From IMG/VR virus record IMGVR_UViG_3300045283_000397, positions 1 through 64,000 of that record: a stretch of DNA of 64,000 nt; one strand, given 5' to 3'. Below are positions 1 to 64,000 of this stretch, piece after piece; within the stretch, counting starts at the first letter, position 1, and each line of letters opens with the position of its first letter. Made by a program: the position numbers and the translations under genes. Below the pieces are notes generated by a model, which worked only from the letters and a program-made list of their open reading frames with translations, made no database searches and was not told the origin of the DNA. Source of the stretch: a virus.

Positions 1-779
1 CCCCGGCGCTGGCGGACCAGCTCGTTGCTGGGACTGGTGGCGTTTATCTGGGCGGTGGCGGCGTCGTAGGGCGCGGCGCGGCTGTGCTCCGGGCCCACCA
101 TGGCCGGGCCGCCGGGATGCTGCGGGCGCGCAGCCAGGCCCTGGACAGCGGCGATGATCATCTCGGGAGTCAGCGCGCCCGCGCCCGCGGGCTGGCTACG
201 CATGCGCTCGACCTCCGCGGTGAGGAGGTCGATCTTGTGGTTGAGGGTGCGAATTTGCGAGTCGCGATCCTCCAGCTCCTTGCGCATCTGGGCCAGGCCC
301 ACGCCCTTCTGGGCCACCTTGAGGAATTTCTCGGCCTCGTTGATCCAGCCCTGGCAGCCCATCCCGATGTTGTCGATCGCGGCGCCCGAGAGATCCACGA
401 GCTGCTCCATGGTATAGACGCCATGCGCCTTGAGAGTGCGCGCGATGCTGGGCTTCTCGGGGTAGATAAGGTCCACCGGGGTGCCGTCGGGGATATGCGT
501 CTTGTTCTGCTGGAAGGCGGCCCACTGGCGCGGCCACTGCCTCACCACATCGGCCGTCGCCGGCTTTACCACAATATTGTAGCGCTCCTCGCCCGGCTGG
601 TAGATCTTCACGAAGACCTGGTCCTCGTACACCGGGCGGTTGGCCTCGCGCGACTTGGCCGGGTTGGGCACCGAGTCGTTATAGAAGATGACCACGGGCT
701 CCTTGCCGTAGCGCGCGATGCCCACGTTGCCTTGCCAGTCGATGTTGGTGTGGCCGCTGAATTCAGTCATGTCTGCCAT
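1..779 (-). CDS. Hypothetical phage protein, truncated at the window edge
   Basis: Not in the ORF track because it runs off the end. Translation from ATG 779: MADMTEFSGHTNIDWQGNVGIARYGKEPVVIFYNDSVPNPAKSREANRPVYEDQVFVKIYQPGE..., open to position 1. Confidence 0.7.
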   Translation of the reverse strand, partial: MADMTEFSGHTNIDWQGNVGIARYGKEPVVIFYNDSVPNPAKSREANRPVYEDQVFVKIYQPGEERYNIVVKPATADVVRQWPRQWAAFQQNKTHIPDGTPVDLIYPEKPSIARTLKAHGVYTMEQLVDLSGAAIDNIGMGCQGWINEAEKFLKVAQKGVGLAQMRKELEDRDSQIRTLNHKIDLLTAEVERMRSQPAGAGALTPEMIIAAVQGLAARPQHPGGPAMVGPEHSRAAPYDAATAQINATSPSNELVRQRR

Positions 780-780
780 T

Positions 781-1137
781 TCAAGCTCCTGCCTTGTTAA
801 TGCGCACGCCGTTGGCGTCCGCGGCGCCCAGCGAGTCGCCGGGCGAGCCCTCCAAAGGGCTGTTGCCCATCTGGTTGATGTAGTCCTCGATCTGGGAGAT
901 GTTGCCTTCGATGGTGTCGAGCAGCGCGGACTTGTTGTCCAACGCCGCGCCGCCGCGTTTCTCTATGACGTCGAGGCGCGCATTGAGCTGCGCGGCGCGC
1001 GCGCCCAGCGCGGCCATAACCGCGGGCGAGCGCGCGGCCAGGCGCTTGATCTCATGGTGGTCTGCCATTCGTTGCCTCATCATGTATAGGTTGGCCTGCG
1101 CGTGGGCTATGCCCGCGAGCAAGAGATCGTGGCGCAT
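781..1137 (-). CDS. Hypothetical protein
   Basis: ORF 781..1233; likely start MRHDLLLAG at 1137, just after the upstream stop. Confidence 0.55.
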   Translation of the reverse strand: MRHDLLLAGIAHAQANLYMMRQRMADHHEIKRLAARSPAVMAALGARAAQLNARLDVIEKRGGAALDNKSALLDTIEGNISQIEDYINQMGNSPLEGSPGDSLGAADANGVRINKAGA

Positions 1138-1139
1138 CG

Positions 1140-2570
1140 CTATTCGGCGGCTGCGAGCAACGCGGCGCCGTAGCGGCTGGCGCGCACCAGCTTTACCAGC
1201 TCGTCCTGAACTTGGTTCATCACCGAGCGCCAATCGCCCGGCTCGGGCTGGGCGAAGATGCGCATGGTGGGATACCAGGGGCTGGTCGGCGCGTTGCCCA
1301 GCCAGCGCCAGCAGCCATCGTAGCGCGAGAGCAGCCAGGTGGGCACTCCCAAGGCGCCGGCCACATGGGCCACTGCGGTGTCCACCGAGATCACGAGGTC
1401 GAGACCCGCGATCATGGCCGCGGTGTCATAGAAATCGTCCAAATCGTCGGTAGCATCGGCTATGGTCATACCCACGGGCGGGGAGCGCACCTGGGCGGCG
1501 GGCTCGCCGCCCTTCTGGAGGCTAACCCAGCTGACCGCGCGCACCTGGGCTAAGGGAGCCCAATCATTGAGATGCGTGGAGCGCCTCTGGTCGGTGGCCA
1601 CGCAGGCGGGCTGGCTCTTGCGGCTCATGCCCGCCCAGCAAGCGCCCACTCTCAGCCCCGGCGGCAGCGCCTTGATCATGTCCTGGCAGGATTCGATACG
1701 CTCCCTCGATGGAAAGACGTAGGGCACGCCCGCAGGGATGGTTTCAACGGTGGTGCCCAGTATGCGCGGACAGCTCATCACCGGCGCACAGGCAACGGTG
1801 CGCGGCGGGAGCGCCTCGCCATAGCAAACCACGCCGTCGATGCCCTTCATGGTCGCGGCCAAGCGCGCGAGCGGGGGGCGGACTTCTAAGTAAACCCGGC
1901 CGCGCCAGCGCTCCTTGGCCAGCGCGGCGTAGCGCATGAAATGGATAGCGTCGCCGTGGCCCTGCTCGGTGTAGAGCAGGAGGCCCTCGTCCGGGTCTTT
2001 GGCTTTTTCGCCCTCCCAGACGGGCAAGGGCAGGCCGCGCGGCACGAGCTGGGAGCTTTTCCAGCGCCACTCGAACTCGCGCCACCCGGCCGCGAAGTTG
2101 CCCAGCTCCAATTCCATGAAGGAGAGGTTGAGGTGGCCGTCCACGTATTCGGGATTGTGCTTTATGGCCTCGCGGTAGGCGGCGAGGGCCGGAGCCTTGC
2201 GGCCCTGGGCCTTGTGGATGTTGCCCATGTTGACGAGCGCCTCGCCGAAGCCCGGCTTGAGCTTAAGCGCAAGCCCATAGTCGCTGATGGCGTCGTCCCA
2301 CAATTGCAGGTCAGCGCGCGCCACGCCGCGATTGTTGTAGTATTCGGCGACGGGTTCCAGCGCGATGGCGCGATCGATATTAAGGACGGCGTCGAACGGG
2401 TGGCCGAGCTGGAGCAGGTAGAGCCCGCGATTGTTCCAAGCCCGCGCGTCGCGCGGGTCGGCTACCAGGCATTGGTGCAACTGGGTTATGGCAGTGGGCA
2501 AATTGCCCTGGTGGCCGTGCATCATGGCGGACTCGAAGAGCTCGGCCGAGTTATTCGCAGGCTTAGGCAT
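1140..2570 (-). CDS. TPR-repeat protein fused to a GT-B (family 9-like) glycosyltransferase domain
   Basis: N-terminal TPRs (AWNNRG, YYNNRG, ALVNMG, GHLNLS). C-terminal EQGHGDAIHFMRY...LDLVISVDTAVAHVAGALG...WRW...SPWYPTMRIF. SD GGAGG upstream. Confidence 0.9.
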   Translation of the reverse strand: MPKPANNSAELFESAMMHGHQGNLPTAITQLHQCLVADPRDARAWNNRGLYLLQLGHPFDAVLNIDRAIALEPVAEYYNNRGVARADLQLWDDAISDYGLALKLKPGFGEALVNMGNIHKAQGRKAPALAAYREAIKHNPEYVDGHLNLSFMELELGNFAAGWREFEWRWKSSQLVPRGLPLPVWEGEKAKDPDEGLLLYTEQGHGDAIHFMRYAALAKERWRGRVYLEVRPPLARLAATMKGIDGVVCYGEALPPRTVACAPVMSCPRILGTTVETIPAGVPYVFPSRERIESCQDMIKALPPGLRVGACWAGMSRKSQPACVATDQRRSTHLNDWAPLAQVRAVSWVSLQKGGEPAAQVRSPPVGMTIADATDDLDDFYDTAAMIAGLDLVISVDTAVAHVAGALGVPTWLLSRYDGCWRWLGNAPTSPWYPTMRIFAQPEPGDWRSVMNQVQDELVKLVRASRYGAALLAAAE

Positions 2571-2587
2571 GGTTCCTCCCTGTGGTG

Positions 2588-2617
2588 AAAAAGGGCGGCG
2601 GGCCTAGGGCCCGCCGC
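2588..2617 (-). terminator. Intrinsic terminator
   Basis: GCGGCGGGCC-CTA-GGCCCGCCGC stem followed by CCTTTTT on the minus strand, just after the 2635..3201 gene. Confidence 0.7.
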
Positions 2618-2634
2618 TAAGTTGCGGGACTACG

Positions 2635-3201
2635 TTAGTCGAGCGCGCCCGCCAGGGGATAGTTGAGGATAGCATTGAATCGCGACCCAGCCGTGAAGGC
2701 GGACTGGGAGAACACGATGCCAGCCACGATGCCCGAGGTGCCCGCGCCGCCCGTGGCGCCCAGGCCGCCGGTGGTGGTGGACGAGTGCAACGTGGCATTG
2801 GCGGCCACCGAGAGGCCCACGAGTACCAGCGGCGCGTTGCCGGCGCGCTGGACCCAGAAGTAGGAGCCGGTCTGGGTGCCCGAGGGCGCCGGGACGAACA
2901 TCGAGCCGTTGGAGCCGCCCACCACGCCGAGCAGCTGGCCAAAGCCCGCGCGCACGAGGGTGTTGGTAATCGGCGCCACCGACCACGAGCCGGGCGTGCC
3001 CGCGATGATGACCACGTTACCGAAGCCGATGGTCACCGAGGCCGTGCAGTAGACCCACTCCGAGCCATCCGTGCCCCAGGCGAGCTCCCCAGCGAGAAAC
3101 GGAGGGGCAGGGTATTCGGGCGCGGACTTGACATCGAGCAGGAAGACCGAGTTGATGTCGATGCCTTCCTGCGAGGTAGTGCTGTAGATTGCGGCGGCCA
3201 T
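2635..3201 (-). CDS. Putative virion structural (capsid decoration/cement-like) protein
   Basis: Gly/Thr/Ala-rich beta-type sequence with GELAWGTDGSEWVY and YFWVQRAG motifs, strong SD, own terminator, in the head operon. Confidence 0.6.
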   Translation of the reverse strand: MAAAIYSTTSQEGIDINSVFLLDVKSAPEYPAPPFLAGELAWGTDGSEWVYCTASVTIGFGNVVIIAGTPGSWSVAPITNTLVRAGFGQLLGVVGGSNGSMFVPAPSGTQTGSYFWVQRAGNAPLVLVGLSVAANATLHSSTTTGGLGATGGAGTSGIVAGIVFSQSAFTAGSRFNAILNYPLAGALD

Positions 3202-3348
3202 TGGCCACCTCCTTTATAGTCGGGTTAAGGGTAAGCGGTGCAGTGGAGGTGCCGCCGCCCATTGGTTTGGGCAGCCGCGCCTTACCGCCGCGCTATCGGC
3301 CGGGGGGATTGGTTTCCCCTAAGACCGGCCTGCGCGGCGAGAAGCTCT

Positions 3349-4065
3349 CTAGGTCAGCGCGAGTTGCTCGCCCAGTTGGGCCAGCAGTCGCTGGTCGTCC
3401 GGCGTGGCGGTGCGCCGCACGTGGTCGCTCTTAAGCGCGAGCTCGACGCGGCGCGCAAGCGGCGCGCCACGGTAAGCGCGCGGCCAATTGCGCATGGCGT
3501 GGAAGCCGAAGGTCGCGTGGCGCACGGGGATGCACTCGTAGGCGAAGCGCGCGGCTAGGGCCTCGGGAGCCCAGCGGAAACCGCTCGCTTCCAATGCTCT
3601 CCGGTAACCGCGGCAGAGCGTCTCGTCCTCCGGCGTTATGACCGGGAGGCGCTTCTCCCACAGATACTTCATGAGCCGCGCGGAGCGCAGGCTAAAGCCG
3701 CCGTTGCCCACGTTGCGCCCGTCGCCATACCACCAGGGCGCCCCGATGTAGTCGTAGGCGAGGAAGTCATCGGTCCATTGGCGCGGGTTGAGCACGCCCG
3801 CATCCCAATGGAGATTGAGCACATGGCTGGTCTCGATGTAAATGGGCGCCACGCGCCAGAGCAGCTCCTCGGGGCCCACCTTCTTGGCATCCATCCAGGG
3901 CACGTAGCGATGGCGCGCGCCCGAGCCGGCCAGCAAATCCTCGTTGGAGAACAGCAGCACCTGGCCGAATTCGATCTGCGCGAGGGCATCATCCAGTGCC
4001 AGGCGCATGAGGCCGGGGTTGATGTTGTCGGCCGCGAGCAGGGTGACTTGGGGCAGCCTAAGCAT
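3349..4065 (-). CDS. DUF5672-like putative glycosyltransferase
   Basis: WTDDFLAYDYIGAPW...VGNGGFSLRS...PEDETLC...FGFH motifs. Confidence 0.75.
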   Translation of the reverse strand: MLRLPQVTLLAADNINPGLMRLALDDALAQIEFGQVLLFSNEDLLAGSGARHRYVPWMDAKKVGPEELLWRVAPIYIETSHVLNLHWDAGVLNPRQWTDDFLAYDYIGAPWWYGDGRNVGNGGFSLRSARLMKYLWEKRLPVITPEDETLCRGYRRALEASGFRWAPEALAARFAYECIPVRHATFGFHAMRNWPRAYRGAPLARRVELALKSDHVRRTATPDDQRLLAQLGEQLALT

Positions 4066-4420
4066 CAGTACCACGCGGTTGCTGATTCTCAAAATCGTTA
4101 ATGTTTATTTCGCACAAAAACTTTTCAGCCGGCGGCGCCCCGTTTAACGAAAGCAGTCCATCCAGGCGCGTATAATTATCCCAATGCTCCCCCTCAGATG
4201 ATAATATGTATTGCTGGCCATGTAAGCCGTCTAAGGTTGCCGGCCCTCCGACAGCACTTGACCAATAGATGCCCCGGCGTGGGCTCAAATAAATATAATA
4301 GCAATCAACCGCCGTTTCGCCATACCCAATAAGCCGAACAGCGTCCCATCCGTCGAGCACAACCTTATTAAAGTAGCGCTGACAAAAGCCATATATCTGT
4401 GGGTGTCCTGGATTTATCAT
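4058..4420 (-). CDS. Hypothetical protein (AT-richer insert)
   Basis: ORF overlapping both neighbours' stop/start regions. Confidence 0.5.
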   Translation of the reverse strand: MINPGHPQIYGFCQRYFNKVVLDGWDAVRLIGYGETAVDCYYIYLSPRRGIYWSSAVGGPATLDGLHGQQYILSSEGEHWDNYTRLDGLLSLNGAPPAEKFLCEININDFENQQPRGTDA

Positions 4421-5583
4421 ATGGTGCGCCACTTGGCGAGCGGCACCGCGTGGTCCTGGCCGCCCTGGGTGAGCTCCTCGCGCATCTGCATCGCTTGCTC
4501 GATGCAGTCGTCCATGTCGAGGCCGTAGCGATAGCTGCCGGCGCGCCCGATGCTATAGACGCCCGGCGGCATCATCGCGTGATAGGCGGCGGCGCGGTGC
4601 TGCTCGGACTTGAAGGGCATCGGATAGTGCTTACCGTTTCGGCTGGGTATTTCAAGGCCAAGCAAGGTGGTCGGGGACTGATGGCGCGTAAACTTCTTGT
4701 ATTCGACCACGCGCGTGAACTGCTCGCTATTGGCGTAGTAGAGCATAAAGGTATTGGCCGGGAGGGCATGCTCCACCGGCAATACGATGCGGTGGAAATC
4801 GCGGCCCATAAACGGTAACTCGCCTTGGATTTTACTAATGAAAAAGTCATCCGGGGCAATCGTATTTACAATTAAATCAAATATATGCCACCCTCCACCT
4901 ACGAAAAACTGCTTCTTTCTTAAATCCATGGATCCGATTTTAGTTTTGAGCAGCACCTTGGCCGATTGCGTAGCGATGGCGAAGTAGTCGTCGTAGCCGT
5001 TGGCGGCATAGGGGTAGCCAGAGAGTGCGTTGTCCCAGGCTCGGCGCGGACCGGACTTGAGCGCCACGCCCTTCGGGCTCCAGCCGAAGTCGTCTATCTC
5101 GCGGTTGTCCGCGACGGCCCACATCTTCTTGTTGTAGCCATCGACCATCTTGGAATAGAGCGTACGCCCCACGTATCTAATCCAATATTCCTCCAGATTT
5201 TGGGGCGAACATATAACCTGAGAACCTGCCTCAAATAATTCCTGTTCAATTTTCATCGCATCAGGCATCCGCTCGATGTCGGCGGTATTGATGGGGTAGG
5301 AGTAGAAGGCGTTGTCGCGCTCGACGTAGGTGTAGAATTCATGCTCCGGGATTGGCCGAAGAGGGATGAGGCCATCCATGTAGGCCCAGACGGCCGCGTT
5401 CTGAGTGAGAAAGTGGCGCGGGCCGAAGGTGTGCGGGTGGCCGCCCCACCACATGGTGCGCACCCCGGCGCCCAGGACCGGGGTGGATTCGACGATCGTG
5501 ACGTCCCAGCCCTGCATGAGGTGCAGCTGGTGGGCCGCGGCGCAGCCCGCGAAGCCGCCGCCGATTATGAGCGCGCGCTTCAC
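4417..5583 (-). CDS. glf: UDP-galactopyranose mutase-like flavoprotein
   Basis: GGGFAG FAD motif, HTFGPRHF, YNKKMW, FTRVVEYK, HYP, IGRAGSYRYGLDMD. Confidence 0.8.
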   Translation of the reverse strand: MKRALIIGGGFAGCAAAHQLHLMQGWDVTIVESTPVLGAGVRTMWWGGHPHTFGPRHFLTQNAAVWAYMDGLIPLRPIPEHEFYTYVERDNAFYSYPINTADIERMPDAMKIEQELFEAGSQVICSPQNLEEYWIRYVGRTLYSKMVDGYNKKMWAVADNREIDDFGWSPKGVALKSGPRRAWDNALSGYPYAANGYDDYFAIATQSAKVLLKTKIGSMDLRKKQFFVGGGWHIFDLIVNTIAPDDFFISKIQGELPFMGRDFHRIVLPVEHALPANTFMLYYANSEQFTRVVEYKKFTRHQSPTTLLGLEIPSRNGKHYPMPFKSEQHRAAAYHAMMPPGVYSIGRAGSYRYGLDMDDCIEQAMQMREELTQGGQDHAVPLAKWRTI

Positions 5584-5879
5584 GATATCGCCCTTGGATA
5601 AAAGGGAGAATCTTTATGGCGCAAGATATGCGGCTTCAATTCCAGAAACAATTCATCTGAAAGATGAATTGGAGAATGATATCGCGCGCGATTAGCGCTA
5701 ATGCTCTCCGTCTGGCGCACGACTTGATTGGACCACCACCAATTTTCCTTAGTCTCACACTGCCAGCAACCCCAATTTATAGGCACCTCGAATGACTCCC
5801 GCACCCAAAGGTAATGGGCTTCCGCAAGACCAAGCGGGGTTTGCAAATAAATAAAAGGTTCTAAAACAGTAATACTCAT
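5580..5879 (-). CDS. Hypothetical protein
   Basis: ORF starting MSITVLEPF, coupled to its neighbours. Confidence 0.5.
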   Translation of the reverse strand: MSITVLEPFIYLQTPLGLAEAHYLWVRESFEVPINWGCWQCETKENWWWSNQVVRQTESISANRARYHSPIHLSDELFLELKPHILRHKDSPFYPRAIS

Positions 5880-6808
5880 CCGTAGTGGCCCTTCCCGTAC
5901 AGCATCTGCCACCAGCGCTCGTCGGCGCTGGCCGGGGGGTCGAGCTGGGCGGCTTGCCAGGCCTGGACCTCGGCCAGGGTGACGGTTAGGTCCGGGGGGC
6001 GGGCGGAGCCGTCGATAGCCTGGGGCGTTACGGCGTAGCGGCGCAAAGTGGCTTGAACGGTGTCAGAGCCGTTTAGGGCCTCGGAGCCCCAGCCCTCGAT
6101 AAGCAGCGGGGCGCCCCAGATAGAGGCCAGGCGCATGAGATAGGCGGCGGCGTCGCGGTGCATCTCGCAGATGACGTGGTTGGCGGCCACCAACTCCACC
6201 GGGAGCGCTTCGAGTGGTGCGGTGTCGATGCGGTAGAAGTGCCACCAGGGCACATGGACCACCCGGCCGGTGTGGTCGGCGCCATTAGCGCCGGGCTGGG
6301 CCATCTCGACAAAGCGCTCGCCAAGCAAGGCCTCGTAGAGGCGGTTCTGCCACAGATAGAAGGCCTGGGCGTTCTCCACCGCATAGACCACGTAGCCGGC
6401 GAGGCCGAGTAGCGCGGTTAGGTAGCCGGAGCCCGGGCCGATCTCCACGATAAGGGCCGGGGGCGCGGCGCGCGCGCGTATGGCGCGGAAGGCGATGGTG
6501 GCGCGGGCCAGCGCGCCGCGCGGCGTAACCGGGTGGCCATTGGTTAGGCTGCGGGCAGCGCGCGATATCTGGCGCCACCAATCCCACTCCTCCTGGGTGA
6601 GACCGCCGAGCTTCTCGTTGAAGTCGTCATCGAAGCGGCCCTCATGCATCGCATCGGCCCAGCGCCATAAAGCGCCCGAGCTAGCGGCTCGAGCGGGGTA
6701 GCCAATGGCGTTGAACAGCGCCGGGCGGCAGGCCTGGATAAGCCGGTTGGGCAATCCCTGCTCGGCCAGCAACTCGGCACGGTCGTAGGCGGCGGGGGTA
6801 AGCGTCAT
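5876..6808 (-). CDS. SAM-dependent methyltransferase, putative sugar O-methyltransferase
   Basis: IVEIGPGSGY motif I and NHVICEM; sugar-gene context. Confidence 0.65.
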   Translation of the reverse strand: MTLTPAAYDRAELLAEQGLPNRLIQACRPALFNAIGYPARAASSGALWRWADAMHEGRFDDDFNEKLGGLTQEEWDWWRQISRAARSLTNGHPVTPRGALARATIAFRAIRARAAPPALIVEIGPGSGYLTALLGLAGYVVYAVENAQAFYLWQNRLYEALLGERFVEMAQPGANGADHTGRVVHVPWWHFYRIDTAPLEALPVELVAANHVICEMHRDAAAYLMRLASIWGAPLLIEGWGSEALNGSDTVQATLRRYAVTPQAIDGSARPPDLTVTLAEVQAWQAAQLDPPASADERWWQMLYGKGHYG

Positions 6809-7344
6809 AGCGGCGGTATCCAAATAATTTGGGTCCCAGCATATTTACCCACCTCCCAGATAAACCAGGAATAGGACGTGGTACCGCTGCCAGCGTCGCC
6901 TTGATTGCCGTTCTTATAGATCGAAAGGCGCTGGGCGAATACCAGCACCCTAGCCGGGGGGCGGTCGCAGTAGAATTTGTTGTAGCGCCGTTTGCTCTCC
7001 AAAAAGGCCGTGCGTAATAGCAAGCAGACCTTGCCAGAAGCTAACGAAAGAGCGTGCTCCAGGATATCTTCGGCGATCCCGAACGGGGGGTTAGTGACAA
7101 TGTTGTCCTGGGGCGCGGTGATGTCGAAGAAATCGCGCCGTTCGCCGAAGCCTCGATCATATTTATCCGAAGCTTCCACCCAATAGCCATATTCTCTCAG
7201 CACCTTAACCATGCTGCCATCGCCACAGCAAGGTTCTAAAATAGACCCCTCAAATTTTTCATGGACCAGTAGTGCCTGAGTACCCCAACGCGGCGTTGGA
7301 TAAAAATCTGGGCCCGATTCGGCCAAGCGCCTATACGTGGCCAT
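6805..7344 (-). CDS. Phage amino (N6-adenine-type) DNA methyltransferase
   Basis: DFYPTP, ILEPCCGDG and VTNPPF motifs. Confidence 0.75.
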   Translation of the reverse strand: MATYRRLAESGPDFYPTPRWGTQALLVHEKFEGSILEPCCGDGSMVKVLREYGYWVEASDKYDRGFGERRDFFDITAPQDNIVTNPPFGIAEDILEHALSLASGKVCLLLRTAFLESKRRYNKFYCDRPPARVLVFAQRLSIYKNGNQGDAGSGTTSYSWFIWEVGKYAGTQIIWIPPL

Positions 7345-7348
7345 ACGT

Positions 7349-7819
7349 TCAATTCCCCAACTGAGCGGCAAGAAGCCTAATGTATTCCTGCTGGACCGCC
7401 GGGGCGTCATCCCGGCATGGCGCCCATGGCGCGAATTCGCGGTCGGCCTCGCCCAGGAAGGGCCCGGGCTTGCTTTCGTGGTAGACCACCAGCTTGGAAA
7501 CCGGCGTGGTCAGATGCCAGGCGCCCGCGGGGATGAGGGTAAGGAACGGGTCGGCGTGGTGGGCAAGCACCATCTGGTCGATGACCTGGCCGCTATCGTC
7601 AAAGACGAAGACCGCGAGGTCGCCCCTTATGATGTGGAGGCCTTCCGCCTTTGCCGGGGTGTTGTGGCGGTGCGGTGGAAAATAGGATCCGCGGTGCTCG
7701 CACACCACCATGGAATGGTAGAGGGCCTCGGGCCCAGAGTGCAGGCAGATGCGCTGGTTCTGCCTGGTCTTCTGGGCGGCGAAGACCAGCTTGTTAACGG
7801 CGGCTTTGTCGACGTTCAC
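7349..7819 (-). CDS. WbuC-family cupin-fold metalloprotein
   Basis: RICLH...YFPPHRH...E.L.IIRG...IPAGAWH...ESKPGPF.....FAPWAP. Confidence 0.85.
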   Translation of the reverse strand: MNVDKAAVNKLVFAAQKTRQNQRICLHSGPEALYHSMVVCEHRGSYFPPHRHNTPAKAEGLHIIRGDLAVFVFDDSGQVIDQMVLAHHADPFLTLIPAGAWHLTTPVSKLVVYHESKPGPFLGEADREFAPWAPCRDDAPAVQQEYIRLLAAQLGN

Positions 7820-8135
7820 TTTTCGTCTTCCTTATACACCGCATAGACATATTTCCAGGCTTCATGTGCTGCGCACATATTATAATACGCCACGTCCTCA
7901 TTGTCGTCATCTTTAAGAAATAAATTAACTGCCTTACTGAAATCGTAAGAATATTTAACTAATAAACCTTCAAGATCAGCTTTCATGGATGCCCACCATG
8001 GCTATCGTCTAGAAAGATACCGTAAAAACAATAGCCCATACAAATCAAGCCCATTGTAGTTAATAAACCCATTCCTACGTAACCAATGATTGAAAAAGTT
8101 TGTCCACACATCTTCAATAACCTTTAGCATAGGTA

Positions 8136-9041
8136 TTAGTGCTCATAGTTGACCACCTCGGCGGCGTAGCGGTCGATCATCGAGCCGATCTCCTGCGGCG
8201 CGTAGCCCCAGCGTTGGATGGCGCGCGCGGAGGAGATAAGGAAGGGCGGCTTTACCGGGGGAGCCTCGGTAAGTTCGACCTGCTGGCCTAAGCCGGCGGC
8301 GAGGCGCGTAATGGCCTCACGCACCGTTACTTGGCCAGCGGCGGCGCAGGTGACAGCGTTCAGGCCGCGCGGCATTTGATCACGCGCTAAAACGCGCGTA
8401 ATCAACGCGCAGAGGTCCGCGATGTGCACCGCGTTATTGAAAGGAGCGTCGAGGTTGTAAGCCTTTATCTGCACGGGCGCGGCGTGATGGTTACGGTGCA
8501 ACTTGGCAGCGAGGGCTGGCAGCCAGTTGCGCGCGCTGGCGCGCAAACCGATTATGCCGGGTAGGCGCAGCGCGAGCGCGGGTATGTCGAGGCCGGCCAG
8601 GATGCGCTCGCCCATATACTTGCTGGTGCCGTAGGGGTCGGGGTTGAGCCGACGGGAATGCTCATTCAGCACATATATGCCGTTCCCAATGTCGCCGTGG
8701 ACGCAGATGGACGAGAAGAAGATGACGATGCGCGGCTGCCATCTTACGAGGGCATCGGCCAGGCAGAGCATGTCGGCCACATTGTACTCGGCGATTACGT
8801 CAGCCGTGCACCAGGGCCCGGCCGCGGCGCAATGAATGACTGCCTCGGGCGCGGGGCCGGGGAGGCTGCCAACCTCGGCCAAGTCCCAATCGTATAGGCG
8901 CACGCCCAGCGCGTGCAAGGACTGGTTCTCGGGCGAGCGCGCGCGGGCCAGCGCGACCACGTGGGTGCCGGGCAGCGCGGCCAGGGCGCGCGCTACGTGG
9001 CTGCCCGCAAAGCCCCCGGCGCCGGTGATGAGCACCCTCAT
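8136..9041 (-). CDS. NAD-dependent sugar epimerase/dehydratase
   Basis: ITGAGGFAG, HCAA, FFSS and YGTSK (YxxxK) motifs. Confidence 0.85.
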   Translation of the reverse strand: MRVLITGAGGFAGSHVARALAALPGTHVVALARARSPENQSLHALGVRLYDWDLAEVGSLPGPAPEAVIHCAAAGPWCTADVIAEYNVADMLCLADALVRWQPRIVIFFSSICVHGDIGNGIYVLNEHSRRLNPDPYGTSKYMGERILAGLDIPALALRLPGIIGLRASARNWLPALAAKLHRNHHAAPVQIKAYNLDAPFNNAVHIADLCALITRVLARDQMPRGLNAVTCAAAGQVTVREAITRLAAGLGQQVELTEAPPVKPPFLISSARAIQRWGYAPQEIGSMIDRYAAEVVNYEH

Positions 9042-9376
9042 TAGTAGATCGTCTCGTAGCGCTCGCTTACCTTGGGCGTTTCCTTCTCGCCCAGGGCGAC
9101 TTCCACGTCGATTACCCCGGCGTCGGCGATCTCGTCCCAGTGTTCCTCGATATACAAATGGGCAACATGCCAGGTGCGATCGCCCCAATCGTAGGGGTCA
9201 TGGTGGGCTGGCCGGCGGCCGTGGAGACTGGTGAGCAAGATACAGCGCTTCTCGCCATAGCCCGCGCGGCGCAGCAGATAATCATCGTAGCTATTGCCGA
9301 AGAGCGAGCAGTCGATGGCCACGGCCGGGATGAATGTGCCCTTGTCGCGGATTTCCAGGAACTTCACGCGCGTCAT
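9041..9376 (-). CDS. Hypothetical protein
   Basis: ORF with SD GGAGG, downstream of a predicted promoter. Confidence 0.55.
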   Translation of the reverse strand: MTRVKFLEIRDKGTFIPAVAIDCSLFGNSYDDYLLRRAGYGEKRCILLTSLHGRRPAHHDPYDWGDRTWHVAHLYIEEHWDEIADAGVIDVEVALGEKETPKVSERYETIY

Positions 9377-9489
9377 GTAAGCCCTCCCTAAGCATAGGCG
9401 TCCCGCAAGGCAACTTTCTCCGATATTCCTGGATCGCTGTTGCCGCTACGTGGGCCGGCTAGGGGGCTAGCCGCTGCGGGACAAAGGGT

Positions 9490-9518
9490 AGGTTAGCGCC
9501 GCGCGCGGGCGCGGCAAA
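9490..9518 (-). promoter_or_regulatory. Sigma70-like promoter
   Basis: TTTGCC-N17-TAACCT, the same pattern as other intergenic promoters in the window. Confidence 0.5.
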
Positions 9519-9647
9519 GCTAAAAGCGCCCAGCCAGTACTTCACGCGCGGCTAGGTACATGCACATGAGCGCGAGGCCGAGCACGAAGGCCATCGCGCC
9601 GCGCAAGTAGCGCGCGGGGATATAGGCGCCGAGGAGTTCCAATAGGT

Positions 9648-10514
9648 TCATTCGGCGGCTATCGATGCGGCGCGGCGCGAGCGGGCCAGGGTTAGGGCGA
9701 GCTCGGCGATGGCCGGGGGGCTGAAGGAGCGCACGCAGTTGCCGTGGCCGAGGGGGCAATCCCAATAGGTGGTGGGCGCCGTGAAGCGCGACTCGCACCC
9801 GCCGCAGCCCAGCGGGGTGGGGATTATATGGGTGGGCACGTCGTTAGGGCGCTCGTGGACGACGTGCTCGGGGTGGGCCATGGTCGTCATGGCGATTACC
9901 GGGGTGCTCGTTGTTTGCGCCAGGATCATGGGGCCGGACTCGGAGCAGATGAAGCAGTCGGCGGAGGCGATAAGGGCGGCTTGGCCCGCGAGCGGAAGCT
10001 TGGAGCGCATGTCGCGCACATTGGTAAGCCCATCGTGGTCTTGGTAGGTGCCCGTGACCACGACATTGAGGTTTTGGGCCGTGAGTAAATCGACCAATTG
10101 CTGCCAAAACTCCAGCGGCAGAGTGCGGATGGGCCAGTTGCGGCAAGGATGGATGACGATCGTGCCGGGGGCCGGGGGGGCTTCGGGGTATTTGAAGTGG
10201 AGGTGGTGCGGAGTGTCTTGATCACCGAAGGCGACCTCGGAATAGGCGTCGATGGGATGTAGCTGGCGCAGCCGGTTCTCGAAGGCCATGTTGAGATCGA
10301 TTTCGCGCGAGTAAGTCAGGTTAGATGAAGGCGAGGCGCCGGCAACGTCGGGGTTGGCCCAGAAGACCTGGGGGTAGGCGGTCTCGACCCATATTTCGTG
10401 GCGCGGGTTCTCCTGGCGCAGGCGGCGGATGATCGGGGTAGTCTCCAGTACGTCGCCCAGCGCGCCGGTGCGCCGGACGAGGATAGATGGGGGTGAAGAA
10501 TGGATGATGGTCAC
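9648..10514 (-). CDS. Glycosyltransferase family 9 (heptosyltransferase-like)
   Basis: RTGALGDVLETTPIIRRLR, ADCFICSESGPM, and a C-terminal C..C...C...C motif. Confidence 0.85.
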   Translation of the reverse strand: MTIIHSSPPSILVRRTGALGDVLETTPIIRRLRQENPRHEIWVETAYPQVFWANPDVAGASPSSNLTYSREIDLNMAFENRLRQLHPIDAYSEVAFGDQDTPHHLHFKYPEAPPAPGTIVIHPCRNWPIRTLPLEFWQQLVDLLTAQNLNVVVTGTYQDHDGLTNVRDMRSKLPLAGQAALIASADCFICSESGPMILAQTTSTPVIAMTTMAHPEHVVHERPNDVPTHIIPTPLGCGGCESRFTAPTTYWDCPLGHGNCVRSFSPPAIAELALTLARSRRAASIAAE

Positions 10515-10713
10515 TCCTGCACCTCCAGCAAATCCATAGCCTTGCGGCGCGCGTGGTGCTCATCGGCCATGCCCAGCGCGTAACCGGCCCAGAGCAGAAA
10601 GCGCGGGTCCATGCCAGCTACATCGTCTGGCGGATTAGGTGCGCGCTTGCGGCCCTTGATGAAGTCGTCGTAGCCGCGCTTGAGCGCAAAGGGCCAGTCG
10701 GAGTGGTCGGCCA

Positions 10714-11214
10714 TTACTTCTTGGGCTTGTTGCTGGGGCCGAAAATGCTCTCCATGAGACCCGGCTTGGCTGGCTCGGGGGCCGGGAGGATGGTGGGCGC
10801 GGAGCGGTGCCCCATGGCGCGGTCGGTGGCGGCCTTGTCCTCGGCTGCGCGCGCGGCGGTAGTCTTGTCGCGCGCGGCGCGGTCCTCGTCCATGCGCTTA
10901 TTGATGCGCGCGGTCTCGGCCTGGCTGGCTTCAGCGCGCGCGGTGGCGGCCTTCTGCTCTTCCGCCCTTACGGCGGGGTCTTCCAACTTCATGGCCTCAT
11001 GCAATCTTGCGCCGGTTTCGGCCAGGCGCGCGAGGTGGTCGGTCAGGATGACCGCGCCGTTGGAATAGACCGAGTGGGCCTCGGCCGTGACGCGCGCGAG
11101 GTTGTCGCGCGCGGGGCCGGGGGGCGTCTTACCAGGGACCAGCAGGGCGTCGGCCTGGGCGAGCAAGTCGCGCATGCCGGCGTCGGCATTGGCGTAGTCG
11201 GCGGGGCTGGACAT
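10714..11214 (-). CDS. Hypothetical Ala-rich coiled-coil protein
   Basis: ORF with SD GAGG and phage-typical codon usage. Confidence 0.55.
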   Translation of the reverse strand: MSSPADYANADAGMRDLLAQADALLVPGKTPPGPARDNLARVTAEAHSVYSNGAVILTDHLARLAETGARLHEAMKLEDPAVRAEEQKAATARAEASQAETARINKRMDEDRAARDKTTAARAAEDKAATDRAMGHRSAPTILPAPEPAKPGLMESIFGPSNKPKK

Positions 11215-11219
11215 GGTCT

Positions 11220-12245
11220 TTATTCCTCTCCTAGGGGTCCATTCTTACCTTGTGCCTTACGCGCGGCCCATTGGGCCTTGGCGCGTTGGCGAGCCGCTTC
11301 TACATATTCTGGAGTGCGACAGGCAGCGCGGATGTTCTGATTTTTCTCTGGAACTGGTTCCAGTTTCCTTATTCTTCTCTCTTCTGCCCGGCGCGCGGAT
11401 ATCTCGGCACTTTGACGCCGCAAACGGGCCAGAAATCTCTCCCGATACTCCGGGTCATTTTCCATTTTCTCAGCCGCCTTAAGGGAAGCGGCCTTGGCTT
11501 GACGGCCCAAGCGCTCGTCACGCACGGCCCTTTTCTCGGGGTCATCTATACAAATCTGGCGCGCCTTATCGGAGGCAGCTTTCAACCAGCCGCGCTTACG
11601 TTCCTGGTATTCCATGTCCTCGTGCCAGCGCCGATGAGCCTTGGATACGTTATTCAACACAATGGCTCTTAACTCTGCCGCCCGCACCGGGTCATTCCAC
11701 TGCTCATGCGCAATAGCTATGGCGGTTAAGGCTTGGGCTACCCCGGCTGCGCGCTTAACCGGATCGTTCCAGCGTGCTTCGCGTTTGCGCTGCAAGTTAG
11801 CTCGATATTCGGGATCTTCTTTCCATTTACGGCGCGTAGACGCATGTGCCAACGGTAGCAAGAAAGCAATACGCTCAGCGCGCTCTTGTTCAGACAGATC
11901 GGCCCAGCGCGCCTTCATAACCGCCGACATATACGGGCTCGTGATCGCAAGAGACTTATGCGGAAGCAAAAGATTATAGCCGAATTCCCTAAGGTGAGAT
12001 TGCTTTTCTTCTATCCAATACAGTTCTCTAATCCATCGCAACTTAGCATCGCATTCTTCGATAAAGTCCCAAAGGAAATTTTCCTGACCGTATTTGTTCC
12101 ACGCATTTTGAAAATGTCGATTGCCATGCACTCCGCGTTCTAAACTCAATATGTGAGATTTTATACGGCCCAGTTTATTTAATGTAGAACCAATGTAGTG
12201 CTTATTGTTGATGGCGTTCCGCGCGGAATAAATGAAGGCTCGCAT
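11220..12245 (-). CDS. Free-standing GIY-YIG homing endonuclease with a repeated helical C-terminus
   Basis: FIY...HYIGS...R...H...H.N...Q.AWNKYG...E...GYN. Confidence 0.85.
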   Translation of the reverse strand: MRAFIYSARNAINNKHYIGSTLNKLGRIKSHILSLERGVHGNRHFQNAWNKYGQENFLWDFIEECDAKLRWIRELYWIEEKQSHLREFGYNLLLPHKSLAITSPYMSAVMKARWADLSEQERAERIAFLLPLAHASTRRKWKEDPEYRANLQRKREARWNDPVKRAAGVAQALTAIAIAHEQWNDPVRAAELRAIVLNNVSKAHRRWHEDMEYQERKRGWLKAASDKARQICIDDPEKRAVRDERLGRQAKAASLKAAEKMENDPEYRERFLARLRRQSAEISARRAEERRIRKLEPVPEKNQNIRAACRTPEYVEAARQRAKAQWAARKAQGKNGPLGEE

Positions 12246-12254
12246 TTGGGTTCC

Positions 12255-12298
12255 TCCCCCGAGGAAAAGAGCATAACTCCTTCCTCGGGGGAAGTAAA
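12255..12298 (-). promoter_or_regulatory. Promoter overlapping an RBS-sequestering hairpin upstream of the endonuclease
   Basis: Perfect 12-bp inverted repeat 12255-12266 / 12281-12292. TTTACT(12298-12293)-N17-TATGCT(12275-12270). Confidence 0.65.
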
Positions 12299-12311
12299 GG
12301 CTGGGCTGGTC

Positions 12312-15300
12312 TTAAGCTGTTAAGACACCTTGCAGAAAGGCGTTGCTTAACGTCATATTTCCTGCCCACCCAATAAGCCTGCAATTTGTTTAACTACCAG
12401 AGTTTTAAATCTGGCTTCTCCCTGTCACCAGGGAGTTCGGACTATATCTTCACCCCTTGCGGGGGCCGGGCACTCGTGGGTGCATTATTGTTGGGACTCA
12501 GCACCTAGTCTCTACGCCTTCTGCCGAACCTTGTGGCCCTCGGCAGCTTGGCACGGGATTGTCTCTTGCGAGAGGTTCCCCGTTTAACCCGGTTTAGCTA
12601 TGTGTTTGTTACCAAACACCCATGACCAAGCTAATTAAACGATCATGGCGTCTTGATTGACTGAAAATCTGTCAGGGTCAAGCGGACGATTTGTTATTTG
12701 TCCCTGGCTCTTTATCCAAGGCGCCTGCGCGTTGCCGCGCAGATCGGACTATATCTTCAGGCTTGCCAACCGTATGGAGCAACTCGCTGCTTTCCAGCAT
12801 TAAGTTGAACCATTGATCAAACCAAGTCTGTCGGGCGCTCGTGGGCCGATTATCGTTGGAACTCACGGCCTAGTCTCTACGCCTTCCGCCGAACCCTTGT
12901 GGTCCTCGGCGGCTTGGCACGGTATTGTCTCTTGCGAGGGTTTCACCGTATTCACCCAATTGTCTAATGCAGCGTTGCCACTGCACGAGGCTCTGCTCGA
13001 ACCATGTTGCGCCTGGAGTGAGGTCTCCAGTGCAAGTAACGAGTGTTAAGCATATACATAGTGGTGCTGGGTGCACCGCCCACCGCCGACGTAGACGAAG
13101 ACAGCTGGGGCGGCAGCGGGTCGGCGGCGAAGCCCTGGAAGCCGCCGTCGAGCACCACGTCGGCGTTGAGGTACTTGAGGGATTGGAATCCGGCCTCGGC
13201 CATGTCCGGGGCCGCATTCTCGGTCTGGATGCGCTGGATCGCTTGCAGCGCATTCAGGTAATACTTGTACATCACGTTGTCAGCGATGATCAAGTCCGGG
13301 TAGTCGCGCCCGCGGATGAGCGTGACCCAGAGCGAGTCCATCTGCTGGAGGATGGTCGAGCTGGAAAGCACTGCCCCGCCGTTGGTGGCGGCGGACCAGG
13401 ACTGGTTCTGCCAGAAGGACCACTGCGAGCGATCGATGCCGCCGACAGTGCCGCTAGTCGGCGTGGCGGCGACGAGGAGTTGCAGTCCGCCGACGGAGTT
13501 GGTCACGGTTCCGTCGCCGTAGATGCCCTGGGAGAGGCCGTTCATGAAGGTATCCTCTGCGTTCATGATTCGGCTCTCAAGGAGATCTATGATTGCCTCC
13601 TCTCCGCTATTTTGCAACTCTTCCAATCCGCTGATGCTAACGGCGACTGCCGCTTGGCGAATTGGATATTCGGCTGCGGTAAATACCTGAGAGGGAGCGA
13701 TGTTCAACGTCTGGTAGCCGCTGTCAATTATTTGTTAGTGCGCTGGCTTTTTATCCGGCGCTCCTGCACGTTGCCGCGCAGATCAGCACATATCTTCGGT
13801 TTATTAGCTACCGTCGGGCGCTCGTGGGCGGATTATCGTTGGGTCTCACCGCCTGTGCGTTACACCTTCCGCAGCACCTAACGCCCGCTACGGCTCGGCT
13901 CGGTATTGTCCCCGTTTATTGGGGAGATTCACCGAATTCACCCGATTAAGTGGCACAGCAAATATTTGCTAACCACTGGAAGGTTTGATTGTCCGCATAA
14001 TTAAGCTCCTGGACGATCGTCCTTCCGCCTCCGAATGTTTTGCAGTTTTGTTACCCCTGCGCATTAGCCGGGGGACTAACTTATCAGTTAGCCTCTGCGC
14101 GTTGCCGCGCAGCTCGGAGCACATCTTCCCTTCCGGGGCTGGTCCATGCTCTCTACACGCGCCAGGGCCTGTAAGCCCAGCTTGGCTCGGTATTGCCCGC
14201 GTGGGGCTTCCACCGAATTCACCAGCATCCCACCACGCCCTTGTACTGCGCGGCGGCCCCCTAATTAGAGGTTGCCCTTGCGGGTCAGTCGGAGTAGTGC
14301 AGCGTTGTTGCGCTTTTGTTATCGCGCGGGCTTTTTATCCCGCGCATCAATGACTTCATTTTCGCCATTGCTCAGACTATCTTATTAAGCCGACGTAATT
14401 CACGGGCTCTGCGCTTACCTTCGCTTATCTTTCTACCATGGTCTGCGGGCACGCCATTGCGCCAACGACCTGCGGTGCGCGAAGCTTCTATGCCAGCTCG
14501 GGTGGCTTCTTTGGTGAAATCGAAGGAAATCTTGTACGTGTTATAGAGCAAGCCCTTTTCCTCGTACACCTTCATCCACCTTAATTCAGCCGCGCGTTTT
14601 TGAGGCGCCGTTGGGTATAACTCCCCCAGATCCTCCAAGAGGATCATTTTAAACGCCTGCTCGCCATAGCGAACCCAATCTTTCTGAAGTTCCGGTTCAG
14701 CGTGCCCGCCAGCTCTTAGCGTGCACCTATGTTCACGAAACCTCTTCGCGATCAAGCTAGCTATTGTTTTATTATATTTACGCTGGGCTGTTTTTCTGCC
14801 ACCAGTGCAACCAACATAGACTTTATTCGTGATCGTATTCAAAAGTCCGTAAACTACTGCCATTCGGGATCCCCCTCTCTGGCTAGACGACTTACTGGGC
14901 GCTCGTGGCGGGGTTATTCTTTCGTCACCCGCTAGTCGTTACACCCACCATAGCCCTGAAGCTTACCTCGCCTCGTAGGCGAAATAAAGGCTTTACGTCT
15001 ATGGCTCGGCTCGGTGTTGGCGTCTCAGCGTCCACCGAATTCACCCAGTTTTACATGAGCCGCATTCAACTCATGTTGTCAGCCAACTCGCCCGTGCGAT
15101 TTCTGAGCGTGGTGGTGACAATTTCGGAGCAGTCTTTGTTACACCCCCAGTCAGGGGCGGCCCGCTAGGGGCTCTGCATGTCCCCATGCAGCTCGGAGCA
15201 CCTCACGCCTTCCGGCGACGGCCCATGCTCTCTACACGCGCCAGAGCCCTTGTGGAGCTCAGCTTGGCTCGGGATTGCCCGTTCTGGGCTTCCCCCGACT

Positions 15301-15370
15301 TCGCCGTCATCCCGGCGCACCCTTTTAGCTGCGCGCCGGCCCTCTCCGCAAGAAGGTTCGGGAAAGCCAT
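12312..15370 (-). CDS. Major capsid protein (podovirus type), 343 aa, seven exons: 15370-15354, 15129-15069, 14312-14269, 14042-13972, 13724-13001, 12686-12642, 12381-12312
   Basis: SD AGGAGG then ATG. The joined exons total 1032 nt with no internal stop: MAFPNLSEIVTTTLRNRTGELADNMSRNNAALLRLTRKGNLKTFGGGRTIVQELNYADNQTFQWYSGYQTLNIAPSQVFTAAEY...SISGLEELQNSG...RPHSRRNMVPLDPDRFSVNQDAMIRLIGWAGNMTLSNAFLQGVLTA*. Located downstream of portal and scaffold. Confidence 0.9.
12382..12641 (-). ncRNA. Group I intron 6 (260 nt, no ORF)
   Basis: Exon ends CCAUGAU and pairs with IGS GUCAUGG (U.G). P7 GAGACUA/AAGAUAUAGUCC. Terminal G. Confidence 0.88.
12687..13000 (-). ncRNA. Group I intron 5 (314 nt, no ORF)
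   Basis: 5' splice site after AUGGU. GGGUGAAUACGGUGAA, AAUACCGUGCCAAGC, GAGACUA/AAGAUAUAGUCC. Terminal G. Confidence 0.88.
13725..13971 (-). ncRNA. Group I intron 4 (247 nt, no ORF)
   Basis: P1 AGUGGU/GCCACU. GGGUGAAUUCGGUGAA, AAUACCGAGCCGAGC. Variant P7 GCACA/UGUGC. Terminal G. Confidence 0.87.
14043..14268 (-). ncRNA. Group I intron 3 (226 nt, no ORF)
   Basis: P1 CCU|CUA..UAGGGG. GGUGAAUUCGGUGGAA, AAUACCGAGCCAAGC. Variant P7 GAGCA/UGCUC. Terminal G. Confidence 0.85.
14313..15068 (-). mobile_element. Group I intron 2 (756 nt) carrying a GIY-YIG endonuclease
   Basis: P1 CAUGAGU/GCUCAUG, core P and Q elements, P7 GACUA/UAGUC, ORF in the P8 loop, terminal G. Confidence 0.9.
14372..14863 (-). 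CDS. Intron-encoded GIY-YIG homing endonuclease
   Basis: VVYGLLNTITNKVYVGCT...RF.EH...LQKDW..YG...E...LYN. Confidence 0.85.
   Translation of the reverse strand: MAVVYGLLNTITNKVYVGCTGGRKTAQRKYNKTIASLIAKRFREHRCTLRAGGHAEPELQKDWVRYGEQAFKMILLEDLGELYPTAPQKRAAELRWMKVYEEKGLLYNTYKISFDFTKEATRAGIEASRTAGRWRNGVPADHGRKISEGKRRARELRRLNKIV
15130..15353 (-). ncRNA. Group I intron 1 (224 nt, no ORF)
   Basis: P1 CCU|UCU..AGAGGG. AAUCCCGAGCCAAGC. Variant P7 GAGCA/UGCUC. Terminal G. Splicing restores MAFPNL-SEIV. Confidence 0.85.
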
Positions 15371-15552
15371 CCGGCTTCCTCCTTTTTGCTAGTCCATCCA
15401 ACCCAGCCCCACCCCGGCCAACGCCCGCCCACCCCCTCTGTCGAGGGAGACATCGCGGGCCAAGCACTCGGGATCTTTAGCTGGGCTTCTGCGGCTACGC
15501 CCTTGTGGGGCCGCCCGCCGCGAGGCTCTTGTCTCTCTTGTAAAGGGACAAA

Positions 15553-15819
15553 TCAAACCGGCTCTCGGTTAAAATGGAAAATAACTCCAGGCTTCCAATC
15601 GAACAGATCGCCCTTATTACGAGGCACCCCGGCAAACTGCGCCATCTTCCTATTATAACCACTCTCGGTCATTTGTTGATGGCCAGCGCGCCGCGACAAA
15701 TGACCATCAGCCTTAACCCAGAAGGCAAAATCCTTAAAATCAGACATATGCCAACGCGGACGCAACCTAACGACTTCTAGCTTTTGCGCCGCCGTCAATT
15801 TCTTCCATTCAACAAACAT
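15553..15819 (-). CDS. Hypothetical protein
   Basis: ORF in a run of small genes between scaffold and MCP. Confidence 0.5.
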   Translation of the reverse strand: MFVEWKKLTAAQKLEVVRLRPRWHMSDFKDFAFWVKADGHLSRRAGHQQMTESGYNRKMAQFAGVPRNKGDLFDWKPGVIFHFNREPV

Positions 15820-15837
15820 TGTATGCCTATCCAGTTG

Positions 15838-16173
15838 TTACCCACTGACGCTACCCGTCGTACCGTATTTGATCCGTGCGTACCTCTCTGAACGCTTAGC
15901 TAAGCAATCCTCAAATCCCTGCCGGTACGCAAGGTCTATCGGTTCTGTGAGGTCGATTAGGTCACGTTGGGGCATCCTCACCTTATCGTGCATTGCTCTT
16001 ACGTCAGCTTCGGCCGTCAACAACGCACCGCAACGGGCATTTGCCTCTCGTTTCCCTACTTCGTCGCCAGCAACAATGTCTTTGAGGCAAGCTGCTCCCT
16101 CTTTTGAAAGCAGGCTCGCCGCCGCCAAGACGCACGCTCGCCATCCTCTGACCCAAGCATCGTCCAGCGTCAT
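15838..16173 (-). CDS. Hypothetical protein
   Basis: ORF track; SD-like GGGGG upstream. Confidence 0.5.
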   Translation of the reverse strand: MTLDDAWVRGWRACVLAAASLLSKEGAACLKDIVAGDEVGKREANARCGALLTAEADVRAMHDKVRMPQRDLIDLTEPIDLAYRQGFEDCLAKRSERYARIKYGTTGSVSG

Positions 16174-16234
16174 GATGTACTATCCCCCCGGTTCAACACC
16201 AACACCGATAGATCGAATTCATGCCACGCGCCGA

Positions 16235-16576
16235 CTATAGCTTATCATGCTCCCCCAGCACCTCCAACGGTGCGGGCTTCCTTAGCCGCTCAACTACCGT
16301 ATAGCTCTCACGGTCCAAATACCCGCCCCACTCGCCCACTACCCAACGTACCAGCGCCGCCTTAAACCCCTCATCCTCCGGCCCATATGCGGCATTCTCC
16401 AGCAACGCCTGGGCGGTCAAAAGCGATTGCATTAGCTGCGCATCGCGCTCATCATATGTGCTTGGGGGCACGTATTTACCAGAACCCTCATATTGCTTGC
16501 GGTAAGCTACCAACTTAGCCTGGCCGCCCCAGACATGCTCATTGATAATCTCGCGCGCCGACCTAGCCATCGCCAT
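16235..16576 (-). CDS. Hypothetical protein
   Basis: ORF track; coupled to the upstream small ORF. Confidence 0.5.
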   Translation of the reverse strand: MAMARSAREIINEHVWGGQAKLVAYRKQYEGSGKYVPPSTYDERDAQLMQSLLTAQALLENAAYGPEDEGFKAALVRWVVGEWGGYLDRESYTVVERLRKPAPLEVLGEHDKL

Positions 16577-16750
16577 TCCCCCCGGTCACATCGTCGGGGT
16601 CAAAGTCCGGCGCGTACCATGGCCGGGGGTGTGGCATCTCCCCCCGCTCACGTTGAGCGCGACGCAGCGCCGCCAAGCGGCGACGCGCTTCGGCCCGCAC
16701 ATCGATCGGCTTAAAACGCGGGCGACGGCCATCGCCCAAGGCGTTGTGCT

Positions 16751-17047
16751 TCACTGCAACTGCCTCCCCGGCTCGCGCTCCTCGCCCGCCCCGCAATCGC
16801 ACTCACTCAATTCCCTATACCAAGCATCGCGTAACTCGGCGCTGCGGAAGAACATGAAGCCTTCCAGGCACCCGCGCGAGGCCAGCGCCTTGACGGACAC
16901 AACCGTTATCTCGCTGATGCCCTCTCCCGACCAGGGCACCGTTTCCATGAGGTAGTGCTCCGCGCCCACGCGCGCGAGCACCGCGCCCTTATAGGCGCCC
17001 TCCTCGTCCAGATGCAAAAAGCTCATACCCACCAGATCCTCGGCCAT
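16751..17047 (-). CDS. Hypothetical protein
   Basis: ORF with SD AGGAG. Confidence 0.55.
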   Translation of the reverse strand: MAEDLVGMSFLHLDEEGAYKGAVLARVGAEHYLMETVPWSGEGISEITVVSVKALASRGCLEGFMFFRSAELRDAWYRELSECDCGAGEEREPGRQLQ

Positions 17048-17212
17048 CGCTCATCTCCTAAATTACGTGCGGGTCGATCGAATTGACGGCCAATGAGCAA
17101 ATCTAATCATGGAGGAAGCCGATCCGATCTTTCGTTGACCCGAGGCCCGCACTCCCCGGGCGAGGTACCCTCCTCCATGTAAAATCTAACCCCGCGCGCG
17201 GGCGCGCGCTAC

Positions 17213-17641
17213 CTAGCTGCTGGGCATCGGCGCAAAGAAGCAACGCCGCGAGCCATCCGGGCGCTTGCAGCGCCAATAAGCACCGTCGGGTGAAGGCTGC
17301 GTCTCGGCGAAGGGCACGGTTTCTACGCGCAGCCCCGGGTCCTCGGCTGGTGCGCGCGAAAAGGGTACCGCTGACACGACCGGCGCAAATGGCCGAAATG
17401 GATCAAGGGGCTTACCGGATTTCGACAGCAACAACCGGTAGCCGTTGCGTGTTTCTTTCACATGACGTTTCGGGATTTCAAAGCAATCGCCCTCGCCGCA
17501 GCACCATTCCCCGGCCACATTCCTCAGCTCCCCCCGGCTAATCCAGCTATCGTGCGAGTGCGTTTGGCGCGAAATGGCCAGCAGCGCGAGAGTGGCCAGC
17601 AACACCGCCAATATCAATGGCCCGATGCGCCAGCCATCCAC
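17213..17641 (-). CDS. Secreted Cys-containing hypothetical protein
   Basis: Hydrophobic N-terminus followed by WCCGEGDC...YWRC...RCFFAP. Confidence 0.6.
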   Translation of the reverse strand: MDGWRIGPLILAVLLATLALLAISRQTHSHDSWISRGELRNVAGEWCCGEGDCFEIPKRHVKETRNGYRLLLSKSGKPLDPFRPFAPVVSAVPFSRAPAEDPGLRVETVPFAETQPSPDGAYWRCKRPDGSRRCFFAPMPSS

Positions 17642-17642
17642 G

Positions 17643-18917
17643 TCACCGGCCCTCGACCTCCGCGCGCGCTTCCATAAGGCTTTCGCGCACGCTTTTGCCC
17701 TTGCCCTTGGGCTGGGCTACCGCCGGCCCGGCCGCGCCCGGCGCGCCCCCGGTCACCGAGACCCCCGCCTTGCGCGCCTTGTCGGCCTCGGCCTGAACAG
17801 CGGCCTGGCGCGCCTTGGCATCGGCCAGACGCTTAGCCTCAGCGGCCTTGGCCTGGTCGGCCAGCACCTTCTCGCGCACCCCCGGCACAGCCCAGATAGC
17901 CGTCTCGTAGGCGCCGTCGAGGTCCACTCTACCCTCCTTGAGCGGCACCTCGCCCGAGGCGATGAGGCGCGACATGGTCTGGCGCACCTCCTCGAAGTGC
18001 GGCTTGTCCTTGGCCCAGGCCGCCAGCACCTCGTGCGTCTTGGCCTCGTTCTGCTGGGCGAAGGTCTGCTCCAGAGTGCCGAAGCGCTGCTCCACCTGCT
18101 GCTGCATCGCGCGCATCTGCGCATTGATGCCGTCGATATACTGCTGCATCGCGGGAGAAGCAGCCTCAGGCTGGCCAGCCGCAGGAGCAGCTGCCCCATT
18201 AGCACCAGCAGCAGGCGCCACAGCCGGAGCCGCTGACGCACCAAACTGCGCCAGATCGAGATTGAAGCTCTTGGCCAGCGCCGGGAAGGCCTGGGTCGGG
18301 TTGCTGGCCAGCGCGCGGAACCAGCCGAAGAGCTGGTCTATGGCCTGGGCGCGAGTGTGGCCGTGCTGCCTAATGGCAGCGTCGTGCGGGGCTATGGCGC
18401 GGTCGATGTCGGCGTAGCCGGCCTTGAGCTGGTCCACGCCCTTCTGCACGTCGGCCTCGCGCTTGGCCACCGCCGCGCGCACCGGCTCGGGCAGCTCACC
18501 CCAGGCCGCCTTGGCCTCCTTGGACCAGCCCGCGGGCGCCGCAGGAGCGCCCGTAGCCGGGGGGGCCTCGGGGGTAATAGCGGCCTCGCCCGGCTGGGCC
18601 TCTGGCGCGGCCTCCCCGGCCGCGGCGGCGGCTCCCGGCTCGGCTCCCGGCTCGGCTCCCGCTTCGCCCTCCCCGCGCTTTTTGAAACGGCCCTTCTCGC
18701 CGCGCTCGACCGCCGGTTTCTCGGGCTCGCGCGCGGCGTCGAAGTTGGCCTGGAGCTCCTCGCGGATGCTACGGCGCTCAGCGCCGGGGCTCCGGCCTTC
18801 GCCAGCGGGAGTTTCGGGCGGCGGCGCGCCGCCGCCAGCCTCCGGGGGCTCAGCGGCGCCGGTCTCGGTCTCGGGCGCAAAGAGCGGGGTGAGCATGGTC
18901 GTATTAAACCACTTCAT
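17643..18917 (-). CDS. Capsid scaffolding protein
   Basis: Ala/Glu/Pro-rich helical protein with APAGWSKEAKAAWGELP and a SVRESL C-terminus; between portal and MCP. Confidence 0.7.
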   Translation of the reverse strand: MKWFNTTMLTPLFAPETETGAAEPPEAGGGAPPPETPAGEGRSPGAERRSIREELQANFDAAREPEKPAVERGEKGRFKKRGEGEAGAEPGAEPGAAAAAGEAAPEAQPGEAAITPEAPPATGAPAAPAGWSKEAKAAWGELPEPVRAAVAKREADVQKGVDQLKAGYADIDRAIAPHDAAIRQHGHTRAQAIDQLFGWFRALASNPTQAFPALAKSFNLDLAQFGASAAPAVAPAAGANGAAAPAAGQPEAASPAMQQYIDGINAQMRAMQQQVEQRFGTLEQTFAQQNEAKTHEVLAAWAKDKPHFEEVRQTMSRLIASGEVPLKEGRVDLDGAYETAIWAVPGVREKVLADQAKAAEAKRLADAKARQAAVQAEADKARKAGVSVTGGAPGAAGPAVAQPKGKGKSVRESLMEARAEVEGR

Positions 18918-18953
18918 TTCTTATTCTCCTTTGGGCGGCTTGTGCGGCCCGTT

Positions 18954-19508
18954 TCAACCTAAAGGCCAGCGAGACTGAACAATCGCCCCGAGCGGGAGTG
19001 CAGAATAGTACGCCGCGACTTGCTCCCGTTCCAATATCAATTCGGCCAGGAAACCCGGCGCAGCGTAGCGGCCATTGGCCCAGCGCTGCGGCTCAGTCGC
19101 CATAAGCGAAAGCCTCACCCGGTTATCCATCTCAGAGCAAATCACCTGAGTTAAATGGTCCATGTAGCCGTAGCGTTCGATATCTCGGCGCGCTTCGGGC
19201 CAATTAATCTCATAGGGTAGCTGAGCGACAAATTTGCCCTTGTAGCGCGCCACGAAGTGCCGGCCATTGGGCATCACCGAATCATAAAACAAACGCGGGA
19301 ACTGCTTGTGGTTGACCTCCTGGCCAGCGCAAGGCACCCAGCCCGCGGGACACCACTCCGGCAACACAACCTTAGCCGAGAGGCCCTCGGGTTCTGTCAG
19401 AACAGGGCGCGCAATAGCCGGAGCCGCACTGGGTGCGACCAGCGCGCCGAAAAACGCCGCAACGCCCTTTAGAAAGCTGCGCCGCAACATAAGCAAAGTC
19501 ATAAGCAC
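18954..19508 (-). CDS. Hypothetical protein with a Tat-like leader and a tail-collar-like motif
   Basis: RRSFLKGVAA leader; CPAGWVPCAGQEVNHKQFPRLF. Confidence 0.5.
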   Translation of the reverse strand: MLMTLLMLRRSFLKGVAAFFGALVAPSAAPAIARPVLTEPEGLSAKVVLPEWCPAGWVPCAGQEVNHKQFPRLFYDSVMPNGRHFVARYKGKFVAQLPYEINWPEARRDIERYGYMDHLTQVICSEMDNRVRLSLMATEPQRWANGRYAAPGFLAELILEREQVAAYYSALPLGAIVQSRWPLG

Positions 19509-19687
19509 CTCCCGTTAAGCTATCCTCTTGCGATCCACTATCACCTTCTCGCTACGCTCGCGCTCGGCTTCCGCCTCGCGGGCGCGCGCCACGCGCTTCA
19601 GGTGCTGAGCGTATTCTTCGTCCAGCCCCAGCGCCTTGACTTCGCCCGGGGCGAGATAGCAGCGGTTGGAGTTGGGCACGCGGTCCA

Positions 19688-19963
19688 TCAAGCCATCTCT
19701 TTATCCTGAGCCATAGCTTCGCGCATAGCAATACATGCATTCTCAACGCGAGATTCAAACAAATCCACAATATCCCTGGCATCCTGCAATCGCTCTTTCC
19801 CCGAAAAAGTCACGGCTATCGCTCTGCGCTTCATGGGCATTTTCCGATTGACCACCAGAAAAGCTTCATCGTCGGGCACCCAATATCCCTCGCAAGTTTC
19901 ACCAAATTTTGCGCGGATATAGCGCAAAGCCATTTCACGGCCCAAATCTTCCAATATACTCAT
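19688..19963 (-). CDS. Hypothetical protein
   Basis: Coupled ORF with SD GGAGG. Confidence 0.5.
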   Translation of the reverse strand: MSILEDLGREMALRYIRAKFGETCEGYWVPDDEAFLVVNRKMPMKRRAIAVTFSGKERLQDARDIVDLFESRVENACIAMREAMAQDKEMA

Positions 19964-20283
19964 CTTCCTCCCAACTCCCTAATAGCATTGCGAATGGCCT
20001 GGCGCCGCGCGTCGCGGCTGAGCACCACCGGCTTGCGCGGGCGCAATAGCGTCTCGGTCTCAGTTCCCACTTCAATACAACCCACGTCGCGCGTGCGCTG
20101 CCTAAATTTCCGCTTGGACGTGAAATATTCCCCGGTCGCCATATGACGCGTAGCGTCCATCTCGTCGCGGATCACCCGCACCGCCTCGCGGGCCACGTGC
20201 AGCGGTACGACGCGCGCGCGGTCCACCAACTTGCCCTTGCGCATCACGAATACGGTCACGCGGCAAGCCTCATCTCGTTCCAC
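19960..20283 (-). CDS. Hypothetical phage head-region protein
   Basis: RHMATGEYFTSKRKFR...GCIEVG motif; start position uncertain. Confidence 0.55.
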   Translation of the reverse strand: MERDEACRVTVFVMRKGKLVDRARVVPLHVAREAVRVIRDEMDATRHMATGEYFTSKRKFRQRTRDVGCIEVGTETETLLRPRKPVVLSRDARRQAIRNAIRELGGR

Positions 20284-20699
20284 TCCATCAGCGCGCGGGC
20301 ATCGGCCAGGGCATTGTGCGGCTGGGCCGAGACCGGCTGGCCGGGGGGAGTCTTTAAAATCGTGATGCGGCAGGCGAAGTCGAGACTGCTACCGAAATCT
20401 GGTCCACTGAGCAAGCGGAGAAAATGTTCAGCGTCAGTATGCCAGTCGCAAATAATCTCAGGATTATCAAATTGTTGAATAAAACACTGGAACTCGCTAC
20501 GAAATATCAAGGGTCTCATGTACTCCACGCCCAACTTTGGGATAACATTTTGAGCTACCCAAGGATCATAAGCCTCAGGCTCAATAGTTACGTTGCGCGC
20601 CTGCGCGGCGTACCATTCCGGACCATGGGGCGATACCAACGCCAGCGAGATGAGCTCGCCGCCATGGCCGTTGAACTCAGTGTCCAGGTAGAAGCGCAC
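20256..20699 (-). CDS. DEDD-type 3'-5' exo(ribo)nuclease-like protein
   Basis: FYLDTEF...LISLALV...HNALADARAL. Confidence 0.7.
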   Translation of the reverse strand: MRFYLDTEFNGHGGELISLALVSPHGPEWYAAQARNVTIEPEAYDPWVAQNVIPKLGVEYMRPLIFRSEFQCFIQQFDNPEIICDWHTDAEHFLRLLSGPDFGSSLDFACRITILKTPPGQPVSAQPHNALADARALMEWNEMRLAA

Positions 20700-23236
20700 T
20701 AGAGCCCCCCGGCCGCGGCTTGCTGTGGCACGGGCGGCGCCATGACCTGCTTGGCGATCTCGGCGGCGCGCTCGGCCGCGCCCTGGCGCGCATCGTGCTG
20801 GCGCTGGGCGTGGGATTCCTGCAACTCCAGCTGGCGGTTCTGGAGCTCCAGCACCTTTATCTGCATCTCCATACGGCGCAGCTCCAAATCCGTAGCATCA
20901 GACTGCGCCTGAGCTTGAGCTTGCTGCTGCTCGCGCGCGGTCTTCATCTGCTCGGCCTGGGCATCGGCTGCGGCCTGCTGCTGATCGGATTGGGCATTTA
21001 TTTTGGCCACCTCAACGGCGGATTGCGCCCGCGCGGCATCGGCCTGGGCCTTTATCTGGAGCGGATTGGGCTGCTGGCCTTGCTGCTGGGCGCGCTTCTT
21101 GGCCAGTTGGACGGCCTCGTCGCCGAATTCCTCGATGGCCGCCTCCAGGTCGCGCCCGGCCTTGAAGCCGCGCACCGCGAATTGGAGCAGCTTGACCAGC
21201 AGCGGCACCGACTCGGGCATCTGCGCGCCCATGGCCATGGCGGTCTGCATGAACTTAGTCACCGCGCCCACGAATTCGGTGCGGTCGGCCTTCTCCTGGG
21301 CCTGATCGCCATAGACCGAGGAGTCCACCTCGATGTCCACCCTAAAGCCGCGCAGCTTCTCATTGCGCAACAGCGCGATGGCCGCGGCGATGCGCTGGAG
21401 CCCTTCCAGCTTGGCCATCAGCTCGGGCGATAGAGGCGGCGGTGCCAGGGCGCCCGGCATAGCCGGGGGGGCGCCCGGGAAAGGCACGACGTTCTGGCCC
21501 GGGGGCGGCATGACAGGTGCGGGGCCGGCGCCTTGAGCAGGGAGGGCGCTGGGTGCCGGCCCCTGCAACGCAGCGGGCCCGGCCATGGGAGGTACGGCCG
21601 GGGGCGTCCCTGGCTGCGGCACATCGCTGGTGCCCGGGGTTGCGGCGCCGGGCGGCAGCAAGTCGATGTCGGGCGCGCCCAGGCCCTCCTCATAGAGCGC
21701 GCCGGAAACCTCGATGAGGCTCTTGGGCGAGAAATGCATGGACATGATCTCGGCCATGATGCGCAGGGTATCGCGGCAGAGCCTAGCGACCTCGCCCTGG
21801 CGGCGCTGGAGCCGGGTGCCCGAATTGTTGGACTTAAGGCGCTGGCCGCCCATCGTCTCGCGCGCGTCGGTGGTGCCGCGCAGCACATCGGTTATGCCGG
21901 TGAGGCGGTCCATCTCGGCGACGATCTTCTCCTTGAGCGCCATGAGCTCGTTGAGTACGCCGATGATTTCCTTGAGCGGCAGCAGACTCATGACCCCGGC
22001 CACGCCGCCCTTCTCGGCGAAGGCGGCCCATTGATCCACCGGGATGAGCTCATTCTCCACCGATTCATCCAGCAGGCGCTGCATGTCCTTCTGGGAGGCG
22101 TCGTAGAGGCCGGCCACCTTGCAAGCCTTGCTGAGCATGTGGATGCGCTGCGTCAGCTCGTCCACCTGGATGGCCTGGTCCTGATATTGGATGTAGTCGG
22201 GCACCGGGGTGAGCGTATTGTTGGTGGCGTTAGCGTAGAGCGGGCGCGGCACCGGGAAGAAGTTCTCCAGCTGGAGGGGATCGTCCTTGCGATTGCAGAG
22301 CCACTCGTAGCCCTCGGCTATCCAATAGACCTTCTCGTCCGCGCGGTTCCAGATCTCGACGACCTCGCCCTTCTTGCTGGCCTCCATCTCGGGCACCACC
22401 GTCTCGGCCTGGCGCCTGCGCTCGCGGTCGTCCTTCTCGAGCGGGATGGCCTTGCCGATCTTCTTGCCGAAATTCTTAATGAGTTCGTCGCGCGTGAGAT
22501 AGACTCTCTTGCCCACCGCGATGACTTCCGCCCAGATGCGCGCGCGCGCCGGGAAGGTAAAGAAATCGGTCCAGGGGATGTAGTCAACCGGGGTGCTTTC
22601 GCGCGCGATGCGATCGCCGGTCTGCTCCAGTTTCTCCTCGGCCAGGGAGTCGTCCTCGGGCTCAATCGGACCCTGGGCATCCCTTAAGTCGAGCCCGGAT
22701 TCCACTGGAAGTGAAATCCCGGGCTCGACTTCGGGCTCATAGCGCACCCAGGGCACGCCCCGGCCCGCGAGCAAATAGTCCATCACGCATTGGTTAATGG
22801 CCTCGTCGATGCCGCAGAATTCAATCTCATTGCGCAAGGCGCGCTCGAGCATCTGCGCCGCGCCGCGCCCGGCGGGGTCCTTATCCTTAAAGCGGCGCTC
22901 GACCACCGGGGTGGGCAAGCGGCCATAGAGGGCGGGATGCAGTATCTGGACATTGGACCACAGCGCATTGTAGCGGCGCTGGCCCTCCTCGTCTATGCGC
23001 GAGCGCTCGTCGCGATAGCGCTTCTCGATCGTGTGGCCGCGCTTGACCCACCTGCGCATCTCGTCGTGCACATCGTCGAGCTGCTGCTTCCAATAGCTGG
23101 CAAGCCTACGGCCCTCCTCGCCGCCTTCCGGCCCTGCGAGCAGGTCGAGCTGCGGGCCGCGCGCGCCGTTAGCCAGGGGGACTCTGACTTCTACGTCACC
23201 GGCCTCGGTGTCTATTTCTTCCTGGTTATTGGCCAT
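20699..23236 (-). CDS. Portal protein
   Basis: 845 aa between TerL and scaffold. YNALWSNVQILHPALY, FFPVPRP, TGITDVLRG, FRVDIEVDS motifs, a Pro-rich insert and a coiled-coil C-terminus. Confidence 0.8.
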   Translation of the reverse strand: MANNQEEIDTEAGDVEVRVPLANGARGPQLDLLAGPEGGEEGRRLASYWKQQLDDVHDEMRRWVKRGHTIEKRYRDERSRIDEEGQRRYNALWSNVQILHPALYGRLPTPVVERRFKDKDPAGRGAAQMLERALRNEIEFCGIDEAINQCVMDYLLAGRGVPWVRYEPEVEPGISLPVESGLDLRDAQGPIEPEDDSLAEEKLEQTGDRIARESTPVDYIPWTDFFTFPARARIWAEVIAVGKRVYLTRDELIKNFGKKIGKAIPLEKDDRERRRQAETVVPEMEASKKGEVVEIWNRADEKVYWIAEGYEWLCNRKDDPLQLENFFPVPRPLYANATNNTLTPVPDYIQYQDQAIQVDELTQRIHMLSKACKVAGLYDASQKDMQRLLDESVENELIPVDQWAAFAEKGGVAGVMSLLPLKEIIGVLNELMALKEKIVAEMDRLTGITDVLRGTTDARETMGGQRLKSNNSGTRLQRRQGEVARLCRDTLRIMAEIMSMHFSPKSLIEVSGALYEEGLGAPDIDLLPPGAATPGTSDVPQPGTPPAVPPMAGPAALQGPAPSALPAQGAGPAPVMPPPGQNVVPFPGAPPAMPGALAPPPLSPELMAKLEGLQRIAAAIALLRNEKLRGFRVDIEVDSSVYGDQAQEKADRTEFVGAVTKFMQTAMAMGAQMPESVPLLVKLLQFAVRGFKAGRDLEAAIEEFGDEAVQLAKKRAQQQGQQPNPLQIKAQADAARAQSAVEVAKINAQSDQQQAAADAQAEQMKTAREQQQAQAQAQSDATDLELRRMEMQIKVLELQNRQLELQESHAQRQHDARQGAAERAAEIAKQVMAPPVPQQAAAGGL

Positions 23237-23674
23237 TTACGAGAGGTCCAGGCCCTCGACGTAGATGTCGCAAGTGGCCGCGGAGCCCTGGGCGGCGGTG
23301 AGCGCGAAATAGACATTGGCCAGCGTGTAACGCGTGGTGGCGGCGGTGGCCGAGAGCGTCAGATCGAGGCGGATGGTGGCTGCGGTGAGTGCGGTATAGA
23401 CCTGGGTGTTGGCCACAATGGCCGTGCCGCCCTTGCTGGTGGTAGGATAGATGCCGCCCACCGCGAGCGTCAAGTTAGCGGTGCAATTGGTCACCACGAT
23501 GCGCTCGATGGTAAACGCGGTAATCTGCGCGGGTACCGCCATGGCCTGATCGGCCGTGGTGTTCATATTGGCGCCACGCAACGTGGCGATGACACCGTTG
23601 ACTCGGCCACTGAATTGCGCGCCGAATGCGGCGCTAAGCATCAGCCAAAGAACCAGCGCGATGCGCATGATCAT
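23237..23674 (-). CDS. Thr/Ala-rich beta-sandwich-like protein with a signal peptide
   Basis: MIMRIALVLWLMLSAAFGA leader; ends ATCDIYVEG. Confidence 0.6.
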   Translation of the reverse strand: MIMRIALVLWLMLSAAFGAQFSGRVNGVIATLRGANMNTTADQAMAVPAQITAFTIERIVVTNCTANLTLAVGGIYPTTSKGGTAIVANTQVYTALTAATIRLDLTLSATAATTRYTLANVYFALTAAQGSAATCDIYVEGLDLS

Positions 23675-24165
23675 ATGGTGCTCCAAGCCGCGCCGGTATA
23701 GACGCCGCGCCAGACGCCGTAATTGGAGTTGATGACGAAGGTACCGGAGCCATCGATATTGCCGGCTGCGGGCGTTACCGTGATGTTGTTGCTGGCGGCG
23801 TCGCCCTTGCAATCCTTGACCACCAGCAGCGAGCCGGTGGTCGGGGTGGCGAAGAGATTGACCGCGGTGGCCGCGCCGGAGGTCTTATTCACGCAGATAA
23901 CGATATCGCTCGTGGCCGCGGTTATGTCGCCCGCGGCGATGACGGTGCGCACCTTCAATATCGCGCCGGACTTGAAGGTAAATATGCCTGTGGCCTGGGC
24001 CACGGTGGGATTGGGGTAGGCGCCGCCTAAATCGCCGCCCGCGGCGCCCCCGGGCGCGGGATTACTGGTAGACGCCAATTCGCCCCAGGCTCCGGGCAAC
24101 GCAACAAACCAAGCCGCAGCGGCCAGCGCCGCGCAGGCAAAAATAATTGGGCGCGTCTTAAACAT
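23671..24165 (-). CDS. Fibre-like protein with a signal peptide
   Basis: AGGDLGGAYPNPTV and VVKDCKGDAASNNITVTPAAGNIDG motifs, which are common in phage fibre proteins. Confidence 0.6.
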   Translation of the reverse strand: MFKTRPIIFACAALAAAAWFVALPGAWGELASTSNPAPGGAAGGDLGGAYPNPTVAQATGIFTFKSGAILKVRTVIAAGDITAATSDIVICVNKTSGAATAVNLFATPTTGSLLVVKDCKGDAASNNITVTPAAGNIDGSGTFVINSNYGVWRGVYTGAAWSTI

Positions 24166-24623
24166 CAAGGCGCCATCGTCTCGAACGAAAACACGCAGTG
24201 CGCGGCATAGGTCAGCGTGAACGGCCCGGTGGACGAGCACACCACCACCAAGCCCGCGCTGGTGGGCAAGCGGCTAGCGGCGTTGAGCATGAAGAAGTCC
24301 GAGATGCCCAGCGTCGAGCTCGGCGCGATCTGGTACCACTTGAGCACGCAAGGCCGCGCGGCGGCGGCGGAAGTGCAACCCGTCACCGCGATGGTGCCCG
24401 CGCCCGCGTTGGGCGCGGCGGCGGCGTCGAGCAACATAATCCAAGCCGCGCCGGTACTGTCGGTATTGACCTGGCCGCCATAGACCTGGCACCCGCTGGC
24501 GCAGAACACATGGCTGGCCTCCACCGCGCCCGATGCCTTGGTCTGGGCTTGCGCGGGCGTGCAAGCCAGGCCCGCGGCCAGCGCGAGCGCGCCGCGCGCA
24601 GCGCCGCGATGGATGATGCTCAC
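24165..24623 (-). CDS. Secreted Cys-containing beta protein
   Basis: Signal-like ALALAAGLACTPAQA; GLVVVCSSTGPFT. Confidence 0.55.
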   Translation of the reverse strand: MSIIHRGAARGALALAAGLACTPAQAQTKASGAVEASHVFCASGCQVYGGQVNTDSTGAAWIMLLDAAAAPNAGAGTIAVTGCTSAAAARPCVLKWYQIAPSSTLGISDFFMLNAASRLPTSAGLVVVCSSTGPFTLTYAAHCVFSFETMAP

Positions 24624-25000
24624 TGCTTAATCTCCTGTTCGGGTTGCGACGCGGCGGTGCCCAGCATCTGGTCCACCATCTCCAACGCTGAGGTGAGCCA
24701 GGCGGTGATAACTACGGCGTTAACCTTCATGCGGTTGAAATGGGCGCGGCTGACCTGCGGGTCGCGCGCGGCGAGTGCGATCTGTTGGCGCGTGTCCTCG
24801 AGCGACATGATGAGGAACTTGCGGATGCCCAAGGTTTCAGTGAGGTTGGTCTCGAAGAGCGGAGCCAGGGTAGTAGGCGCGGCAACTGGGGTGGTCTCCA
24901 AAAACTGTATGCGCAGGCCCTCACGCACCTTGCGCGGGTCGTAGGGCTTAGGCTGCTTCAACATGCGTTGTAGCCACCCGGCCAATTCGTCTGATACCAT
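24620..25000 (-). CDS. Hypothetical protein
   Basis: Coupled ORF. Confidence 0.5.
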   Translation of the reverse strand: MVSDELAGWLQRMLKQPKPYDPRKVREGLRIQFLETTPVAAPTTLAPLFETNLTETLGIRKFLIMSLEDTRQQIALAARDPQVSRAHFNRMKVNAVVITAWLTSALEMVDQMLGTAASQPEQEIKQ

Positions 25001-25142
25001 GGATTATATGGAAGTGGGTATTGTTGCTGCGCCAGCCCGCCCTGGTGGTGAACCTTTATGCCCATAAGATCGCGCGGCAATGCCTCAATGGCCGCTGCGA
25101 AGCGGTTCATGGCTTCAACCAATGCCTTTGCTGTCTCTTCGC

Positions 25143-26399
25143 TCATGTTGCGGTCTCCCTTGCCGGCTCCAGTATTTCGACACTGGGCATCGCGGTGATG
25201 AAGCGCATGCCGCGCGCGATGAGGTCGCGCTCCTGGGCCAGGATGGCGACGTGGTGGTTCCAGGCCAAGAGCAGGGCGTAGTCGGGAGTGTCCTCCCGGA
25301 GGCATCCAGGGTCGCGGATAAGCAGACGCGACCCCGGGGCGTAGAGGCCCTGCTTGAGCGGGGTGGTGTCGGTCAGGTAGTCGAGCTGGTCGCGGCCGAT
25401 GCCGCAATAGTTGAGCAAAGTGTTGCCCTTGGCCGGGGCGCCATAGCCTACTATGCGCTTGCCCTGATCCTTGAGGTCGCGCAATAGGTCGCGCAAATCG
25501 ACGCGCATACATTGGGCATTAGTGGCGAAATCGTGCCAAGTGTGTTCTTCGCAGAGGCCATTCTTATAGACCCCGGTCTTGCGCTCCTGCTCTATCAAGC
25601 GCGCCACGGCAGTGGGCATGTCGCAGTAGAAATCTTGAATGGACTTGAGAGCAGAGCAAAACAGCCGGAGCGATTGGCCCTGGCTGGGTACCACCTGGGC
25701 ATGGTCGAGTTGCAAGCCGCATTCGAGCAGCATCGGGATGATGGCTTCCAGAGAATAATAACAAGCATGCTCGTGATAGATGTGGTCCCAGCAGCCGGCT
25801 GTCACCAGGTGATGGGCCCAGTGGACCTCGGCAATTAAGATACCCTCCTCGCCCAGCAGAATAGCGATGGCCTTGAGGAGAGAGCGCGGGTCGTCGGTGT
25901 GAGCGAGCACGTTATTGGCGCAGACGACGCGCGCGAGGCCAAAGTGCTCGACAATGTCCTCTGCCAGATCTTGGTCGAGCGCCTGCGGCGCGAACTCGAT
26001 GCCCCGGGCTTCATTTATCTCGGACAAATTAACGGCTGGGTCCACGTTGAGGCGCTGGAGGCTATCGGGGAGCCTGCACAACAGGGTGCCGTCGTTGCCG
26101 CCGATGTCAATAACGAGATCGCCCGGGCTGCAACGCGGCATGATAGCTTCGCACGCGTAATTCGCCCAATGCTCGCGTGCGGCGGCAGAGGCGCCGGTGA
26201 GGTAGCGGTAGTTGCGGTATAAGTTGGGCGGCTGCGCGTCGCGCAGCTGGGCGAGGCCGCAAGCGCGGCAGAAGGCCAGCGCGAGCGGATAGCGGACCTC
26301 GGGCTCGTCCAACGCGGCCAAGTAGGCATTGGCGGGCGGCTGGGTGCCGAGGTCGAGTATCGGGGCAAGTGCGGCCGAGGAGCAGGCGCGACAGTTCAT
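25143..26399 (-). CDS. NDP-hexose C-methyltransferase-like protein (Zn-binding, SAM and C-terminal domains)
   Basis: CRAC...LDLGTQPPAN, CRACGLAQL, IDIGGNDG, DHIYHEH, GYGAPAKGNTLLNY, KQGLYAPG, LLLAWN. Confidence 0.88.
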   Translation of the reverse strand: MNCRACSSAALAPILDLGTQPPANAYLAALDEPEVRYPLALAFCRACGLAQLRDAQPPNLYRNYRYLTGASAAAREHWANYACEAIMPRCSPGDLVIDIGGNDGTLLCRLPDSLQRLNVDPAVNLSEINEARGIEFAPQALDQDLAEDIVEHFGLARVVCANNVLAHTDDPRSLLKAIAILLGEEGILIAEVHWAHHLVTAGCWDHIYHEHACYYSLEAIIPMLLECGLQLDHAQVVPSQGQSLRLFCSALKSIQDFYCDMPTAVARLIEQERKTGVYKNGLCEEHTWHDFATNAQCMRVDLRDLLRDLKDQGKRIVGYGAPAKGNTLLNYCGIGRDQLDYLTDTTPLKQGLYAPGSRLLIRDPGCLREDTPDYALLLAWNHHVAILAQERDLIARGMRFITAMPSVEILEPARETAT

Positions 26400-26728
26400 G
26401 CGCGCGACACCAATTGGTATTCATCCTCCATCACGCCGAGATATTCCTGGAGAGGCACCCACTTCCCAATGGCCGCCATGCCCGGACGCCAGCGCAAATA
26501 CGCAGGCTCCCTGGGTCCCATGGCCTCGAAATCAGGCAGCCATACATGCCAACTGGTCCTCTGCTTCGTGGAGAGCGGGTCATCCTCATAGGTAGTCATC
26601 CAAGCGATCTTGATATTGATACCGACCATCGAACTATCGATCTCGCCGCCCAACGGTGCAGCCAGACCCAGCGTGGGCGCGGCCACCGACATGGCGATAG
26701 CGTTACGGCGCGTGAACTTATTGGTCAT
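26396..26728 (-). CDS. Hypothetical protein with a Tat-like leader
   Basis: FTRRNAIAMSVAA. Confidence 0.45.
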   Translation of the reverse strand: MTNKFTRRNAIAMSVAAPTLGLAAPLGGEIDSSMVGINIKIAWMTTYEDDPLSTKQRTSWHVWLPDFEAMGPREPAYLRWRPGMAAIGKWVPLQEYLGVMEDEYQLVSRA

Positions 26729-27060
26729 GCTGCGGCCTCGTGGGCGGCCTGACCCGCGCGTGCAAAGTCAGGGGCTTTATCGAAGATTTCAGTGGCCATG
26801 TCAGCATAGCCGCGTTCAGAAAGCAGATTCACTGTATATTTCTGACAATCACGAAATCCCTGCGCATAGGCATTGCGCGCGGCGGCCGGGGTGGCCTCCT
26901 GCTTGAGGGCTTCGATCTCGGCAGCCATGGCGCGGCGTTCGGTGGCAAGGGCTTCGATAAGGTCGGCTATCGCGGCCGGGGCATAGTCGGCGGTGATAAT
27001 GCCCGAGCGCAGGCGCGCGGCGATGGCGGCGAGGGCGTGGGGGGCAGTGCTAAGCGTCAT
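26725..27060 (-). CDS. Hypothetical protein
   Basis: Coupled ORF. Confidence 0.5.
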   Translation of the reverse strand: MTLSTAPHALAAIAARLRSGIITADYAPAAIADLIEALATERRAMAAEIEALKQEATPAAARNAYAQGFRDCQKYTVNLLSERGYADMATEIFDKAPDFARAGQAAHEAAA

Positions 27061-27589
27061 TGGGCACCAGCAAACCGTTGCGCGCGATATAGTCGGGTTT
27101 GCGCGGCTCCCTGGACTTGTGCTCGAATTCGGCGATCTCGTTCTCGGTCATTTCCTCGGCGTCGCAGGGCAGTAAGATACCGCCCAAGCGAGGGTCGCAG
27201 CAATGCTTCAATCCCGCGCTGCGGCCATAAGGATAGCCAAGGCGTGCTGCTTCACGATGATGATGCTTGCACCACCAGCGTGTTGGCTGTCCGTAACGCG
27301 GATCGTCCGAGCCGTCCAAAACATCCTCGGCTAAACTATATTCAGTGCGCAAAATTTCTCTTTCCAGGTAATCCACCACGGCGCGTTCACCTGCTAGCTC
27401 TGGCTCTACCTGCGCTATCTCGCGCGCGAATTGCTGGGCACGGACCGCATATACCGGCGCGATTGCGGGCGCCGCGCCAAAACGATTGCGCATCGTCGTC
27501 AAGGCAATCTCATATAGATTTAGAGACGGCCCAGCCGCGGCCGGCTGCTGACCCTCAACGCCAAATCCAAAAGGTCCCCACCATCTCAT
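27050..27589 (-). CDS. Hypothetical protein
   Basis: Likely start MRWWGPF, overlapping the TerL stop. Confidence 0.45.
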   Translation of the reverse strand: MRWWGPFGFGVEGQQPAAAGPSLNLYEIALTTMRNRFGAAPAIAPVYAVRAQQFAREIAQVEPELAGERAVVDYLEREILRTEYSLAEDVLDGSDDPRYGQPTRWWCKHHHREAARLGYPYGRSAGLKHCCDPRLGGILLPCDAEEMTENEIAEFEHKSREPRKPDYIARNGLLVPNDA

Positions 27590-29094
27590 CGTATGCGGGT
27601 CCCGGTCATGCGCTTGCCCCTGCGCTCGTGCGCGTCCCACATATCGCGAAGTGTCACGGTGCAAACCTCGGGATTGGTCGAGAGTATCTTATCGGGCTCG
27701 GTGGGTGCGGGCGGACGGCCGGGGATCATGCGGTCGATTACCTGGCCGATTAATCCGAGAGCATCAACCTGATCATCGTTTCTGCCCACCGGGAAGGCCA
27801 GGAGCTCCTGGCGGAAGTCGGGGTACCAAGCGGCTTGGGCAGGTACATAGAGGCCGCGCGTGGCCGCTCGCCCGCGAATGGATTGCGCGCGGATGGCCTT
27901 GTCGCTCCGCGTAGGGAATTGCGCGCGCACCACGTTGATACGGCGCTCGAGCAAGCGCTTATGCAGGAACGGGCCCACGCCCGACTTGATCTGGCCGCTT
28001 TCTTCCGCCCAGCCCGCGGGCTTCCATTTGTCCATCATGTCGCACTGGGTCTCCACCCAGATGTCAGAGCTCGTGCGCGCGCGCCAGAGGTCCAGCACGT
28101 AGATGCGCTCCTCCGGGTCCACGCCCACCACGATGTGGCAGGTGTAGTCGCCGCCGTCGGACGTGACGGCATAATCCGAGGCGCCGTAGACGTGGAGCGT
28201 GTCGCGTGCCGGGGGGTCCACGTAGGGGCGCAGCCAATCGGCCGAGAAGTAGATGCCCTGGTCGGGGGTGGGGTTCTGCTGGTAGAGCGCGGACCAATCG
28301 GCAGCTTGGGTATTGGCACGAATGCGCTCCAAGGCCCTGAGATCATACTTCTCGGGCCAGAGAGCGCGGCCATCATCATCGATGGCCTTGAGCTCGACAA
28401 CCTCCCAGCGGTCGCCGCCCGCGGCCTGCTGGTCCAGCAGCATTCCCGAGAGGTCCTGCTCGTGCATGCGGTGGTTGATGAGCACAATGGCGCCGCGCTC
28501 TTCGAGACGGTTGTAGGCGGTGCCCGAGAACCACGTCATTACCGCCTTGCGCTCAGCCTCGGACCGGGCGTCGGCCATGGACCCGAAGGGATCGTCGATG
28601 AGCAGCACGTGGGCGCCGCGGCCCATGATGTCGGAGCCTATGCCCACCGCGTAGTAGCTACCGCCTTGCTCGGTATTCCAGCGGCCCTTGGCCTGGCTGT
28701 CGCCGCTCAGACGTGTTTGAAAAAGTCGAGCGTACTCGGGTGAGCCCACGAGATTCCGCACATCGCGTCCAAAATCCTCCGCGAGCGGTCCGGAGGCAGA
28801 AGCGCTAATGAATTGTCTATGAGGGTAATGGCCGAGGTAGAAGGCCGGGAAGCGCCGGCTGGCGAGCTCGGACTTGCCATGCCGGGGGGGCACGAGGAGC
28901 ATGAGGCGGTCGGTCTGACCACGAAGGATCCTTTCGAGCTGGGCGGCGATTTGGCGGTGGAAAGACGCGGTTTGATAGCGAGGGTAAGTGTACTCGGTAA
29001 ATTCAATGAGTGAAACGCGTGCCGCGCGGCGGCGCAGCAGCTCGCTCGCTGCGCTCGGGGGCGGCACTGCGTACGATGGCTGCGAGCTCCTCAT
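27586..29094 (-). CDS. terL: Terminase large subunit
   Basis: PPRHGKS Walker A, LLIDDP Walker B, ALYQQNP, nuclease ASD.A and DDQVDA. Confidence 0.95.
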   Translation of the reverse strand: MRSSQPSYAVPPPSAASELLRRRAARVSLIEFTEYTYPRYQTASFHRQIAAQLERILRGQTDRLMLLVPPRHGKSELASRRFPAFYLGHYPHRQFISASASGPLAEDFGRDVRNLVGSPEYARLFQTRLSGDSQAKGRWNTEQGGSYYAVGIGSDIMGRGAHVLLIDDPFGSMADARSEAERKAVMTWFSGTAYNRLEERGAIVLINHRMHEQDLSGMLLDQQAAGGDRWEVVELKAIDDDGRALWPEKYDLRALERIRANTQAADWSALYQQNPTPDQGIYFSADWLRPYVDPPARDTLHVYGASDYAVTSDGGDYTCHIVVGVDPEERIYVLDLWRARTSSDIWVETQCDMMDKWKPAGWAEESGQIKSGVGPFLHKRLLERRINVVRAQFPTRSDKAIRAQSIRGRAATRGLYVPAQAAWYPDFRQELLAFPVGRNDDQVDALGLIGQVIDRMIPGRPPAPTEPDKILSTNPEVCTVTLRDMWDAHERRGKRMTGTRIR

Positions 29095-29509
29095 CCGTCA
29101 ATTCCCTGGCGTCGGCGCGCCGTATGGTGTGGTCTACCTCGGTGCGGCTACGCCACAACTCGGGCTGGCGGTTCTCCAGCCAATACTGCGCGGCAGAAGG
29201 CTCTGCCGGCACGTGGCGCGTCTTGGTGGCCTGGACCAGTGTGCCATCCTTGCGGGTGTAGGAGTAGGGCTCCTCCACGTCGTAGCCGGTGGCGCGCCGG
29301 TAGAGCGCCATGGTCACGCGCTGGTCGGCCATCTGGCCGCCGACTTGGATTGCTCGGCGGAAATCGTCGTGGCAGCAAGCCCAGAGCTGGATCTGGGCGA
29401 GGCTCACGGCGAAGTGCTTGGCGAGCTCGACCTCGCTGGCGCCGTTGGCGCAGAGCTGCTCGGCTGCGGCCGCGTAGGCGGGGTCGTACGGCTTGCAGGC
29501 GTCACTCAT
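29003..29509 (-). CDS. terS: Terminase small subunit
   Basis: HTH N-terminus, LYRRATGY...HVPAEPSAAQYWLENRQPELWR; directly upstream of TerL. Confidence 0.8.
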   Translation of the reverse strand: MSDACKPYDPAYAAAAEQLCANGASEVELAKHFAVSLAQIQLWACCHDDFRRAIQVGGQMADQRVTMALYRRATGYDVEEPYSYTRKDGTLVQATKTRHVPAEPSAAQYWLENRQPELWRSRTEVDHTIRRADARELTDEELAAIVRSAAPERSERAAAPPRGTRFTH

Positions 29510-30027
29510 AGGAACCCATCAATCCCTTGGCGGCGCGCCTCGGCGCCCAGTTCCAGCGCGTTCAGCTCGCGCCCAGCTGGTTGTAGGCCCTCTCCGCTTA
29601 CGACACCACCAATGAGCGAACCACTCAACGCCTGCGGCTTAGGGCGCTTGTTCCAGGGCTTGAACTTCTTGATAGTGTCAATTGTCGGCCATGTTCCGTC
29701 AAAGGTCAAGGCGCGGTCGTCAATTGTGACAAAAGCACTGGGCTTGTGTAGCGGCCACAATATCGAAGAAAGCTTGTCATCCGATACGGTATCGTGGTCA
29801 AATACGCGGTAGAAATGCTGCTCTAACCACCAGCGCATTGCGCTGCGCCCGAACCAATGGTTCGAACGGGAAGATAAGATGGCTACGGTGAAATGCTCAG
29901 TGGCATCCCAAAGAAATTGCATAGCACCCGGCACAGGTGGATCGGGAATGTTGCGCGCGCCCTTCCACCCGCTCGTATAGCTATGTAGCACGCCATCAAA
30001 ATCGAGGCACAAAATGGGCTTATTCAT
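29506..30027 (-). CDS. HAD-family phosphatase
   Basis: DFDGVLH, SSR and IDDRA motifs. Confidence 0.75.
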   Translation of the reverse strand: MNKPILCLDFDGVLHSYTSGWKGARNIPDPPVPGAMQFLWDATEHFTVAILSSRSNHWFGRSAMRWWLEQHFYRVFDHDTVSDDKLSSILWPLHKPSAFVTIDDRALTFDGTWPTIDTIKKFKPWNKRPKPQALSGSLIGGVVSGEGLQPAGRELNALELGAEARRQGIDGFL

Positions 30028-30028
30028 G

Positions 30029-30289
30029 CTAGTACATCCTGAACCCCCGGGCGATCGGCCCGGGCTTGCTAAACTTGCGCGGGGCTACCGGCACGAGGTC
30101 CTTGCCATCGCGCAAGTCTTCCCACAGCTTCTGCATGGCTCCCTGGCGCGCGCGGCGGCGCTCGCGCCAGAGCGCCCCGATTACCGCGTTGCGCGTCATG
30201 CCGAAGCGCGCGGCTAACGCGGCGATGGGCGTGCCGTTGTCGGCGAGGTCGAGCAGCGCGGCGTCGCGCGCCTCGTTAGGGCGCTTCAC
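30029..30289 (-). CDS. GcrA-like HTH protein
   Basis: LAARFGMTRNAVIGALWR resembles the GcrA N-terminal HTH; GTG start overlaps the upstream stop. Confidence 0.6.
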   Translation of the reverse strand: MKRPNEARDAALLDLADNGTPIAALAARFGMTRNAVIGALWRERRRARQGAMQKLWEDLRDGKDLVPVAPRKFSKPGPIARGFRMY

Positions 30290-30582
30290 AGGCCACGCTC
30301 GATGCGCGCGAGATGATCTTCGCAAATGGAAAGAAGACTCTTCATCCGCTCATGGCGGCGCGTCAAATCCTGAATCAACCCAGCCGAGGTGCCCGGCGCC
30401 GAGGCCCCGGGAGAGCCTTCAGTCGGGCGCGGCTCGGACCCATGAACGCGGTCCGAAATGAGAAGCAGCGCGCTGGCTACCTTGCCCAAGCGGTCCAACT
30501 GGCCATCTAAATCGCTCAAGAGCGACGTCAGCGTAGCGGGCGAAGAACCTGTTCCACTTTGGCTGTTTGCAAACTTATCCAT
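30286..30582 (-). CDS. Hypothetical protein
   Basis: ORF with SD GGAG. Confidence 0.5.
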   Translation of the reverse strand: MDKFANSQSGTGSSPATLTSLLSDLDGQLDRLGKVASALLLISDRVHGSEPRPTEGSPGASAPGTSAGLIQDLTRRHERMKSLLSICEDHLARIERGL

Positions 30583-30916
30583 AGCCGCTCTCCCTTAGTT
30601 GTTCCTTGCGCTCGCCCCGGCCGACGTCATCCTCGCCCGTCCTTTGCTTCCAATACCAGCACCATGCGGTGGGCGCGATGTCGCCCGCGACCTCGGTGCA
30701 GCTGCGCGGGCGGCGGTAGTGCGCGCAAATGCCCGGGCGCCCGGAAGGCCCGCAATGGCGCAGCGGGTTGCGCGCGGGGTTCTCATAGCCGGCCTCGGCC
30801 TTGCTCCGCTTGCCGCGATGCTCGTCGGCTGCGGCGCTAATGGTCGCGCGGAGCGCGACGTTGGGCGGGGGTTTTGCCCGACTACGCACGCCTTCACCAC
30901 CGCGATAAAGCGCCAT
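30575..30916 (-). CDS. Hypothetical protein with a small Cys cluster
   Basis: C..C..Y....SC..VAGDIAPTAWC..W, HiPIP-like spacing. Confidence 0.5.
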   Translation of the reverse strand: MALYRGGEGVRSRAKPPPNVALRATISAAADEHRGKRSKAEAGYENPARNPLRHCGPSGRPGICAHYRRPRSCTEVAGDIAPTAWCWYWKQRTGEDDVGRGERKEQLRESGYG

Positions 30917-30918
30917 GG

Positions 30919-31215
30919 CTAGGTGTTGACGGTGGCCTTGAGGTCGCTCACCGCGGCCGGCGCGGCGGCAGCGATGGTCGCCGTAGCGGTGTTGCTGGGC
31001 GCGCTTACGGCTCCGGTCTTGTCTTGCACGATCACGGTGAAGGAATGCTCCCCCGGCGTCAAATCGCCGGTGGTAAAGGAGCCCCCGGCACCATCCACCA
31101 CGCCGATCTCGCGGTCGCCGTTGAAGACCTTGGTGCCCGCGATCTGGTCCGCGGGGAGCGGGGAGCCATCAGCGCGGGTGGTGGGGGGAGTCCAAGTCAG
31201 CGTTGCGGTGGCCAT
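30919..31215 (-). CDS. Fibronectin type III-like small protein
   Basis: ATLTWTPPTTRADGSPL...FTV...D..G..SAPSN; SD AGGAG. Confidence 0.65.
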   Translation of the reverse strand: MATATLTWTPPTTRADGSPLPADQIAGTKVFNGDREIGVVDGAGGSFTTGDLTPGEHSFTVIVQDKTGAVSAPSNTATATIAAAAPAAVSDLKATVNT

Positions 31216-31339
31216 GGTGCGGCTCCTATGGTGGCGGACGCGATAGCGGATGCGCAGATCGAGCAGATAGATGAAGGCGGACGCGGGCGGCGCGCGATGA
31301 TGGCGATGGGGCCAGAGCCTGATGAACATCGCATCAGGA

Positions 31340-31708
31340 CTATTTGCCACGCTTTCCGACACGGTGGGCCGATGGGTGCCCCGAGTTCCTAAGCATACCC
31401 GAGCGCTGATGCACCCCATAGGAAAATCCGTGGGCATTTTGCGCAGCCGGTGGGCGGAAACTGTGCGCGCCACCCTCTCCCGATCTTTGGTGATGGGCAG
31501 CAAGCCCGAAATTCGGCGTGGCGTGCTGCTGCCCGGCCACCAGCTCGGTATTCTTGCCCTCGCTGTGGCCCTCGCCATGGGCCATGAGCTCGGGCACCGC
31601 GACGCGGTGCGGCGCGGCGATGCCGGTCTTGACGGAACCGCGGCTGGACTTCGGCTGCCGCGCGTGGCCGGCGCCCTCGCGCGGCTTGGGCTGGGATTTC
31701 ATGCTCAT
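31340..31708 (-). CDS. Basic, His-rich hypothetical protein
   Basis: Coupled ORF. Confidence 0.5.
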   Translation of the reverse strand: MSMKSQPKPREGAGHARQPKSSRGSVKTGIAAPHRVAVPELMAHGEGHSEGKNTELVAGQQHATPNFGLAAHHQRSGEGGAHSFRPPAAQNAHGFSYGVHQRSGMLRNSGHPSAHRVGKRGK

Positions 31709-31890
31709 CGGCGTTTGCCTTTCGGTTTGATGTTGGCCTCGCGCATTGCAATCGCAATCGCCTGGGGCCGCGAGGTCACCACGGGCCCGCGCTTGCTGCC
31801 GCTGTGCAGCTTTCCCTGCTTAAACGAATGAAGCTCCCGCTTCACGACCGCGCGCTTCTGGGCCTTGGTCTTGGTCGGTCCTACCGGCAT
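31705..31890 (-). CDS. DUF6496-like small basic protein
   Basis: FKQGKLHSGSKRGPVVTSRPQAIAIAMREA. Confidence 0.7.
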   Translation of the reverse strand: MPVGPTKTKAQKRAVVKRELHSFKQGKLHSGSKRGPVVTSRPQAIAIAMREANIKPKGKRR

Positions 31891-32763
31891 GCTGCAACCT
31901 CGTAAGTCCCCGGGCCGTAAAGTATCATCTCGATTTGCTGTAGGACGCGCCCCTCCCACATTTTCTCATGTATCCAGGCCGGGCGCGACTTGCCCCGGCG
32001 CGCGGCAGCGCATGCCAACCTGTGCGCCTCGCTCTGGCGCTTGCCTGTCTTGGCCAAGCTTATCTTGGCGCGCGACTCGGGCCGGTGTTTGCGCCCAGTC
32101 CAATGCGAGCCGTCCCTCTCGAAGCGCCGCTTGGCCGAGGCGCTCATCTTGAGCCGAGCCTCCGGGGTATGTCCCCAGCCGGTGCGGATACGGCTCATCT
32201 TGGCGCGGGTCTCGGTGGACTGGCCCCGGCGCGCGCTGGCCTCGCCGATCGCGGCGCGGTGCTCCTCACTCAATTTGCGCCCGAGCGAATATTTGTTGCC
32301 CCTGCGCTGCTCTGACATGAGCGCGCGGGTCTCGGGGCTATGCCGCATTCCCTCCGCGAACTTATTACCAGTCATCAGCTCGCGCATCATCGCGATCCAT
32401 TCGGGAGTCTGCTTGGTGCCCTTCCGGCTGGAAGCCAAACCCGACTCCCTGAAAGCCACCTGGGCGCGCGCGTATTGCCAACCGCTGATCACGCGCCTCT
32501 TATGCAAATGGCGCTGCCCCATGCGCACCATGGCGTAGTTCATGCGGCGCCTGGCGTCACCCTCGGTAAATTTGATAAGCAGCCAGTGGACCAGGAAGTG
32601 CTCGCGAAAAGTCAAATCAACCAAATTCTCCCGCTTATTGCTGCCGCCCAAGCAGCGCGGGATCACGTGATGGCGCTCGGTATACTCGCCCACCGGACCG
32701 CGCGCCCTGGCCCTCGCAATCAGGGGTATCATACCAGCGCCGATATTTATTTTCCAAAAACAT
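31881..32763 (-). CDS. HNH homing endonuclease with NUMOD3 repeats; apparent +1 frameshift near the start
   Basis: ERHHVIPRCLGGSN..NLV.LT.REHF..H and repeated HSPETRALMS motifs. The natural-looking start MFLENKYRRWYDT (32763) is out of frame by one C at 32723-32726. Confidence 0.8.
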
Positions 32764-32910
32764 GCGCGCCTATTTGCTCCTACGCAGCACCTTGCGCGCC
32801 GGCTTTTACGGCGCACGATAGCCGCCCACAGGACGGCGCTTGGGGGCCCGCGCCGCACGGTTGCGCGCGGTGGTCGTGATGATCTCGGGCAGGCCGGGCG
32901 CGCCGGGCAT

Positions 32911-33210
32911 CTAGGCCACCGCCGCCGCTTCCGCGGCCACCGCCGCGCGGGCGCGCGCCAGCGCCTGGCCAAACGTCCAATCGAATGGAAATAGGGACCC
33001 CCGCCCGCGCGCGATGACGCCGGGGTCGCGCCCAGCGTAGATGGCCATAATCTCGGGCGGCCAGCCCATGCGGTCGTGGTCGCCCATCCACTGCGCGATG
33101 AGACATCTCCCGCAGTCATGGAAATTGTAGGTCTTGCCCGGGTCGCGCGTCTCCAGCCACGCGATGAGGTCATGCACGTCGCGCTTGCGCCATTGCGGAT
33201 TGTAGAGCAT
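32911..33210 (-). CDS. Hypothetical protein
   Basis: MLYNPQW...LIAWLE...CLIAQW...TFGQALARAR; SD GGAG. Confidence 0.6.
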   Translation of the reverse strand: MLYNPQWRKRDVHDLIAWLETRDPGKTYNFHDCGRCLIAQWMGDHDRMGWPPEIMAIYAGRDPGVIARGRGSLFPFDWTFGQALARARAAVAAEAAAVA

Positions 33211-33360
33211 CGTTTCAGCTCCCTGTCCAGTAGTGCCAAACGTAGGCGAGCAGCGGCCATCCAAATAAAACGAATAAAGTGGCCGCCGCGATGAAGGCCA
33301 GCACACCCAGCAGAAGCTCACGCAACGCGAACTTACCCGGCGGCTAGGTGCGATAGACGC

Positions 33361-33624
33361 TCACGCGCCGATCACAAGTTCGATGTCGCAAGCCTGCTGG
33401 CCGCGCTTGGTGGTCTCCACGCGGAAGCGCACCGGGTCGCCCTCCTTGATCTCGGGCAGCCCGGCCTTCTTGAGCGCGCTGACGTGCATGAACACGTCGG
33501 GCTCGCCCTCGCGCCCGATGAAACCGAAGCCCCTACTCTCGTTATACCATTTAACCTTCCCCTCCAATTTTGCGCCATTAGCACTAACCGGGGGGGATTG
33601 CGCAACTATCGTTCCGTCGCTCAT
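33361..33624 (-). CDS. csp: Cold-shock domain protein
   Basis: GKVKWYNESRGFGFI (RNP1) and DVFMHVSAL (RNP2); SD AGGAG. Confidence 0.92.
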   Translation of the reverse strand: MSDGTIVAQSPPVSANGAKLEGKVKWYNESRGFGFIGREGEPDVFMHVSALKKAGLPEIKEGDPVRFRVETTKRGQQACDIELVIGA

Positions 33625-33773
33625 TTCTCGTCGTCTCCTACGTCTGATCTCGATCCGAACGTTTAACATCCGGTTCCGATACTTCTCAAGATTCACAGTC
33701 CAGACCTCAAGTGGTACAACGAAGGGGATTTGCATAGCCGGGGGCCACCCCAGGTGCGTTTCTGGGTGCACGC

Positions 33774-34892
33774 TCATCCTACCTGGATCACGTTATGCAC
33801 CCCCAGACCAATCCCGGCCTGGAGAATGTTTCTAGCAGCGTTCCAGTCCCTGTCAATAACTAGCCCGCACTCAGTGCATGCATGCGTTCGCATAGCTAAG
33901 GACTTAAAGACCAGCGCCCCGCAGCCAGAACATTTTTGCGACGTATTCCTCGGATCTACCCTAACAAAGTGAACACCGGCCCTTTCAGCCTTGTATTCCA
34001 GGTAGCCAAGGAACTTAGCCCATGAAGCATCGGCGATTGAACGCGCTACCGTCGAACAGCGCATCATACCATTTATTCTTAAATCTTCAACAGCGACTAA
34101 ATCTGTGCGCTTAATCAAAGCCGCTGCTTGCTGGTGCAGCCAAGTGGCGCGTGTATTAGATATCTTACGATATATTCGCGCCACTCTAGCTCGCGCCTTA
34201 CGGCGGCGATTACTATGACGTCGGCAACGCGCCAAGGCTCGCTGCGCCACACGCATCTTACGTTCTGCCTTTCGCGCAACACGCGGGTTAGGCAGAACTA
34301 CCCCATCAGAACAATAAGCAAAGACCTTCAACCCTAAATCAATTCCTAACGCATCAGCCACGGCGCGCTTAGCTTCGGCATCAATCTCCAACCCAAAACA
34401 TACAACCCATCCCCGTTCTTCGCGCCTAAGAATACAAGAATATATCCGATGTTTCTTAGGTAACGGGCGATGGAAATGAACCCGCAAACCAGTCGCCATT
34501 CCCTTAAATCTAATTCTCTTACCAACAAACTGAACTGTAGAGGCCAGCCCAAAGCTATTCCAACCGTCTCTTCCTTTAAATCTGGGGAATCCAGCTTTAC
34601 CCCGTCGAGCCTTTACGCGCCTATAGAAACCTGCAAATGCTTCATCCAAACGCTTCAACGTCCAGCGCTGTAGCGCAACTGAGAAATTCGCCATTTCAGG
34701 CAATTCGCGACGACAAATCGTCAAAGATAAAGTTTGATCAACAAATGTAAGACCCTTCCCAGTCTTCCGGTAGCAATCAATCCGCTCCTCTAACGCAGCA
34801 TTGTACAACTGACGCTGAGATTCAAGAATACCCTCTAGCTGCCTATGCTGGCGCTTAGTCGGTAAGAGGCGATAACGATAAGTAAGAAACAA
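33774..34892 (-). CDS. tnpB: TnpB-family RNA-guided endonuclease (IS200/IS605 OrfB); no TnpA in the window
   Basis: TYRYRLLPT HTH; RuvC triad LGIDLG, VEDL, DRDWNAA; CSGCG...CTECG zinc finger. Confidence 0.92.
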   Translation of the reverse strand: MFLTYRYRLLPTKRQHRQLEGILESQRQLYNAALEERIDCYRKTGKGLTFVDQTLSLTICRRELPEMANFSVALQRWTLKRLDEAFAGFYRRVKARRGKAGFPRFKGRDGWNSFGLASTVQFVGKRIRFKGMATGLRVHFHRPLPKKHRIYSCILRREERGWVVCFGLEIDAEAKRAVADALGIDLGLKVFAYCSDGVVLPNPRVARKAERKMRVAQRALARCRRHSNRRRKARARVARIYRKISNTRATWLHQQAAALIKRTDLVAVEDLRINGMMRCSTVARSIADASWAKFLGYLEYKAERAGVHFVRVDPRNTSQKCSGCGALVFKSLAMRTHACTECGLVIDRDWNAARNILQAGIGLGVHNVIQVG

Positions 34893-34922
34893 CCGTTACC
34901 CCTCCCATTTCCATCGATGCCT

Positions 34923-34951
34923 ATTATAGCACCGAATCCGCGCGTGCGCTA
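34923..34951 (-). promoter_or_regulatory. Promoter for tnpB
   Basis: TAGCGC-N17-TATAAT with an extended TG; SD GGAGG before the TTG start. Confidence 0.55.
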
Positions 34952-34969
34952 GTCTCCGCGAGAGGCGAA

Positions 34970-35536
34970 CTAGGCCGCAGGTAAGCTCAACTCCTGCCGC
35001 GCCTTGCGCGGCCTCCAGTAGGGTCGCTTGGCCTTCTTCTCGCGCGGCTGGGCCGCCTCCAGCCACTCGTCGTCCATGTCGATGGGCACCTGGCGCCCCA
35101 TCATGCCCAGCAGCACGCGGCAACGCGCCTCGCCCGTGCGCGCATGCCAGATGGCTTCGAAGCCCTGGTAGGGGCCGCCGGCCACGCGCACTCTCTCGCC
35201 GGGGAGGAAGCGCTCCGCGCGCGGCGGGCGCGGGAAATCAATGATGGATTGGCGGTCGGCGCGGGCCAGCAGATCATCCATTATGGGCTGCGGCACAGTG
35301 CCTTGCACCATCGCCACGATGCCGTAGGTCTCGCGCACCTCGCGCCTAGCCGAACCCAACGGGCACCACGCGAACACATAGCGCGGGAATGAGGGGACTA
35401 GGCGCTCCTGCTTGCGGCCGCGCCGGACGCGGACCTCGAGATGGCGGAAGATGTGGAATGGCAACTGCTGGCGCGCAAGGCGCGCCGCGACCTGCGTCTC
35501 GGCGCCGGGGGCGGAGACCGCGAGCTTCCAGGTCAT
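34970..35536 (-). CDS. NusG/RfaH-like transcription antitermination factor
   Basis: NGN domain (SFPRYVF) and KOW motif (FLPGERVRVAGGPYQG...RCRVLLGMMGR). Confidence 0.82.
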   Translation of the reverse strand: MTWKLAVSAPGAETQVAARLARQQLPFHIFRHLEVRVRRGRKQERLVPSFPRYVFAWCPLGSARREVRETYGIVAMVQGTVPQPIMDDLLARADRQSIIDFPRPPRAERFLPGERVRVAGGPYQGFEAIWHARTGEARCRVLLGMMGRQVPIDMDDEWLEAAQPREKKAKRPYWRPRKARQELSLPAA

Positions 35537-35600
35537 GCGCTTTGGCCGGGGCGGTACATGCCCTAGCACCCCTAACGGGTAGCCCAGTCCGTACGCAGGC

Positions 35601-35629
35601 AGCTTAGCGCGTTTGCGCGGGCGGGTAAA
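35601..35629 (-). promoter_or_regulatory. Promoter upstream of the NusG-like gene
   Basis: TTTACC-N17-TAAGCT. Confidence 0.55.
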
Positions 35630-35712
35630 GGGCTAAGACAGGGCGACCCCGGCCCGATGCGGAACCGGGGTCGCCTGCGTTGATCTCACCTTCCGACAGG
35701 TGCGAAGGTAAA

Positions 35713-35741
35713 ATCTTAGCCTAACCGGGGAGCGCAGTAAA
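35713..35741 (-). promoter_or_regulatory. Second leftward promoter
   Basis: TTTACT-N17-TAAGAT. Confidence 0.55.
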
Positions 35742-35749
35742 GGCCTGGC

Positions 35750-36090
35750 CAGGGGTATTGACGGTATTGGTCCAACGCGCCTGCGCCTACGTGATCGCAC
35801 GAGCGCGCGGGTGAGGTTAATACTTCAATACTCAGGGCGTGCGGGCAAGGTTACGTGGGTGTGTTCAAGGGCTTACCCCCGGTCGTTTAGGTATTGGTTA
35901 GGTATTGAATATTGATTATCCCTATTAGTAGTAATCCTATAGCTATATGTAGTAGGGTTTTTGCTAATAATTCTACGCAGGAAAAACGTAAATCATAAAT
36001 ACCATAGTACCTTCACCCTATAGGTAGTGCCCCACAAAGCTACCTATAGGGCTAGCGCACACCCGTTTTATAGGCTAGCCTACCCGTACT
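35750..36090. other. AT-rich non-coding region, putative replication origin
   Basis: Sharp GC drop, repeated GGTATTG and TATAGG motifs; at the strand switch next to the primase gene. Confidence 0.5.
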
Positions 36091-36227
36091 ACCCTCCGAC
36101 AAGGACGATCAATGCCATGCCCTCCCACACCCATCTAAGGGAATACCGCCTTCCGCGCGCCACCGACGCGCCGGGAACTTCTCCCAACACCCCCGCGGAG
36201 GAGGTCCACCCAGCGCGCTGATGCGTC

Positions 36228-37790
36228 ATGCCCCTTACCCCCGCCCAGCGCCTCGCGGCCCTATTCACTGGCAACGACACGGCCCACGGCACCCACGGCG
36301 AGCCCGAGCACAACCCCACCAAGGCCAAGTGGGAGATCAAGGCCACCGCGCGCACTAAGCGGGGGGCCCCCACCATCGAACTCTGGGAGCAGCACCTCGC
36401 TGGCGACTACCCGCTCGGCATCGTTGCCATCCAGACCAACTCCACCGCGCAATGGGGCTGCATCGACATCGACGAATACCAAGACGACTTGCTGCGCCTC
36501 ATCCAACAAATAAACGTAAACCACTACCCCCTCGTCCCTTGCCGCTCCAAATCCGGCGGCCTTCACTTATTCCTCTTCCTCACCTCCCCGGCCCCGGCCA
36601 TTGCCATCATCACCCTACTGCGCGACATCGCGGCGCGCATTGGCCACGCCACGGCCGAGATCTTCCCCAAGCAAGCCCAGGTCCAGACCGAGCGCGGCGA
36701 TGTGGGCAACTGGATGATAATGCCCTACTTCGGCTCGACCTACAATAACAAGCTACGCGAGCAGGTCGGCCTCAAGCAAACCGGTGCTGAGCAAACCCTA
36801 ACCGAATTCCTCGACGTAGCCGAAGCCGCGCGCATAACCCCCGACCAGCTGCGCGCATTCTCTACCCCCGCCAACGGCCACGGGCGCGCGCGCCCGCCCA
36901 GCGGTCCATTTAGCGACGGGCCCCCCTGCCTCCAGATACTCACAGAGATCGGCTGGTCCACCAATCGCAATGAAACCCTCATGCACGCCGGGCGCTACGC
37001 TAAGCTCTCTCACCCCGATTGGAAGTCCGAGATCGCGCGCTATAATTCCGAATATTGCCGCCCCCCGCTGCCCCCCGAGGAAGTCACCACGATTGTGCGC
37101 TCGCTAGAAAAGAAAGACTATGAGTATTTTTGTAAGAAACAGCCCATGGCCAGCCATTGCAATTCCTCGCAGTGCCATGCGCGCAAATTCGGCGTAGGAC
37201 CCAGCGACGATTTCCCGCGCATAACCGCGCTGCGCAAGATAGAGGGAGCATCCCCGGTATGGTTTATGAATGTAGACGACATGGCCCTGGAGCTCTCCAC
37301 CGAGCAGATGCAGCGCTTTGACCTTTTCCAGCGAGTTGCACTGGCCGTAGGGAATCACTTCTATCCCCCGATGAAGCAGGCCGCATGGGGCCAATTACTT
37401 AATGCTGCGCTGGCCAACGTCATTATCATCGAGGCCTCGTCCGATCTCACAGCGGCCGGCATTTTTCTCGCCCATTTAGAGGACTTTCTCACCAATAAGC
37501 GCCGCGGCAAACTACGCGACGAGCTACTTTCTGGCCTCCCCTGGGAGGACGAGGACGAGCATCGCTACTACTTTTCCATGAAAGGTCTTACCACTAGCCT
37601 CAAACGCGCAGGCGTGCGCGATCACGAATTGGGCGAAACCTGGATCAGCAAGCGCATCCGCGATCTCGGCGGAGATCGCAAATTCCTCAAAATCAAGGAA
37701 AAGGGCATCAACGTATGGTGGGTACCTTCCGCCTGCGTTTCGCCCACCCCGACCCCCGATATACGCCCGCTGCCCTCAACCCCCATCTGA
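36228..37790 (+). CDS. DNA primase (AEP/prim-pol type)
   Basis: WGCIDID, RSKSGGLHLFLF, EIFPKQ, PPCLQ, and a PriCT-like RNETL...PL...EV. Confidence 0.8.
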   Translation: MPLTPAQRLAALFTGNDTAHGTHGEPEHNPTKAKWEIKATARTKRGAPTIELWEQHLAGDYPLGIVAIQTNSTAQWGCIDIDEYQDDLLRLIQQINVNHYPLVPCRSKSGGLHLFLFLTSPAPAIAIITLLRDIAARIGHATAEIFPKQAQVQTERGDVGNWMIMPYFGSTYNNKLREQVGLKQTGAEQTLTEFLDVAEAARITPDQLRAFSTPANGHGRARPPSGPFSDGPPCLQILTEIGWSTNRNETLMHAGRYAKLSHPDWKSEIARYNSEYCRPPLPPEEVTTIVRSLEKKDYEYFCKKQPMASHCNSSQCHARKFGVGPSDDFPRITALRKIEGASPVWFMNVDDMALELSTEQMQRFDLFQRVALAVGNHFYPPMKQAAWGQLLNAALANVIIIEASSDLTAAGIFLAHLEDFLTNKRRGKLRDELLSGLPWEDEDEHRYYFSMKGLTTSLKRAGVRDHELGETWISKRIRDLGGDRKFLKIKEKGINVWWVPSACVSPTPTPDIRPLPSTPI

Positions 37791-38337
37791 GGAGACCTCG
37801 AATATGGACAAAGACGACTTATCCAATCTAGTTGAAGAACGCACACTACAACTGCGCTGGTACCAAGGTCCTGGCACCGCTCTTCCGCGTCTACAACAAC
37901 TCTGGCTAATTACCGGAGGATATCCCCCAAGTAACGACATACGCTATGAATGGCGCGACGTGCCCACTGAGCATACTCCATGACTACCCCCGAAGATCTC
38001 GCCGGCCCCTACATCCTCTGGCTCGACTACGGTACCGAGGGCTGGCAGCCGCGCTCCTACCCTTCCATCCGCGCCGCGCTGGAGGCCGAGCGCTACCAAT
38101 CGCGCTACATCCTCACGCGCACCGTTTCCTACAAAATCAAGGACACCACGCCATGAAGCAAGCCAAGCTCGAAGCGCAAATAGAGACAGACGATTTCCAG
38201 CCGCAGCCGGCCGGCATAGCGCCCGCCGCGCCGCATCGGTTTGTCCCCTTTCTTGGCCGGCCGGGTGTGGATGACATGTGTGCAGCCGCCACAGAAATTG
38301 AATCACTCCATCGTGTTATTAACTCCGGGAGGGCAAA

Positions 38338-38592
38338 ATGAGCCTCCGCAACACCCGCCCAGGCATATGGCTGACTTTTCGTTGTTACCGCTGCCAACAA
38401 CTCAAATTTATAGCGAATGCTGGCCATTACAAAAACCTGAATGATATGATCGGCGTCGCGCGCGACCGCGGCTGGTTCATCCCCGCCACTAATCTCTGCT
38501 ATTGCCCTGCTTGCTCCCCGGCCGCGCGCAGCGCCTACGCGCGCCGCAAGATCGTCCTCAAATTCGAAGGTGAAACGCTGCGCCTAAAATAA
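38338..38592 (+). CDS. Small Zn-finger-like protein
   Basis: CYRC...GW......YCPAC. Confidence 0.5.
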   Translation: MSLRNTRPGIWLTFRCYRCQQLKFIANAGHYKNLNDMIGVARDRGWFIPATNLCYCPACSPAARSAYARRKIVLKFEGETLRLK

Positions 38593-38606
38593 TTTTCCCC
38601 ACCCCC

Positions 38607-38635
38607 TTTACTTCCCCCCAAACCTCCTTTATACC
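38607..38635 (+). promoter_or_regulatory. Rightward promoter
   Basis: TTTACT-N17-TATACC; its leader CTAGGTGAA...AACTGGG is shared with the promoter at 44960-44988. Confidence 0.55.
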
Positions 38636-38668
38636 TAGCCCTAGGTGAACCGAGAAAGGAACTGGGAA

Positions 38669-38887
38669 ATGTCAAAGCGAACCAAATATACCGTTCACTG
38701 CCCTGACGGGCACATCGCGCGCTTCTCCGAGCAATGGCACGCGCGCGTTTTCGCCATTGCACTTTCTGAACGCATGCCGATGTACTGCATCGAAATGTCA
38801 GCGCCCGACGGCCTAATAGGCCAATACCGCGGCGGCGACACCACCCCCGAGTTCAAGCAGCACCACATCAGTGGCCTTTTCCGCTAG
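38669..38887 (+). CDS. Hypothetical protein
   Basis: ATG follows AGGAACTGGGAA. Confidence 0.55.
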   Translation: MSKRTKYTVHCPDGHIARFSEQWHARVFAIALSERMPMYCIEMSAPDGLIGQYRGGDTTPEFKQHHISGLFR

Positions 38888-39211
38888 CCCTAGCCCACCC
38901 CGCGCGCTATGCTAGCCCCGCAACCAAGGACACCCACGCCGATGCCCACCTACACTTTCACCGGCCCCGCCGTGCCCGCCATAGCCACGCGCGTAAGCGC
39001 GCCCAGCGAACCCGCAGCGCGCGACTTAGCCATGGCCGCGCGCCACACAGCCCAGCAGATGGCCAAGATCCAAGCGCGCCGGCCTTACCTTGGCGCTGGC
39101 CTAACCCTCATCAAGCAAGAGGATTAGCCGATGCTCTACGACAAGAAGTGGGATACCCCGCCACCACCTTCCACCCCGACTGGACCACCACCTAACAGAA
39201 GGAACTGGGCA

Positions 39212-39721
39212 ATGCTACCACGCTACCGCACCGCTTGCGAGCAACTAAACACCCAAGCCTTAGAGCTCTTGGCCGAGCGCTTCGACCTCCAGGCCACGTC
39301 GGACTCCAGCTACGATCTGCTCCGACCGATCAGCCACGCCGCCGCCACCGTAACCCTCCTGCGCGCCGGCTACACCCAAGACGCCGAGCTCCTGCTCGGA
39401 CGCCCCATAACCCACTGCGCGCCCGCCCCCAACTCCCCGCTCCTCGTCTGCGGCACGGCCACCCTCCTCGCGCGCCTGGCGGCGCAACTACCCGCCGAGC
39501 GCGGGCCCACCCCCGGCACCAACAATACGCGCCTCTACGACCGGCTGCGCGTCCAATCGGTCGGGCCAGATGCCCGGCGGATTGGAATGCGATCTCTCGG
39601 CCGCGCGCGCTTACGCCCTGGCGTCACCGTCGGCCAGCTCCTGCGCCGCGGCATGTCGCGCCGCCGCCTTAGCGAGGCCGCGCGCCAGGGTTGGATCACC
39701 CTGGCCGAGCCCACAGCGTAA
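39212..39721 (+). CDS. Hypothetical protein
   Basis: ATG follows AGGAACTGGGCA; an upstream in-frame start at 39131 is also possible. Confidence 0.5.
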   Translation: MLPRYRTACEQLNTQALELLAERFDLQATSDSSYDLLRPISHAAATVTLLRAGYTQDAELLLGRPITHCAPAPNSPLLVCGTATLLARLAAQLPAERGPTPGTNNTRLYDRLRVQSVGPDARRIGMRSLGRARLRPGVTVGQLLRRGMSRRRLSEAARQGWITLAEPTA

Positions 39722-40026
39722 ACGGTGAGTGTACAACGGAGGAAGTAATGAACGACCTCACATCCGCCGAGCGAGAGTTGTTATCTTGGCTCTCTGAGGA
39801 AGATTTTAACCAATACGGCGAATGCCACGGGAAAACTCTTGACTCGCTCCTTGCGAAGGGGTTGGCGCGAATTCACGGCCCCGGAGAACATCAGCGGTTC
39901 ATCGCCAACGACTTTTCCGGCACCAAAGGAATGATGTACCGGGCCGTTTCTTTAACTGAGGCCGGCTGGGAAGAAGTTAAGGCGATGCGAGTCGTAAATA
40001 CCTGATTAACGACGGGACCCAGAGCG

Positions 40027-40833
40027 ATGGTCATCGTTTTAGATTGCGAAACCACCGGCCTCCGCCCCGAGGCCGGCCACACCGTGGTCGAGCTCGCCGC
40101 GGTGGCCTTAACCCCCGACCCTTACCCATTCACCGAGCTCTCGGTAGACCTGGCACAGGGCACCGGCCTAAAGTACCGCACCCAGCAAACCTACTCGCTC
40201 GCCCCCCATCCATTCTCCACTCTCGTCGCCCCGGGCCGGCGCCTCTCCCCCGAGGCCCAAGCCGTGCACCACCTGCGCGATATCGACTTGCGCCAGGCCC
40301 CTAAGCTGCCACTAGCCCTAGACCAGATGCTGCACCACTTCGGCGCCTCGCGCGGCACGCGGCTGGTAGTTGCGGCTCATAACGCCGCGTTTGACCGGGC
40401 TTTCCTGGAGACCTTCCACGACCACTTCGGCGCGGCCCAATGGCTGTGTACCTATCGCCTAGCCTGCCACCTCTACCCCAATGCCCCGGGCCACTCCAAT
40501 CAAGTCCTCCGATATTTCCTCGGGTTGGACAACGAAGTGCGCGCGAGCCTCCCCGGCCAATCGCTTTCTGCGCACCGCGCCCTCTACGATGCCATCACCA
40601 CCGCCTGCCTACTCAAGCACATGCTTAGCAACCGCACGCTAGAAGACTTGTTGATCCTACAGGATCAACCCGTCCTCCAGCGTGTGGTACGTTTCGGCAA
40701 ATATCGCGGCCAGGAGTGGGCGGCCGTGCCGCGCGACTACCTCGCCTACGTCATGCGCCAGACCGGTCCCGGCGGCTTCGACGCAGACGTGATGCACACG
40801 GCCGCCTTCCACATGAACAGGAGTCCGATATGA
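40027..40833 (+). CDS. DnaQ-like 3'-5' exonuclease (ExoX-like)
   Basis: LDCETTG, AHNAAFD, AHRALYD; C-terminal FGKYRG.W..VP.DYL. Confidence 0.85.
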   Translation: MVIVLDCETTGLRPEAGHTVVELAAVALTPDPYPFTELSVDLAQGTGLKYRTQQTYSLAPHPFSTLVAPGRRLSPEAQAVHHLRDIDLRQAPKLPLALDQMLHHFGASRGTRLVVAAHNAAFDRAFLETFHDHFGAAQWLCTYRLACHLYPNAPGHSNQVLRYFLGLDNEVRASLPGQSLSAHRALYDAITTACLLKHMLSNRTLEDLLILQDQPVLQRVVRFGKYRGQEWAAVPRDYLAYVMRQTGPGGFDADVMHTAAFHMNRSPI

Positions 40834-41258
40834 AAATCAACGGCAAGCGCGTAGTGGATGCCACCCGCCCCCTCAAGATCGAGATAAGCGCGAAGGACGC
40901 CGCGGCGGGTAAGCGCAACGATCCCGGTGGATGCGCTGCCGCGCGCGCCATCGTGCGCGGCTATCGCGACACCGGCGCTAAGCAAGCCAGAGTACACCTC
41001 GGGCGCACCTATATCGAATACGAGGACAAGTGGGTGCGCTACAACACTCCCACCTCGCTCAAGACCGAAATCGTCTCCTTCGACCGCGGCGCCGAGGCCC
41101 AATATTCGGCCGGCACCTACAACCTCCAGGCCATCCAGCCCACCGCGCGCCTGGGCGTCAAGCGCTCCGGGCCCTCCGGCCCGCGCGGCAAGCGCCCGCA
41201 CATCGCGCGCGTCCACCACCAGATCGAAGGCGTCCGCGCCCGCGGAGCCAACCGCTAA
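40830..41258 (+). CDS. Hypothetical protein
   Basis: MKINGKRVVDAT...CAAARA; coupled to the upstream gene. Confidence 0.6.
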   Translation: MKINGKRVVDATRPLKIEISAKDAAAGKRNDPGGCAAARAIVRGYRDTGAKQARVHLGRTYIEYEDKWVRYNTPTSLKTEIVSFDRGAEAQYSAGTYNLQAIQPTARLGVKRSGPSGPRGKRPHIARVHHQIEGVRARGANR

Positions 41259-41440
41259 TGGCCCGCCGCAAGCCGATACCGCGCACCGGGGGCGCCACGC
41301 TACCTTGTCCCGGCTGCGGCGGGATAACGCGCGCCATAGAAACTCGCCGGCCCCCGGCTAAGCACCACCCGGTGGTGCTACGCCAGCGGCGTTGCGTGGA
41401 TTGCGGCCTCATCACCCGTACGCGCGAGCAGCGCGCATGA
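41258..41440 (+). CDS. Zn-ribbon protein (resembles the NrdR N-terminus)
   Basis: CPGCG....ETR......RQRRCVDCG....TRE. Confidence 0.6.
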   Translation: MARRKPIPRTGGATLPCPGCGGITRAIETRRPPAKHHPVVLRQRRCVDCGLITRTREQRA

Positions 41441-41669
41441 TCGTTGCGGGCGAGAGCGGGACCGTGAAGGCGCGCCCAGCCGTACCGGAGCTTCTGGACG
41501 AACTATTCTCAGCCGTCCAAGAAGCGCAAGGCCATGGCTTCATCTCAGATGGTGAAGCCTACGGCCTTACCCACCAGCAATTCTTCGATCAAATCCGCTC
41601 CCGCTTGGACTGGAACAAAGAGGCGATAAAGATTATCAAGAAGTTTCTCCGCAAATATGGGGAAAGGGC

Positions 41670-42092
41670 ATGATTGATGGCGGCTTGCGCGCGCTCTTCC
41701 GCGCCCACCTGCCCGCCTTCATGTGGACCAGCATCGAAACCGGACAAACGGGAAGGGGTATCCCTGATAGCGAGTATTGTTATCAAGGCCAAACCGGATG
41801 GATTGAATTTAAGGTGGTTTCGGGTTGGGCAGTGCCACTGCGCCCCGAGCAAGTCGCCTGGCTTAGCCGGCGCGCGCGCTATAGGGGGCGCTGCTGGGTG
41901 GCCGTGCGCCGCAAGCACTCGGGCGGCCCGCGCAAGGGCGCCGCGGTGGATGAGATTTACATCTGGCCCGGCGCGCGCGCGGCCGACCTCAAGCGCCTCG
42001 GCCTTGAGCATGGCCTGCTGGGCGATTGCTACGGCGCCAACGGCCCGGCGCGGTGGTCCTGGGACGCCATCGCGCGACTGCTGACCACCTAA
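41670..42092 (+). CDS. PD-(D/E)XK nuclease (VRR-NUC/resolvase-like)
   Basis: IET....GIPD.......WIEFK......LRPEQVAW. Confidence 0.75.
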   Translation: MIDGGLRALFRAHLPAFMWTSIETGQTGRGIPDSEYCYQGQTGWIEFKVVSGWAVPLRPEQVAWLSRRARYRGRCWVAVRRKHSGGPRKGAAVDEIYIWPGARAADLKRLGLEHGLLGDCYGANGPARWSWDAIARLLTT

Positions 42093-43434
42093 GAATTATA
42101 GGTGCGGTGCGGCAACACTCGGCCATACATGACGCGCCCCGAATACGGCTCGCTGCTGGTCACCCCGGTCATGGCCGGGTGCTCGGGGTGCTGGTCGCCG
42201 GGCTTGTGGCCGCATCCCCGGCACACCATGAAGCCGCTCTTGCGCTCGTAGGACGCGCCGCAGCGCGGACACCCCACAACCCTGCTCCGTTTCTTATCGC
42301 GCATCAGCATTGTCCCTAATGTAGTTGACCTCTCTCCTCAGCGCCGCGCCACGGTAGCCTAGCCCCGCTATCCGCGCGCCGAGCACATCCACATCGCCCT
42401 CGTACATCCCCCCGGCCTCGCGGAACTCCGCGATGGCGCGCTCGCGCCGCCACTGCCACAACTCGGTGGCTTGCACCCCCGGCCCGGGCCCCATCACACC
42501 CTCCCTATCAGGCTGAACACCACCATCAGCACCAGAACCGCCGCCGCTAGCCAAAGCGGCGCGGCCCAGGCCACCTTATACGCTAGCCCGCGCGCCAGCG
42601 CGCGCACGATGTGCTCCGCGAGCGACTGACGCATCAGTGGTTCGGCGCGAAGCCGCCCTCCCACCCGGGTGGGTCGGGCGGCTCGGCATGTGCCCGCTCG
42701 TATTCGATGAAGCTCTCGATTCGGTCCTGAATCAATTGGGCGAGCTCCTTGCACCTGGCGTCGCTAAACAATAACGGCTCATCCTCCAGGAACACCGAGG
42801 CGAGGTCGTAGCAGCGCGGGTCGTAGCTCATCTCATGCCCCCGCCACCAGCGCGCCGAACACGGCCACGCAGGCCAGGAACAGGCCGAGCGAGGCCAGCG
42901 CCCCGAGCTCGACCAGGATGTCGTACAGCGTCCAGTTCATAACCCCGTCCTCCTCAGTAGGCGCCGCGCCTCGGCGACCCTGTCCATGATGCACTGGTAG
43001 TTTGTGTTGCCGAATTCGCGCCGGCACAGCGGCTCCATGAGGCTTATCGAGGCATCCACCTCATTGGCCAATTTGGCAAGGGCCTCATGTAGCGGCCCGA
43101 CTTCAGTTGCCGCCGCGAACAGCTTTTCGCACTCGACCGGGGTGAGTTCCCGATCACCATCGCTTTCGCGGACGATGAGGTAAGTTTCAAGCGGCTTCTT
43201 GATGACCATTAATCCGGGGATGATCATTGGTCCTCCTCCAGCTCTACCTGGCGCGCCACCACCACGGCCAGGGCGGAGCTCACGGTGCCCTCCATCTGCC
43301 AGCCGTGCAGATCGTGGCGGTTGACCATGAGCTTGAAGAGCGAGCGCCGCCCGCCCGAGCGCCGGCTCTCCCATATCTCGTAGGAGGGCCGCACCCGCGT
43401 CATCATGTATGTCGTCATGTCCTAGTTCCTTTCC

Positions 43435-44931
43435 TCAGTTGACATAAGCCAGCAGCTGCTGCGCCCGGGTGATGGCTACGTAGGCCAGGTTCTCTTCCTG
43501 GCGCTTCTGCCAGTCCTGCTTGGCCCAGGGGCTGGGGCACAAGCCCGACCGGTAGAGGTACACCCGGCCCCACTCGCGCCCCTTGGAGCGGTGGTAGGTG
43601 GCACAGGTGATGATGCGCTGGCCTTCGGCCGCGTCGGTGTCCGCGAACATAGTGTTAATGAAGGCCTGGACGTCGCAGACGTCCTTTTGGCCTTTATTAA
43701 GGACCGCCTGGCAGATCTCCACCAGCGTCTCGCACTTGTCCGCGACGGCTTCGGCCTTGACATCCTGGCCACGCGCCAGGTGCTTCTGCATCTCGCGCTC
43801 CCTGTAGATGTCCAGGCGATTGAGCAGCGCGTCGATGGTCTTGACCTTCCACCGCCCCGCCAGCTTTGCCAGGCCCTCGCCGATCGCGCGGCCTTCCACC
43901 TTGCAAGCCTTGCCCTGGCGGATCATCGAATAAGCTACCTGGATGAGCGGCGCGGTGTTGCGGCAGAGCACCGCGTCGCCGGCCCCGAGGTCCTCGGGCA
44001 GCGCCGGCAGCATAGCTACCTCGCCCTTGGCGGCGCCTTCGGCCGCCTCAATGTCCGGCACCAAGCGCTGGGCCTCGGCCACCACCGCGCGCGGGCAACG
44101 CCACGTCATGGTCAGCGGCATGGCCTGGGCCTGTAAGTCTTTGATCAGGTCGGTCAGCGCGTCGGCACCGGCGCCGGCAAAGCCCATGATGGCCTGGCGG
44201 TCGTCGCCCACCACCACCATGCGCCCGCTCCTCTTGAGAAACTTGCGCATCAGCGCCTGGCGCGTGCGGTTGGTGTCCTGGGCCTCGTCGAGGAAGATGA
44301 GGTCCTTACCGAATTTGACGCGGATGTTCTTGATGAGCGGGAACAGCACCATGTCGTCGAAGTCTACCACGTCGGTCTGCTCTAGCGAGGCCCGATAGAT
44401 ATACTGGGCGGCCTCCACGATCGCGTCCATGGCCGAAGTATCATCCAGCCCGTTCACGTCGTAGTGGTCGGCCAGCGCGTGCCAAGTCATGGCGTCGCCT
44501 ATGGGGGAGTCGGTAAAGAAACCGACTCCCGCAACTTTGGCCAGGTGCACCAGTTGGCAAATCTGGGCCTCGTATTCGCGGTAGACGGCCTCGTTGCGCC
44601 CGCGCACTAGCAAGCGCACCTTGTTGTCGTCCACCTTGGGCTTGAACATGAACTTGACGAGCCCGAATCCTATGCTGTGCGTGGTGGCGGCCTGGGCCTG
44701 GCGCCAGTCCAACCCCATCTTGGCCAGCTTGCCCTTGATCTCCTCGGCGATGGCCTTGCCGAAGGCGCAGACCAGCACCTCGTGCCCGGGGAACTTCGCC
44801 AGATACGCGGCCACCCCGAGCAGGATTGTGTGCGTCTTGCCCGTGCCCGCGCGCGCCACCAGCGCCAGGTGGCTCACGCCTTCCACCAGTGCCCTTACGA
44901 AGTCCGCCTGCTGCTTGGTAGGGGTAGTCAT
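43435..44931 (-). CDS. UvrD-like superfamily 1 helicase
   Basis: ARAGTGKT, DEAQD, VGDDRQAI, TYHRSKGRE, YVAITRA. Confidence 0.9.
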   Translation of the reverse strand: MTTPTKQQADFVRALVEGVSHLALVARAGTGKTHTILLGVAAYLAKFPGHEVLVCAFGKAIAEEIKGKLAKMGLDWRQAQAATTHSIGFGLVKFMFKPKVDDNKVRLLVRGRNEAVYREYEAQICQLVHLAKVAGVGFFTDSPIGDAMTWHALADHYDVNGLDDTSAMDAIVEAAQYIYRASLEQTDVVDFDDMVLFPLIKNIRVKFGKDLIFLDEAQDTNRTRQALMRKFLKRSGRMVVVGDDRQAIMGFAGAGADALTDLIKDLQAQAMPLTMTWRCPRAVVAEAQRLVPDIEAAEGAAKGEVAMLPALPEDLGAGDAVLCRNTAPLIQVAYSMIRQGKACKVEGRAIGEGLAKLAGRWKVKTIDALLNRLDIYREREMQKHLARGQDVKAEAVADKCETLVEICQAVLNKGQKDVCDVQAFINTMFADTDAAEGQRIITCATYHRSKGREWGRVYLYRSGLCPSPWAKQDWQKRQEENLAYVAITRAQQLLAYVN

Positions 44932-44959
44932 GGCCCAGTTCTCCTCTTCACCTAGCCCT

Positions 44960-44988
44960 AGTATGCCCCTTCCAATCCCAGAAGTAAA
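44960..44988 (-). promoter_or_regulatory. Promoter for the helicase gene
   Basis: TTTACT-N17-CATACT. Confidence 0.6.
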
Positions 44989-45114
44989 GCCCCTTGCTTC
45001 ATTTATTTTGCCCTATACGCGCGCCAAGCCATCACCGCCCACGCCCCCGCCAGCACCACCCCCGCGCCCGCGTAGAGCCACCAGCCGGCTAGGTCCTTCA
45101 TCCTACAGACCTTT

Positions 45115-45837
45115 TCAAAATCCTTGGTACGAATTCTTTTGCCACCAGAGTTTATCGGGGACAAATCCCCCATCATCAGCCCATCGAAAATAATCGTTTC
45201 TCATAGCTAAACGCTGCATGGCTGCTTTTCGATTTGCTACCGTTTTAGCTGACTGCTTTTTGCCTTTTCGAGCTGCGCTTAGTTTTTTCAAATGTTCTTC
45301 AGACTGCTTCTTGCCTATGAAATGTAGTCTAGTTTTCTCAATCGCTTCTTGGGAACGCTTTCGGCCCTTTAAAGAAACCCCTTGCTTTTGTCTAGATTCC
45401 AAGGTTCTTTTGGTACCTATTTTGGCTTTTCTCATTTTCTCCCGAGTTTCAGGCCCAGGTCTAATCCCTTCATGAGCTATACTAATAAGGCGCCGAGTTT
45501 CCATCGAGAGATAACGGCCAGATTTGCTGCCGCGATAGACATTGGTGGTGCGATTATAATAGCGAACGCAAAGCTCATCGCGAGTAATCATGCTGACCCA
45601 GCGCTGCTCAATTTCCAAAAGCGCCTGGACATTCCTAATGGCTATCCGATATATTATGCGGCGCTTGAAATCTTGGGACCGTTCCCGGTACTCCTTAAGC
45701 ATGGTCCGAGAAGAACAAATATAGCCATCGTCCTCTTCACCCATGTGAGAACCGACATAGAACATTTTGCGAGAACGATCGCGCCAGATGTACACAAAAC
45801 CATAAAATTTAGGCAGTGTTCCATGCATTTTTGGCAC
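45115..45837 (-). CDS. Free-standing GIY-YIG (Seg-like) endonuclease with NUMOD3 repeats
   Basis: GFVY......MFYVGSH....DGYICSS, YYN, and ETREKMRKAK repeats; overlaps the polymerase stop. Confidence 0.85.
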   Translation of the reverse strand: MPKMHGTLPKFYGFVYIWRDRSRKMFYVGSHMGEEDDGYICSSRTMLKEYRERSQDFKRRIIYRIAIRNVQALLEIEQRWVSMITRDELCVRYYNRTTNVYRGSKSGRYLSMETRRLISIAHEGIRPGPETREKMRKAKIGTKRTLESRQKQGVSLKGRKRSQEAIEKTRLHFIGKKQSEEHLKKLSAARKGKKQSAKTVANRKAAMQRLAMRNDYFRWADDGGFVPDKLWWQKNSYQGF

Positions 45838-47779
45838 TCCCCCAATCCTTACCGAATTCAGCGTCCACCTTCATCGGCACGCGCAATTGTACTACGTCAC
45901 GCATGATCTCGGCTACTCTCAGGGCCGTTTTTTCATCGCCCACCGACACATCTATCTCGTCGTGCATCATGAGCAGCGGCGTAATTCCCTCATGCCAACA
46001 TTGGCGAAGCGCCAACTTTGCCTGAATGGCCGCGCTACCCTGGATGAGGCGATTGAGGGCCTTCTGGCAGAAAGCCCGGCGCAAGCGCTTATCGGGCCAC
46101 AACGCGCGCGCGGCGGCCAGCGGACGAGGATAAGCGTAACCGGGTTCCCCGTCGCGCCAGGCCAACTCCCACAAATCGAAGTGAGAGCGCGCCCCGTTGA
46201 GCAAACGCACCCAGCCACGGCTTTCGGCCAGCTGCTGGCAGCGCTTTGCCAATTCCTTAACGAAGGGTAATTCGCGATTGTACTGATCCAAAATGGCGCG
46301 CGCAGCTTCCTCGCTCTGGCCAATCATCATCGCGAATTTCTTCACCCCGGCCCCATAGCTGACGCCGAAGTTTGCATCCTTAGCAGGTTTGCGATCCAGC
46401 CCCGTGATCTCGGCCACATATTGATGGAAGTCGGTCTCGGGGTCCTCGCGGTAGCGCTGTGCCGCTGCGCCCGCGCCAGGGAGATCTAGTAGCTCGGCGA
46501 AGTGCACGATCAATCTGTATTCCTGCTGGCTCCAATCGAACGAGCCCCACACTTCCCCCGGCTCCGGCAGGAACGCACCGCGGAACACCGCGGCTATCTC
46601 CTCATCGCGACTGGGCGCTTGCTGCAAGGCGGGGTCGGAATAGCTGAAACGATAGGAGCGCGTGCCATCCCCTGGTTCCCCTCGGTAAGAATTCACACTG
46701 GCGTGGAGCCGTCCTCTATGGGCGTAATCTAAGATAAATCCTTTAAGAAATTTGTCGGCTGCCTCGGTCAGCTGGTCCGCTCTCGACACCAGCCGCGGCA
46801 ACCAGTGTTCATGCCCCCTCATCCAATCCTTGGTAAATGACCCCTGGCCCGTTTTGGCCGTGCGCGGGTAGCCTATGCGCTGGGAGTCATGCGCCTTCTC
46901 CAGCCAGCGCGGCGAGCGCACCTGCTCCATCCCCAGCGCCGTCACTCCCAGCTGCTCGGTCAGCTCCTTCAGCACCCCATCGCGCTTTTCCAGCAGCGCC
47001 CCCCGGCTCCGCGCCACGCCCTCCAGGTCCACCCTAATGCCGCGGCGCCGCATCTCCAGGCACATGGGCACCAAATCCATCTCCAGCCTATACGCTGCCC
47101 AGGTGCCCTCGGCCTCCAGCGTCGGCACCAGCGCGTTATAGAGCGCCAGCGTGGCCCTGGCGTCCGCCTCCGCGTACAAGCCCACGTAGCGCGCCGGCAG
47201 CCTCCACAGCGCGCCCTTTACCGCGTCGCCATGGTACCCGTAGGCAGCCGCGGCCTCCCTAAGCGCGCGCTCGTCCTTCCCCGGCAGATCGCGCCACCGG
47301 CAGAGATCGTCCAGCTGGTAGTTGAGCCGATTCTCATCGACCATCACCGCGGCGGCCAAGCTATCCTCTATGATCGAGGGAGGTTCCAGGCCCCATTGGG
47401 CGCGCTGCCACCCGAGATCGTAGTTGGCAGAATGGTACAGCCAGCGCAGCCCCCCGGCCGCGGCGTGGTGGTCGCCCAGCCAGCGCCTCACCGCGCCTTC
47501 ATCAAAATTCGCCCCCTCAGGGTGGCGCAGCGGCACGTAGATGGCCTGATCGTCCCAGGCCCAAGCTATTCCGGCTATGTGCCCGCTACGGTACGGCCAG
47601 CCCGACCCGCGCCCGGCGGCGAGCGAGTCGTCGCGCGTCTCGATGTCTTCCGCGATAATCAACTCTCCCCGGTCGCGCAGATCGGGCAATTCCGCCGGCG
47701 CCACCCACGCGGAAGGCGGCGTTATCAAGGGGAGTTGCTCTCCTCCAATGTGGACGCTTTTGGCCCGGGCGCGCGCCAT
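45809..47779 (-). CDS. DNA polymerase family A with a 3'-5' exonuclease domain
   Basis: DIETRD exonuclease I motif, RFSYSDPALQQ, DWSQQEYR (motif A), AKDANFGVSYG (motif B), HDE (motif C). Confidence 0.95.
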   Translation of the reverse strand: MARARAKSVHIGGEQLPLITPPSAWVAPAELPDLRDRGELIIAEDIETRDDSLAAGRGSGWPYRSGHIAGIAWAWDDQAIYVPLRHPEGANFDEGAVRRWLGDHHAAAGGLRWLYHSANYDLGWQRAQWGLEPPSIIEDSLAAAVMVDENRLNYQLDDLCRWRDLPGKDERALREAAAAYGYHGDAVKGALWRLPARYVGLYAEADARATLALYNALVPTLEAEGTWAAYRLEMDLVPMCLEMRRRGIRVDLEGVARSRGALLEKRDGVLKELTEQLGVTALGMEQVRSPRWLEKAHDSQRIGYPRTAKTGQGSFTKDWMRGHEHWLPRLVSRADQLTEAADKFLKGFILDYAHRGRLHASVNSYRGEPGDGTRSYRFSYSDPALQQAPSRDEEIAAVFRGAFLPEPGEVWGSFDWSQQEYRLIVHFAELLDLPGAGAAAQRYREDPETDFHQYVAEITGLDRKPAKDANFGVSYGAGVKKFAMMIGQSEEAARAILDQYNRELPFVKELAKRCQQLAESRGWVRLLNGARSHFDLWELAWRDGEPGYAYPRPLAAARALWPDKRLRRAFCQKALNRLIQGSAAIQAKLALRQCWHEGITPLLMMHDEIDVSVGDEKTALRVAEIMRDVVQLRVPMKVDAEFGKDWGSAKNAWNTA

Positions 47780-47783
47780 GGGG

Positions 47784-48059
47784 CTAGTGGGCCCGCAGCT
47801 TGGTCTCAGCCTTCAAGGCCAACCAGCCACGTTGGGTGGTATAGATAACCCTCTGTGCTTCATTCACGTAATAGGGCGGGGGTTTTTCGATTTGTTTATA
47901 TTTCTTCCAGGGTCTCCAAGGACGGGCGAAAAGCCGCTCCTTCCAGGTACGGCGCACCAAATCGAAATCAGTCAAATAGTCGCTGACCAAGACGCGCATG
48001 CCCCCAATCACCATTCCGGTGTCCAGATTCTGGCCTTCAAAGAGGTTCCCCCCGGTCAT
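47784..48059 (-). CDS. Hypothetical protein
   Basis: RTWKERLFARPWRPW motif. Confidence 0.5.
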   Translation of the reverse strand: MTGGNLFEGQNLDTGMVIGGMRVLVSDYLTDFDLVRRTWKERLFARPWRPWKKYKQIEKPPPYYVNEAQRVIYTTQRGWLALKAETKLRAH

Positions 48060-48189
48060 CGCAACAGCACCCCCAGCAGCAGACCCGCGGGCATGGCCGC
48101 CGCTAGCGCCAGCGCTATGTTCTGCACCTGCTCGCCCACACTAGTGACCAGCAGCACGGGCTCGCGCCAGTCGGCCAGCAGCCTACGCA

Positions 48190-48963
48190 TCATGGGGCCT
48201 TGCTCAGGTGGTTCCATTTGATCATGGTGTGGCCGCTCTCGCCGTCAAGTTGCACATAGGCATCGCCATCTTGCAAGAACTCCTTGGCCACCCCGGTCCG
48301 GCCATAATAGGTATGGCCGGGGGTGGTGCACACCACCCGGTCGCCCACCTTCATATCGAAGGCACCGCCTCCGGGCACTATGTTCTGGCGCGCATGGTGG
48401 CCGCCATCTTCCGGTGTGCCCGGCCTGTTGGGCTCCTCGCGCCATTTGGCCCCGCGCCTTGCCAACTCCGCCCTTATATCGCGCGCCAGCGCGTCGCCCA
48501 CGCGCGAAAGCGGCGAGCGCCCGAGATCGATCAGTTGCGCGCGCAAGCCCGAGGTGGACCACTGATTTAGTGACTGTCTGTTGAGGGGAGGTTCCGTAGC
48601 CAGTGGCCCCGTCCTTATCACGCTGCGCGCAGCCATTTCCGCTTCCACTAAAAGCAAATAGCGCCTCAAGTCGCGCACCTCGGCCAACACGGTGCCATCC
48701 CCGCCTGTGGCGTCGGCTTCGACGGCGGCAAACACGTCGTAGCGCTCCACCGTCAAGTTGGGCTGGCCCGCGCGCGAGCGATTGAGAATGTGCGTCTCGC
48801 GCCCTAGCATATTCTCCAAGCGGTCCCACTTGCGCGCCAACATATGAAACGCGCCGCAACCACCACGCTTTTTCCAGGAACCTTGGTAAGTTTTTTCTTT
48901 TTCTTTTATATGTTCCACATCAGACTGGGCGATCGAAAATAAATAATCTAGATGGCTGGACAT
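48190..48963 (-). CDS. Nucleotide-modification-associated, alpha-helical NTP pyrophosphatase-like protein
   Basis: KEKTYQGSWKKRGG.GAF.MLARKWDRLE...DLRRYLLLVE; located in the modification cluster. Confidence 0.65.
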   Translation of the reverse strand: MSSHLDYLFSIAQSDVEHIKEKEKTYQGSWKKRGGCGAFHMLARKWDRLENMLGRETHILNRSRAGQPNLTVERYDVFAAVEADATGGDGTVLAEVRDLRRYLLLVEAEMAARSVIRTGPLATEPPLNRQSLNQWSTSGLRAQLIDLGRSPLSRVGDALARDIRAELARRGAKWREEPNRPGTPEDGGHHARQNIVPGGGAFDMKVGDRVVCTTPGHTYYGRTGVAKEFLQDGDAYVQLDGESGHTMIKWNHLSKAP

Positions 48964-49454
48964 TTAGCCCTCCTTTTCTCCCAACCTCTTTTAGCAGACT
49001 TGGACATTCTTTCTTTCACTCCTGGTAAAGCCCACCATGCAAGAATAGAAGCTTTCATCTTAGGGCGGGGGCCGGGGGGCCTCTTGATTAAACCGTCTCT
49101 TTCAGCTTTTTGTTGGTTTTGAGATCGAGTGAGGAGTTGAAGATTTCTTAGTCTACAATCTAATTTCTTATTATTTATATGATCTACCTCCATTTTAAGG
49201 GAGATAGGACCATTAAACCAAAACCAAACTAACCGATGAGTATAAACCATTTTGCCGTGATGGCGAACTTGTCCTCTACCATTAGGACCGGGGGTGTGTC
49301 CCACTCTTCTCCAGGGGCCTTTAATATGGGTAGGGCCACCCATTTGCTTACAAGTTAAAATATGACCTGATTTATTTACTCTATAAAGACCACTGGTCTT
49401 CATAATAGGAAATAAATAATCGTTTTTACCTGTGTATCTATAATTAGGCACCAT
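48948..49454 (-). CDS. HNH homing endonuclease
   Basis: HRLVW...VDHINNKKLDCRLRNLQLLT..QN; AT-rich. Confidence 0.85.
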   Translation of the reverse strand: MVPNYRYTGKNDYLFPIMKTSGLYRVNKSGHILTCKQMGGPTHIKGPWRRVGHTPGPNGRGQVRHHGKMVYTHRLVWFWFNGPISLKMEVDHINNKKLDCRLRNLQLLTRSQNQQKAERDGLIKRPPGPRPKMKASILAWWALPGVKERMSKSAKRGWEKRRAKCPAI

Positions 49455-49989
49455 CGGCCACCGCCTCCTCCAGCCTCTCGCGCTTGATTTGATAGGCAAG
49501 CAGGTTGGTGCGGATAAATTCGGGCAGCTTCATCTCCAGCAGTGTCGCGCGGCACCGCTGGGCGACCAGCGCCGCATACCTATTGCCCATGTTGATCTCA
49601 TGCAGCGCCCATTCCAGCATCTCGAGCGTCTCGGCCGCTTTGAATACCGCGCGATCCATCTCGCTCAGCACCTGCACCCCCGGCAGCTGCCAGCGCTTGG
49701 CCATCGCGCGGTGCGCCTCGTCCTCGCTCACATCCAGCGCGGCCTTGAGCAGCTTGTTGCTGCGCTTGGCGTGCCAGCTACAATCCCCTGCCCAAAGTTC
49801 TCCCACATCATGGACTAGTCCATGGACTAGCACGTGGCGCGGGCAGTCAGGCCAGATCGCCAGCAGCAGCCGCATCACCTGCCAGCTGTGTTCCCCGGTA
49901 GTCTGGCGGCTAACGTGCGGGAACACCCCGTAGCGCGGTATCTGACCAGCGCGCCGGGCGTCTAGCACGTGCTCTTCGCGCATGGTCAT
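49444..49989 (-). CDS. HD-domain 5'-deoxynucleotidase (YfbR-like)
   Basis: RY......QTTGEHSW...HDVGELWAGD. Confidence 0.8.
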   Translation of the reverse strand: MTMREEHVLDARRAGQIPRYGVFPHVSRQTTGEHSWQVMRLLLAIWPDCPRHVLVHGLVHDVGELWAGDCSWHAKRSNKLLKAALDVSEDEAHRAMAKRWQLPGVQVLSEMDRAVFKAAETLEMLEWALHEINMGNRYAALVAQRCRATLLEMKLPEFIRTNLLAYQIKRERLEEAVADGA

Positions 49990-50531
49990 GCGGGCGCCTT
50001 CGTCCTGATATTTTGCATGGCGAATTGCACGCAGCGCGCTTGATGCTTGGCATCGTCAAGGGCGTTGTGATGCATACCCTGGCGCAGAATGGATCGTGGA
50101 TCGAATTGAACGATTTCGAAAAGGGTGCGTGTGCAGCGCACATTCCAAAATTTCCAAGGCACCATGGTACCGACCGCGTGTGCCGCTGCCAGCCACAGCG
50201 GCTCATCAAAGTTGGCGCCGTGCGACCATATCTGCTCGGCCCTGGCTTCCCAGAGGAACCATTGGTGGAATTCCTTTACGACTTCGCTAAGCGCGCGCGG
50301 ATCGATTAGAAGCGCGGCTTCCGCTTCGCGCGATTGGCGTGACCACCATTCTTTGGTTGCTGTATCGACGATGAGGCCGGCTTCAAGGCAGGAAACATAG
50401 TCGATATTGCGATAGAATTCAGCACCCGTAATCTTCCCCAATGGATCGAATGCAACCGCCCCGATGGAGCGTAGCACGCACCCTGGCCGAGTGCCGTATG
50501 TTTCGAGATCGAGCATTACGTTGAGCATCAT
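49986..50531 (-). CDS. DEDD 3'-5' exonuclease
   Basis: VMLDLET, WSHGANFD, RCTRT, HNALDDA..QA. Confidence 0.8.
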   Translation of the reverse strand: MMLNVMLDLETYGTRPGCVLRSIGAVAFDPLGKITGAEFYRNIDYVSCLEAGLIVDTATKEWWSRQSREAEAALLIDPRALSEVVKEFHQWFLWEARAEQIWSHGANFDEPLWLAAAHAVGTMVPWKFWNVRCTRTLFEIVQFDPRSILRQGMHHNALDDAKHQARCVQFAMQNIRTKAPA

Positions 50532-50625
50532 ATCCTCCGCCCCGCCCACACCAGCGCCGCGACAATCGCCAGCGCTAGCGCGCCCTGGGCCGCCTGGCCC
50601 AGGTCCATATACATCGGCCCCGTCA

Positions 50626-51744
50626 TCATGACGCCACCATCTCCGGCTTGCGCATCCGGCGCTCGAACCACTCGCGGCATGCAAGGCGCCAATCCGTCGC
50701 TGCTATTTCTGTGGTAAGCGCCAAGGCTTCATTGCGGTGGCCCAACCTCCACAGCCGCATGCAGACGGCCATGGGCCAGACCGTGCGCGAGAGGAACATA
50801 TTGCGGAACCCCCAATTTGGCGCGCAAGGCTCTGGGTCAATAACGTGTAGGTCGTCCAACATTTCCATCAAGCGCATCAGCTCCCGGTCAAAGCTCTCGG
50901 GCTCGTCCACCAGCGCCATCGGCGCCACCCCGGCCGTGGCGTAGCCGTTGCCCGCTAGCGCGAGAGGCAAGCCGAGGGCGCGCAGCGCGCTGACCGGGGT
51001 GCCCTTGGGTGCGCCCGCGCGTCGCGCCAAGCGCTCCAGTTCGATCACGTAGATATGTAGGTTCCAGCTAACCATGGTCAATGTGCCCACCTGCACTCCG
51101 ATCATGGCGGCTAGGTATTCGAGCAAAATTGCAAAATGAACGGAATTCGCGCCCGCAAGCCCAAACAAAAAATCATGGCTGCGGCTGGTGGTCATCATAT
51201 GCAGCGCATCGTCACGCACGCGCAAATTTATCATGAGATTACAGGGCCTATCGCGCCACTCGCCCTTGAGATCGTTGGCACCGATGGTATACCTATCGTA
51301 GACGTCGGCAGCGGCGATATCTGATGCATCCCACATCTGGATTACGGCCTGGCGATCCCCCCGGTTACGGCGCAGCTTCTCGATGCAGACGGCTAGCTGG
51401 TCGTAGCCGAAGTGCGTCCTCCACCTTTGTCCATAGCCGCCATGGATGTTGCCGTCGGGCTCGGCAAAGCGCGCGCCGAAGTCGCTGATGTAATTGTTGA
51501 GCAGAGCCGCGTCCGAGCGCCCCGCCAGCATGGCCGCCGCCTCTATGAGGTGGAATGCAGGATTGGCATCCCTCACCGCATTGAACAGCACGCACTCGCG
51601 CGGGCGCGCATATACGGTGGCCACCGGCCCCGGCGCCACCAGCACCGGCCCGTTGCGGGACGCCTCCTGGCTCCCGTGCTGGAGCAGATAGTCCACGCCC
51701 AGGGGCAGCGCCTCGGCGACATTGACCGCGTGTATTACGTGCAC
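50626..51744 (-). CDS. Thymidylate-synthase-fold enzyme, probable dUMP hydroxymethylase
   Basis: SRNG, RDANP.FH, GGYGQRW, DRQAV, PCN, RSHD..G..GANSVHF (Asn at the dUMP-specificity position), NLHIY. Confidence 0.8.
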   Translation of the reverse strand: MHVIHAVNVAEALPLGVDYLLQHGSQEASRNGPVLVAPGPVATVYARPRECVLFNAVRDANPAFHLIEAAAMLAGRSDAALLNNYISDFGARFAEPDGNIHGGYGQRWRTHFGYDQLAVCIEKLRRNRGDRQAVIQMWDASDIAAADVYDRYTIGANDLKGEWRDRPCNLMINLRVRDDALHMMTTSRSHDFLFGLAGANSVHFAILLEYLAAMIGVQVGTLTMVSWNLHIYVIELERLARRAGAPKGTPVSALRALGLPLALAGNGYATAGVAPMALVDEPESFDRELMRLMEMLDDLHVIDPEPCAPNWGFRNMFLSRTVWPMAVCMRLWRLGHRNEALALTTEIAATDWRLACREWFERRMRKPEMVAS

Positions 51745-51959
51745 TCGCGTGTCTCCGCGCTGGGATGGGCCGTGACAAAGGCGTCGCGCTCCTCCCGGAT
51801 GGCAAAGCCCCAGGTCCTAACGCGCGTGGAGAATACGACTGAGAGGTGCTTCCCCGGCACGCGCTCGGGCCGCACCTTGGTGCTGGATGTAGCGCAGAAG
51901 GGGTAGCGGTGTTTACGCTCTTCCCAAAATGTATGTGCTTTTCCCATGGGCACTACCAT
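51735..51959 (-). CDS. Hypothetical protein
   Basis: Coupled ORF in the cluster. Confidence 0.45.
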   Translation of the reverse strand: MVVPMGKAHTFWEERKHRYPFCATSSTKVRPERVPGKHLSVVFSTRVRTWGFAIREERDAFVTAHPSAETRECT

Positions 51960-52051
51960 GGGCCCGCGCGCAGGCGCAGTAAAGCGTGGAGGCCCGCCAG
52001 CGCTAGCTGGTCGGGCCCCCTACAGTCCAGCAACTCTGTGGGGGGACGGGG

Positions 52052-52687
52052 TTACTCGACCGCGACGTATCCCTTCTCCACGTCCCAGCGCAGGCAGCCC
52101 AGCGCCACCGAGCGCCCGAGCTTCTCGCACAGCGTGGCGACCTTTATGCCGGTGCGGTAGGCGGCGAACCATTCGTGCGCCTTGGTGCCCTCGCGCTTGG
52201 GGTTGCCCTCCGCCAGAACGGTGATCTTGGCCTCGTCGCCGTAGGCCGGCGCGCGTCCGCGCCGCCCGCTTCCATTGCCTTCCTTCTTCGCCTTCTTAGC
52301 CTTGGCCATCTGGCCCTCCTTGCTTTCTGCCGGGGCCGGATATGCCTGCGGCGGTTCCTGCGGTACAGTGGGTGGCTCGGCCGGGGTCACCCGCATGGCC
52401 TCGGCTTGGTCTTGTAACACCTCTTCGCAGAGGCGCTCGGCGCGCGGGTCGGCACGCAACCTAGCCAGGCCGGGGCTAATATCGTCCCCCCCGGCGCGGC
52501 GCTGGCCCTCCTTGTGGGCCTTCATGCTGCTGGCGATGGCCGCCAGCGACTTCTCGGCGTCGCTGCGGTCCTTGAAGCAGCGCCGCTCGCGATAGTGCGT
52601 CAATCCCGCGAGTTGCGCGTCGGCAACCAAAGTGTTGTAGGCGCGCAGCATCTGCTGGATGGTCATCTCGCTATAGTCGGTCTTCAT
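52052..52687 (-). CDS. Hypothetical protein, possibly DNA-binding
   Basis: Basic linker followed by NPKREGTKAH..F..Y..G..V.....LRWD..KGY. Confidence 0.55.
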   Translation of the reverse strand: MKTDYSEMTIQQMLRAYNTLVADAQLAGLTHYRERRCFKDRSDAEKSLAAIASSMKAHKEGQRRAGGDDISPGLARLRADPRAERLCEEVLQDQAEAMRVTPAEPPTVPQEPPQAYPAPAESKEGQMAKAKKAKKEGNGSGRRGRAPAYGDEAKITVLAEGNPKREGTKAHEWFAAYRTGIKVATLCEKLGRSVALGCLRWDVEKGYVAVE

Positions 52688-52769
52688 TGCCCAGTTCTCT
52701 CCTGATAGTGGTTTATTAGTATTCAACCTCTAACCCATCTCTTGGAGAATGTAAAGGGGGTCCGCGAAA

Positions 52770-53576
52770 TTATTTTCTTCCGTCTTCGGCTGCTTTTTTC
52801 CAGGCCACGGTGACTTCGGTGCGAGTGCCGAAGCCTTCGGCGTCTGTTTTATTGGCCTTTTGGCGTAATTTTACATAACCGGGGTGAAGTTCTACTAGGC
52901 GCTGAGCGCTGGCTTCGTGCAGCGCATGGGTGCGCCAGAGCGAGCATCCCCCCGGCGCATTGGTCTGTCCCTGATCGTTGGCCCAGTAGCAGAGATTGGC
53001 ATTGCCCAGACCCGCGCGCAATAGCTGGAGCTGTACGTCGAAGTCTTCCATGACCGGGAGGCGGTCATGTTCGCAGGCCAAGAATTCCTTGGTGCGATAG
53101 ACGAGCACACGCATCACGCGCGTGTCGCGCAGCACCAAGTCCTCCGGCGTGCCCACGCCGTGCCGATTGTTGCCTTCGCGGCTGCTCACCCCTGCCGAAG
53201 CCACCTCGGCCAAGCAATCCAGCAGCGCCGCCAGCATTTGTTCCATATCACCCCAGGCCACGGGGCGCAGGTGCCAGCTCTCGTTAGATTTCCTTACAAA
53301 AAAGCGCACGTCGTCGTCCATCATCAGGAAAGCATCCTGCCCCTGGCCGCTGGCCATTTCGCCAATGATGCGTCTCTTCTCACCGATAGACCTATATCCG
53401 ATTCCTTCTACCGTCACGCCTTTAATAGAGTTATTGGCCAATTTGTTCTTGTATCGGGCGACTTCGTCTCCCGGCACGACCAATATGGTGCGCGCGCGCA
53501 GCCCTGGTCCCATATCTGCGAGCGGGCCGTGTGGGATGAGCGCGGCGCGCCCCCGGCTGGGGATGTAGATCTTCAT
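52770..53576 (-). CDS. GT-A glycosyltransferase of the TET/JBP-associated (DNA base-modifying) type
   Basis: IYIPSRGRA, MMDDD (DxD), MEDFD..LQLL..G, NAPGGCS..R, ending W.KA. Confidence 0.75.
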   Translation of the reverse strand: MKIYIPSRGRAALIPHGPLADMGPGLRARTILVVPGDEVARYKNKLANNSIKGVTVEGIGYRSIGEKRRIIGEMASGQGQDAFLMMDDDVRFFVRKSNESWHLRPVAWGDMEQMLAALLDCLAEVASAGVSSREGNNRHGVGTPEDLVLRDTRVMRVLVYRTKEFLACEHDRLPVMEDFDVQLQLLRAGLGNANLCYWANDQGQTNAPGGCSLWRTHALHEASAQRLVELHPGYVKLRQKANKTDAEGFGTRTEVTVAWKKAAEDGRK

Positions 53577-54301
53577 GATTTTCTTCGAATACGTTTACCA
53601 AGCCCTTGTTTCTTAGCTCTTCGAGAAGCTGCGGCGCGCTTCTCCGGCGTCCAAGCACTCCGTTGTTTTTCACGCGTTTCCAAGCTGGCCTTGCGCCCAG
53701 TGTTTAATATGCGTATGCGCCTGCTTTGTTCTCGACGCCGCTTAGGTGTCCATGCTGCACGCTGCTTGGCACGTGTTTCTTTACTAAACTTGATACCGCG
53801 CCTTTTCTCTCCGGCTATGGCTGCTTTAATAAGGAAACTCGCCACAGATTCTGCCGACCAAGTTTTACGGCCGAATTTACCTTTGGCGTGTTGTTTCTTA
53901 ACTCGTCGTGATCGGCGTTTTATTTCTTCGGGATCTGCTGCAATTTGCAAAGCAGCTACGCTCATTTTAATTTTTGTTTCTTCAGTATGTTTAGACCCTT
54001 TGGGGGTACCAGCATTGGGTTGGACATTTAATAAAGGGCCATCATAATTATCCAACCACCATTGTTCCCTGATGTCCAATTCGGACTCAGGGCAAAGTTC
54101 CATTATTTTATATTGCCAGTCCTTTGGATTGGTGCTGTTCCAAGCGTCTAATAATTTCTTGCTATGGTGCCATGGCCGTTTGAGCATGGCCCGATGATAT
54201 GAAAATCTGTTCTCTATCCACACTGACCCACCAATATATGCCATTTTGGTCAGCACATGGATCAGGGCATATATGCCGCAACTCTTTTTAGGCCTGGCCA
54301 T
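53573..54301 (-). CDS. Free-standing GIY-YIG endonuclease with NUMOD3 repeats
   Basis: GIY......AYIGGS...R...H; HTEETKIKMS. Confidence 0.85.
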   Translation of the reverse strand: MARPKKSCGIYALIHVLTKMAYIGGSVWIENRFSYHRAMLKRPWHHSKKLLDAWNSTNPKDWQYKIMELCPESELDIREQWWLDNYDGPLLNVQPNAGTPKGSKHTEETKIKMSVAALQIAADPEEIKRRSRRVKKQHAKGKFGRKTWSAESVASFLIKAAIAGEKRRGIKFSKETRAKQRAAWTPKRRREQSRRIRILNTGRKASLETREKQRSAWTPEKRAAASRRAKKQGLGKRIRRKS

Positions 54302-55169
54302 TCCCTTCGAAAAGGCGCTTGGGCCTCCCCTCCCCTAGTCGCACGCGCTCATATTTGTCGAATTCGCAATTTAGCGATTGACAGTCTTGACCATGAAATG
54401 GCTCGTGTAGCCATTTGCTATTTATCCAGTCTTGCAGCCTGCGCAGCTGCAAGCGCCATTCATCCTCGCGCCACGCGGCATCCTTTGGCCTATTCAAAAT
54501 CCTATTTAAGCCACGCCTGCTCCCTGGGCCACTGGCAGCGAACGTATACCAGTCCACGGCCTTGCGCAACGGCTCCACATATTTGCAGTCAGCAATTACT
54601 TGCGCGGCCATAAAGCTACCGAGCCCTTGCATCTGGCCCAGCAGCATGTGGTAACTGTTTAGACTGTCCCCCGGTTTGGGCCGCAACCTTTCTCGCCCCT
54701 GCCAGAGTGGTTGCAACACTTCCACTGTGACATACTCTGCCTTGCTCATCTTGCGCCCATTGGTGCTGACGATGTAAGCTGGCCCAAAGCACAGTTCACC
54801 ATACTCCTTGCGCCGCGCCATCACCCTCAAGAACCTCTCAGGCTCCCAAGGCACCGGCCAGCCGATCTCCGCCAGCGTCTCCGGCCAATTCACGAATCTT
54901 GCAACAACCATCCCGAACCACAAATCCTCATCCCCGGCGTAGGGCTCGCGCCAATTAACCCGGATCCATTGCGTCACAGCATCATCCTCGCGTCGAATGT
55001 TGCAAAATCTGTAAGAACGTAAGATGATGTCATCCGTCCAAGGCTTCGGCTGCCCCGCCGAGCGCCTAAGCCTGATGGCCTCGCGTTCAACGGCGAAGGC
55101 CAGGAGACGTTCGCGCGGATCGGCAATGGCGCCAATCTTAGTTTCAATCGCTGGCGCGGGCACTGCCAT
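54288..55169 (-). CDS. aGPT-pyrophosphorylase clade 1 / 5-hmdU DNA kinase helical-domain protein
   Basis: EREAIRLRR..G..KPWTDD.IL..YRFCNIRREDD, G.GSFMAAQVIAD, GPGSRRGL, CEFDKYER. Confidence 0.85.
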   Translation of the reverse strand: MAVPAPAIETKIGAIADPRERLLAFAVEREAIRLRRSAGQPKPWTDDIILRSYRFCNIRREDDAVTQWIRVNWREPYAGDEDLWFGMVVARFVNWPETLAEIGWPVPWEPERFLRVMARRKEYGELCFGPAYIVSTNGRKMSKAEYVTVEVLQPLWQGRERLRPKPGDSLNSYHMLLGQMQGLGSFMAAQVIADCKYVEPLRKAVDWYTFAASGPGSRRGLNRILNRPKDAAWREDEWRLQLRRLQDWINSKWLHEPFHGQDCQSLNCEFDKYERVRLGEGRPKRLFEGNGQA

Positions 55170-55371
55170 GCTCCTTGGCGGTCTCGATGGCCCAGCGCGG
55201 GGCGCAATAGCGCTTCTCGTTGCGCGCATAAATCACGGCCTTGCGCGGCAGCCAGAGCCGCCAGCCGTAGTAATCGAACTGGATGGCCCAGTCCGTGCGC
55301 TCGTGGGACTCGCCCAGGTAGCGGTATCCCGGCAAACGCTCAGCCACCCGTTTTATCCCCCGCATCACCAT
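55144..55371 (-). CDS. Hypothetical protein
   Basis: Small coupled ORF (WLPRKAV motif); start position approximate. Confidence 0.45.
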   Translation of the reverse strand: MVMRGIKRVAERLPGYRYLGESHERTDWAIQFDYYGWRLWLPRKAVIYARNEKRYCAPRWAIETAKEHGSARASD

Positions 55372-55584
55372 TGACCTTCTCCACCGTAATCTTAACCCGG
55401 TCCCCTGCATGTATTTCGGGTTTTTCAAACCCGAGATGCAAGCTCTCGTAGCTGCCTTCCAAGTGCATGTACCAGCCCAACGATTGCTCGCGGAACTTGG
55501 CCTCCTCGCCGAAGCCGCTTAGATATATCTTGCGCATCTCCTTGCGTACGCTAAGCACCCGGGTATGCGTCACCCATCGCATGG

Positions 55585-56856
55585 CTAGGTTTCTACTACG
55601 GGAACATATTCCTTGGGAGTAAGACCAAAAGTCCAAGCCGCCGCCTCGTGCGCCTTGGTTATTTGGGGCGGGACACGTAAAAAATAATGTTTAAAACTGC
55701 CGTCGAGTTCGCGTGTCGAGTTAACTACCTCCAGCATTACAATGGGCTCGTCGAAGGGCAGCTCGCGCCGCCAGAGCGTGCCATAATTCTCATCATAGTC
55801 TAGCCGCTTGCCCCCGGCATCGCGGATATAGGCAGCGGCGCCTTTGATTTCGGCCTTGGGCCGATACTGATCAATCATTACCCGACGGACCTCGGCATTT
55901 CGCTCCTTGTCCACAGCTTCTATGGTGATGGTTTCGGGTTTCTCGATAATTTGCGCAGGCACCCTAACGCCGTGCACCGCATAAATGGCCCAGCCATCTG
56001 GGTAAACGCAAGCCGGCCCTGTGAGTGAGTGCAGGTGACCGCGCTCATCTCGCATTAGTATGTGGTGACGCTCCGAGACCCAACAGATGTTCTGATGCGG
56101 CAAAGCCCAACCGGTACTCTGGGAGAGTTCCCACAACCCTGCCAATTTTTGAGTTTCTGCAACAAGGCCCAAAGTCTCATAAAAATAGCTATAAAAGGCT
56201 AACCAAGAAGCATCATGGGCTCCGTACACGCTGTCCCCCACGCTGGCCCACACGCTGTCCCGCACGCTGGCCCACACGCTGTCCCGCACGCTGTCCCGCA
56301 CGCTGTCCCCCACGCTGGCCCACACGCTGGCCCACACGCTGGCCCACACGCTGTCCCCCACGCTGGCCCACACGCTGTCCCGCACGCTGGCCCGCACGCT
56401 GTCCCCCACGCTGTCCCGCACGCTGTCCCGCACGCTGTCCCGCACGCTGGCCCGCACGCTGGCCCACACGCTGTCCCGCACGCTGGCCCGCACGCTGGCC
56501 CACACGCTGTCCCACACGCTGGCCCCCACGCTGGTCCCCACGCTGGTCCCCACGCTGTCCCGCACGCTGGCCCACACGCTGGTCCCCACGCTGTCCCGCA
56601 CGCTGTCCCCCACGCTGTCCCATTCCCGGTCAAGGATGATGGCCCGGGTTAACCCCTGTGAAAGCGGCGACCCACACCAAATTATCTTGCGCGGGGGTTT
56701 AAGTCCCCCTTGTCGATAAGTCTCGTAAATAGCGGCCTCGGCCCTGGGACGATTGGCCACATCAGTACAGAGTCCAATTTTGGTCCAGTGCTCTACAAAC
56801 TCGGGGAAGCGCGCAATTTGTTTGGGCGTGAGGCGCTCGATCTTAGTCCGCGACAT
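55585..56856 (-). CDS. DUF6745-like protein with an internal SV(W/R/G)(D/A/T) repeat tract
   Basis: LHSLTGPA..YPDGW.IYA.HGV.VP, NAEVRR, VVNST...DG..K.Y.LRVPP....A.EA.AWTFG. Confidence 0.8.
   Translation of the reverse strand: MSRTKIERLTPKQIARFPEFVEHWTKIGLCTDVANRPRAEAAIYETYRQGGLKPPRKIIWCGSPLSQGLTRAIILDREWDSVGDSVRDSVGTSVWASVRDSVGTSVGTSVGASVWDSVWASVRASVRDSVWASVRASVRDSVRDSVRDSVGDSVRASVRDSVWASVGDSVWASVWASVWASVGDSVRDSVRDSVWASVRDSVWASVGDSVYGAHDASWLAFYSYFYETLGLVAETQKLAGLWELSQSTGWALPHQNICWVSERHHILMRDERGHLHSLTGPACVYPDGWAIYAVHGVRVPAQIIEKPETITIEAVDKERNAEVRRVMIDQYRPKAEIKGAAAYIRDAGGKRLDYDENYGTLWRRELPFDEPIVMLEVVNSTRELDGSFKHYFLRVPPQITKAHEAAAWTFGLTPKEYVPVVET
56226..56621 (-). repeat. About 33 tandem 12-bp units AGCGTG(T/C/G)GG(GAC/GCC/ACC)
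   Basis: Directly visible cacgctg(g/t)cc periodicity on the plus strand. Confidence 0.95.
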
Positions 56857-57157
56857 TGCGAATGGCCTCCGGCGAGTATTCGCGCTGACGGATCACCAGG
56901 TAATTACCCGGCGGCACCAGCACCGTGGAATGCTCATCATGCTCCAGCGCTACCGAGCTATCACCCGACACATACATAAAGATGGCCGCGAGCTTCGGAT
57001 CGCTGAACAGTGCAGCTCGATCATCCTTGATGGCATGGGCATGTCCGGTTGCTTCGCCATGGGCCAGTACTGCGCGGCCATTCTCACGTTCGACGGCCAC
57101 GAGGCCTTTGGGCAGAGCTTTTACCGGAATTACCAGAACGTCGCCTTGACGATACAT
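56843..57157 (-). CDS. Conserved partner of DUF6745-like proteins
   Basis: YRQGDV...LAHGEATGHAH...H.EH....PPG.Y...RQREY.P. Confidence 0.75.
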   Translation of the reverse strand: MYRQGDVLVIPVKALPKGLVAVERENGRAVLAHGEATGHAHAIKDDRAALFSDPKLAAIFMYVSGDSSVALEHDEHSTVLVPPGNYLVIRQREYSPEAIRNVAD

Positions 57158-57212
57158 AGTCCATCTCCTTTATTGTAGATTAACTTAGTTTAAACTAAAA
57201 TGTAGGCGCAAG

Positions 57213-58718
57213 CTATACCCAAGGACACGCTAGCTGCCCGCCCGCGGCCACCAGCGTTAACCGTTCACGCGCTCGCGTTACCGCCACGTACCAAACACGG
57301 CGCTCAGGATCAGGATTGGTCTCCATTTCCTGATGCGTCCTTTTTGCCATATCCGATAAAACGATTACGTATTCTGCTTCACTGCCCTTGGACCCGTGTA
57401 TGGTGCTGATGCGCACCCTAGGCTTGGCGCGTAGCCGCTCGCCGCGCCTGCGCATCGCCAAGATGTAGCCCACGTCCTGCTGCGGGAGGCGATCGAGCGC
57501 GACGTGCCAGATCGCGTCGACAAGCAGGCCGCCCTTCTTCTTGAGATCATCCAGCGTGACCGGGGGGGCCTGCTCGTCGAATGCGCTGAGCGATTTGTAT
57601 CCGCGCGCTACCCCGCGCCCCACGCTCATGGCCTGGTACACTGCGCGCGCTGCTTCCACCGCCACCGCGCCCCCGGCCCTTAGCCTCTCCCAGTCAGATA
57701 TTACCTGCAAGACTTCGGTGCTTACCGAAGGCTTTTCATTGCGGTGATAGTACACGCCGGCTTCGCGCAGCGCGGGCGCCACCACATCGTTGAGCACATA
57801 GGCGTTGCGCGCCAGCACCAGCACGTCCGGCCCCTCGGTCAGCCCCACGTCGAAGGCGACCTCGTGCGCCACCGCGCCCTCCGCTGCGCGCGGCGCCCAC
57901 TGCTTAGGCCTGCGGTGCGCTACTGGGGAGATGAGTGTATTGGCGAGGATCTGTACAGCGCGCGGCACGCGGTAGGATTGGCCCAGCACGCGCACGTCCC
58001 CGGCCATGTCCACTAGATGGGACGAGTCTGCTCCGGCCCATTGGAAGATTGCCTGGTCGTCATCCCCGGCCACCACGCAACGCTTGGCGCCCTGCCTGAG
58101 GCGATCGAACACATCCCACTGTAATTTCGGGAGGTCTTGACATTCATCTCCTATTAATGTCTCCAGGCGCAGCTGGAGGCCCTCCCTGAGGAATTGCTGG
58201 AGCATGTCGGTGTAGTCCATCAGCCCCCGCGCACGCTTGAATTCGCGCAACGCGCGCGCCACTCGCTCCACCTCGTGCCACGGCAGGCCATCATCAAACT
58301 GATCGAACTGCTCTCGCAGTTTGACCATCTTGATTCTTGCCAAGTTTTCCATAAAGATGATGCGGTCGCCGGGCTCGAAGCCCGCCTGGAGCCCGTCTTC
58401 CGACCACCCCCCGGTCACCCTTATGCCGGCCCAGTCGGCGAATTCCCTGGTCGCCTTGCGGTCCATCACCTCGCCCGGGCGCAGGCCCAGCAGCCGGAAG
58501 CACAAGGAGTGCAGCGTGCGGAACCAGGGCAGCTGCGCGCGCGCCAGCCCGAACTTCTCGCTCGCGCGCGTCACGGCCTCCTCGGCCGCGCGCCGCGTGA
58601 ACGAGAGGTAGGCGATGCGCTCGGGTGCCACGCCGCGCGCCAGCTCTGCGTCTACGATGTCGAGTAGCGACGTAGTCTTGCCGCAGCCGGGGGGGCCAAG
58701 GATAATCTCGGGCATCAT
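57213..58718 (-). CDS. UvrD/Rep-like superfamily 1 helicase
   Basis: GPPGCGKTT, FRTLHS, DECQD, AGDDDQAIF, STIHGSKGSE, YVAVTRA. Confidence 0.9.
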   Translation of the reverse strand: MMPEIILGPPGCGKTTSLLDIVDAELARGVAPERIAYLSFTRRAAEEAVTRASEKFGLARAQLPWFRTLHSLCFRLLGLRPGEVMDRKATREFADWAGIRVTGGWSEDGLQAGFEPGDRIIFMENLARIKMVKLREQFDQFDDGLPWHEVERVARALREFKRARGLMDYTDMLQQFLREGLQLRLETLIGDECQDLPKLQWDVFDRLRQGAKRCVVAGDDDQAIFQWAGADSSHLVDMAGDVRVLGQSYRVPRAVQILANTLISPVAHRRPKQWAPRAAEGAVAHEVAFDVGLTEGPDVLVLARNAYVLNDVVAPALREAGVYYHRNEKPSVSTEVLQVISDWERLRAGGAVAVEAARAVYQAMSVGRGVARGYKSLSAFDEQAPPVTLDDLKKKGGLLVDAIWHVALDRLPQQDVGYILAMRRRGERLRAKPRVRISTIHGSKGSEAEYVIVLSDMAKRTHQEMETNPDPERRVWYVAVTRARERLTLVAAGGQLACPWV

Positions 58719-59104
58719 GTGAATAGGCGCAAGATCATGGTTTTGGCATTTTCTAAGGTAGTGGCTTTGACGCAGGCTGGGTGGTGGCGCCAAGTGCCGA
58801 AACTGGAGCAATCGCCCGCGATAAAGACCGGGATGCCATTGGCGATGGCGATGCCTACCTCTACCAGGGCGCCACGCAACTCGTCTCCCGGTTCTGCGTA
58901 GACGATGAGCGCGCGCGAGGTTTCCACGTCGTGCTGATCTACCATCCAGAAAATATGAAAATCCTCGGGCGTAGCGGACTCTTCATGCGCGGCTTGATCG
59001 AACCAGCGCGCGTGTAGATCTATGCCATGTTGCTTCCATTCGTAGCGCAAATCACACAAGCGCGGCGCATATTTAATCTTACTGGCGATATAGACACGGA
59101 TCAT
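58715..59104 (-). CDS. Nucleoside 2-deoxyribosyltransferase-like protein
   Basis: VYIAS...D..DV......Y......RGALVEVGIA. Confidence 0.65.
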   Translation of the reverse strand: MIRVYIASKIKYAPRLCDLRYEWKQHGIDLHARWFDQAAHEESATPEDFHIFWMVDQHDVETSRALIVYAEPGDELRGALVEVGIAIANGIPVFIAGDCSSFGTWRHHPACVKATTLENAKTMILRLFT

Positions 59105-59696
59105 TGCATTTGCTCCAGCTGCTCCGCCACCGCCCTTAGCGCCGCGGCCCACTCCCCCGGCGCACCGCGCGCCAGCCGGCGCCCGAGCGAGCGCCCGGGC
59201 CATCTCTCCGGCTACGCGCGCCATCGCGTTATGGGCGCGCGCCAGCTGCTGCTCACGGTCAGTCAAGCACTTCGACGACTAGCGGGGGAAAGTGCCCGAA
59301 AATTTTGTCGAAGCCGTATTCGTACGGCTCCTCGCGCATTTGCTGTTGCAATGCGGCGATGGCGCGCTCATTGCGGCGCGGCGGCTTATATTCAGAAGTC
59401 TCGATGTCATTTTCCATAGCATGGTTCCTAGATAGAGTGCCTCCCCGGCACGCGTGGGTGAGACGGCGAGCGCGCAGCGGAACTGGGCGAACTACGGCGC
59501 GCTGGCCGGGGAGGCGCATGAAAGCCCCCCTTGGGGCTTTCATATCAGGTGTTGAGTGCCGGGCCTCGTGGGCTTCTGACTTCCCGGTTGTCGCGTTTTT
59601 GTCGCATCCCACTTGAAGCAAGTCCTTCCTTTGCCGCGTCGAACTTGCAAAGCCACAGCGTCCACCGAAGGACGGGGTCGACACGGCTTGAACCAA

Positions 59697-60551
59697 TTAG
59701 AACGGCGGATCGCTGGCCGCCGCGCCCGTGTCGGCCTCGGGCGCCGCCTGCTTTTCGCCCGACTCCACTGCGGCGCACAGCGCCCGGCCCAGCGCGATGT
59801 CCTCGGCCGTCTGGACCCAGCCCGCGCGCTGGGGGTCGAGCAGGTACCACTCGCCCAGCTTGTTGGTTCTGTATCGGGTTTTTAACCGATACAGATGGTG
59901 AAATGCGGCGGATTGCTTCCCGGGGGCCAGGGGGTGGTTGACGATGTCGCTATTCCAGCCCTTGGCCACCGTGTGGCCGGTGCCCGAGAATGGGATTACG
60001 TAGGGCAGCCGGCCGCCCGCGTCGGTGTGCACCAGGCCCGTCACTTGGCGCGTCTCGACCACTATGGTGCCCTTGGGCATCACCCAGGCCTGGCGCTGGT
60101 TGCCGCGGTCGTCCGTTATGGTGCCCAGCTTGGCCTCCGGCGGCCGGTGCGTGTGGCGCGCGACGAAACCGGAGCCGCGCTGCGCGCCCCATTCGATCCA
60201 GAGGCCATGGGCAAAGTGGCAGGGCTGGAAAATGACCCCGTCGTCTCCAGAGACGACTGGGTCATCGGCGTTGCGCAGCCAAATACACCCCGCCTCGGCG
60301 CCCTCGATATAGTTCTCGTTCTTTTTGAGCACCTGCGGGCTCTGGGCCTGGAGCACGTAGATGAGCGGCACCAGGTTATCGGCCTGGTCGGTGCTCACGC
60401 CGCGCCCGGCGTCCTTCTCCATCTCGGCCATCAACGCGGCGGGCAAGGCACCCTCGGCCTGGGGTACCACGGCGCCTTGGCCGGGGCCGGGGGGTTTATT
60501 GATCTCCTCGGTGGTCGGCACAGGATCTTTGGTACGACTTAGGATAGACAT
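59697..60551 (-). CDS. Putative ssDNA-binding/recombination protein
   Basis: P.IYVLQAQSPQV...YIEGAEAG, WIEW, acidic DPPF C-terminus; replication context. Confidence 0.55.
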   Translation of the reverse strand: MSILSRTKDPVPTTEEINKPPGPGQGAVVPQAEGALPAALMAEMEKDAGRGVSTDQADNLVPLIYVLQAQSPQVLKKNENYIEGAEAGCIWLRNADDPVVSGDDGVIFQPCHFAHGLWIEWGAQRGSGFVARHTHRPPEAKLGTITDDRGNQRQAWVMPKGTIVVETRQVTGLVHTDAGGRLPYVIPFSGTGHTVAKGWNSDIVNHPLAPGKQSAAFHHLYRLKTRYRTNKLGEWYLLDPQRAGWVQTAEDIALGRALCAAVESGEKQAAPEADTGAAASDPPF

Positions 60552-60758
60552 AGGCTTAGGCTCCCTTCATTTGTTCGGAGATAACTTCGGCCGCCACCTT
60601 CTTGATGTAAGCCGACCAGCGATTGCGATCGTCCCAAGGCGTTAGGGCAAAGGGTGGGTAGCCGCTCTTCGCCATGTCCTGATAGCCGTCATTGGCGCGC
60701 TGAATGATGGCGTCGGCTATCTGCTCGGGTGTTTTGGTTTGGAGCTTGGGGCGCTTGG

Positions 60759-61361
60759 TCATGTCTTGCGCTCCTTGATCTCCACCTGGTGGCCGTGGGT
60801 GGCGCCCAGCGCTTCCATCTCCGCGCCGCTAAGGCCGCGGTGAGCTTCCACCTGCTCGCGGAACCAGGCGGTGAGAGTGTTCCACTGCACGGTGCGCTTA
60901 AGGGAAGCGATGAGGCCCGCCTCGCCCAGCTTTTGGACCAGTGTACGGGCCTCGTCGATCTCTTCGCGGTTAAACTCTACCGAGACCACGCACTTGATGA
61001 TGTCGCCGCCTTGCTTGGCTTCGAGCAGGTCGAAGGCCGCCTCGCGCTTCTCGCTGGGCCACTCCGCCGCGATGTTGGCCCTATAGTAGGGCTTTAGGCG
61101 CGCGTCGTAGGCGGGCAGGTTGCCGGCCGCCGGCAGCCCGACTTGGTCGGTGCCCGCGGCCATCAGCAGCGCCGGCAGCGTATCGAACCTTCTTTTGTCG
61201 ATGCGCGCCTGGGTCTCCTTGCGGCGTGCTTCCAGGTCGGCGAGCACTTGCTGGTCGTCGCGCTGGGCGGCGAGCTCGGCGCGCACCGTTTCTAGGGTAG
61301 CCGGCGCAATGGCCAGGGGGCGCTCGGCGTCTACAAGTACGGCGGTGGGTATACCATTCAT
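60759..61361 (-). CDS. Conserved phage replication-region protein
   Basis: LP.L....G...AF..L....GGDIIK..V...F...V.WNTL.AW.RE. Confidence 0.6.
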   Translation of the reverse strand: MNGIPTAVLVDAERPLAIAPATLETVRAELAAQRDDQQVLADLEARRKETQARIDKRRFDTLPALLMAAGTDQVGLPAAGNLPAYDARLKPYYRANIAAEWPSEKREAAFDLLEAKQGGDIIKCVVSVEFNREEIDEARTLVQKLGEAGLIASLKRTVQWNTLTAWFREQVEAHRGLSGAEMEALGATHGHQVEIKERKT

Positions 61362-61636
61362 AAGCTGTCTCCCAGTTCCATACACGGGGGCGAGGGGGCT
61401 GAGGCAGGAAATCCCCCGGCGCAGCCTGCCCAGGTACTTGGCCACATCTTGCGATGCCGCCCCCGTGCAAGGAGTATAGTGGCGCTAGGCGCAGGCGCGG
61501 TAAAGTGCTATTTTTGCTTTGTCGCGCCGGCCGCGCGGGCTAAGCTATTGGAGTAAACGGTGAGTTACCAACCATAGGAATCTCAGTTCATAGTTTCCCG
61601 GCGCCTCGCGGATTTTCAGGGGCTAGGAGAACGAAA

Positions 61637-62506
61637 ATGATCAGTCATCCGAATCGCGGCACGATCACCAAGGCCATCGTGACTAAGTTGCTCAAGATCG
61701 TGGACGCTGGTCTTGTGAAAGGCGTCGGTAACGCCAAGCCGGGCAAAATGTGTATCGAGGCGGCAGTCTGTTACGCGCTCGGCGAGCCGCATGGCGATAG
61801 GCCGTCCTGTGTCGCTCCGGTTCTCCGTGAACTCAAAATTCGTCTGAACGATAGCAATTGGTCCTCGGAAGAAGCCAGGGCCAAGGGCCTGCGCCGGCTC
61901 GGCGTGGCCCAATTGGGCAGCGCTGGCGCGCTGGACGAAAAAGAGTTCCGGCGCCGTGTTTTCGATTACGCCCTGCGGTCATCCGTTCCGGCCGCCCTGC
62001 GGTCTGCGGCTACAATCCAGAAGGGCCACAAGCACAAGGCAGCGCTGCTTGATGCAGCGGCGCGGTGCGAGAAGGAAGGAACAAGGGAAGCGGCTTTGCA
62101 GGCTAAGAACGCCGCCGCCGCCGCCGCCTACGCTGCCGCCGCCGACGCCGCCGCCGCCGCCCACTTTGCCGCCGCCGCCCACGCTGCCGCCGCCCACGCT
62201 GCCGCCAACGCCGCCTACGCTGCCGCCGCTGCCGCCGCCGCCCACGCTGCCGCCGCCTACGTTGCCGCCAACGCCGCCTACGCTGCCGCCGCTGCCGCCG
62301 CCGCCTACGCTGCCGCCGCTGCCGCCAACGCCGCCTACGCTGCCGCCGCCTACGTTGCCGCCCACGCTGCCGCCGCCTACGTTGCCGCCGCCCGAAAGGC
62401 CGCTCGCGACACGTCGCTCGCGGCCTATGCAGAGGCGGTCGTGCAAATCCTCGTCAGTATGGATGCGCCCGGTTGCAAATGGCTTGAACTAACGGAAGCG
62501 GCTTAA
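61637..62506 (+). CDS. Hypothetical protein with an Ala-rich repeat tract
   Basis: MCIEAAV..ALGEPHGD.P.CV...LND N-terminal domain; SD AGGAG; promoter TTTGTC-N17-TAAGCT upstream. Confidence 0.7.
   Translation: MISHPNRGTITKAIVTKLLKIVDAGLVKGVGNAKPGKMCIEAAVCYALGEPHGDRPSCVAPVLRELKIRLNDSNWSSEEARAKGLRRLGVAQLGSAGALDEKEFRRRVFDYALRSSVPAALRSAATIQKGHKHKAALLDAAARCEKEGTREAALQAKNAAAAAAYAAAADAAAAAHFAAAAHAAAAHAAANAAYAAAAAAAAHAAAAYVAANAAYAAAAAAAAYAAAAAANAAYAAAAYVAAHAAAAYVAAARKAARDTSLAAYAEAVVQILVSMDAPGCKWLELTEAA
62108..62392 (+). repeat. GCC/GCT-rich imperfect repeat encoding AAAY/AAAH/AAN
   Basis: Directly visible. Confidence 0.9.
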
Positions 62507-62522
62507 CCAACGAGAGACCAAA

Positions 62523-62783
62523 ATGCGAATCAACGGGAAGCGTGTCGTGGATGCCACGAAGCCCCTGCATATTTCAGTGTCAAAGCGTGACGCCGCGTTC
62601 GGAAAGACAATGGACCCGGCGAATAAGGCGCTCAACTGGCTGGCTCTTGAACTTGCCCGCCTCCGCCTCCGGCCGACTGAGGAGGAATTGACGCGGGTTG
62701 TAATTCAAGGTCGCGATGAATTATGGACGGATCGATCAATCGTCCGCGCCATCACTGCGCGATTCCCCAAGGTGCAACTATGA
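62523..62783 (+). CDS. Hypothetical protein; N-terminus paralogous to 40830..41258
   Basis: MRINGKRVVDATKPL.I..S..DAA.GK..DP. Confidence 0.55.
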   Translation: MRINGKRVVDATKPLHISVSKRDAAFGKTMDPANKALNWLALELARLRLRPTEEELTRVVIQGRDELWTDRSIVRAITARFPKVQL

Positions 62784-63265
62784 CGGACGCGTGGGTTGAG
62801 TCTGCATGGCGGACTTATAACAATCAGCGGCCACGGGGTGACATCAGCGCAAAGCCAGCCTTTCAAGCGGGCTGGCGCGCCGCGCTCGCCGCAGCGCAGG
62901 CCGGGGCGCCGTACTTGCAGGGCGAGCTACGCTGGCTTGATGAGTTTGTCCACACGATCTTGCATGAGTTTGAGGGAGTGCTACCCGATCCTGAGCGCTA
63001 CCAGTTGACTCCATTGGAAAAAGGCCGCGAAGCATTTATTGCGGATGCTCGCGCGCAAATCAGGAGCAGAGTTGACCGCGCCCTACGGCCTCCCGCAGCG
63101 CCGGCAGAAAGTACAAGTTGCTTGGAGTGCGGTATGCCAACGCCGTGGCATAAAAGCAAATGCAGCCTCGCGCCGCCCCTGTCAGCTTCCGAGCAGGCAG
63201 GAGCACCAAGCAAAGTCCTTCTGACCGGCATTCACCCCTACGGCAAATCACTGAGGGACAAATGA
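62780..63265 (+). CDS. Hypothetical protein
   Basis: Coupled ORF starting MTDAWVE. Confidence 0.45.
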   Translation: MTDAWVESAWRTYNNQRPRGDISAKPAFQAGWRAALAAAQAGAPYLQGELRWLDEFVHTILHEFEGVLPDPERYQLTPLEKGREAFIADARAQIRSRVDRALRPPAAPAESTSCLECGMPTPWHKSKCSLAPPLSASEQAGAPSKVLLTGIHPYGKSLRDK

Positions 63266-63473
63266 GCTACGACCGAAACCCAAGCTACGAGCGGCTTTTG
63301 GCCCATACGTTGCGCCACGGCATAAAGAAATGGTTGCTTCGTGGCACATATCGCGAGGACGCCCAGACGATCCGCGCCGCCATCAAGCGTATGTCCTCGC
63401 GCGAGATCGCCAAAAGACTGGCGCGCATCTTGGCACAGCGTTGATGGCCCTATTACAACGGAGGAAATGAAAG

Positions 63474-63710
63474 ATGGATCGCGCAGAACTGGGTGTTGAT
63501 GGTAATTGCGGTTTTGCCTTGCTTGGGGCCAATATCCAAGAAGGCGAAGCCGAGTTTGAACCCATCAAAGACTTTGGTCAACACTGGCACGCTGAACAGC
63601 ATCGGCAGGCAAAGCTTGCCATCAACAGGGCCTTTCGGCGTCTCAAGGAGAGATTAGGTAGGAATGACCTCTCCTACTTCCTTGGCCCTAGCCATCCCGA
63701 TAGTTGTTAA
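63474..63710 (+). CDS. Hypothetical protein
   Basis: ORF with SD GGAGG. Confidence 0.5.
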   Translation: MDRAELGVDGNCGFALLGANIQEGEAEFEPIKDFGQHWHAEQHRQAKLAINRAFRRLKERLGRNDLSYFLGPSHPDSC

Positions 63711-64000
63711 CGACAGCTTAGCCACGGAGGGCAAGAAGTGAGTGATGTTTCTAAGGTGGTAGTTGACGCTAATGAGTTGGCCAAACTGCGCGCCGATCTT
63801 GCACGGACAACGGAAGCTCTAGAAGCCATTTTTAACTTAACCGATGGAGAAATCGAAGTGAGATTTAGAACGAGTAGCACTAAGACCGAGGAACAAATGG
63901 GTCGAAACTCGACGATCTATAGTTTGCTATCTCTGCCGCGCAATATGGCCCGAGATGCTCTTCGCGATCGGCAATGACATAATGACCGGATGAACGATAT

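Follow-up and report, generated by a model that had tools for sequence, protein, structure and literature searches.

Here we describe an operon of a soil phage in which a 5-hmdU replacement core is accompanied by a glycosyltransferase that, on what we regard as a slightly better than even reading of the gene content, would make a base-J-like glycosyl-5-hydroxymethyluracil (glycosyl-hmU) directly, with no kinase. The DNA analysed (the window) comprises 64,000 nucleotides, positions 1 to 64,000 of IMG/VR record IMGVR_UViG_3300045283_000397, and the genome from which it derives is complete (90.5 kb, terminal repeats (DTR), CheckV 100%). All six genes that a first-pass annotation had named upstream of DNA polymerase A (PolA) were found on the minus strand at 48190-55169, where they belong to one tightly packed unit, also on the minus strand, with the following composition:

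54288..55169, minus strand: aGPT-Pplase clade 1 protein (Pfam HMUDK_hel; Pplase1), P0121, 293 aa (PF18723 3.4e-37; phrog_2396 7.8e-54)
53573..54301, minus strand: GIY-YIG/NUMOD3 homing endonuclease (phrog_314 3e-14; weak GIY-YIG and NUMOD3 Pfam matches)
52770..53576, minus strand: TAGT-family GT-A glycosyltransferase (GT) (PF20691 1.6e-17; phrog_842 2.8e-38)
52052..52726, minus strand: 224-aa protein (tblastn to PhiJL001 gp18, 7.6e-9)
51735..51959, minus strand: 74-aa ORF, listed solely for its position within the operon
50626..51744, minus strand: TS-fold enzyme (TS-like), predicted dUMP hydroxymethylase (phrog_5131 1.6e-81, full length; PF00303 6.5e-19)
49986..50684, minus strand: DnaQ-like 3'-5' exonuclease (Rv2179c-like), a replication gene (PF16473 1.4e-44; phrog_255 2.4e-48)
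49444..49989, minus strand: HD-domain YfbR-like 5'-deoxynucleotidase (PF12917 7.1e-9; phrog_6047 1.8e-26)
48948..49499, minus strand: HNH homing endonuclease, an insertion (PF13392 4.1e-15; phrog_99 1.7e-19)
48190..48963, minus strand: 257-aa protein, possibly with a MazG-like N-domain (weak MazG-type structural matches)
45809..47779, minus strand: PolA, a family A DNA polymerase that closes the module on its downstream side (PF00476 4.7e-36)

Four of these genes, namely the two homing endonucleases and the ORFs at 52052-52726 and 51735-51959, were not listed in the first-pass annotation.

Gene neighbourhoods were surveyed from both the GT and the Pplase1 side. A GT relative was found at 80 IMG/VR loci, all on independent viral contigs; the TS-like gene was present at 77 of these and Pplase1 at 70, and when only loci having at least 5 kb on both sides were considered, the TS-like gene was found in 51 of 54. 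Chance is far from explaining the combination, since the set, with its genes all in one direction, is found again on 70-77 of these 80 contigs. Where Pplase1 and the GT both occur, they are always on one strand, and in 39 of 70 such loci no more than 300 bp separates them; because of this short gap the GIY-YIG endonuclease gene that separates the two genes in this phage is taken to be an insertion. An M6-type kinase and AADT occur in just one GT locus (L052), the kinase being absent from the other 79. For Pplase1, the 80 closest viral loci were examined: 61 contain the TS-like gene, 19 the GT, 17 a kinase and 8 AADT, and approximately 25 Pplase1-TS loci lacked both GT and kinase. The constant partner of Pplase1 is the TS-like gene, with GT or kinase as alternative additions, and Pplase1 is part of the 5-hmdU core rather than a GT partner; the pairing of a kinase-family gene with a GT, on which the first-pass annotation had centred, is not what sets these loci apart. 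GT, HMase and HD were also found together in MW202897.

The TS-fold enzyme carries its catalytic Cys168 within a PCN motif, an RSHD motif, and Asn200, which falls at the TS N177 position, that of the Asn by which thymidylate synthases specify dUMP. Its identity to the enzymes of M6 and PhiJL001 is 36-37%, and it groups with the M6 enzyme, with which it shares the PCN motif, T2 td having PCH instead. As Cys and Asn are retained in every phage TS-like protein aligned, the available hydroxymethyl base would be hmU and not hmC; in M6, T derivatives derive from 5-hmdU (PMC5889632). We infer that the enzyme is a dUMP hydroxymethylase yielding 5-hm-dUMP, a prediction from a sequence that does not separate methylase from hydroxymethylase. 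The earlier proposal of a module for thymidine modification with a dUMP-type TS-fold enzyme as its foundation is supported.

The GT scored 64.6 bits against PF20691 (cut-off 27.5), is 40% identical to PhiJL001 gp22, and has D87-D88-D89 (DXD), E177, D178, and D180 invariant in 32 homologues. TAGT-type GT-A enzymes, which resemble the base-J GT, are known to add sugar to hydroxymethyl-pyrimidines in the DNA of phages (bioRxiv 10.1101/2023.12.21.572611). Given the dUMP-type Asn of the TS-like enzyme and the lack of a cytosine methyltransferase/TET route, hmU is the expected acceptor, and the enzyme is predicted to be a DNA 5-hydroxymethyluracil glycosyltransferase. A first acceptor other than hmU is conceivable, because one TAGT member, the T2/T6 beta-glucosyl-HMC alpha-glucosyltransferase, adds sugar to sugar and not to the base (PMC13390438).

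The first-pass annotation had recognised no AADT, PLP or radical-SAM enzyme or separate P-loop kinase in the window, and this holds for the whole 90.5-kb genome. Profile searches detected no P-loop 5-HMUDK (PF18748), AADT (PF18724) or TET/JBP (PF12851) gene, tblastn with the M6 kinase, AADT, PLP and rSAM proteins returned no match, and PLP and radical-SAM relatives were likewise absent when the remaining large ORFs were scanned against Pfam. Walker-A ORFs comprised just two UvrD helicases and spurious matches. The PF18748 profile recovered the M6 kinase at 1.1e-19 as a positive control, its detection being imperfect in that it overlooked the divergent L052 kinase that tblastn found. The operon GT is the sole TAGT copy in the genome. 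The kinase/AADT branch is absent, and the glycosylated, base-J-like 5-hmdU suggested in the first-pass annotation would be the most economical product.

Pplase1 starts at the ATG of P0121 at 55169, with an alternative upstream start at 55229, and its only Pfam match is HMUDK_hel (PF18723), i.e. aGPT-Pplase clade 1. The earlier "5-hmdU-kinase-family" label is misleading: PF18723 is a non-kinase HhH helical domain that owes its name to SP10 gp186, in which it is fused to a kinase (Lee 2018, PMC5889632, Table 3), and no Walker A, P-loop or other nucleotide-binding motif was found in the protein. Its AF2 model (pLDDT 94.8) best matches the PaMx11 AADT in the PDB (8z2n_B, Z 11.1 over 226 aa). Next in rank come HhH glycosylases at Z 8-10, and OGG/AGOG, EndoIII, AlkA and MutY together span Z 7-10. 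C268-E269, Q261, and K272 are invariant in 37 homologues, with the Cys-Glu pair on the C-terminal helix, and 17 long proteins join Pplase1 to a PolA, primase-helicase, Toprim or Dam domain. As modelled, Pplase1 is an HhH glycosylase-like/AADT-fold protein and not a kinase.

The remaining genes of the operon are conserved to varying degrees. PolA is 32% identical to the M6 and PhiJL001 polymerases and has the same relative position, and the HD nucleotidase, present in 34 of 80 GT loci, is homologous to M6 CDS0050 and PhiJL001 gp25, with its position conserved. The 257-aa protein consists of a helical N-terminal domain (residues 1-115) and a small beta-rich C-terminal part; 26 of the 80 GT loci have a conserved copy of the former, encoded between the HD gene and PolA, in which Y26, S29, W30, G34, G35, R44, D47, R48, D98, and E107 are invariant. 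The confident AF2 model of this domain best matches MazG, RS21-C6 and HisE (Z 6.3-7.3), and an Atlas lead pointed to DUF1599 (0.83), although PF07659 was not detected in the protein; its earlier description as pyrophosphatase-like, that is, a MazG-like NTP pyrophosphohydrolase, is plausible from the model. The 224-aa protein has no Pfam or PHROG family match, but shows homology to PhiJL001 gp18 over its C-terminal ~70 aa, its middle being basic and of low complexity, and relatives of the gp18-like domain occur in 25 of 80 GT loci, mostly directly upstream of Pplase1. The 74-aa ORF has no Pfam or PHROG family match. Elsewhere, in the head operon, lie sugar genes that form an island of their own (GLF, epimerase, two GT9, DUF5672, C-methyltransferase). 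These sugar-synthesis genes are not needed for the module: a search of the records of 50 relatives found GLF in none.

Taken as a whole, the gene content is consistent with a two-step pathway. Prior to replication, the TS-fold enzyme would hydroxymethylate dUMP to 5-hm-dUMP, as its catalytic Cys, dUMP-type Asn, and kinship to the M6 enzyme suggest, while the HD nucleotidase, perhaps with the MazG-like domain, may deplete the dTMP/dTTP pool, such that PolA would incorporate 5-hmdU instead of T. Following replication, the GT would move sugar from a host NDP-sugar straight onto the 5-hydroxymethyl group in DNA, giving a base-J-like 5-(glycosyloxymethyl)uracil with no phosphorylation step. Pplase1, with its invariant Cys-Glu pair, would probably work at the replisome, on 5-hmdU DNA that has just been made. 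A simple GT model assigns no job to this near-obligatory protein.

Alternatives to this glycosyl-hmU pathway differ largely in the part given to Pplase1. Although unlikely, Pplase1 could be the first transferase, its Cys attacking C6 of unphosphorylated 5-hmdU to form an exocyclic methylene that takes up a nucleophile, after which the GT would glycosylate the adduct or remaining hmU; the final base would then be a new hypermodified thymine and not plain base J. The fold shared with AADT, the invariant Cys268-Glu269 within a short motif that local alignment places opposite the part of M6 AADT around its catalytic Cys, and the close, same-strand association with the GT all point this way, the Pplase1-TS loci that lack GT and kinase hint at solo action on hmU, and the target of some TAGT enzymes is a substituent already present, not the base itself. 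However, profile-profile comparison with AADT was not significant, the AADT metal-ligand positions (Glu-Thr preceding Cys; PMC13458397) are Gln-Asn/Ser in Pplase1, the clade 1 protein M6 gp55 is dispensable in reconstituted M6 modification (PMC8989533), hydroxyl is a poor leaving group, and the PolA/primase fusions suggest a general replisome role.

Such a role is the basis of a less probable alternative, which differs from the favoured pathway solely in the role of Pplase1: the protein would be a replisome-coupled DNA glycosylase or base-surveillance factor outside the modification chemistry, for example removing misincorporated U/T from hmU DNA or attacking T-containing host DNA, while the GT would still glycosylate hmU. 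This would agree with the HhH glycosylase-like fold, with fusions to PolA, primase-helicase, and Toprim domains that parallel the UDG-PolA fusions of T-modified phages (PMC13697223), and with a coupling to the TS-like gene that holds whichever decorating enzyme occurs. It is at odds with the invariant Cys-Glu pair, Asp/Lys being typical of HhH glycosylases, and with a top structural match that is a transferase and not a glycosylase.

It is more doubtful still that the DNA is not glycosylated at all, the TS-like enzyme being an ordinary thymidylate synthase or hmU remaining bare, and the GT serving a different target, such as a virion protein, a small molecule or the host envelope, possibly in concert with the head-operon sugar genes. 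While that island does put protein/glycan glycosylation in the phage's repertoire, and while the methylase/hydroxymethylase ambiguity would allow it, the GT sits within a nucleotide/replication operon, GT and TS-like genes occur together in nearly all GT loci, the island is missing in all 50 relatives searched, and the TS-like enzyme groups with M6 and carries PCN, not the PCH of T2 td. A phospho-glycosylated 5-hmdU, formed by phosphorylation and subsequent transfer of sugar or sugar-phosphate as the first-pass annotation had also suggested, is very improbable: SP-15 does provide natural phosphate-containing sugar adducts on uracil derivatives (PMC5977210), but the sole genomic pointer is the Pfam name of PF18723, a glycosylase-fold domain with no nucleotide-binding motif, the complete genome has no P-loop or other kinase-like ORF, and GT loci almost invariably lack the kinase. 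Of the first-pass interpretation, the TS-based modification module is supported, as is glycosyl-hmdU as the simplest product, whereas the kinase pairing and phospho-glycosylation find no support.

Several known systems resemble the module in part. M6, YuA, ViI, PhiW-14 and SH-Ab 15599 share its core order by PolA (Pplase clade 1, TS-like hydroxymethylase, HD hydrolase) and likewise put in 5-hmdU during replication and decorate it on the polymer, using dUMP hydroxymethylase, 5-HMUDK, AADT/Pplase2 and tailoring enzymes; this phage lacks 5-HMUDK, AADT, PLP, and radical-SAM enzymes, a TAGT GT takes the decorating role, and an O-glycoside is expected rather than an amino-acid/polyamine adduct. Phage hmC glycosylation (T-even alpha/beta-GT; T2/T6 TAGT-type second glucosyltransferase; TET-associated GT-A, Burke 2021, Pyle 2024) similarly involves a GT of the PF20691/phrog_842 family with DXD and a TS-fold-made hydroxymethyl-pyrimidine glycosylated post-replication, and Pyle et al. 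counted many GT-A contigs adjoining ThyS genes (bioRxiv 10.1101/2023.12.21.572611). Here, however, the TS-like enzyme has the dUMP-type Asn rather than the dCMP-type Asp, a cytosine methyltransferase/TET route is absent, and the near-constant Pplase1 has no hmC counterpart. Kinetoplastid base J (thymidine hydroxylase JBP1/2, and JGT) matches the predicted glycosyloxymethyl-uracil, and Pyle et al. relate the GT-A fold to that of JGT (bioRxiv 10.1101/2023.12.21.572611); in this phage, which has no JBP/TET dioxygenase, hmU would arise through a nucleotide-level hydroxymethylase with genome-wide T replacement, in contrast to site-specific T oxidation in DNA. SP-15 and YerA41 also have sugar-bearing T derivatives, and a glycosylase-fold domain is coupled to PolA in UDG-PolA fusions (PMC13697223), as Pplase1 is to PolA/primases in other proteins; in SP-15 a dihydroxypentyl linker bears the sugars, the domain joined to PolA is a family-1-type UDG and not an HhH Pplase, and this phage has no such fusion.

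Cultured phages have the module too. PhiJL001 (sequenced 2005) carries it in gp18-gp28 in matching order (gp19 Pplase1, gp22 GT, gp24 TS-like, HD, PolA), and Brevibacterium phage LuckyBarnes has a TS-like gene, two TAGT GTs and Pplase1, all adjoining, in gp38-gp41. These genomes are about 50-64 kb compared with 90.5 kb, the module proteins are just 29-40% identical, and the two inserted homing endonucleases and the unrelated sugar island distinguish the phage described here. In the literature searched we found no published DNA chemistry for PhiJL001, LuckyBarnes or this phage, and no published base composition for this or any module-bearing phage. The likely biological role of the modification would be to shield DNA from restriction enzymes and other nucleases, and the resulting base can be tested on cultured phages bearing the same genes.

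The module lies on a single viral contig of 90,564 bp, whose first 64 kb make up the window. This contig is bounded by direct terminal repeats, is 100% complete by CheckV, was seen in one soil metagenome, and gave only short patches (66-73%) when compared with phage genomes by blastn. The module genes are co-directional on the minus strand and tightly packed, forming an operon. Pfam and PHROG scans found all genes named in the first-pass annotation, whose coordinates were exact (the 293-aa call for the aGPT-Pplase clade 1 gene starts at 55169), as well as two homing endonucleases left out of its list. According to these scans, the gene order from upstream to downstream is:

55585-56856, minus strand: DUF6745 protein with a long decapeptide-repeat region
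54288-55169, minus strand: aGPT-Pplase clade 1 protein (HMUDK_hel; PF18723, 3.4e-37), here Pplase1
53573-54301, minus strand: GIY-YIG homing endonuclease
52770-53576, minus strand: TAGT GT-A glycosyltransferase (PF20691, 1.6e-17; phrog_842, 2.8e-38), here GT
between GT and the TS-fold enzyme, minus strand: 224-aa and 74-aa proteins with no assigned function
50626-51744, minus strand: TS-fold enzyme (phrog_5131, 1.6e-81), here TS-like
49986-50684, minus strand: DnaQ-like exonuclease
49444-49989, minus strand: YfbR-like HD nucleotidase, here HD
48948-49499, minus strand: HNH endonuclease
48190-48963, minus strand: 257-aa protein
45809-47779, minus strand: family A DNA polymerase (PolA), reached after two small ORFs

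In most relatives Pplase1 and GT adjoin each other, but here the GIY-YIG gene separates them. It is one of several homing-endonuclease-type genes (GIY-YIG/NUMOD3, HNH, and two NUMOD3 proteins) dispersed among the replication and modification genes at 53573-54301, 48948-49499, 45115-45837, and 31881-33260, with a local GC dip to 0.55-0.57 around them. Directly upstream of Pplase1, the 423-aa protein at 55585-56856 carries tandem degenerate decapeptides (SVRDSVWASV-like, residues ~80-205) and a C-terminal DUF6745 domain (3e-54); it has no homologue in 160 related loci and thus falls outside the conserved module. Elsewhere, a regulatory/early region (33774-34892, 34970-35569, 36228-37790) encodes TnpB/Cas12f-like (OrfB_IS605 + TNB), NusG-like, and AEP-TOTE-type primase-domain proteins, and a 442-aa protein at genome positions 80878-82206 (L001:16878-18206, on the remainder of the contig) joins TROVE (Ro60-like, 5e-12) and VWA domains in a Ro-like RNA-binding module.

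GT covers positions 1-205 of the 205-position PF20691 profile (64.6 bits, cut-off 27.5), and a six-frame search (65 bits) shows a single TAGT copy in the genome. The database holds 331 homologues, and at least 96 relatives occur on IMG/VR contigs. Across 32 homologues with 46-65% identity, D87-D88-D89 (DXD), E177, D178, and D180 are invariant, which argues that selection maintains GT-A activity across the family. A PDB sequence search with GT returned noise only.

When TS-like is aligned to solved thymidylate synthases, the catalytic Cys is matched by Cys168 (PCN), the RSxD phosphate loop by RSHD, and the dUMP-specifying Asn by Asn200 (GANS). A broader alignment of 83 sequences comprised 76 TS-like enzymes from GT-bearing viral loci (locus L052, described below, included), the enzyme of this phage, those of the comparison phages M6, PhiJL001, LuckyBarnes, and MW202897, T2 td, and T4 gp42. 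The Cys and Asn are kept in 81/81 phage-module enzymes and also in T2 td; the module enzymes share PCN whereas T2 td has PCH, and T4 gp42, a dCMP hydroxymethylase, has Asp at or next to the base-specificity column. Full-length identity of TS-like to the enzymes of M6 and PhiJL001 is 36-37%, and the modified bases of M6 derive from 5-hmdU (PMC5889632). TS-like is a putative dUMP hydroxymethylase; sequence alone does not separate this activity from that of a methylase.

A scan of IMG/VR with the GT alignment identified 80 loci with a GT relative, where a single GT protein as query had found none. TS-like is present in 77 of these loci, and from this context the predicted acceptor of GT is a hydroxymethyl-pyrimidine in DNA. 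Pplase1 occurs in 70/80, always on the same strand as GT and within 300 bp of it in 39 of the 70; of the 54 loci flanked by 5 kb or more on each side, 49 have Pplase1 and 51 have TS-like. Also recurrent among the 80 loci are PolA (59), HD (34), the N-terminal domain of the 257-aa protein (26), and a PhiJL001-gp18-like domain that forms the C-terminus of the 224-aa protein (25), for which no useful protein-atlas lead was obtained. The module is found in both alphaproteobacterial and actinobacterial phages.

The M6-type kinase and amino-acid:DNA transferase (AADT) accompany GT in 1/80 loci, a count based on tblastn rather than on the kinase profile PF18748; the latter gave 0 matches over the records of 50 relatives, a weak result given that it also missed the divergent kinase of the one positive locus. 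This locus, L052 (IMGVR_UViG_3300020576_001247), contains a hybrid cluster at L052:4555-10831 in which AADT, a 266-aa ORF, the divergent kinase, Pplase1, the GT relative, and TS-like follow one another, and its phage may both transfer amino acids to thymidine and glycosylate it.

A scan from the Pplase1 side yielded at least 592 viral contigs with a relative, and neighbourhoods were counted within 10 kb of the 80 closest loci. TS-like, often directly after Pplase1, is present in 61, GT in 19, the kinase in 17, and AADT in 8, which places Pplase1 in the 5-hmdU core, with GT and kinase/AADT as alternative decorating branches. This revises the pairing between a kinase-family protein and a glycosyltransferase proposed at first pass: GT is paired with the hydroxymethylase (77/80 GT loci), which Pplase1 constantly accompanies (61/80 Pplase1 loci). 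In ~25 of the 80 closest Pplase1 loci (L091, L100, L104, L105, L107, L112, L129, and L133 among them) Pplase1 is followed directly by TS-like and no GT or kinase lies within 10 kb, pointing either to undecorated hmU or to a third decoration yet to be discovered. Five further loci (L128, L139, L158, L164, L166) hold Pplase1 relatives (44-48% identity) on contigs of 220-500 kb with no TS-like in the vicinity; such contigs may represent either jumbo phages or cellular DNA that was labelled viral, and bacterial homologues have been noted by Lee et al. 2018 (PMC5889632).

The description of Pplase1 as a kinase-family protein has to be dropped: PF18723 is the clade 1 "alpha-glutamyl/putrescinyl thymine pyrophosphorylase" and includes no kinase domain. 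Table 3 of Lee et al. lists clade 1 apart from the P-loop kinase (PMC5889632; also PMC8989533), and the clade 1 domain is joined to a kinase in SP10 gp186 only (PMC5889632, PMC8989533). The M6 kinase and transferase match PF18748 and PF18724, respectively. Six-frame searches of the complete genome gave no P-loop 5-hmdU DNA kinase (PF18748, E<=10, with the M6 kinase recovered at 1.1e-19 as positive control) and no AADT (PF18724), nor was a TET/JBP dioxygenase (PF12851) matched. Tblastn with the M6 kinase, PLP, and radical-SAM proteins returned nothing, and with M6 AADT noise only. Neither the Pplase1 ORF nor any small ORF contains a Walker A motif, the only credible ones in the genome being those of two UvrD helicases. 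Among ORFs of at least 116 aa, no Pfam family of tailoring enzymes (PLP decarboxylase, radical-SAM isomerase, FAD lyase, acetyltransferase) was found, and Pfam scans of the remaining large ORFs gave no kinase, transferase, PLP, radical-SAM, or TET/JBP enzyme. Thus, the absence of kinase, AADT, PLP, and radical-SAM enzymes first remarked for the window extends, by profiles, tblastn, and ORF scans, to the whole genome, its remainder included when searched for transferases by PF18724 and M6 AADT. With no kinase anywhere in the genome, a phosphorylated intermediate has no enzymatic basis in this phage, and the phospho-glycosylated 5-hmdU once considered is very unlikely.

Pplase1 matches PF18723 over profile positions 7-277 of 281 (128.8 bits, cut-off 25), and each of its 2152 homologues in a large database has PF18723 as well. 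Its AF2 model (pLDDT 94.8) has an all-alpha HhH DNA-glycosylase-like fold common to clade 2 (AADT). The closest solved structure is that of the PaMx11 5-PmdU glycinyltransferase (8z2n_B; Z 11.1, rmsd 4.1, 226 aa), followed by HhH glycosylases and a queuine-salvage enzyme (Z 7-10); Foldseek alone gave weak matches, and PDB sequence searches with the protein and its profile gave noise only. Gln261, Cys268-Glu269, and Lys272 are invariant on the C-terminal helix in 37 homologues. The short Cys268 motif aligns locally with the catalytic-Cys region of M6 AADT, and the Glu-Thr metal ligands of AADT are replaced by Gln-Asn/Ser (AADT residue roles from PMC8989533 and PMC13458397). Comparison of the Pplase1 alignment with a two-sequence AADT alignment by hhalign was not significant, which leaves the fold, the position, and a weak short-range motif as the grounds for a tentative equivalence of the two Cys residues. 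Seventeen long metagenomic proteins (P0244-P0260) fuse PF18723 to PolA, PriCT/Prim-Pol/DnaB-like primase-helicases, Toprim, VirE, or Dam, and none of the 17 fuses it to a GT or TS; these fusions point to Pplase1 action on nascent DNA at the replisome. Complex prediction for GT and Pplase1 scored 0.44 against 0.37 for the control, and gives no verdict.

These features bear on the main rival explanation, in which Pplase1 has a direct, Cys-dependent transfer role and the final base is something new. The invariant Cys and the AADT-like fold are what such a role would draw on; set against them are the tentative Cys equivalence, the polymerase and primase fusions, which suggest a more general replisome function, and the finding that M6 gp55, also of clade 1, is dispensable for in vitro formation of the M6 intermediate (PMC8989533). 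No paper in the accessible literature gives clade 1 a reaction. We regard this explanation as unlikely, and give similarly little credence to its fuller form, in which Pplase1 is a kinase-independent, replisome-coupled, Cys-dependent enzyme working directly on 5-hmdU of nascent DNA that, with the TAGT GT, builds a thymine derivative other than simple base J. If Pplase1 did act so, the activity would be common to the surveyed 5-hmdU phages, and one conceivable product is a linker installed by Pplase1 that carries a glycosylated adduct. A kinase-independent route of this kind, if true, would be a third thymidine-hypermodification branch beside the kinase/AADT and dioxygenase routes.

Among the nucleotide-pool candidates, HD has homologues at the same position in M6 and PhiJL001; the dTTPase of phage 15599 (PMC13458397) offers an analogy by which HD may deplete dTMP/dTTP. 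In the 257-aa protein, residues 1-115 are confidently modelled by AF2 as a helical bundle, with Asp47, Asp98, and Glu107 invariant. Its structure search was topped by MazG, RS21-C6 dCTPase, and HisE, at Z values (6.3-7.3) level with those of unrelated helical proteins. There was no Pfam or PDB profile match, Foldseek on the model gave nothing, and hhalign against T4 gp56 dCTPase gave no match, leaving "pyrophosphatase-like" a tentative description of the protein; a DUF1599 identity (protein-atlas lead, 0.83) was not borne out by a PF07659 search. Overlapping the start of the second UvrD-like helicase, a 183-aa ORF (58715-59266) has a sub-threshold nucleoside 2-deoxyribosyltransferase-like match (22 bits, cut-off 28.8) to which PHROG lends no support; a genuine match would make the ORF a candidate dNMP hydrolase with a bearing on the nucleotide pool.

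The structural region contains a sugar island (window 1140-10514 and 25143-26399; genome 86643-87503, L002:6643-7503), accompanied just across the contig ends by a histidine-phosphatase-superfamily protein. Pfam identifies in the head operon a UDP-galactopyranose mutase (GLF), an NAD epimerase/dehydratase, a DUF5672 protein, an NDP-hexose C-methyltransferase, and two GT9 proteins, one TPR-fused. GLF is absent from 50/50 module-bearing relatives searched, 27 of them at least 90% complete, which argues that the DNA GT is independent of the island and that the island probably serves virion or other glycosylation. The DNA GT presumably draws on a host NDP-sugar, and cross-talk with the island is possible in this particular phage.

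Taken together, we find it somewhat probable, and the most likely mechanism, that modification proceeds in two steps: (i) the TS-like hydroxymethylase, assisted by nucleotide-pool enzymes, would supply 5-hmdU in place of T, and (ii) the TAGT GT would glycosylate the hydroxymethyl group on the polymer, yielding a base-J-like base without a kinase. The analysis demonstrates gene identities, motifs, conservation, linkage, and the lack of a kinase/AADT branch, while the activities of the two enzymes, the sugar involved, and the biological purpose are inferred. In the base J system (JBP + JGT), TET/JBP makes hmU in DNA, whereas here hmU would arise at the nucleotide level. M6 shares the core (Pplase1, TS-like, HD, PolA) but its GT slot is empty, and its kinase/AADT/PLP/radical-SAM genes, which this phage lacks, lie just upstream of the core. 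PhiJL001 has the same order as here, with gp19 (Pplase1), gp22 (annotated glucosyl transferase, 40% identical to GT), gp24 (TS-like), HD, and PolA; the Brevibacterium phage LuckyBarnes carries TS-like, Pplase1, and two TAGT GTs as neighbouring genes; and MW202897 (Manatee Spring virus) has GT, hydroxymethylase, and HD. A PF18748 search found no kinase in these three.

The aGPT-Pplase and TAGT families were reportedly defined by Iyer et al. in 2013, who may already have noted the Pplase1-GT-TS combination. GT-A enzymes beside ThyS genes were anticipated by Pyle et al. (bioRxiv 10.1101/2023.12.21.572611), and GTs are known beside phage T-dioxygenases (PMC13229309). The literature searched held no measurement of glycosylated 5-hmU in phage DNA. 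As LuckyBarnes and PhiJL001 are both cultured and carry the same genes, the prediction is directly testable. The survey sharpens the context of clade 1 aGPT-Pplase proteins as constant partners of the hydroxymethylase, fused to polymerases and primases. A base-J-like base would alter restriction, CRISPR, and sequencing behaviour, and could yield hmU-labelling enzymes. If the prediction holds, base-J-like glycosyl-hydroxymethyluracil would be common and genome-wide in environmental phages rather than a kinetoplastid curiosity.
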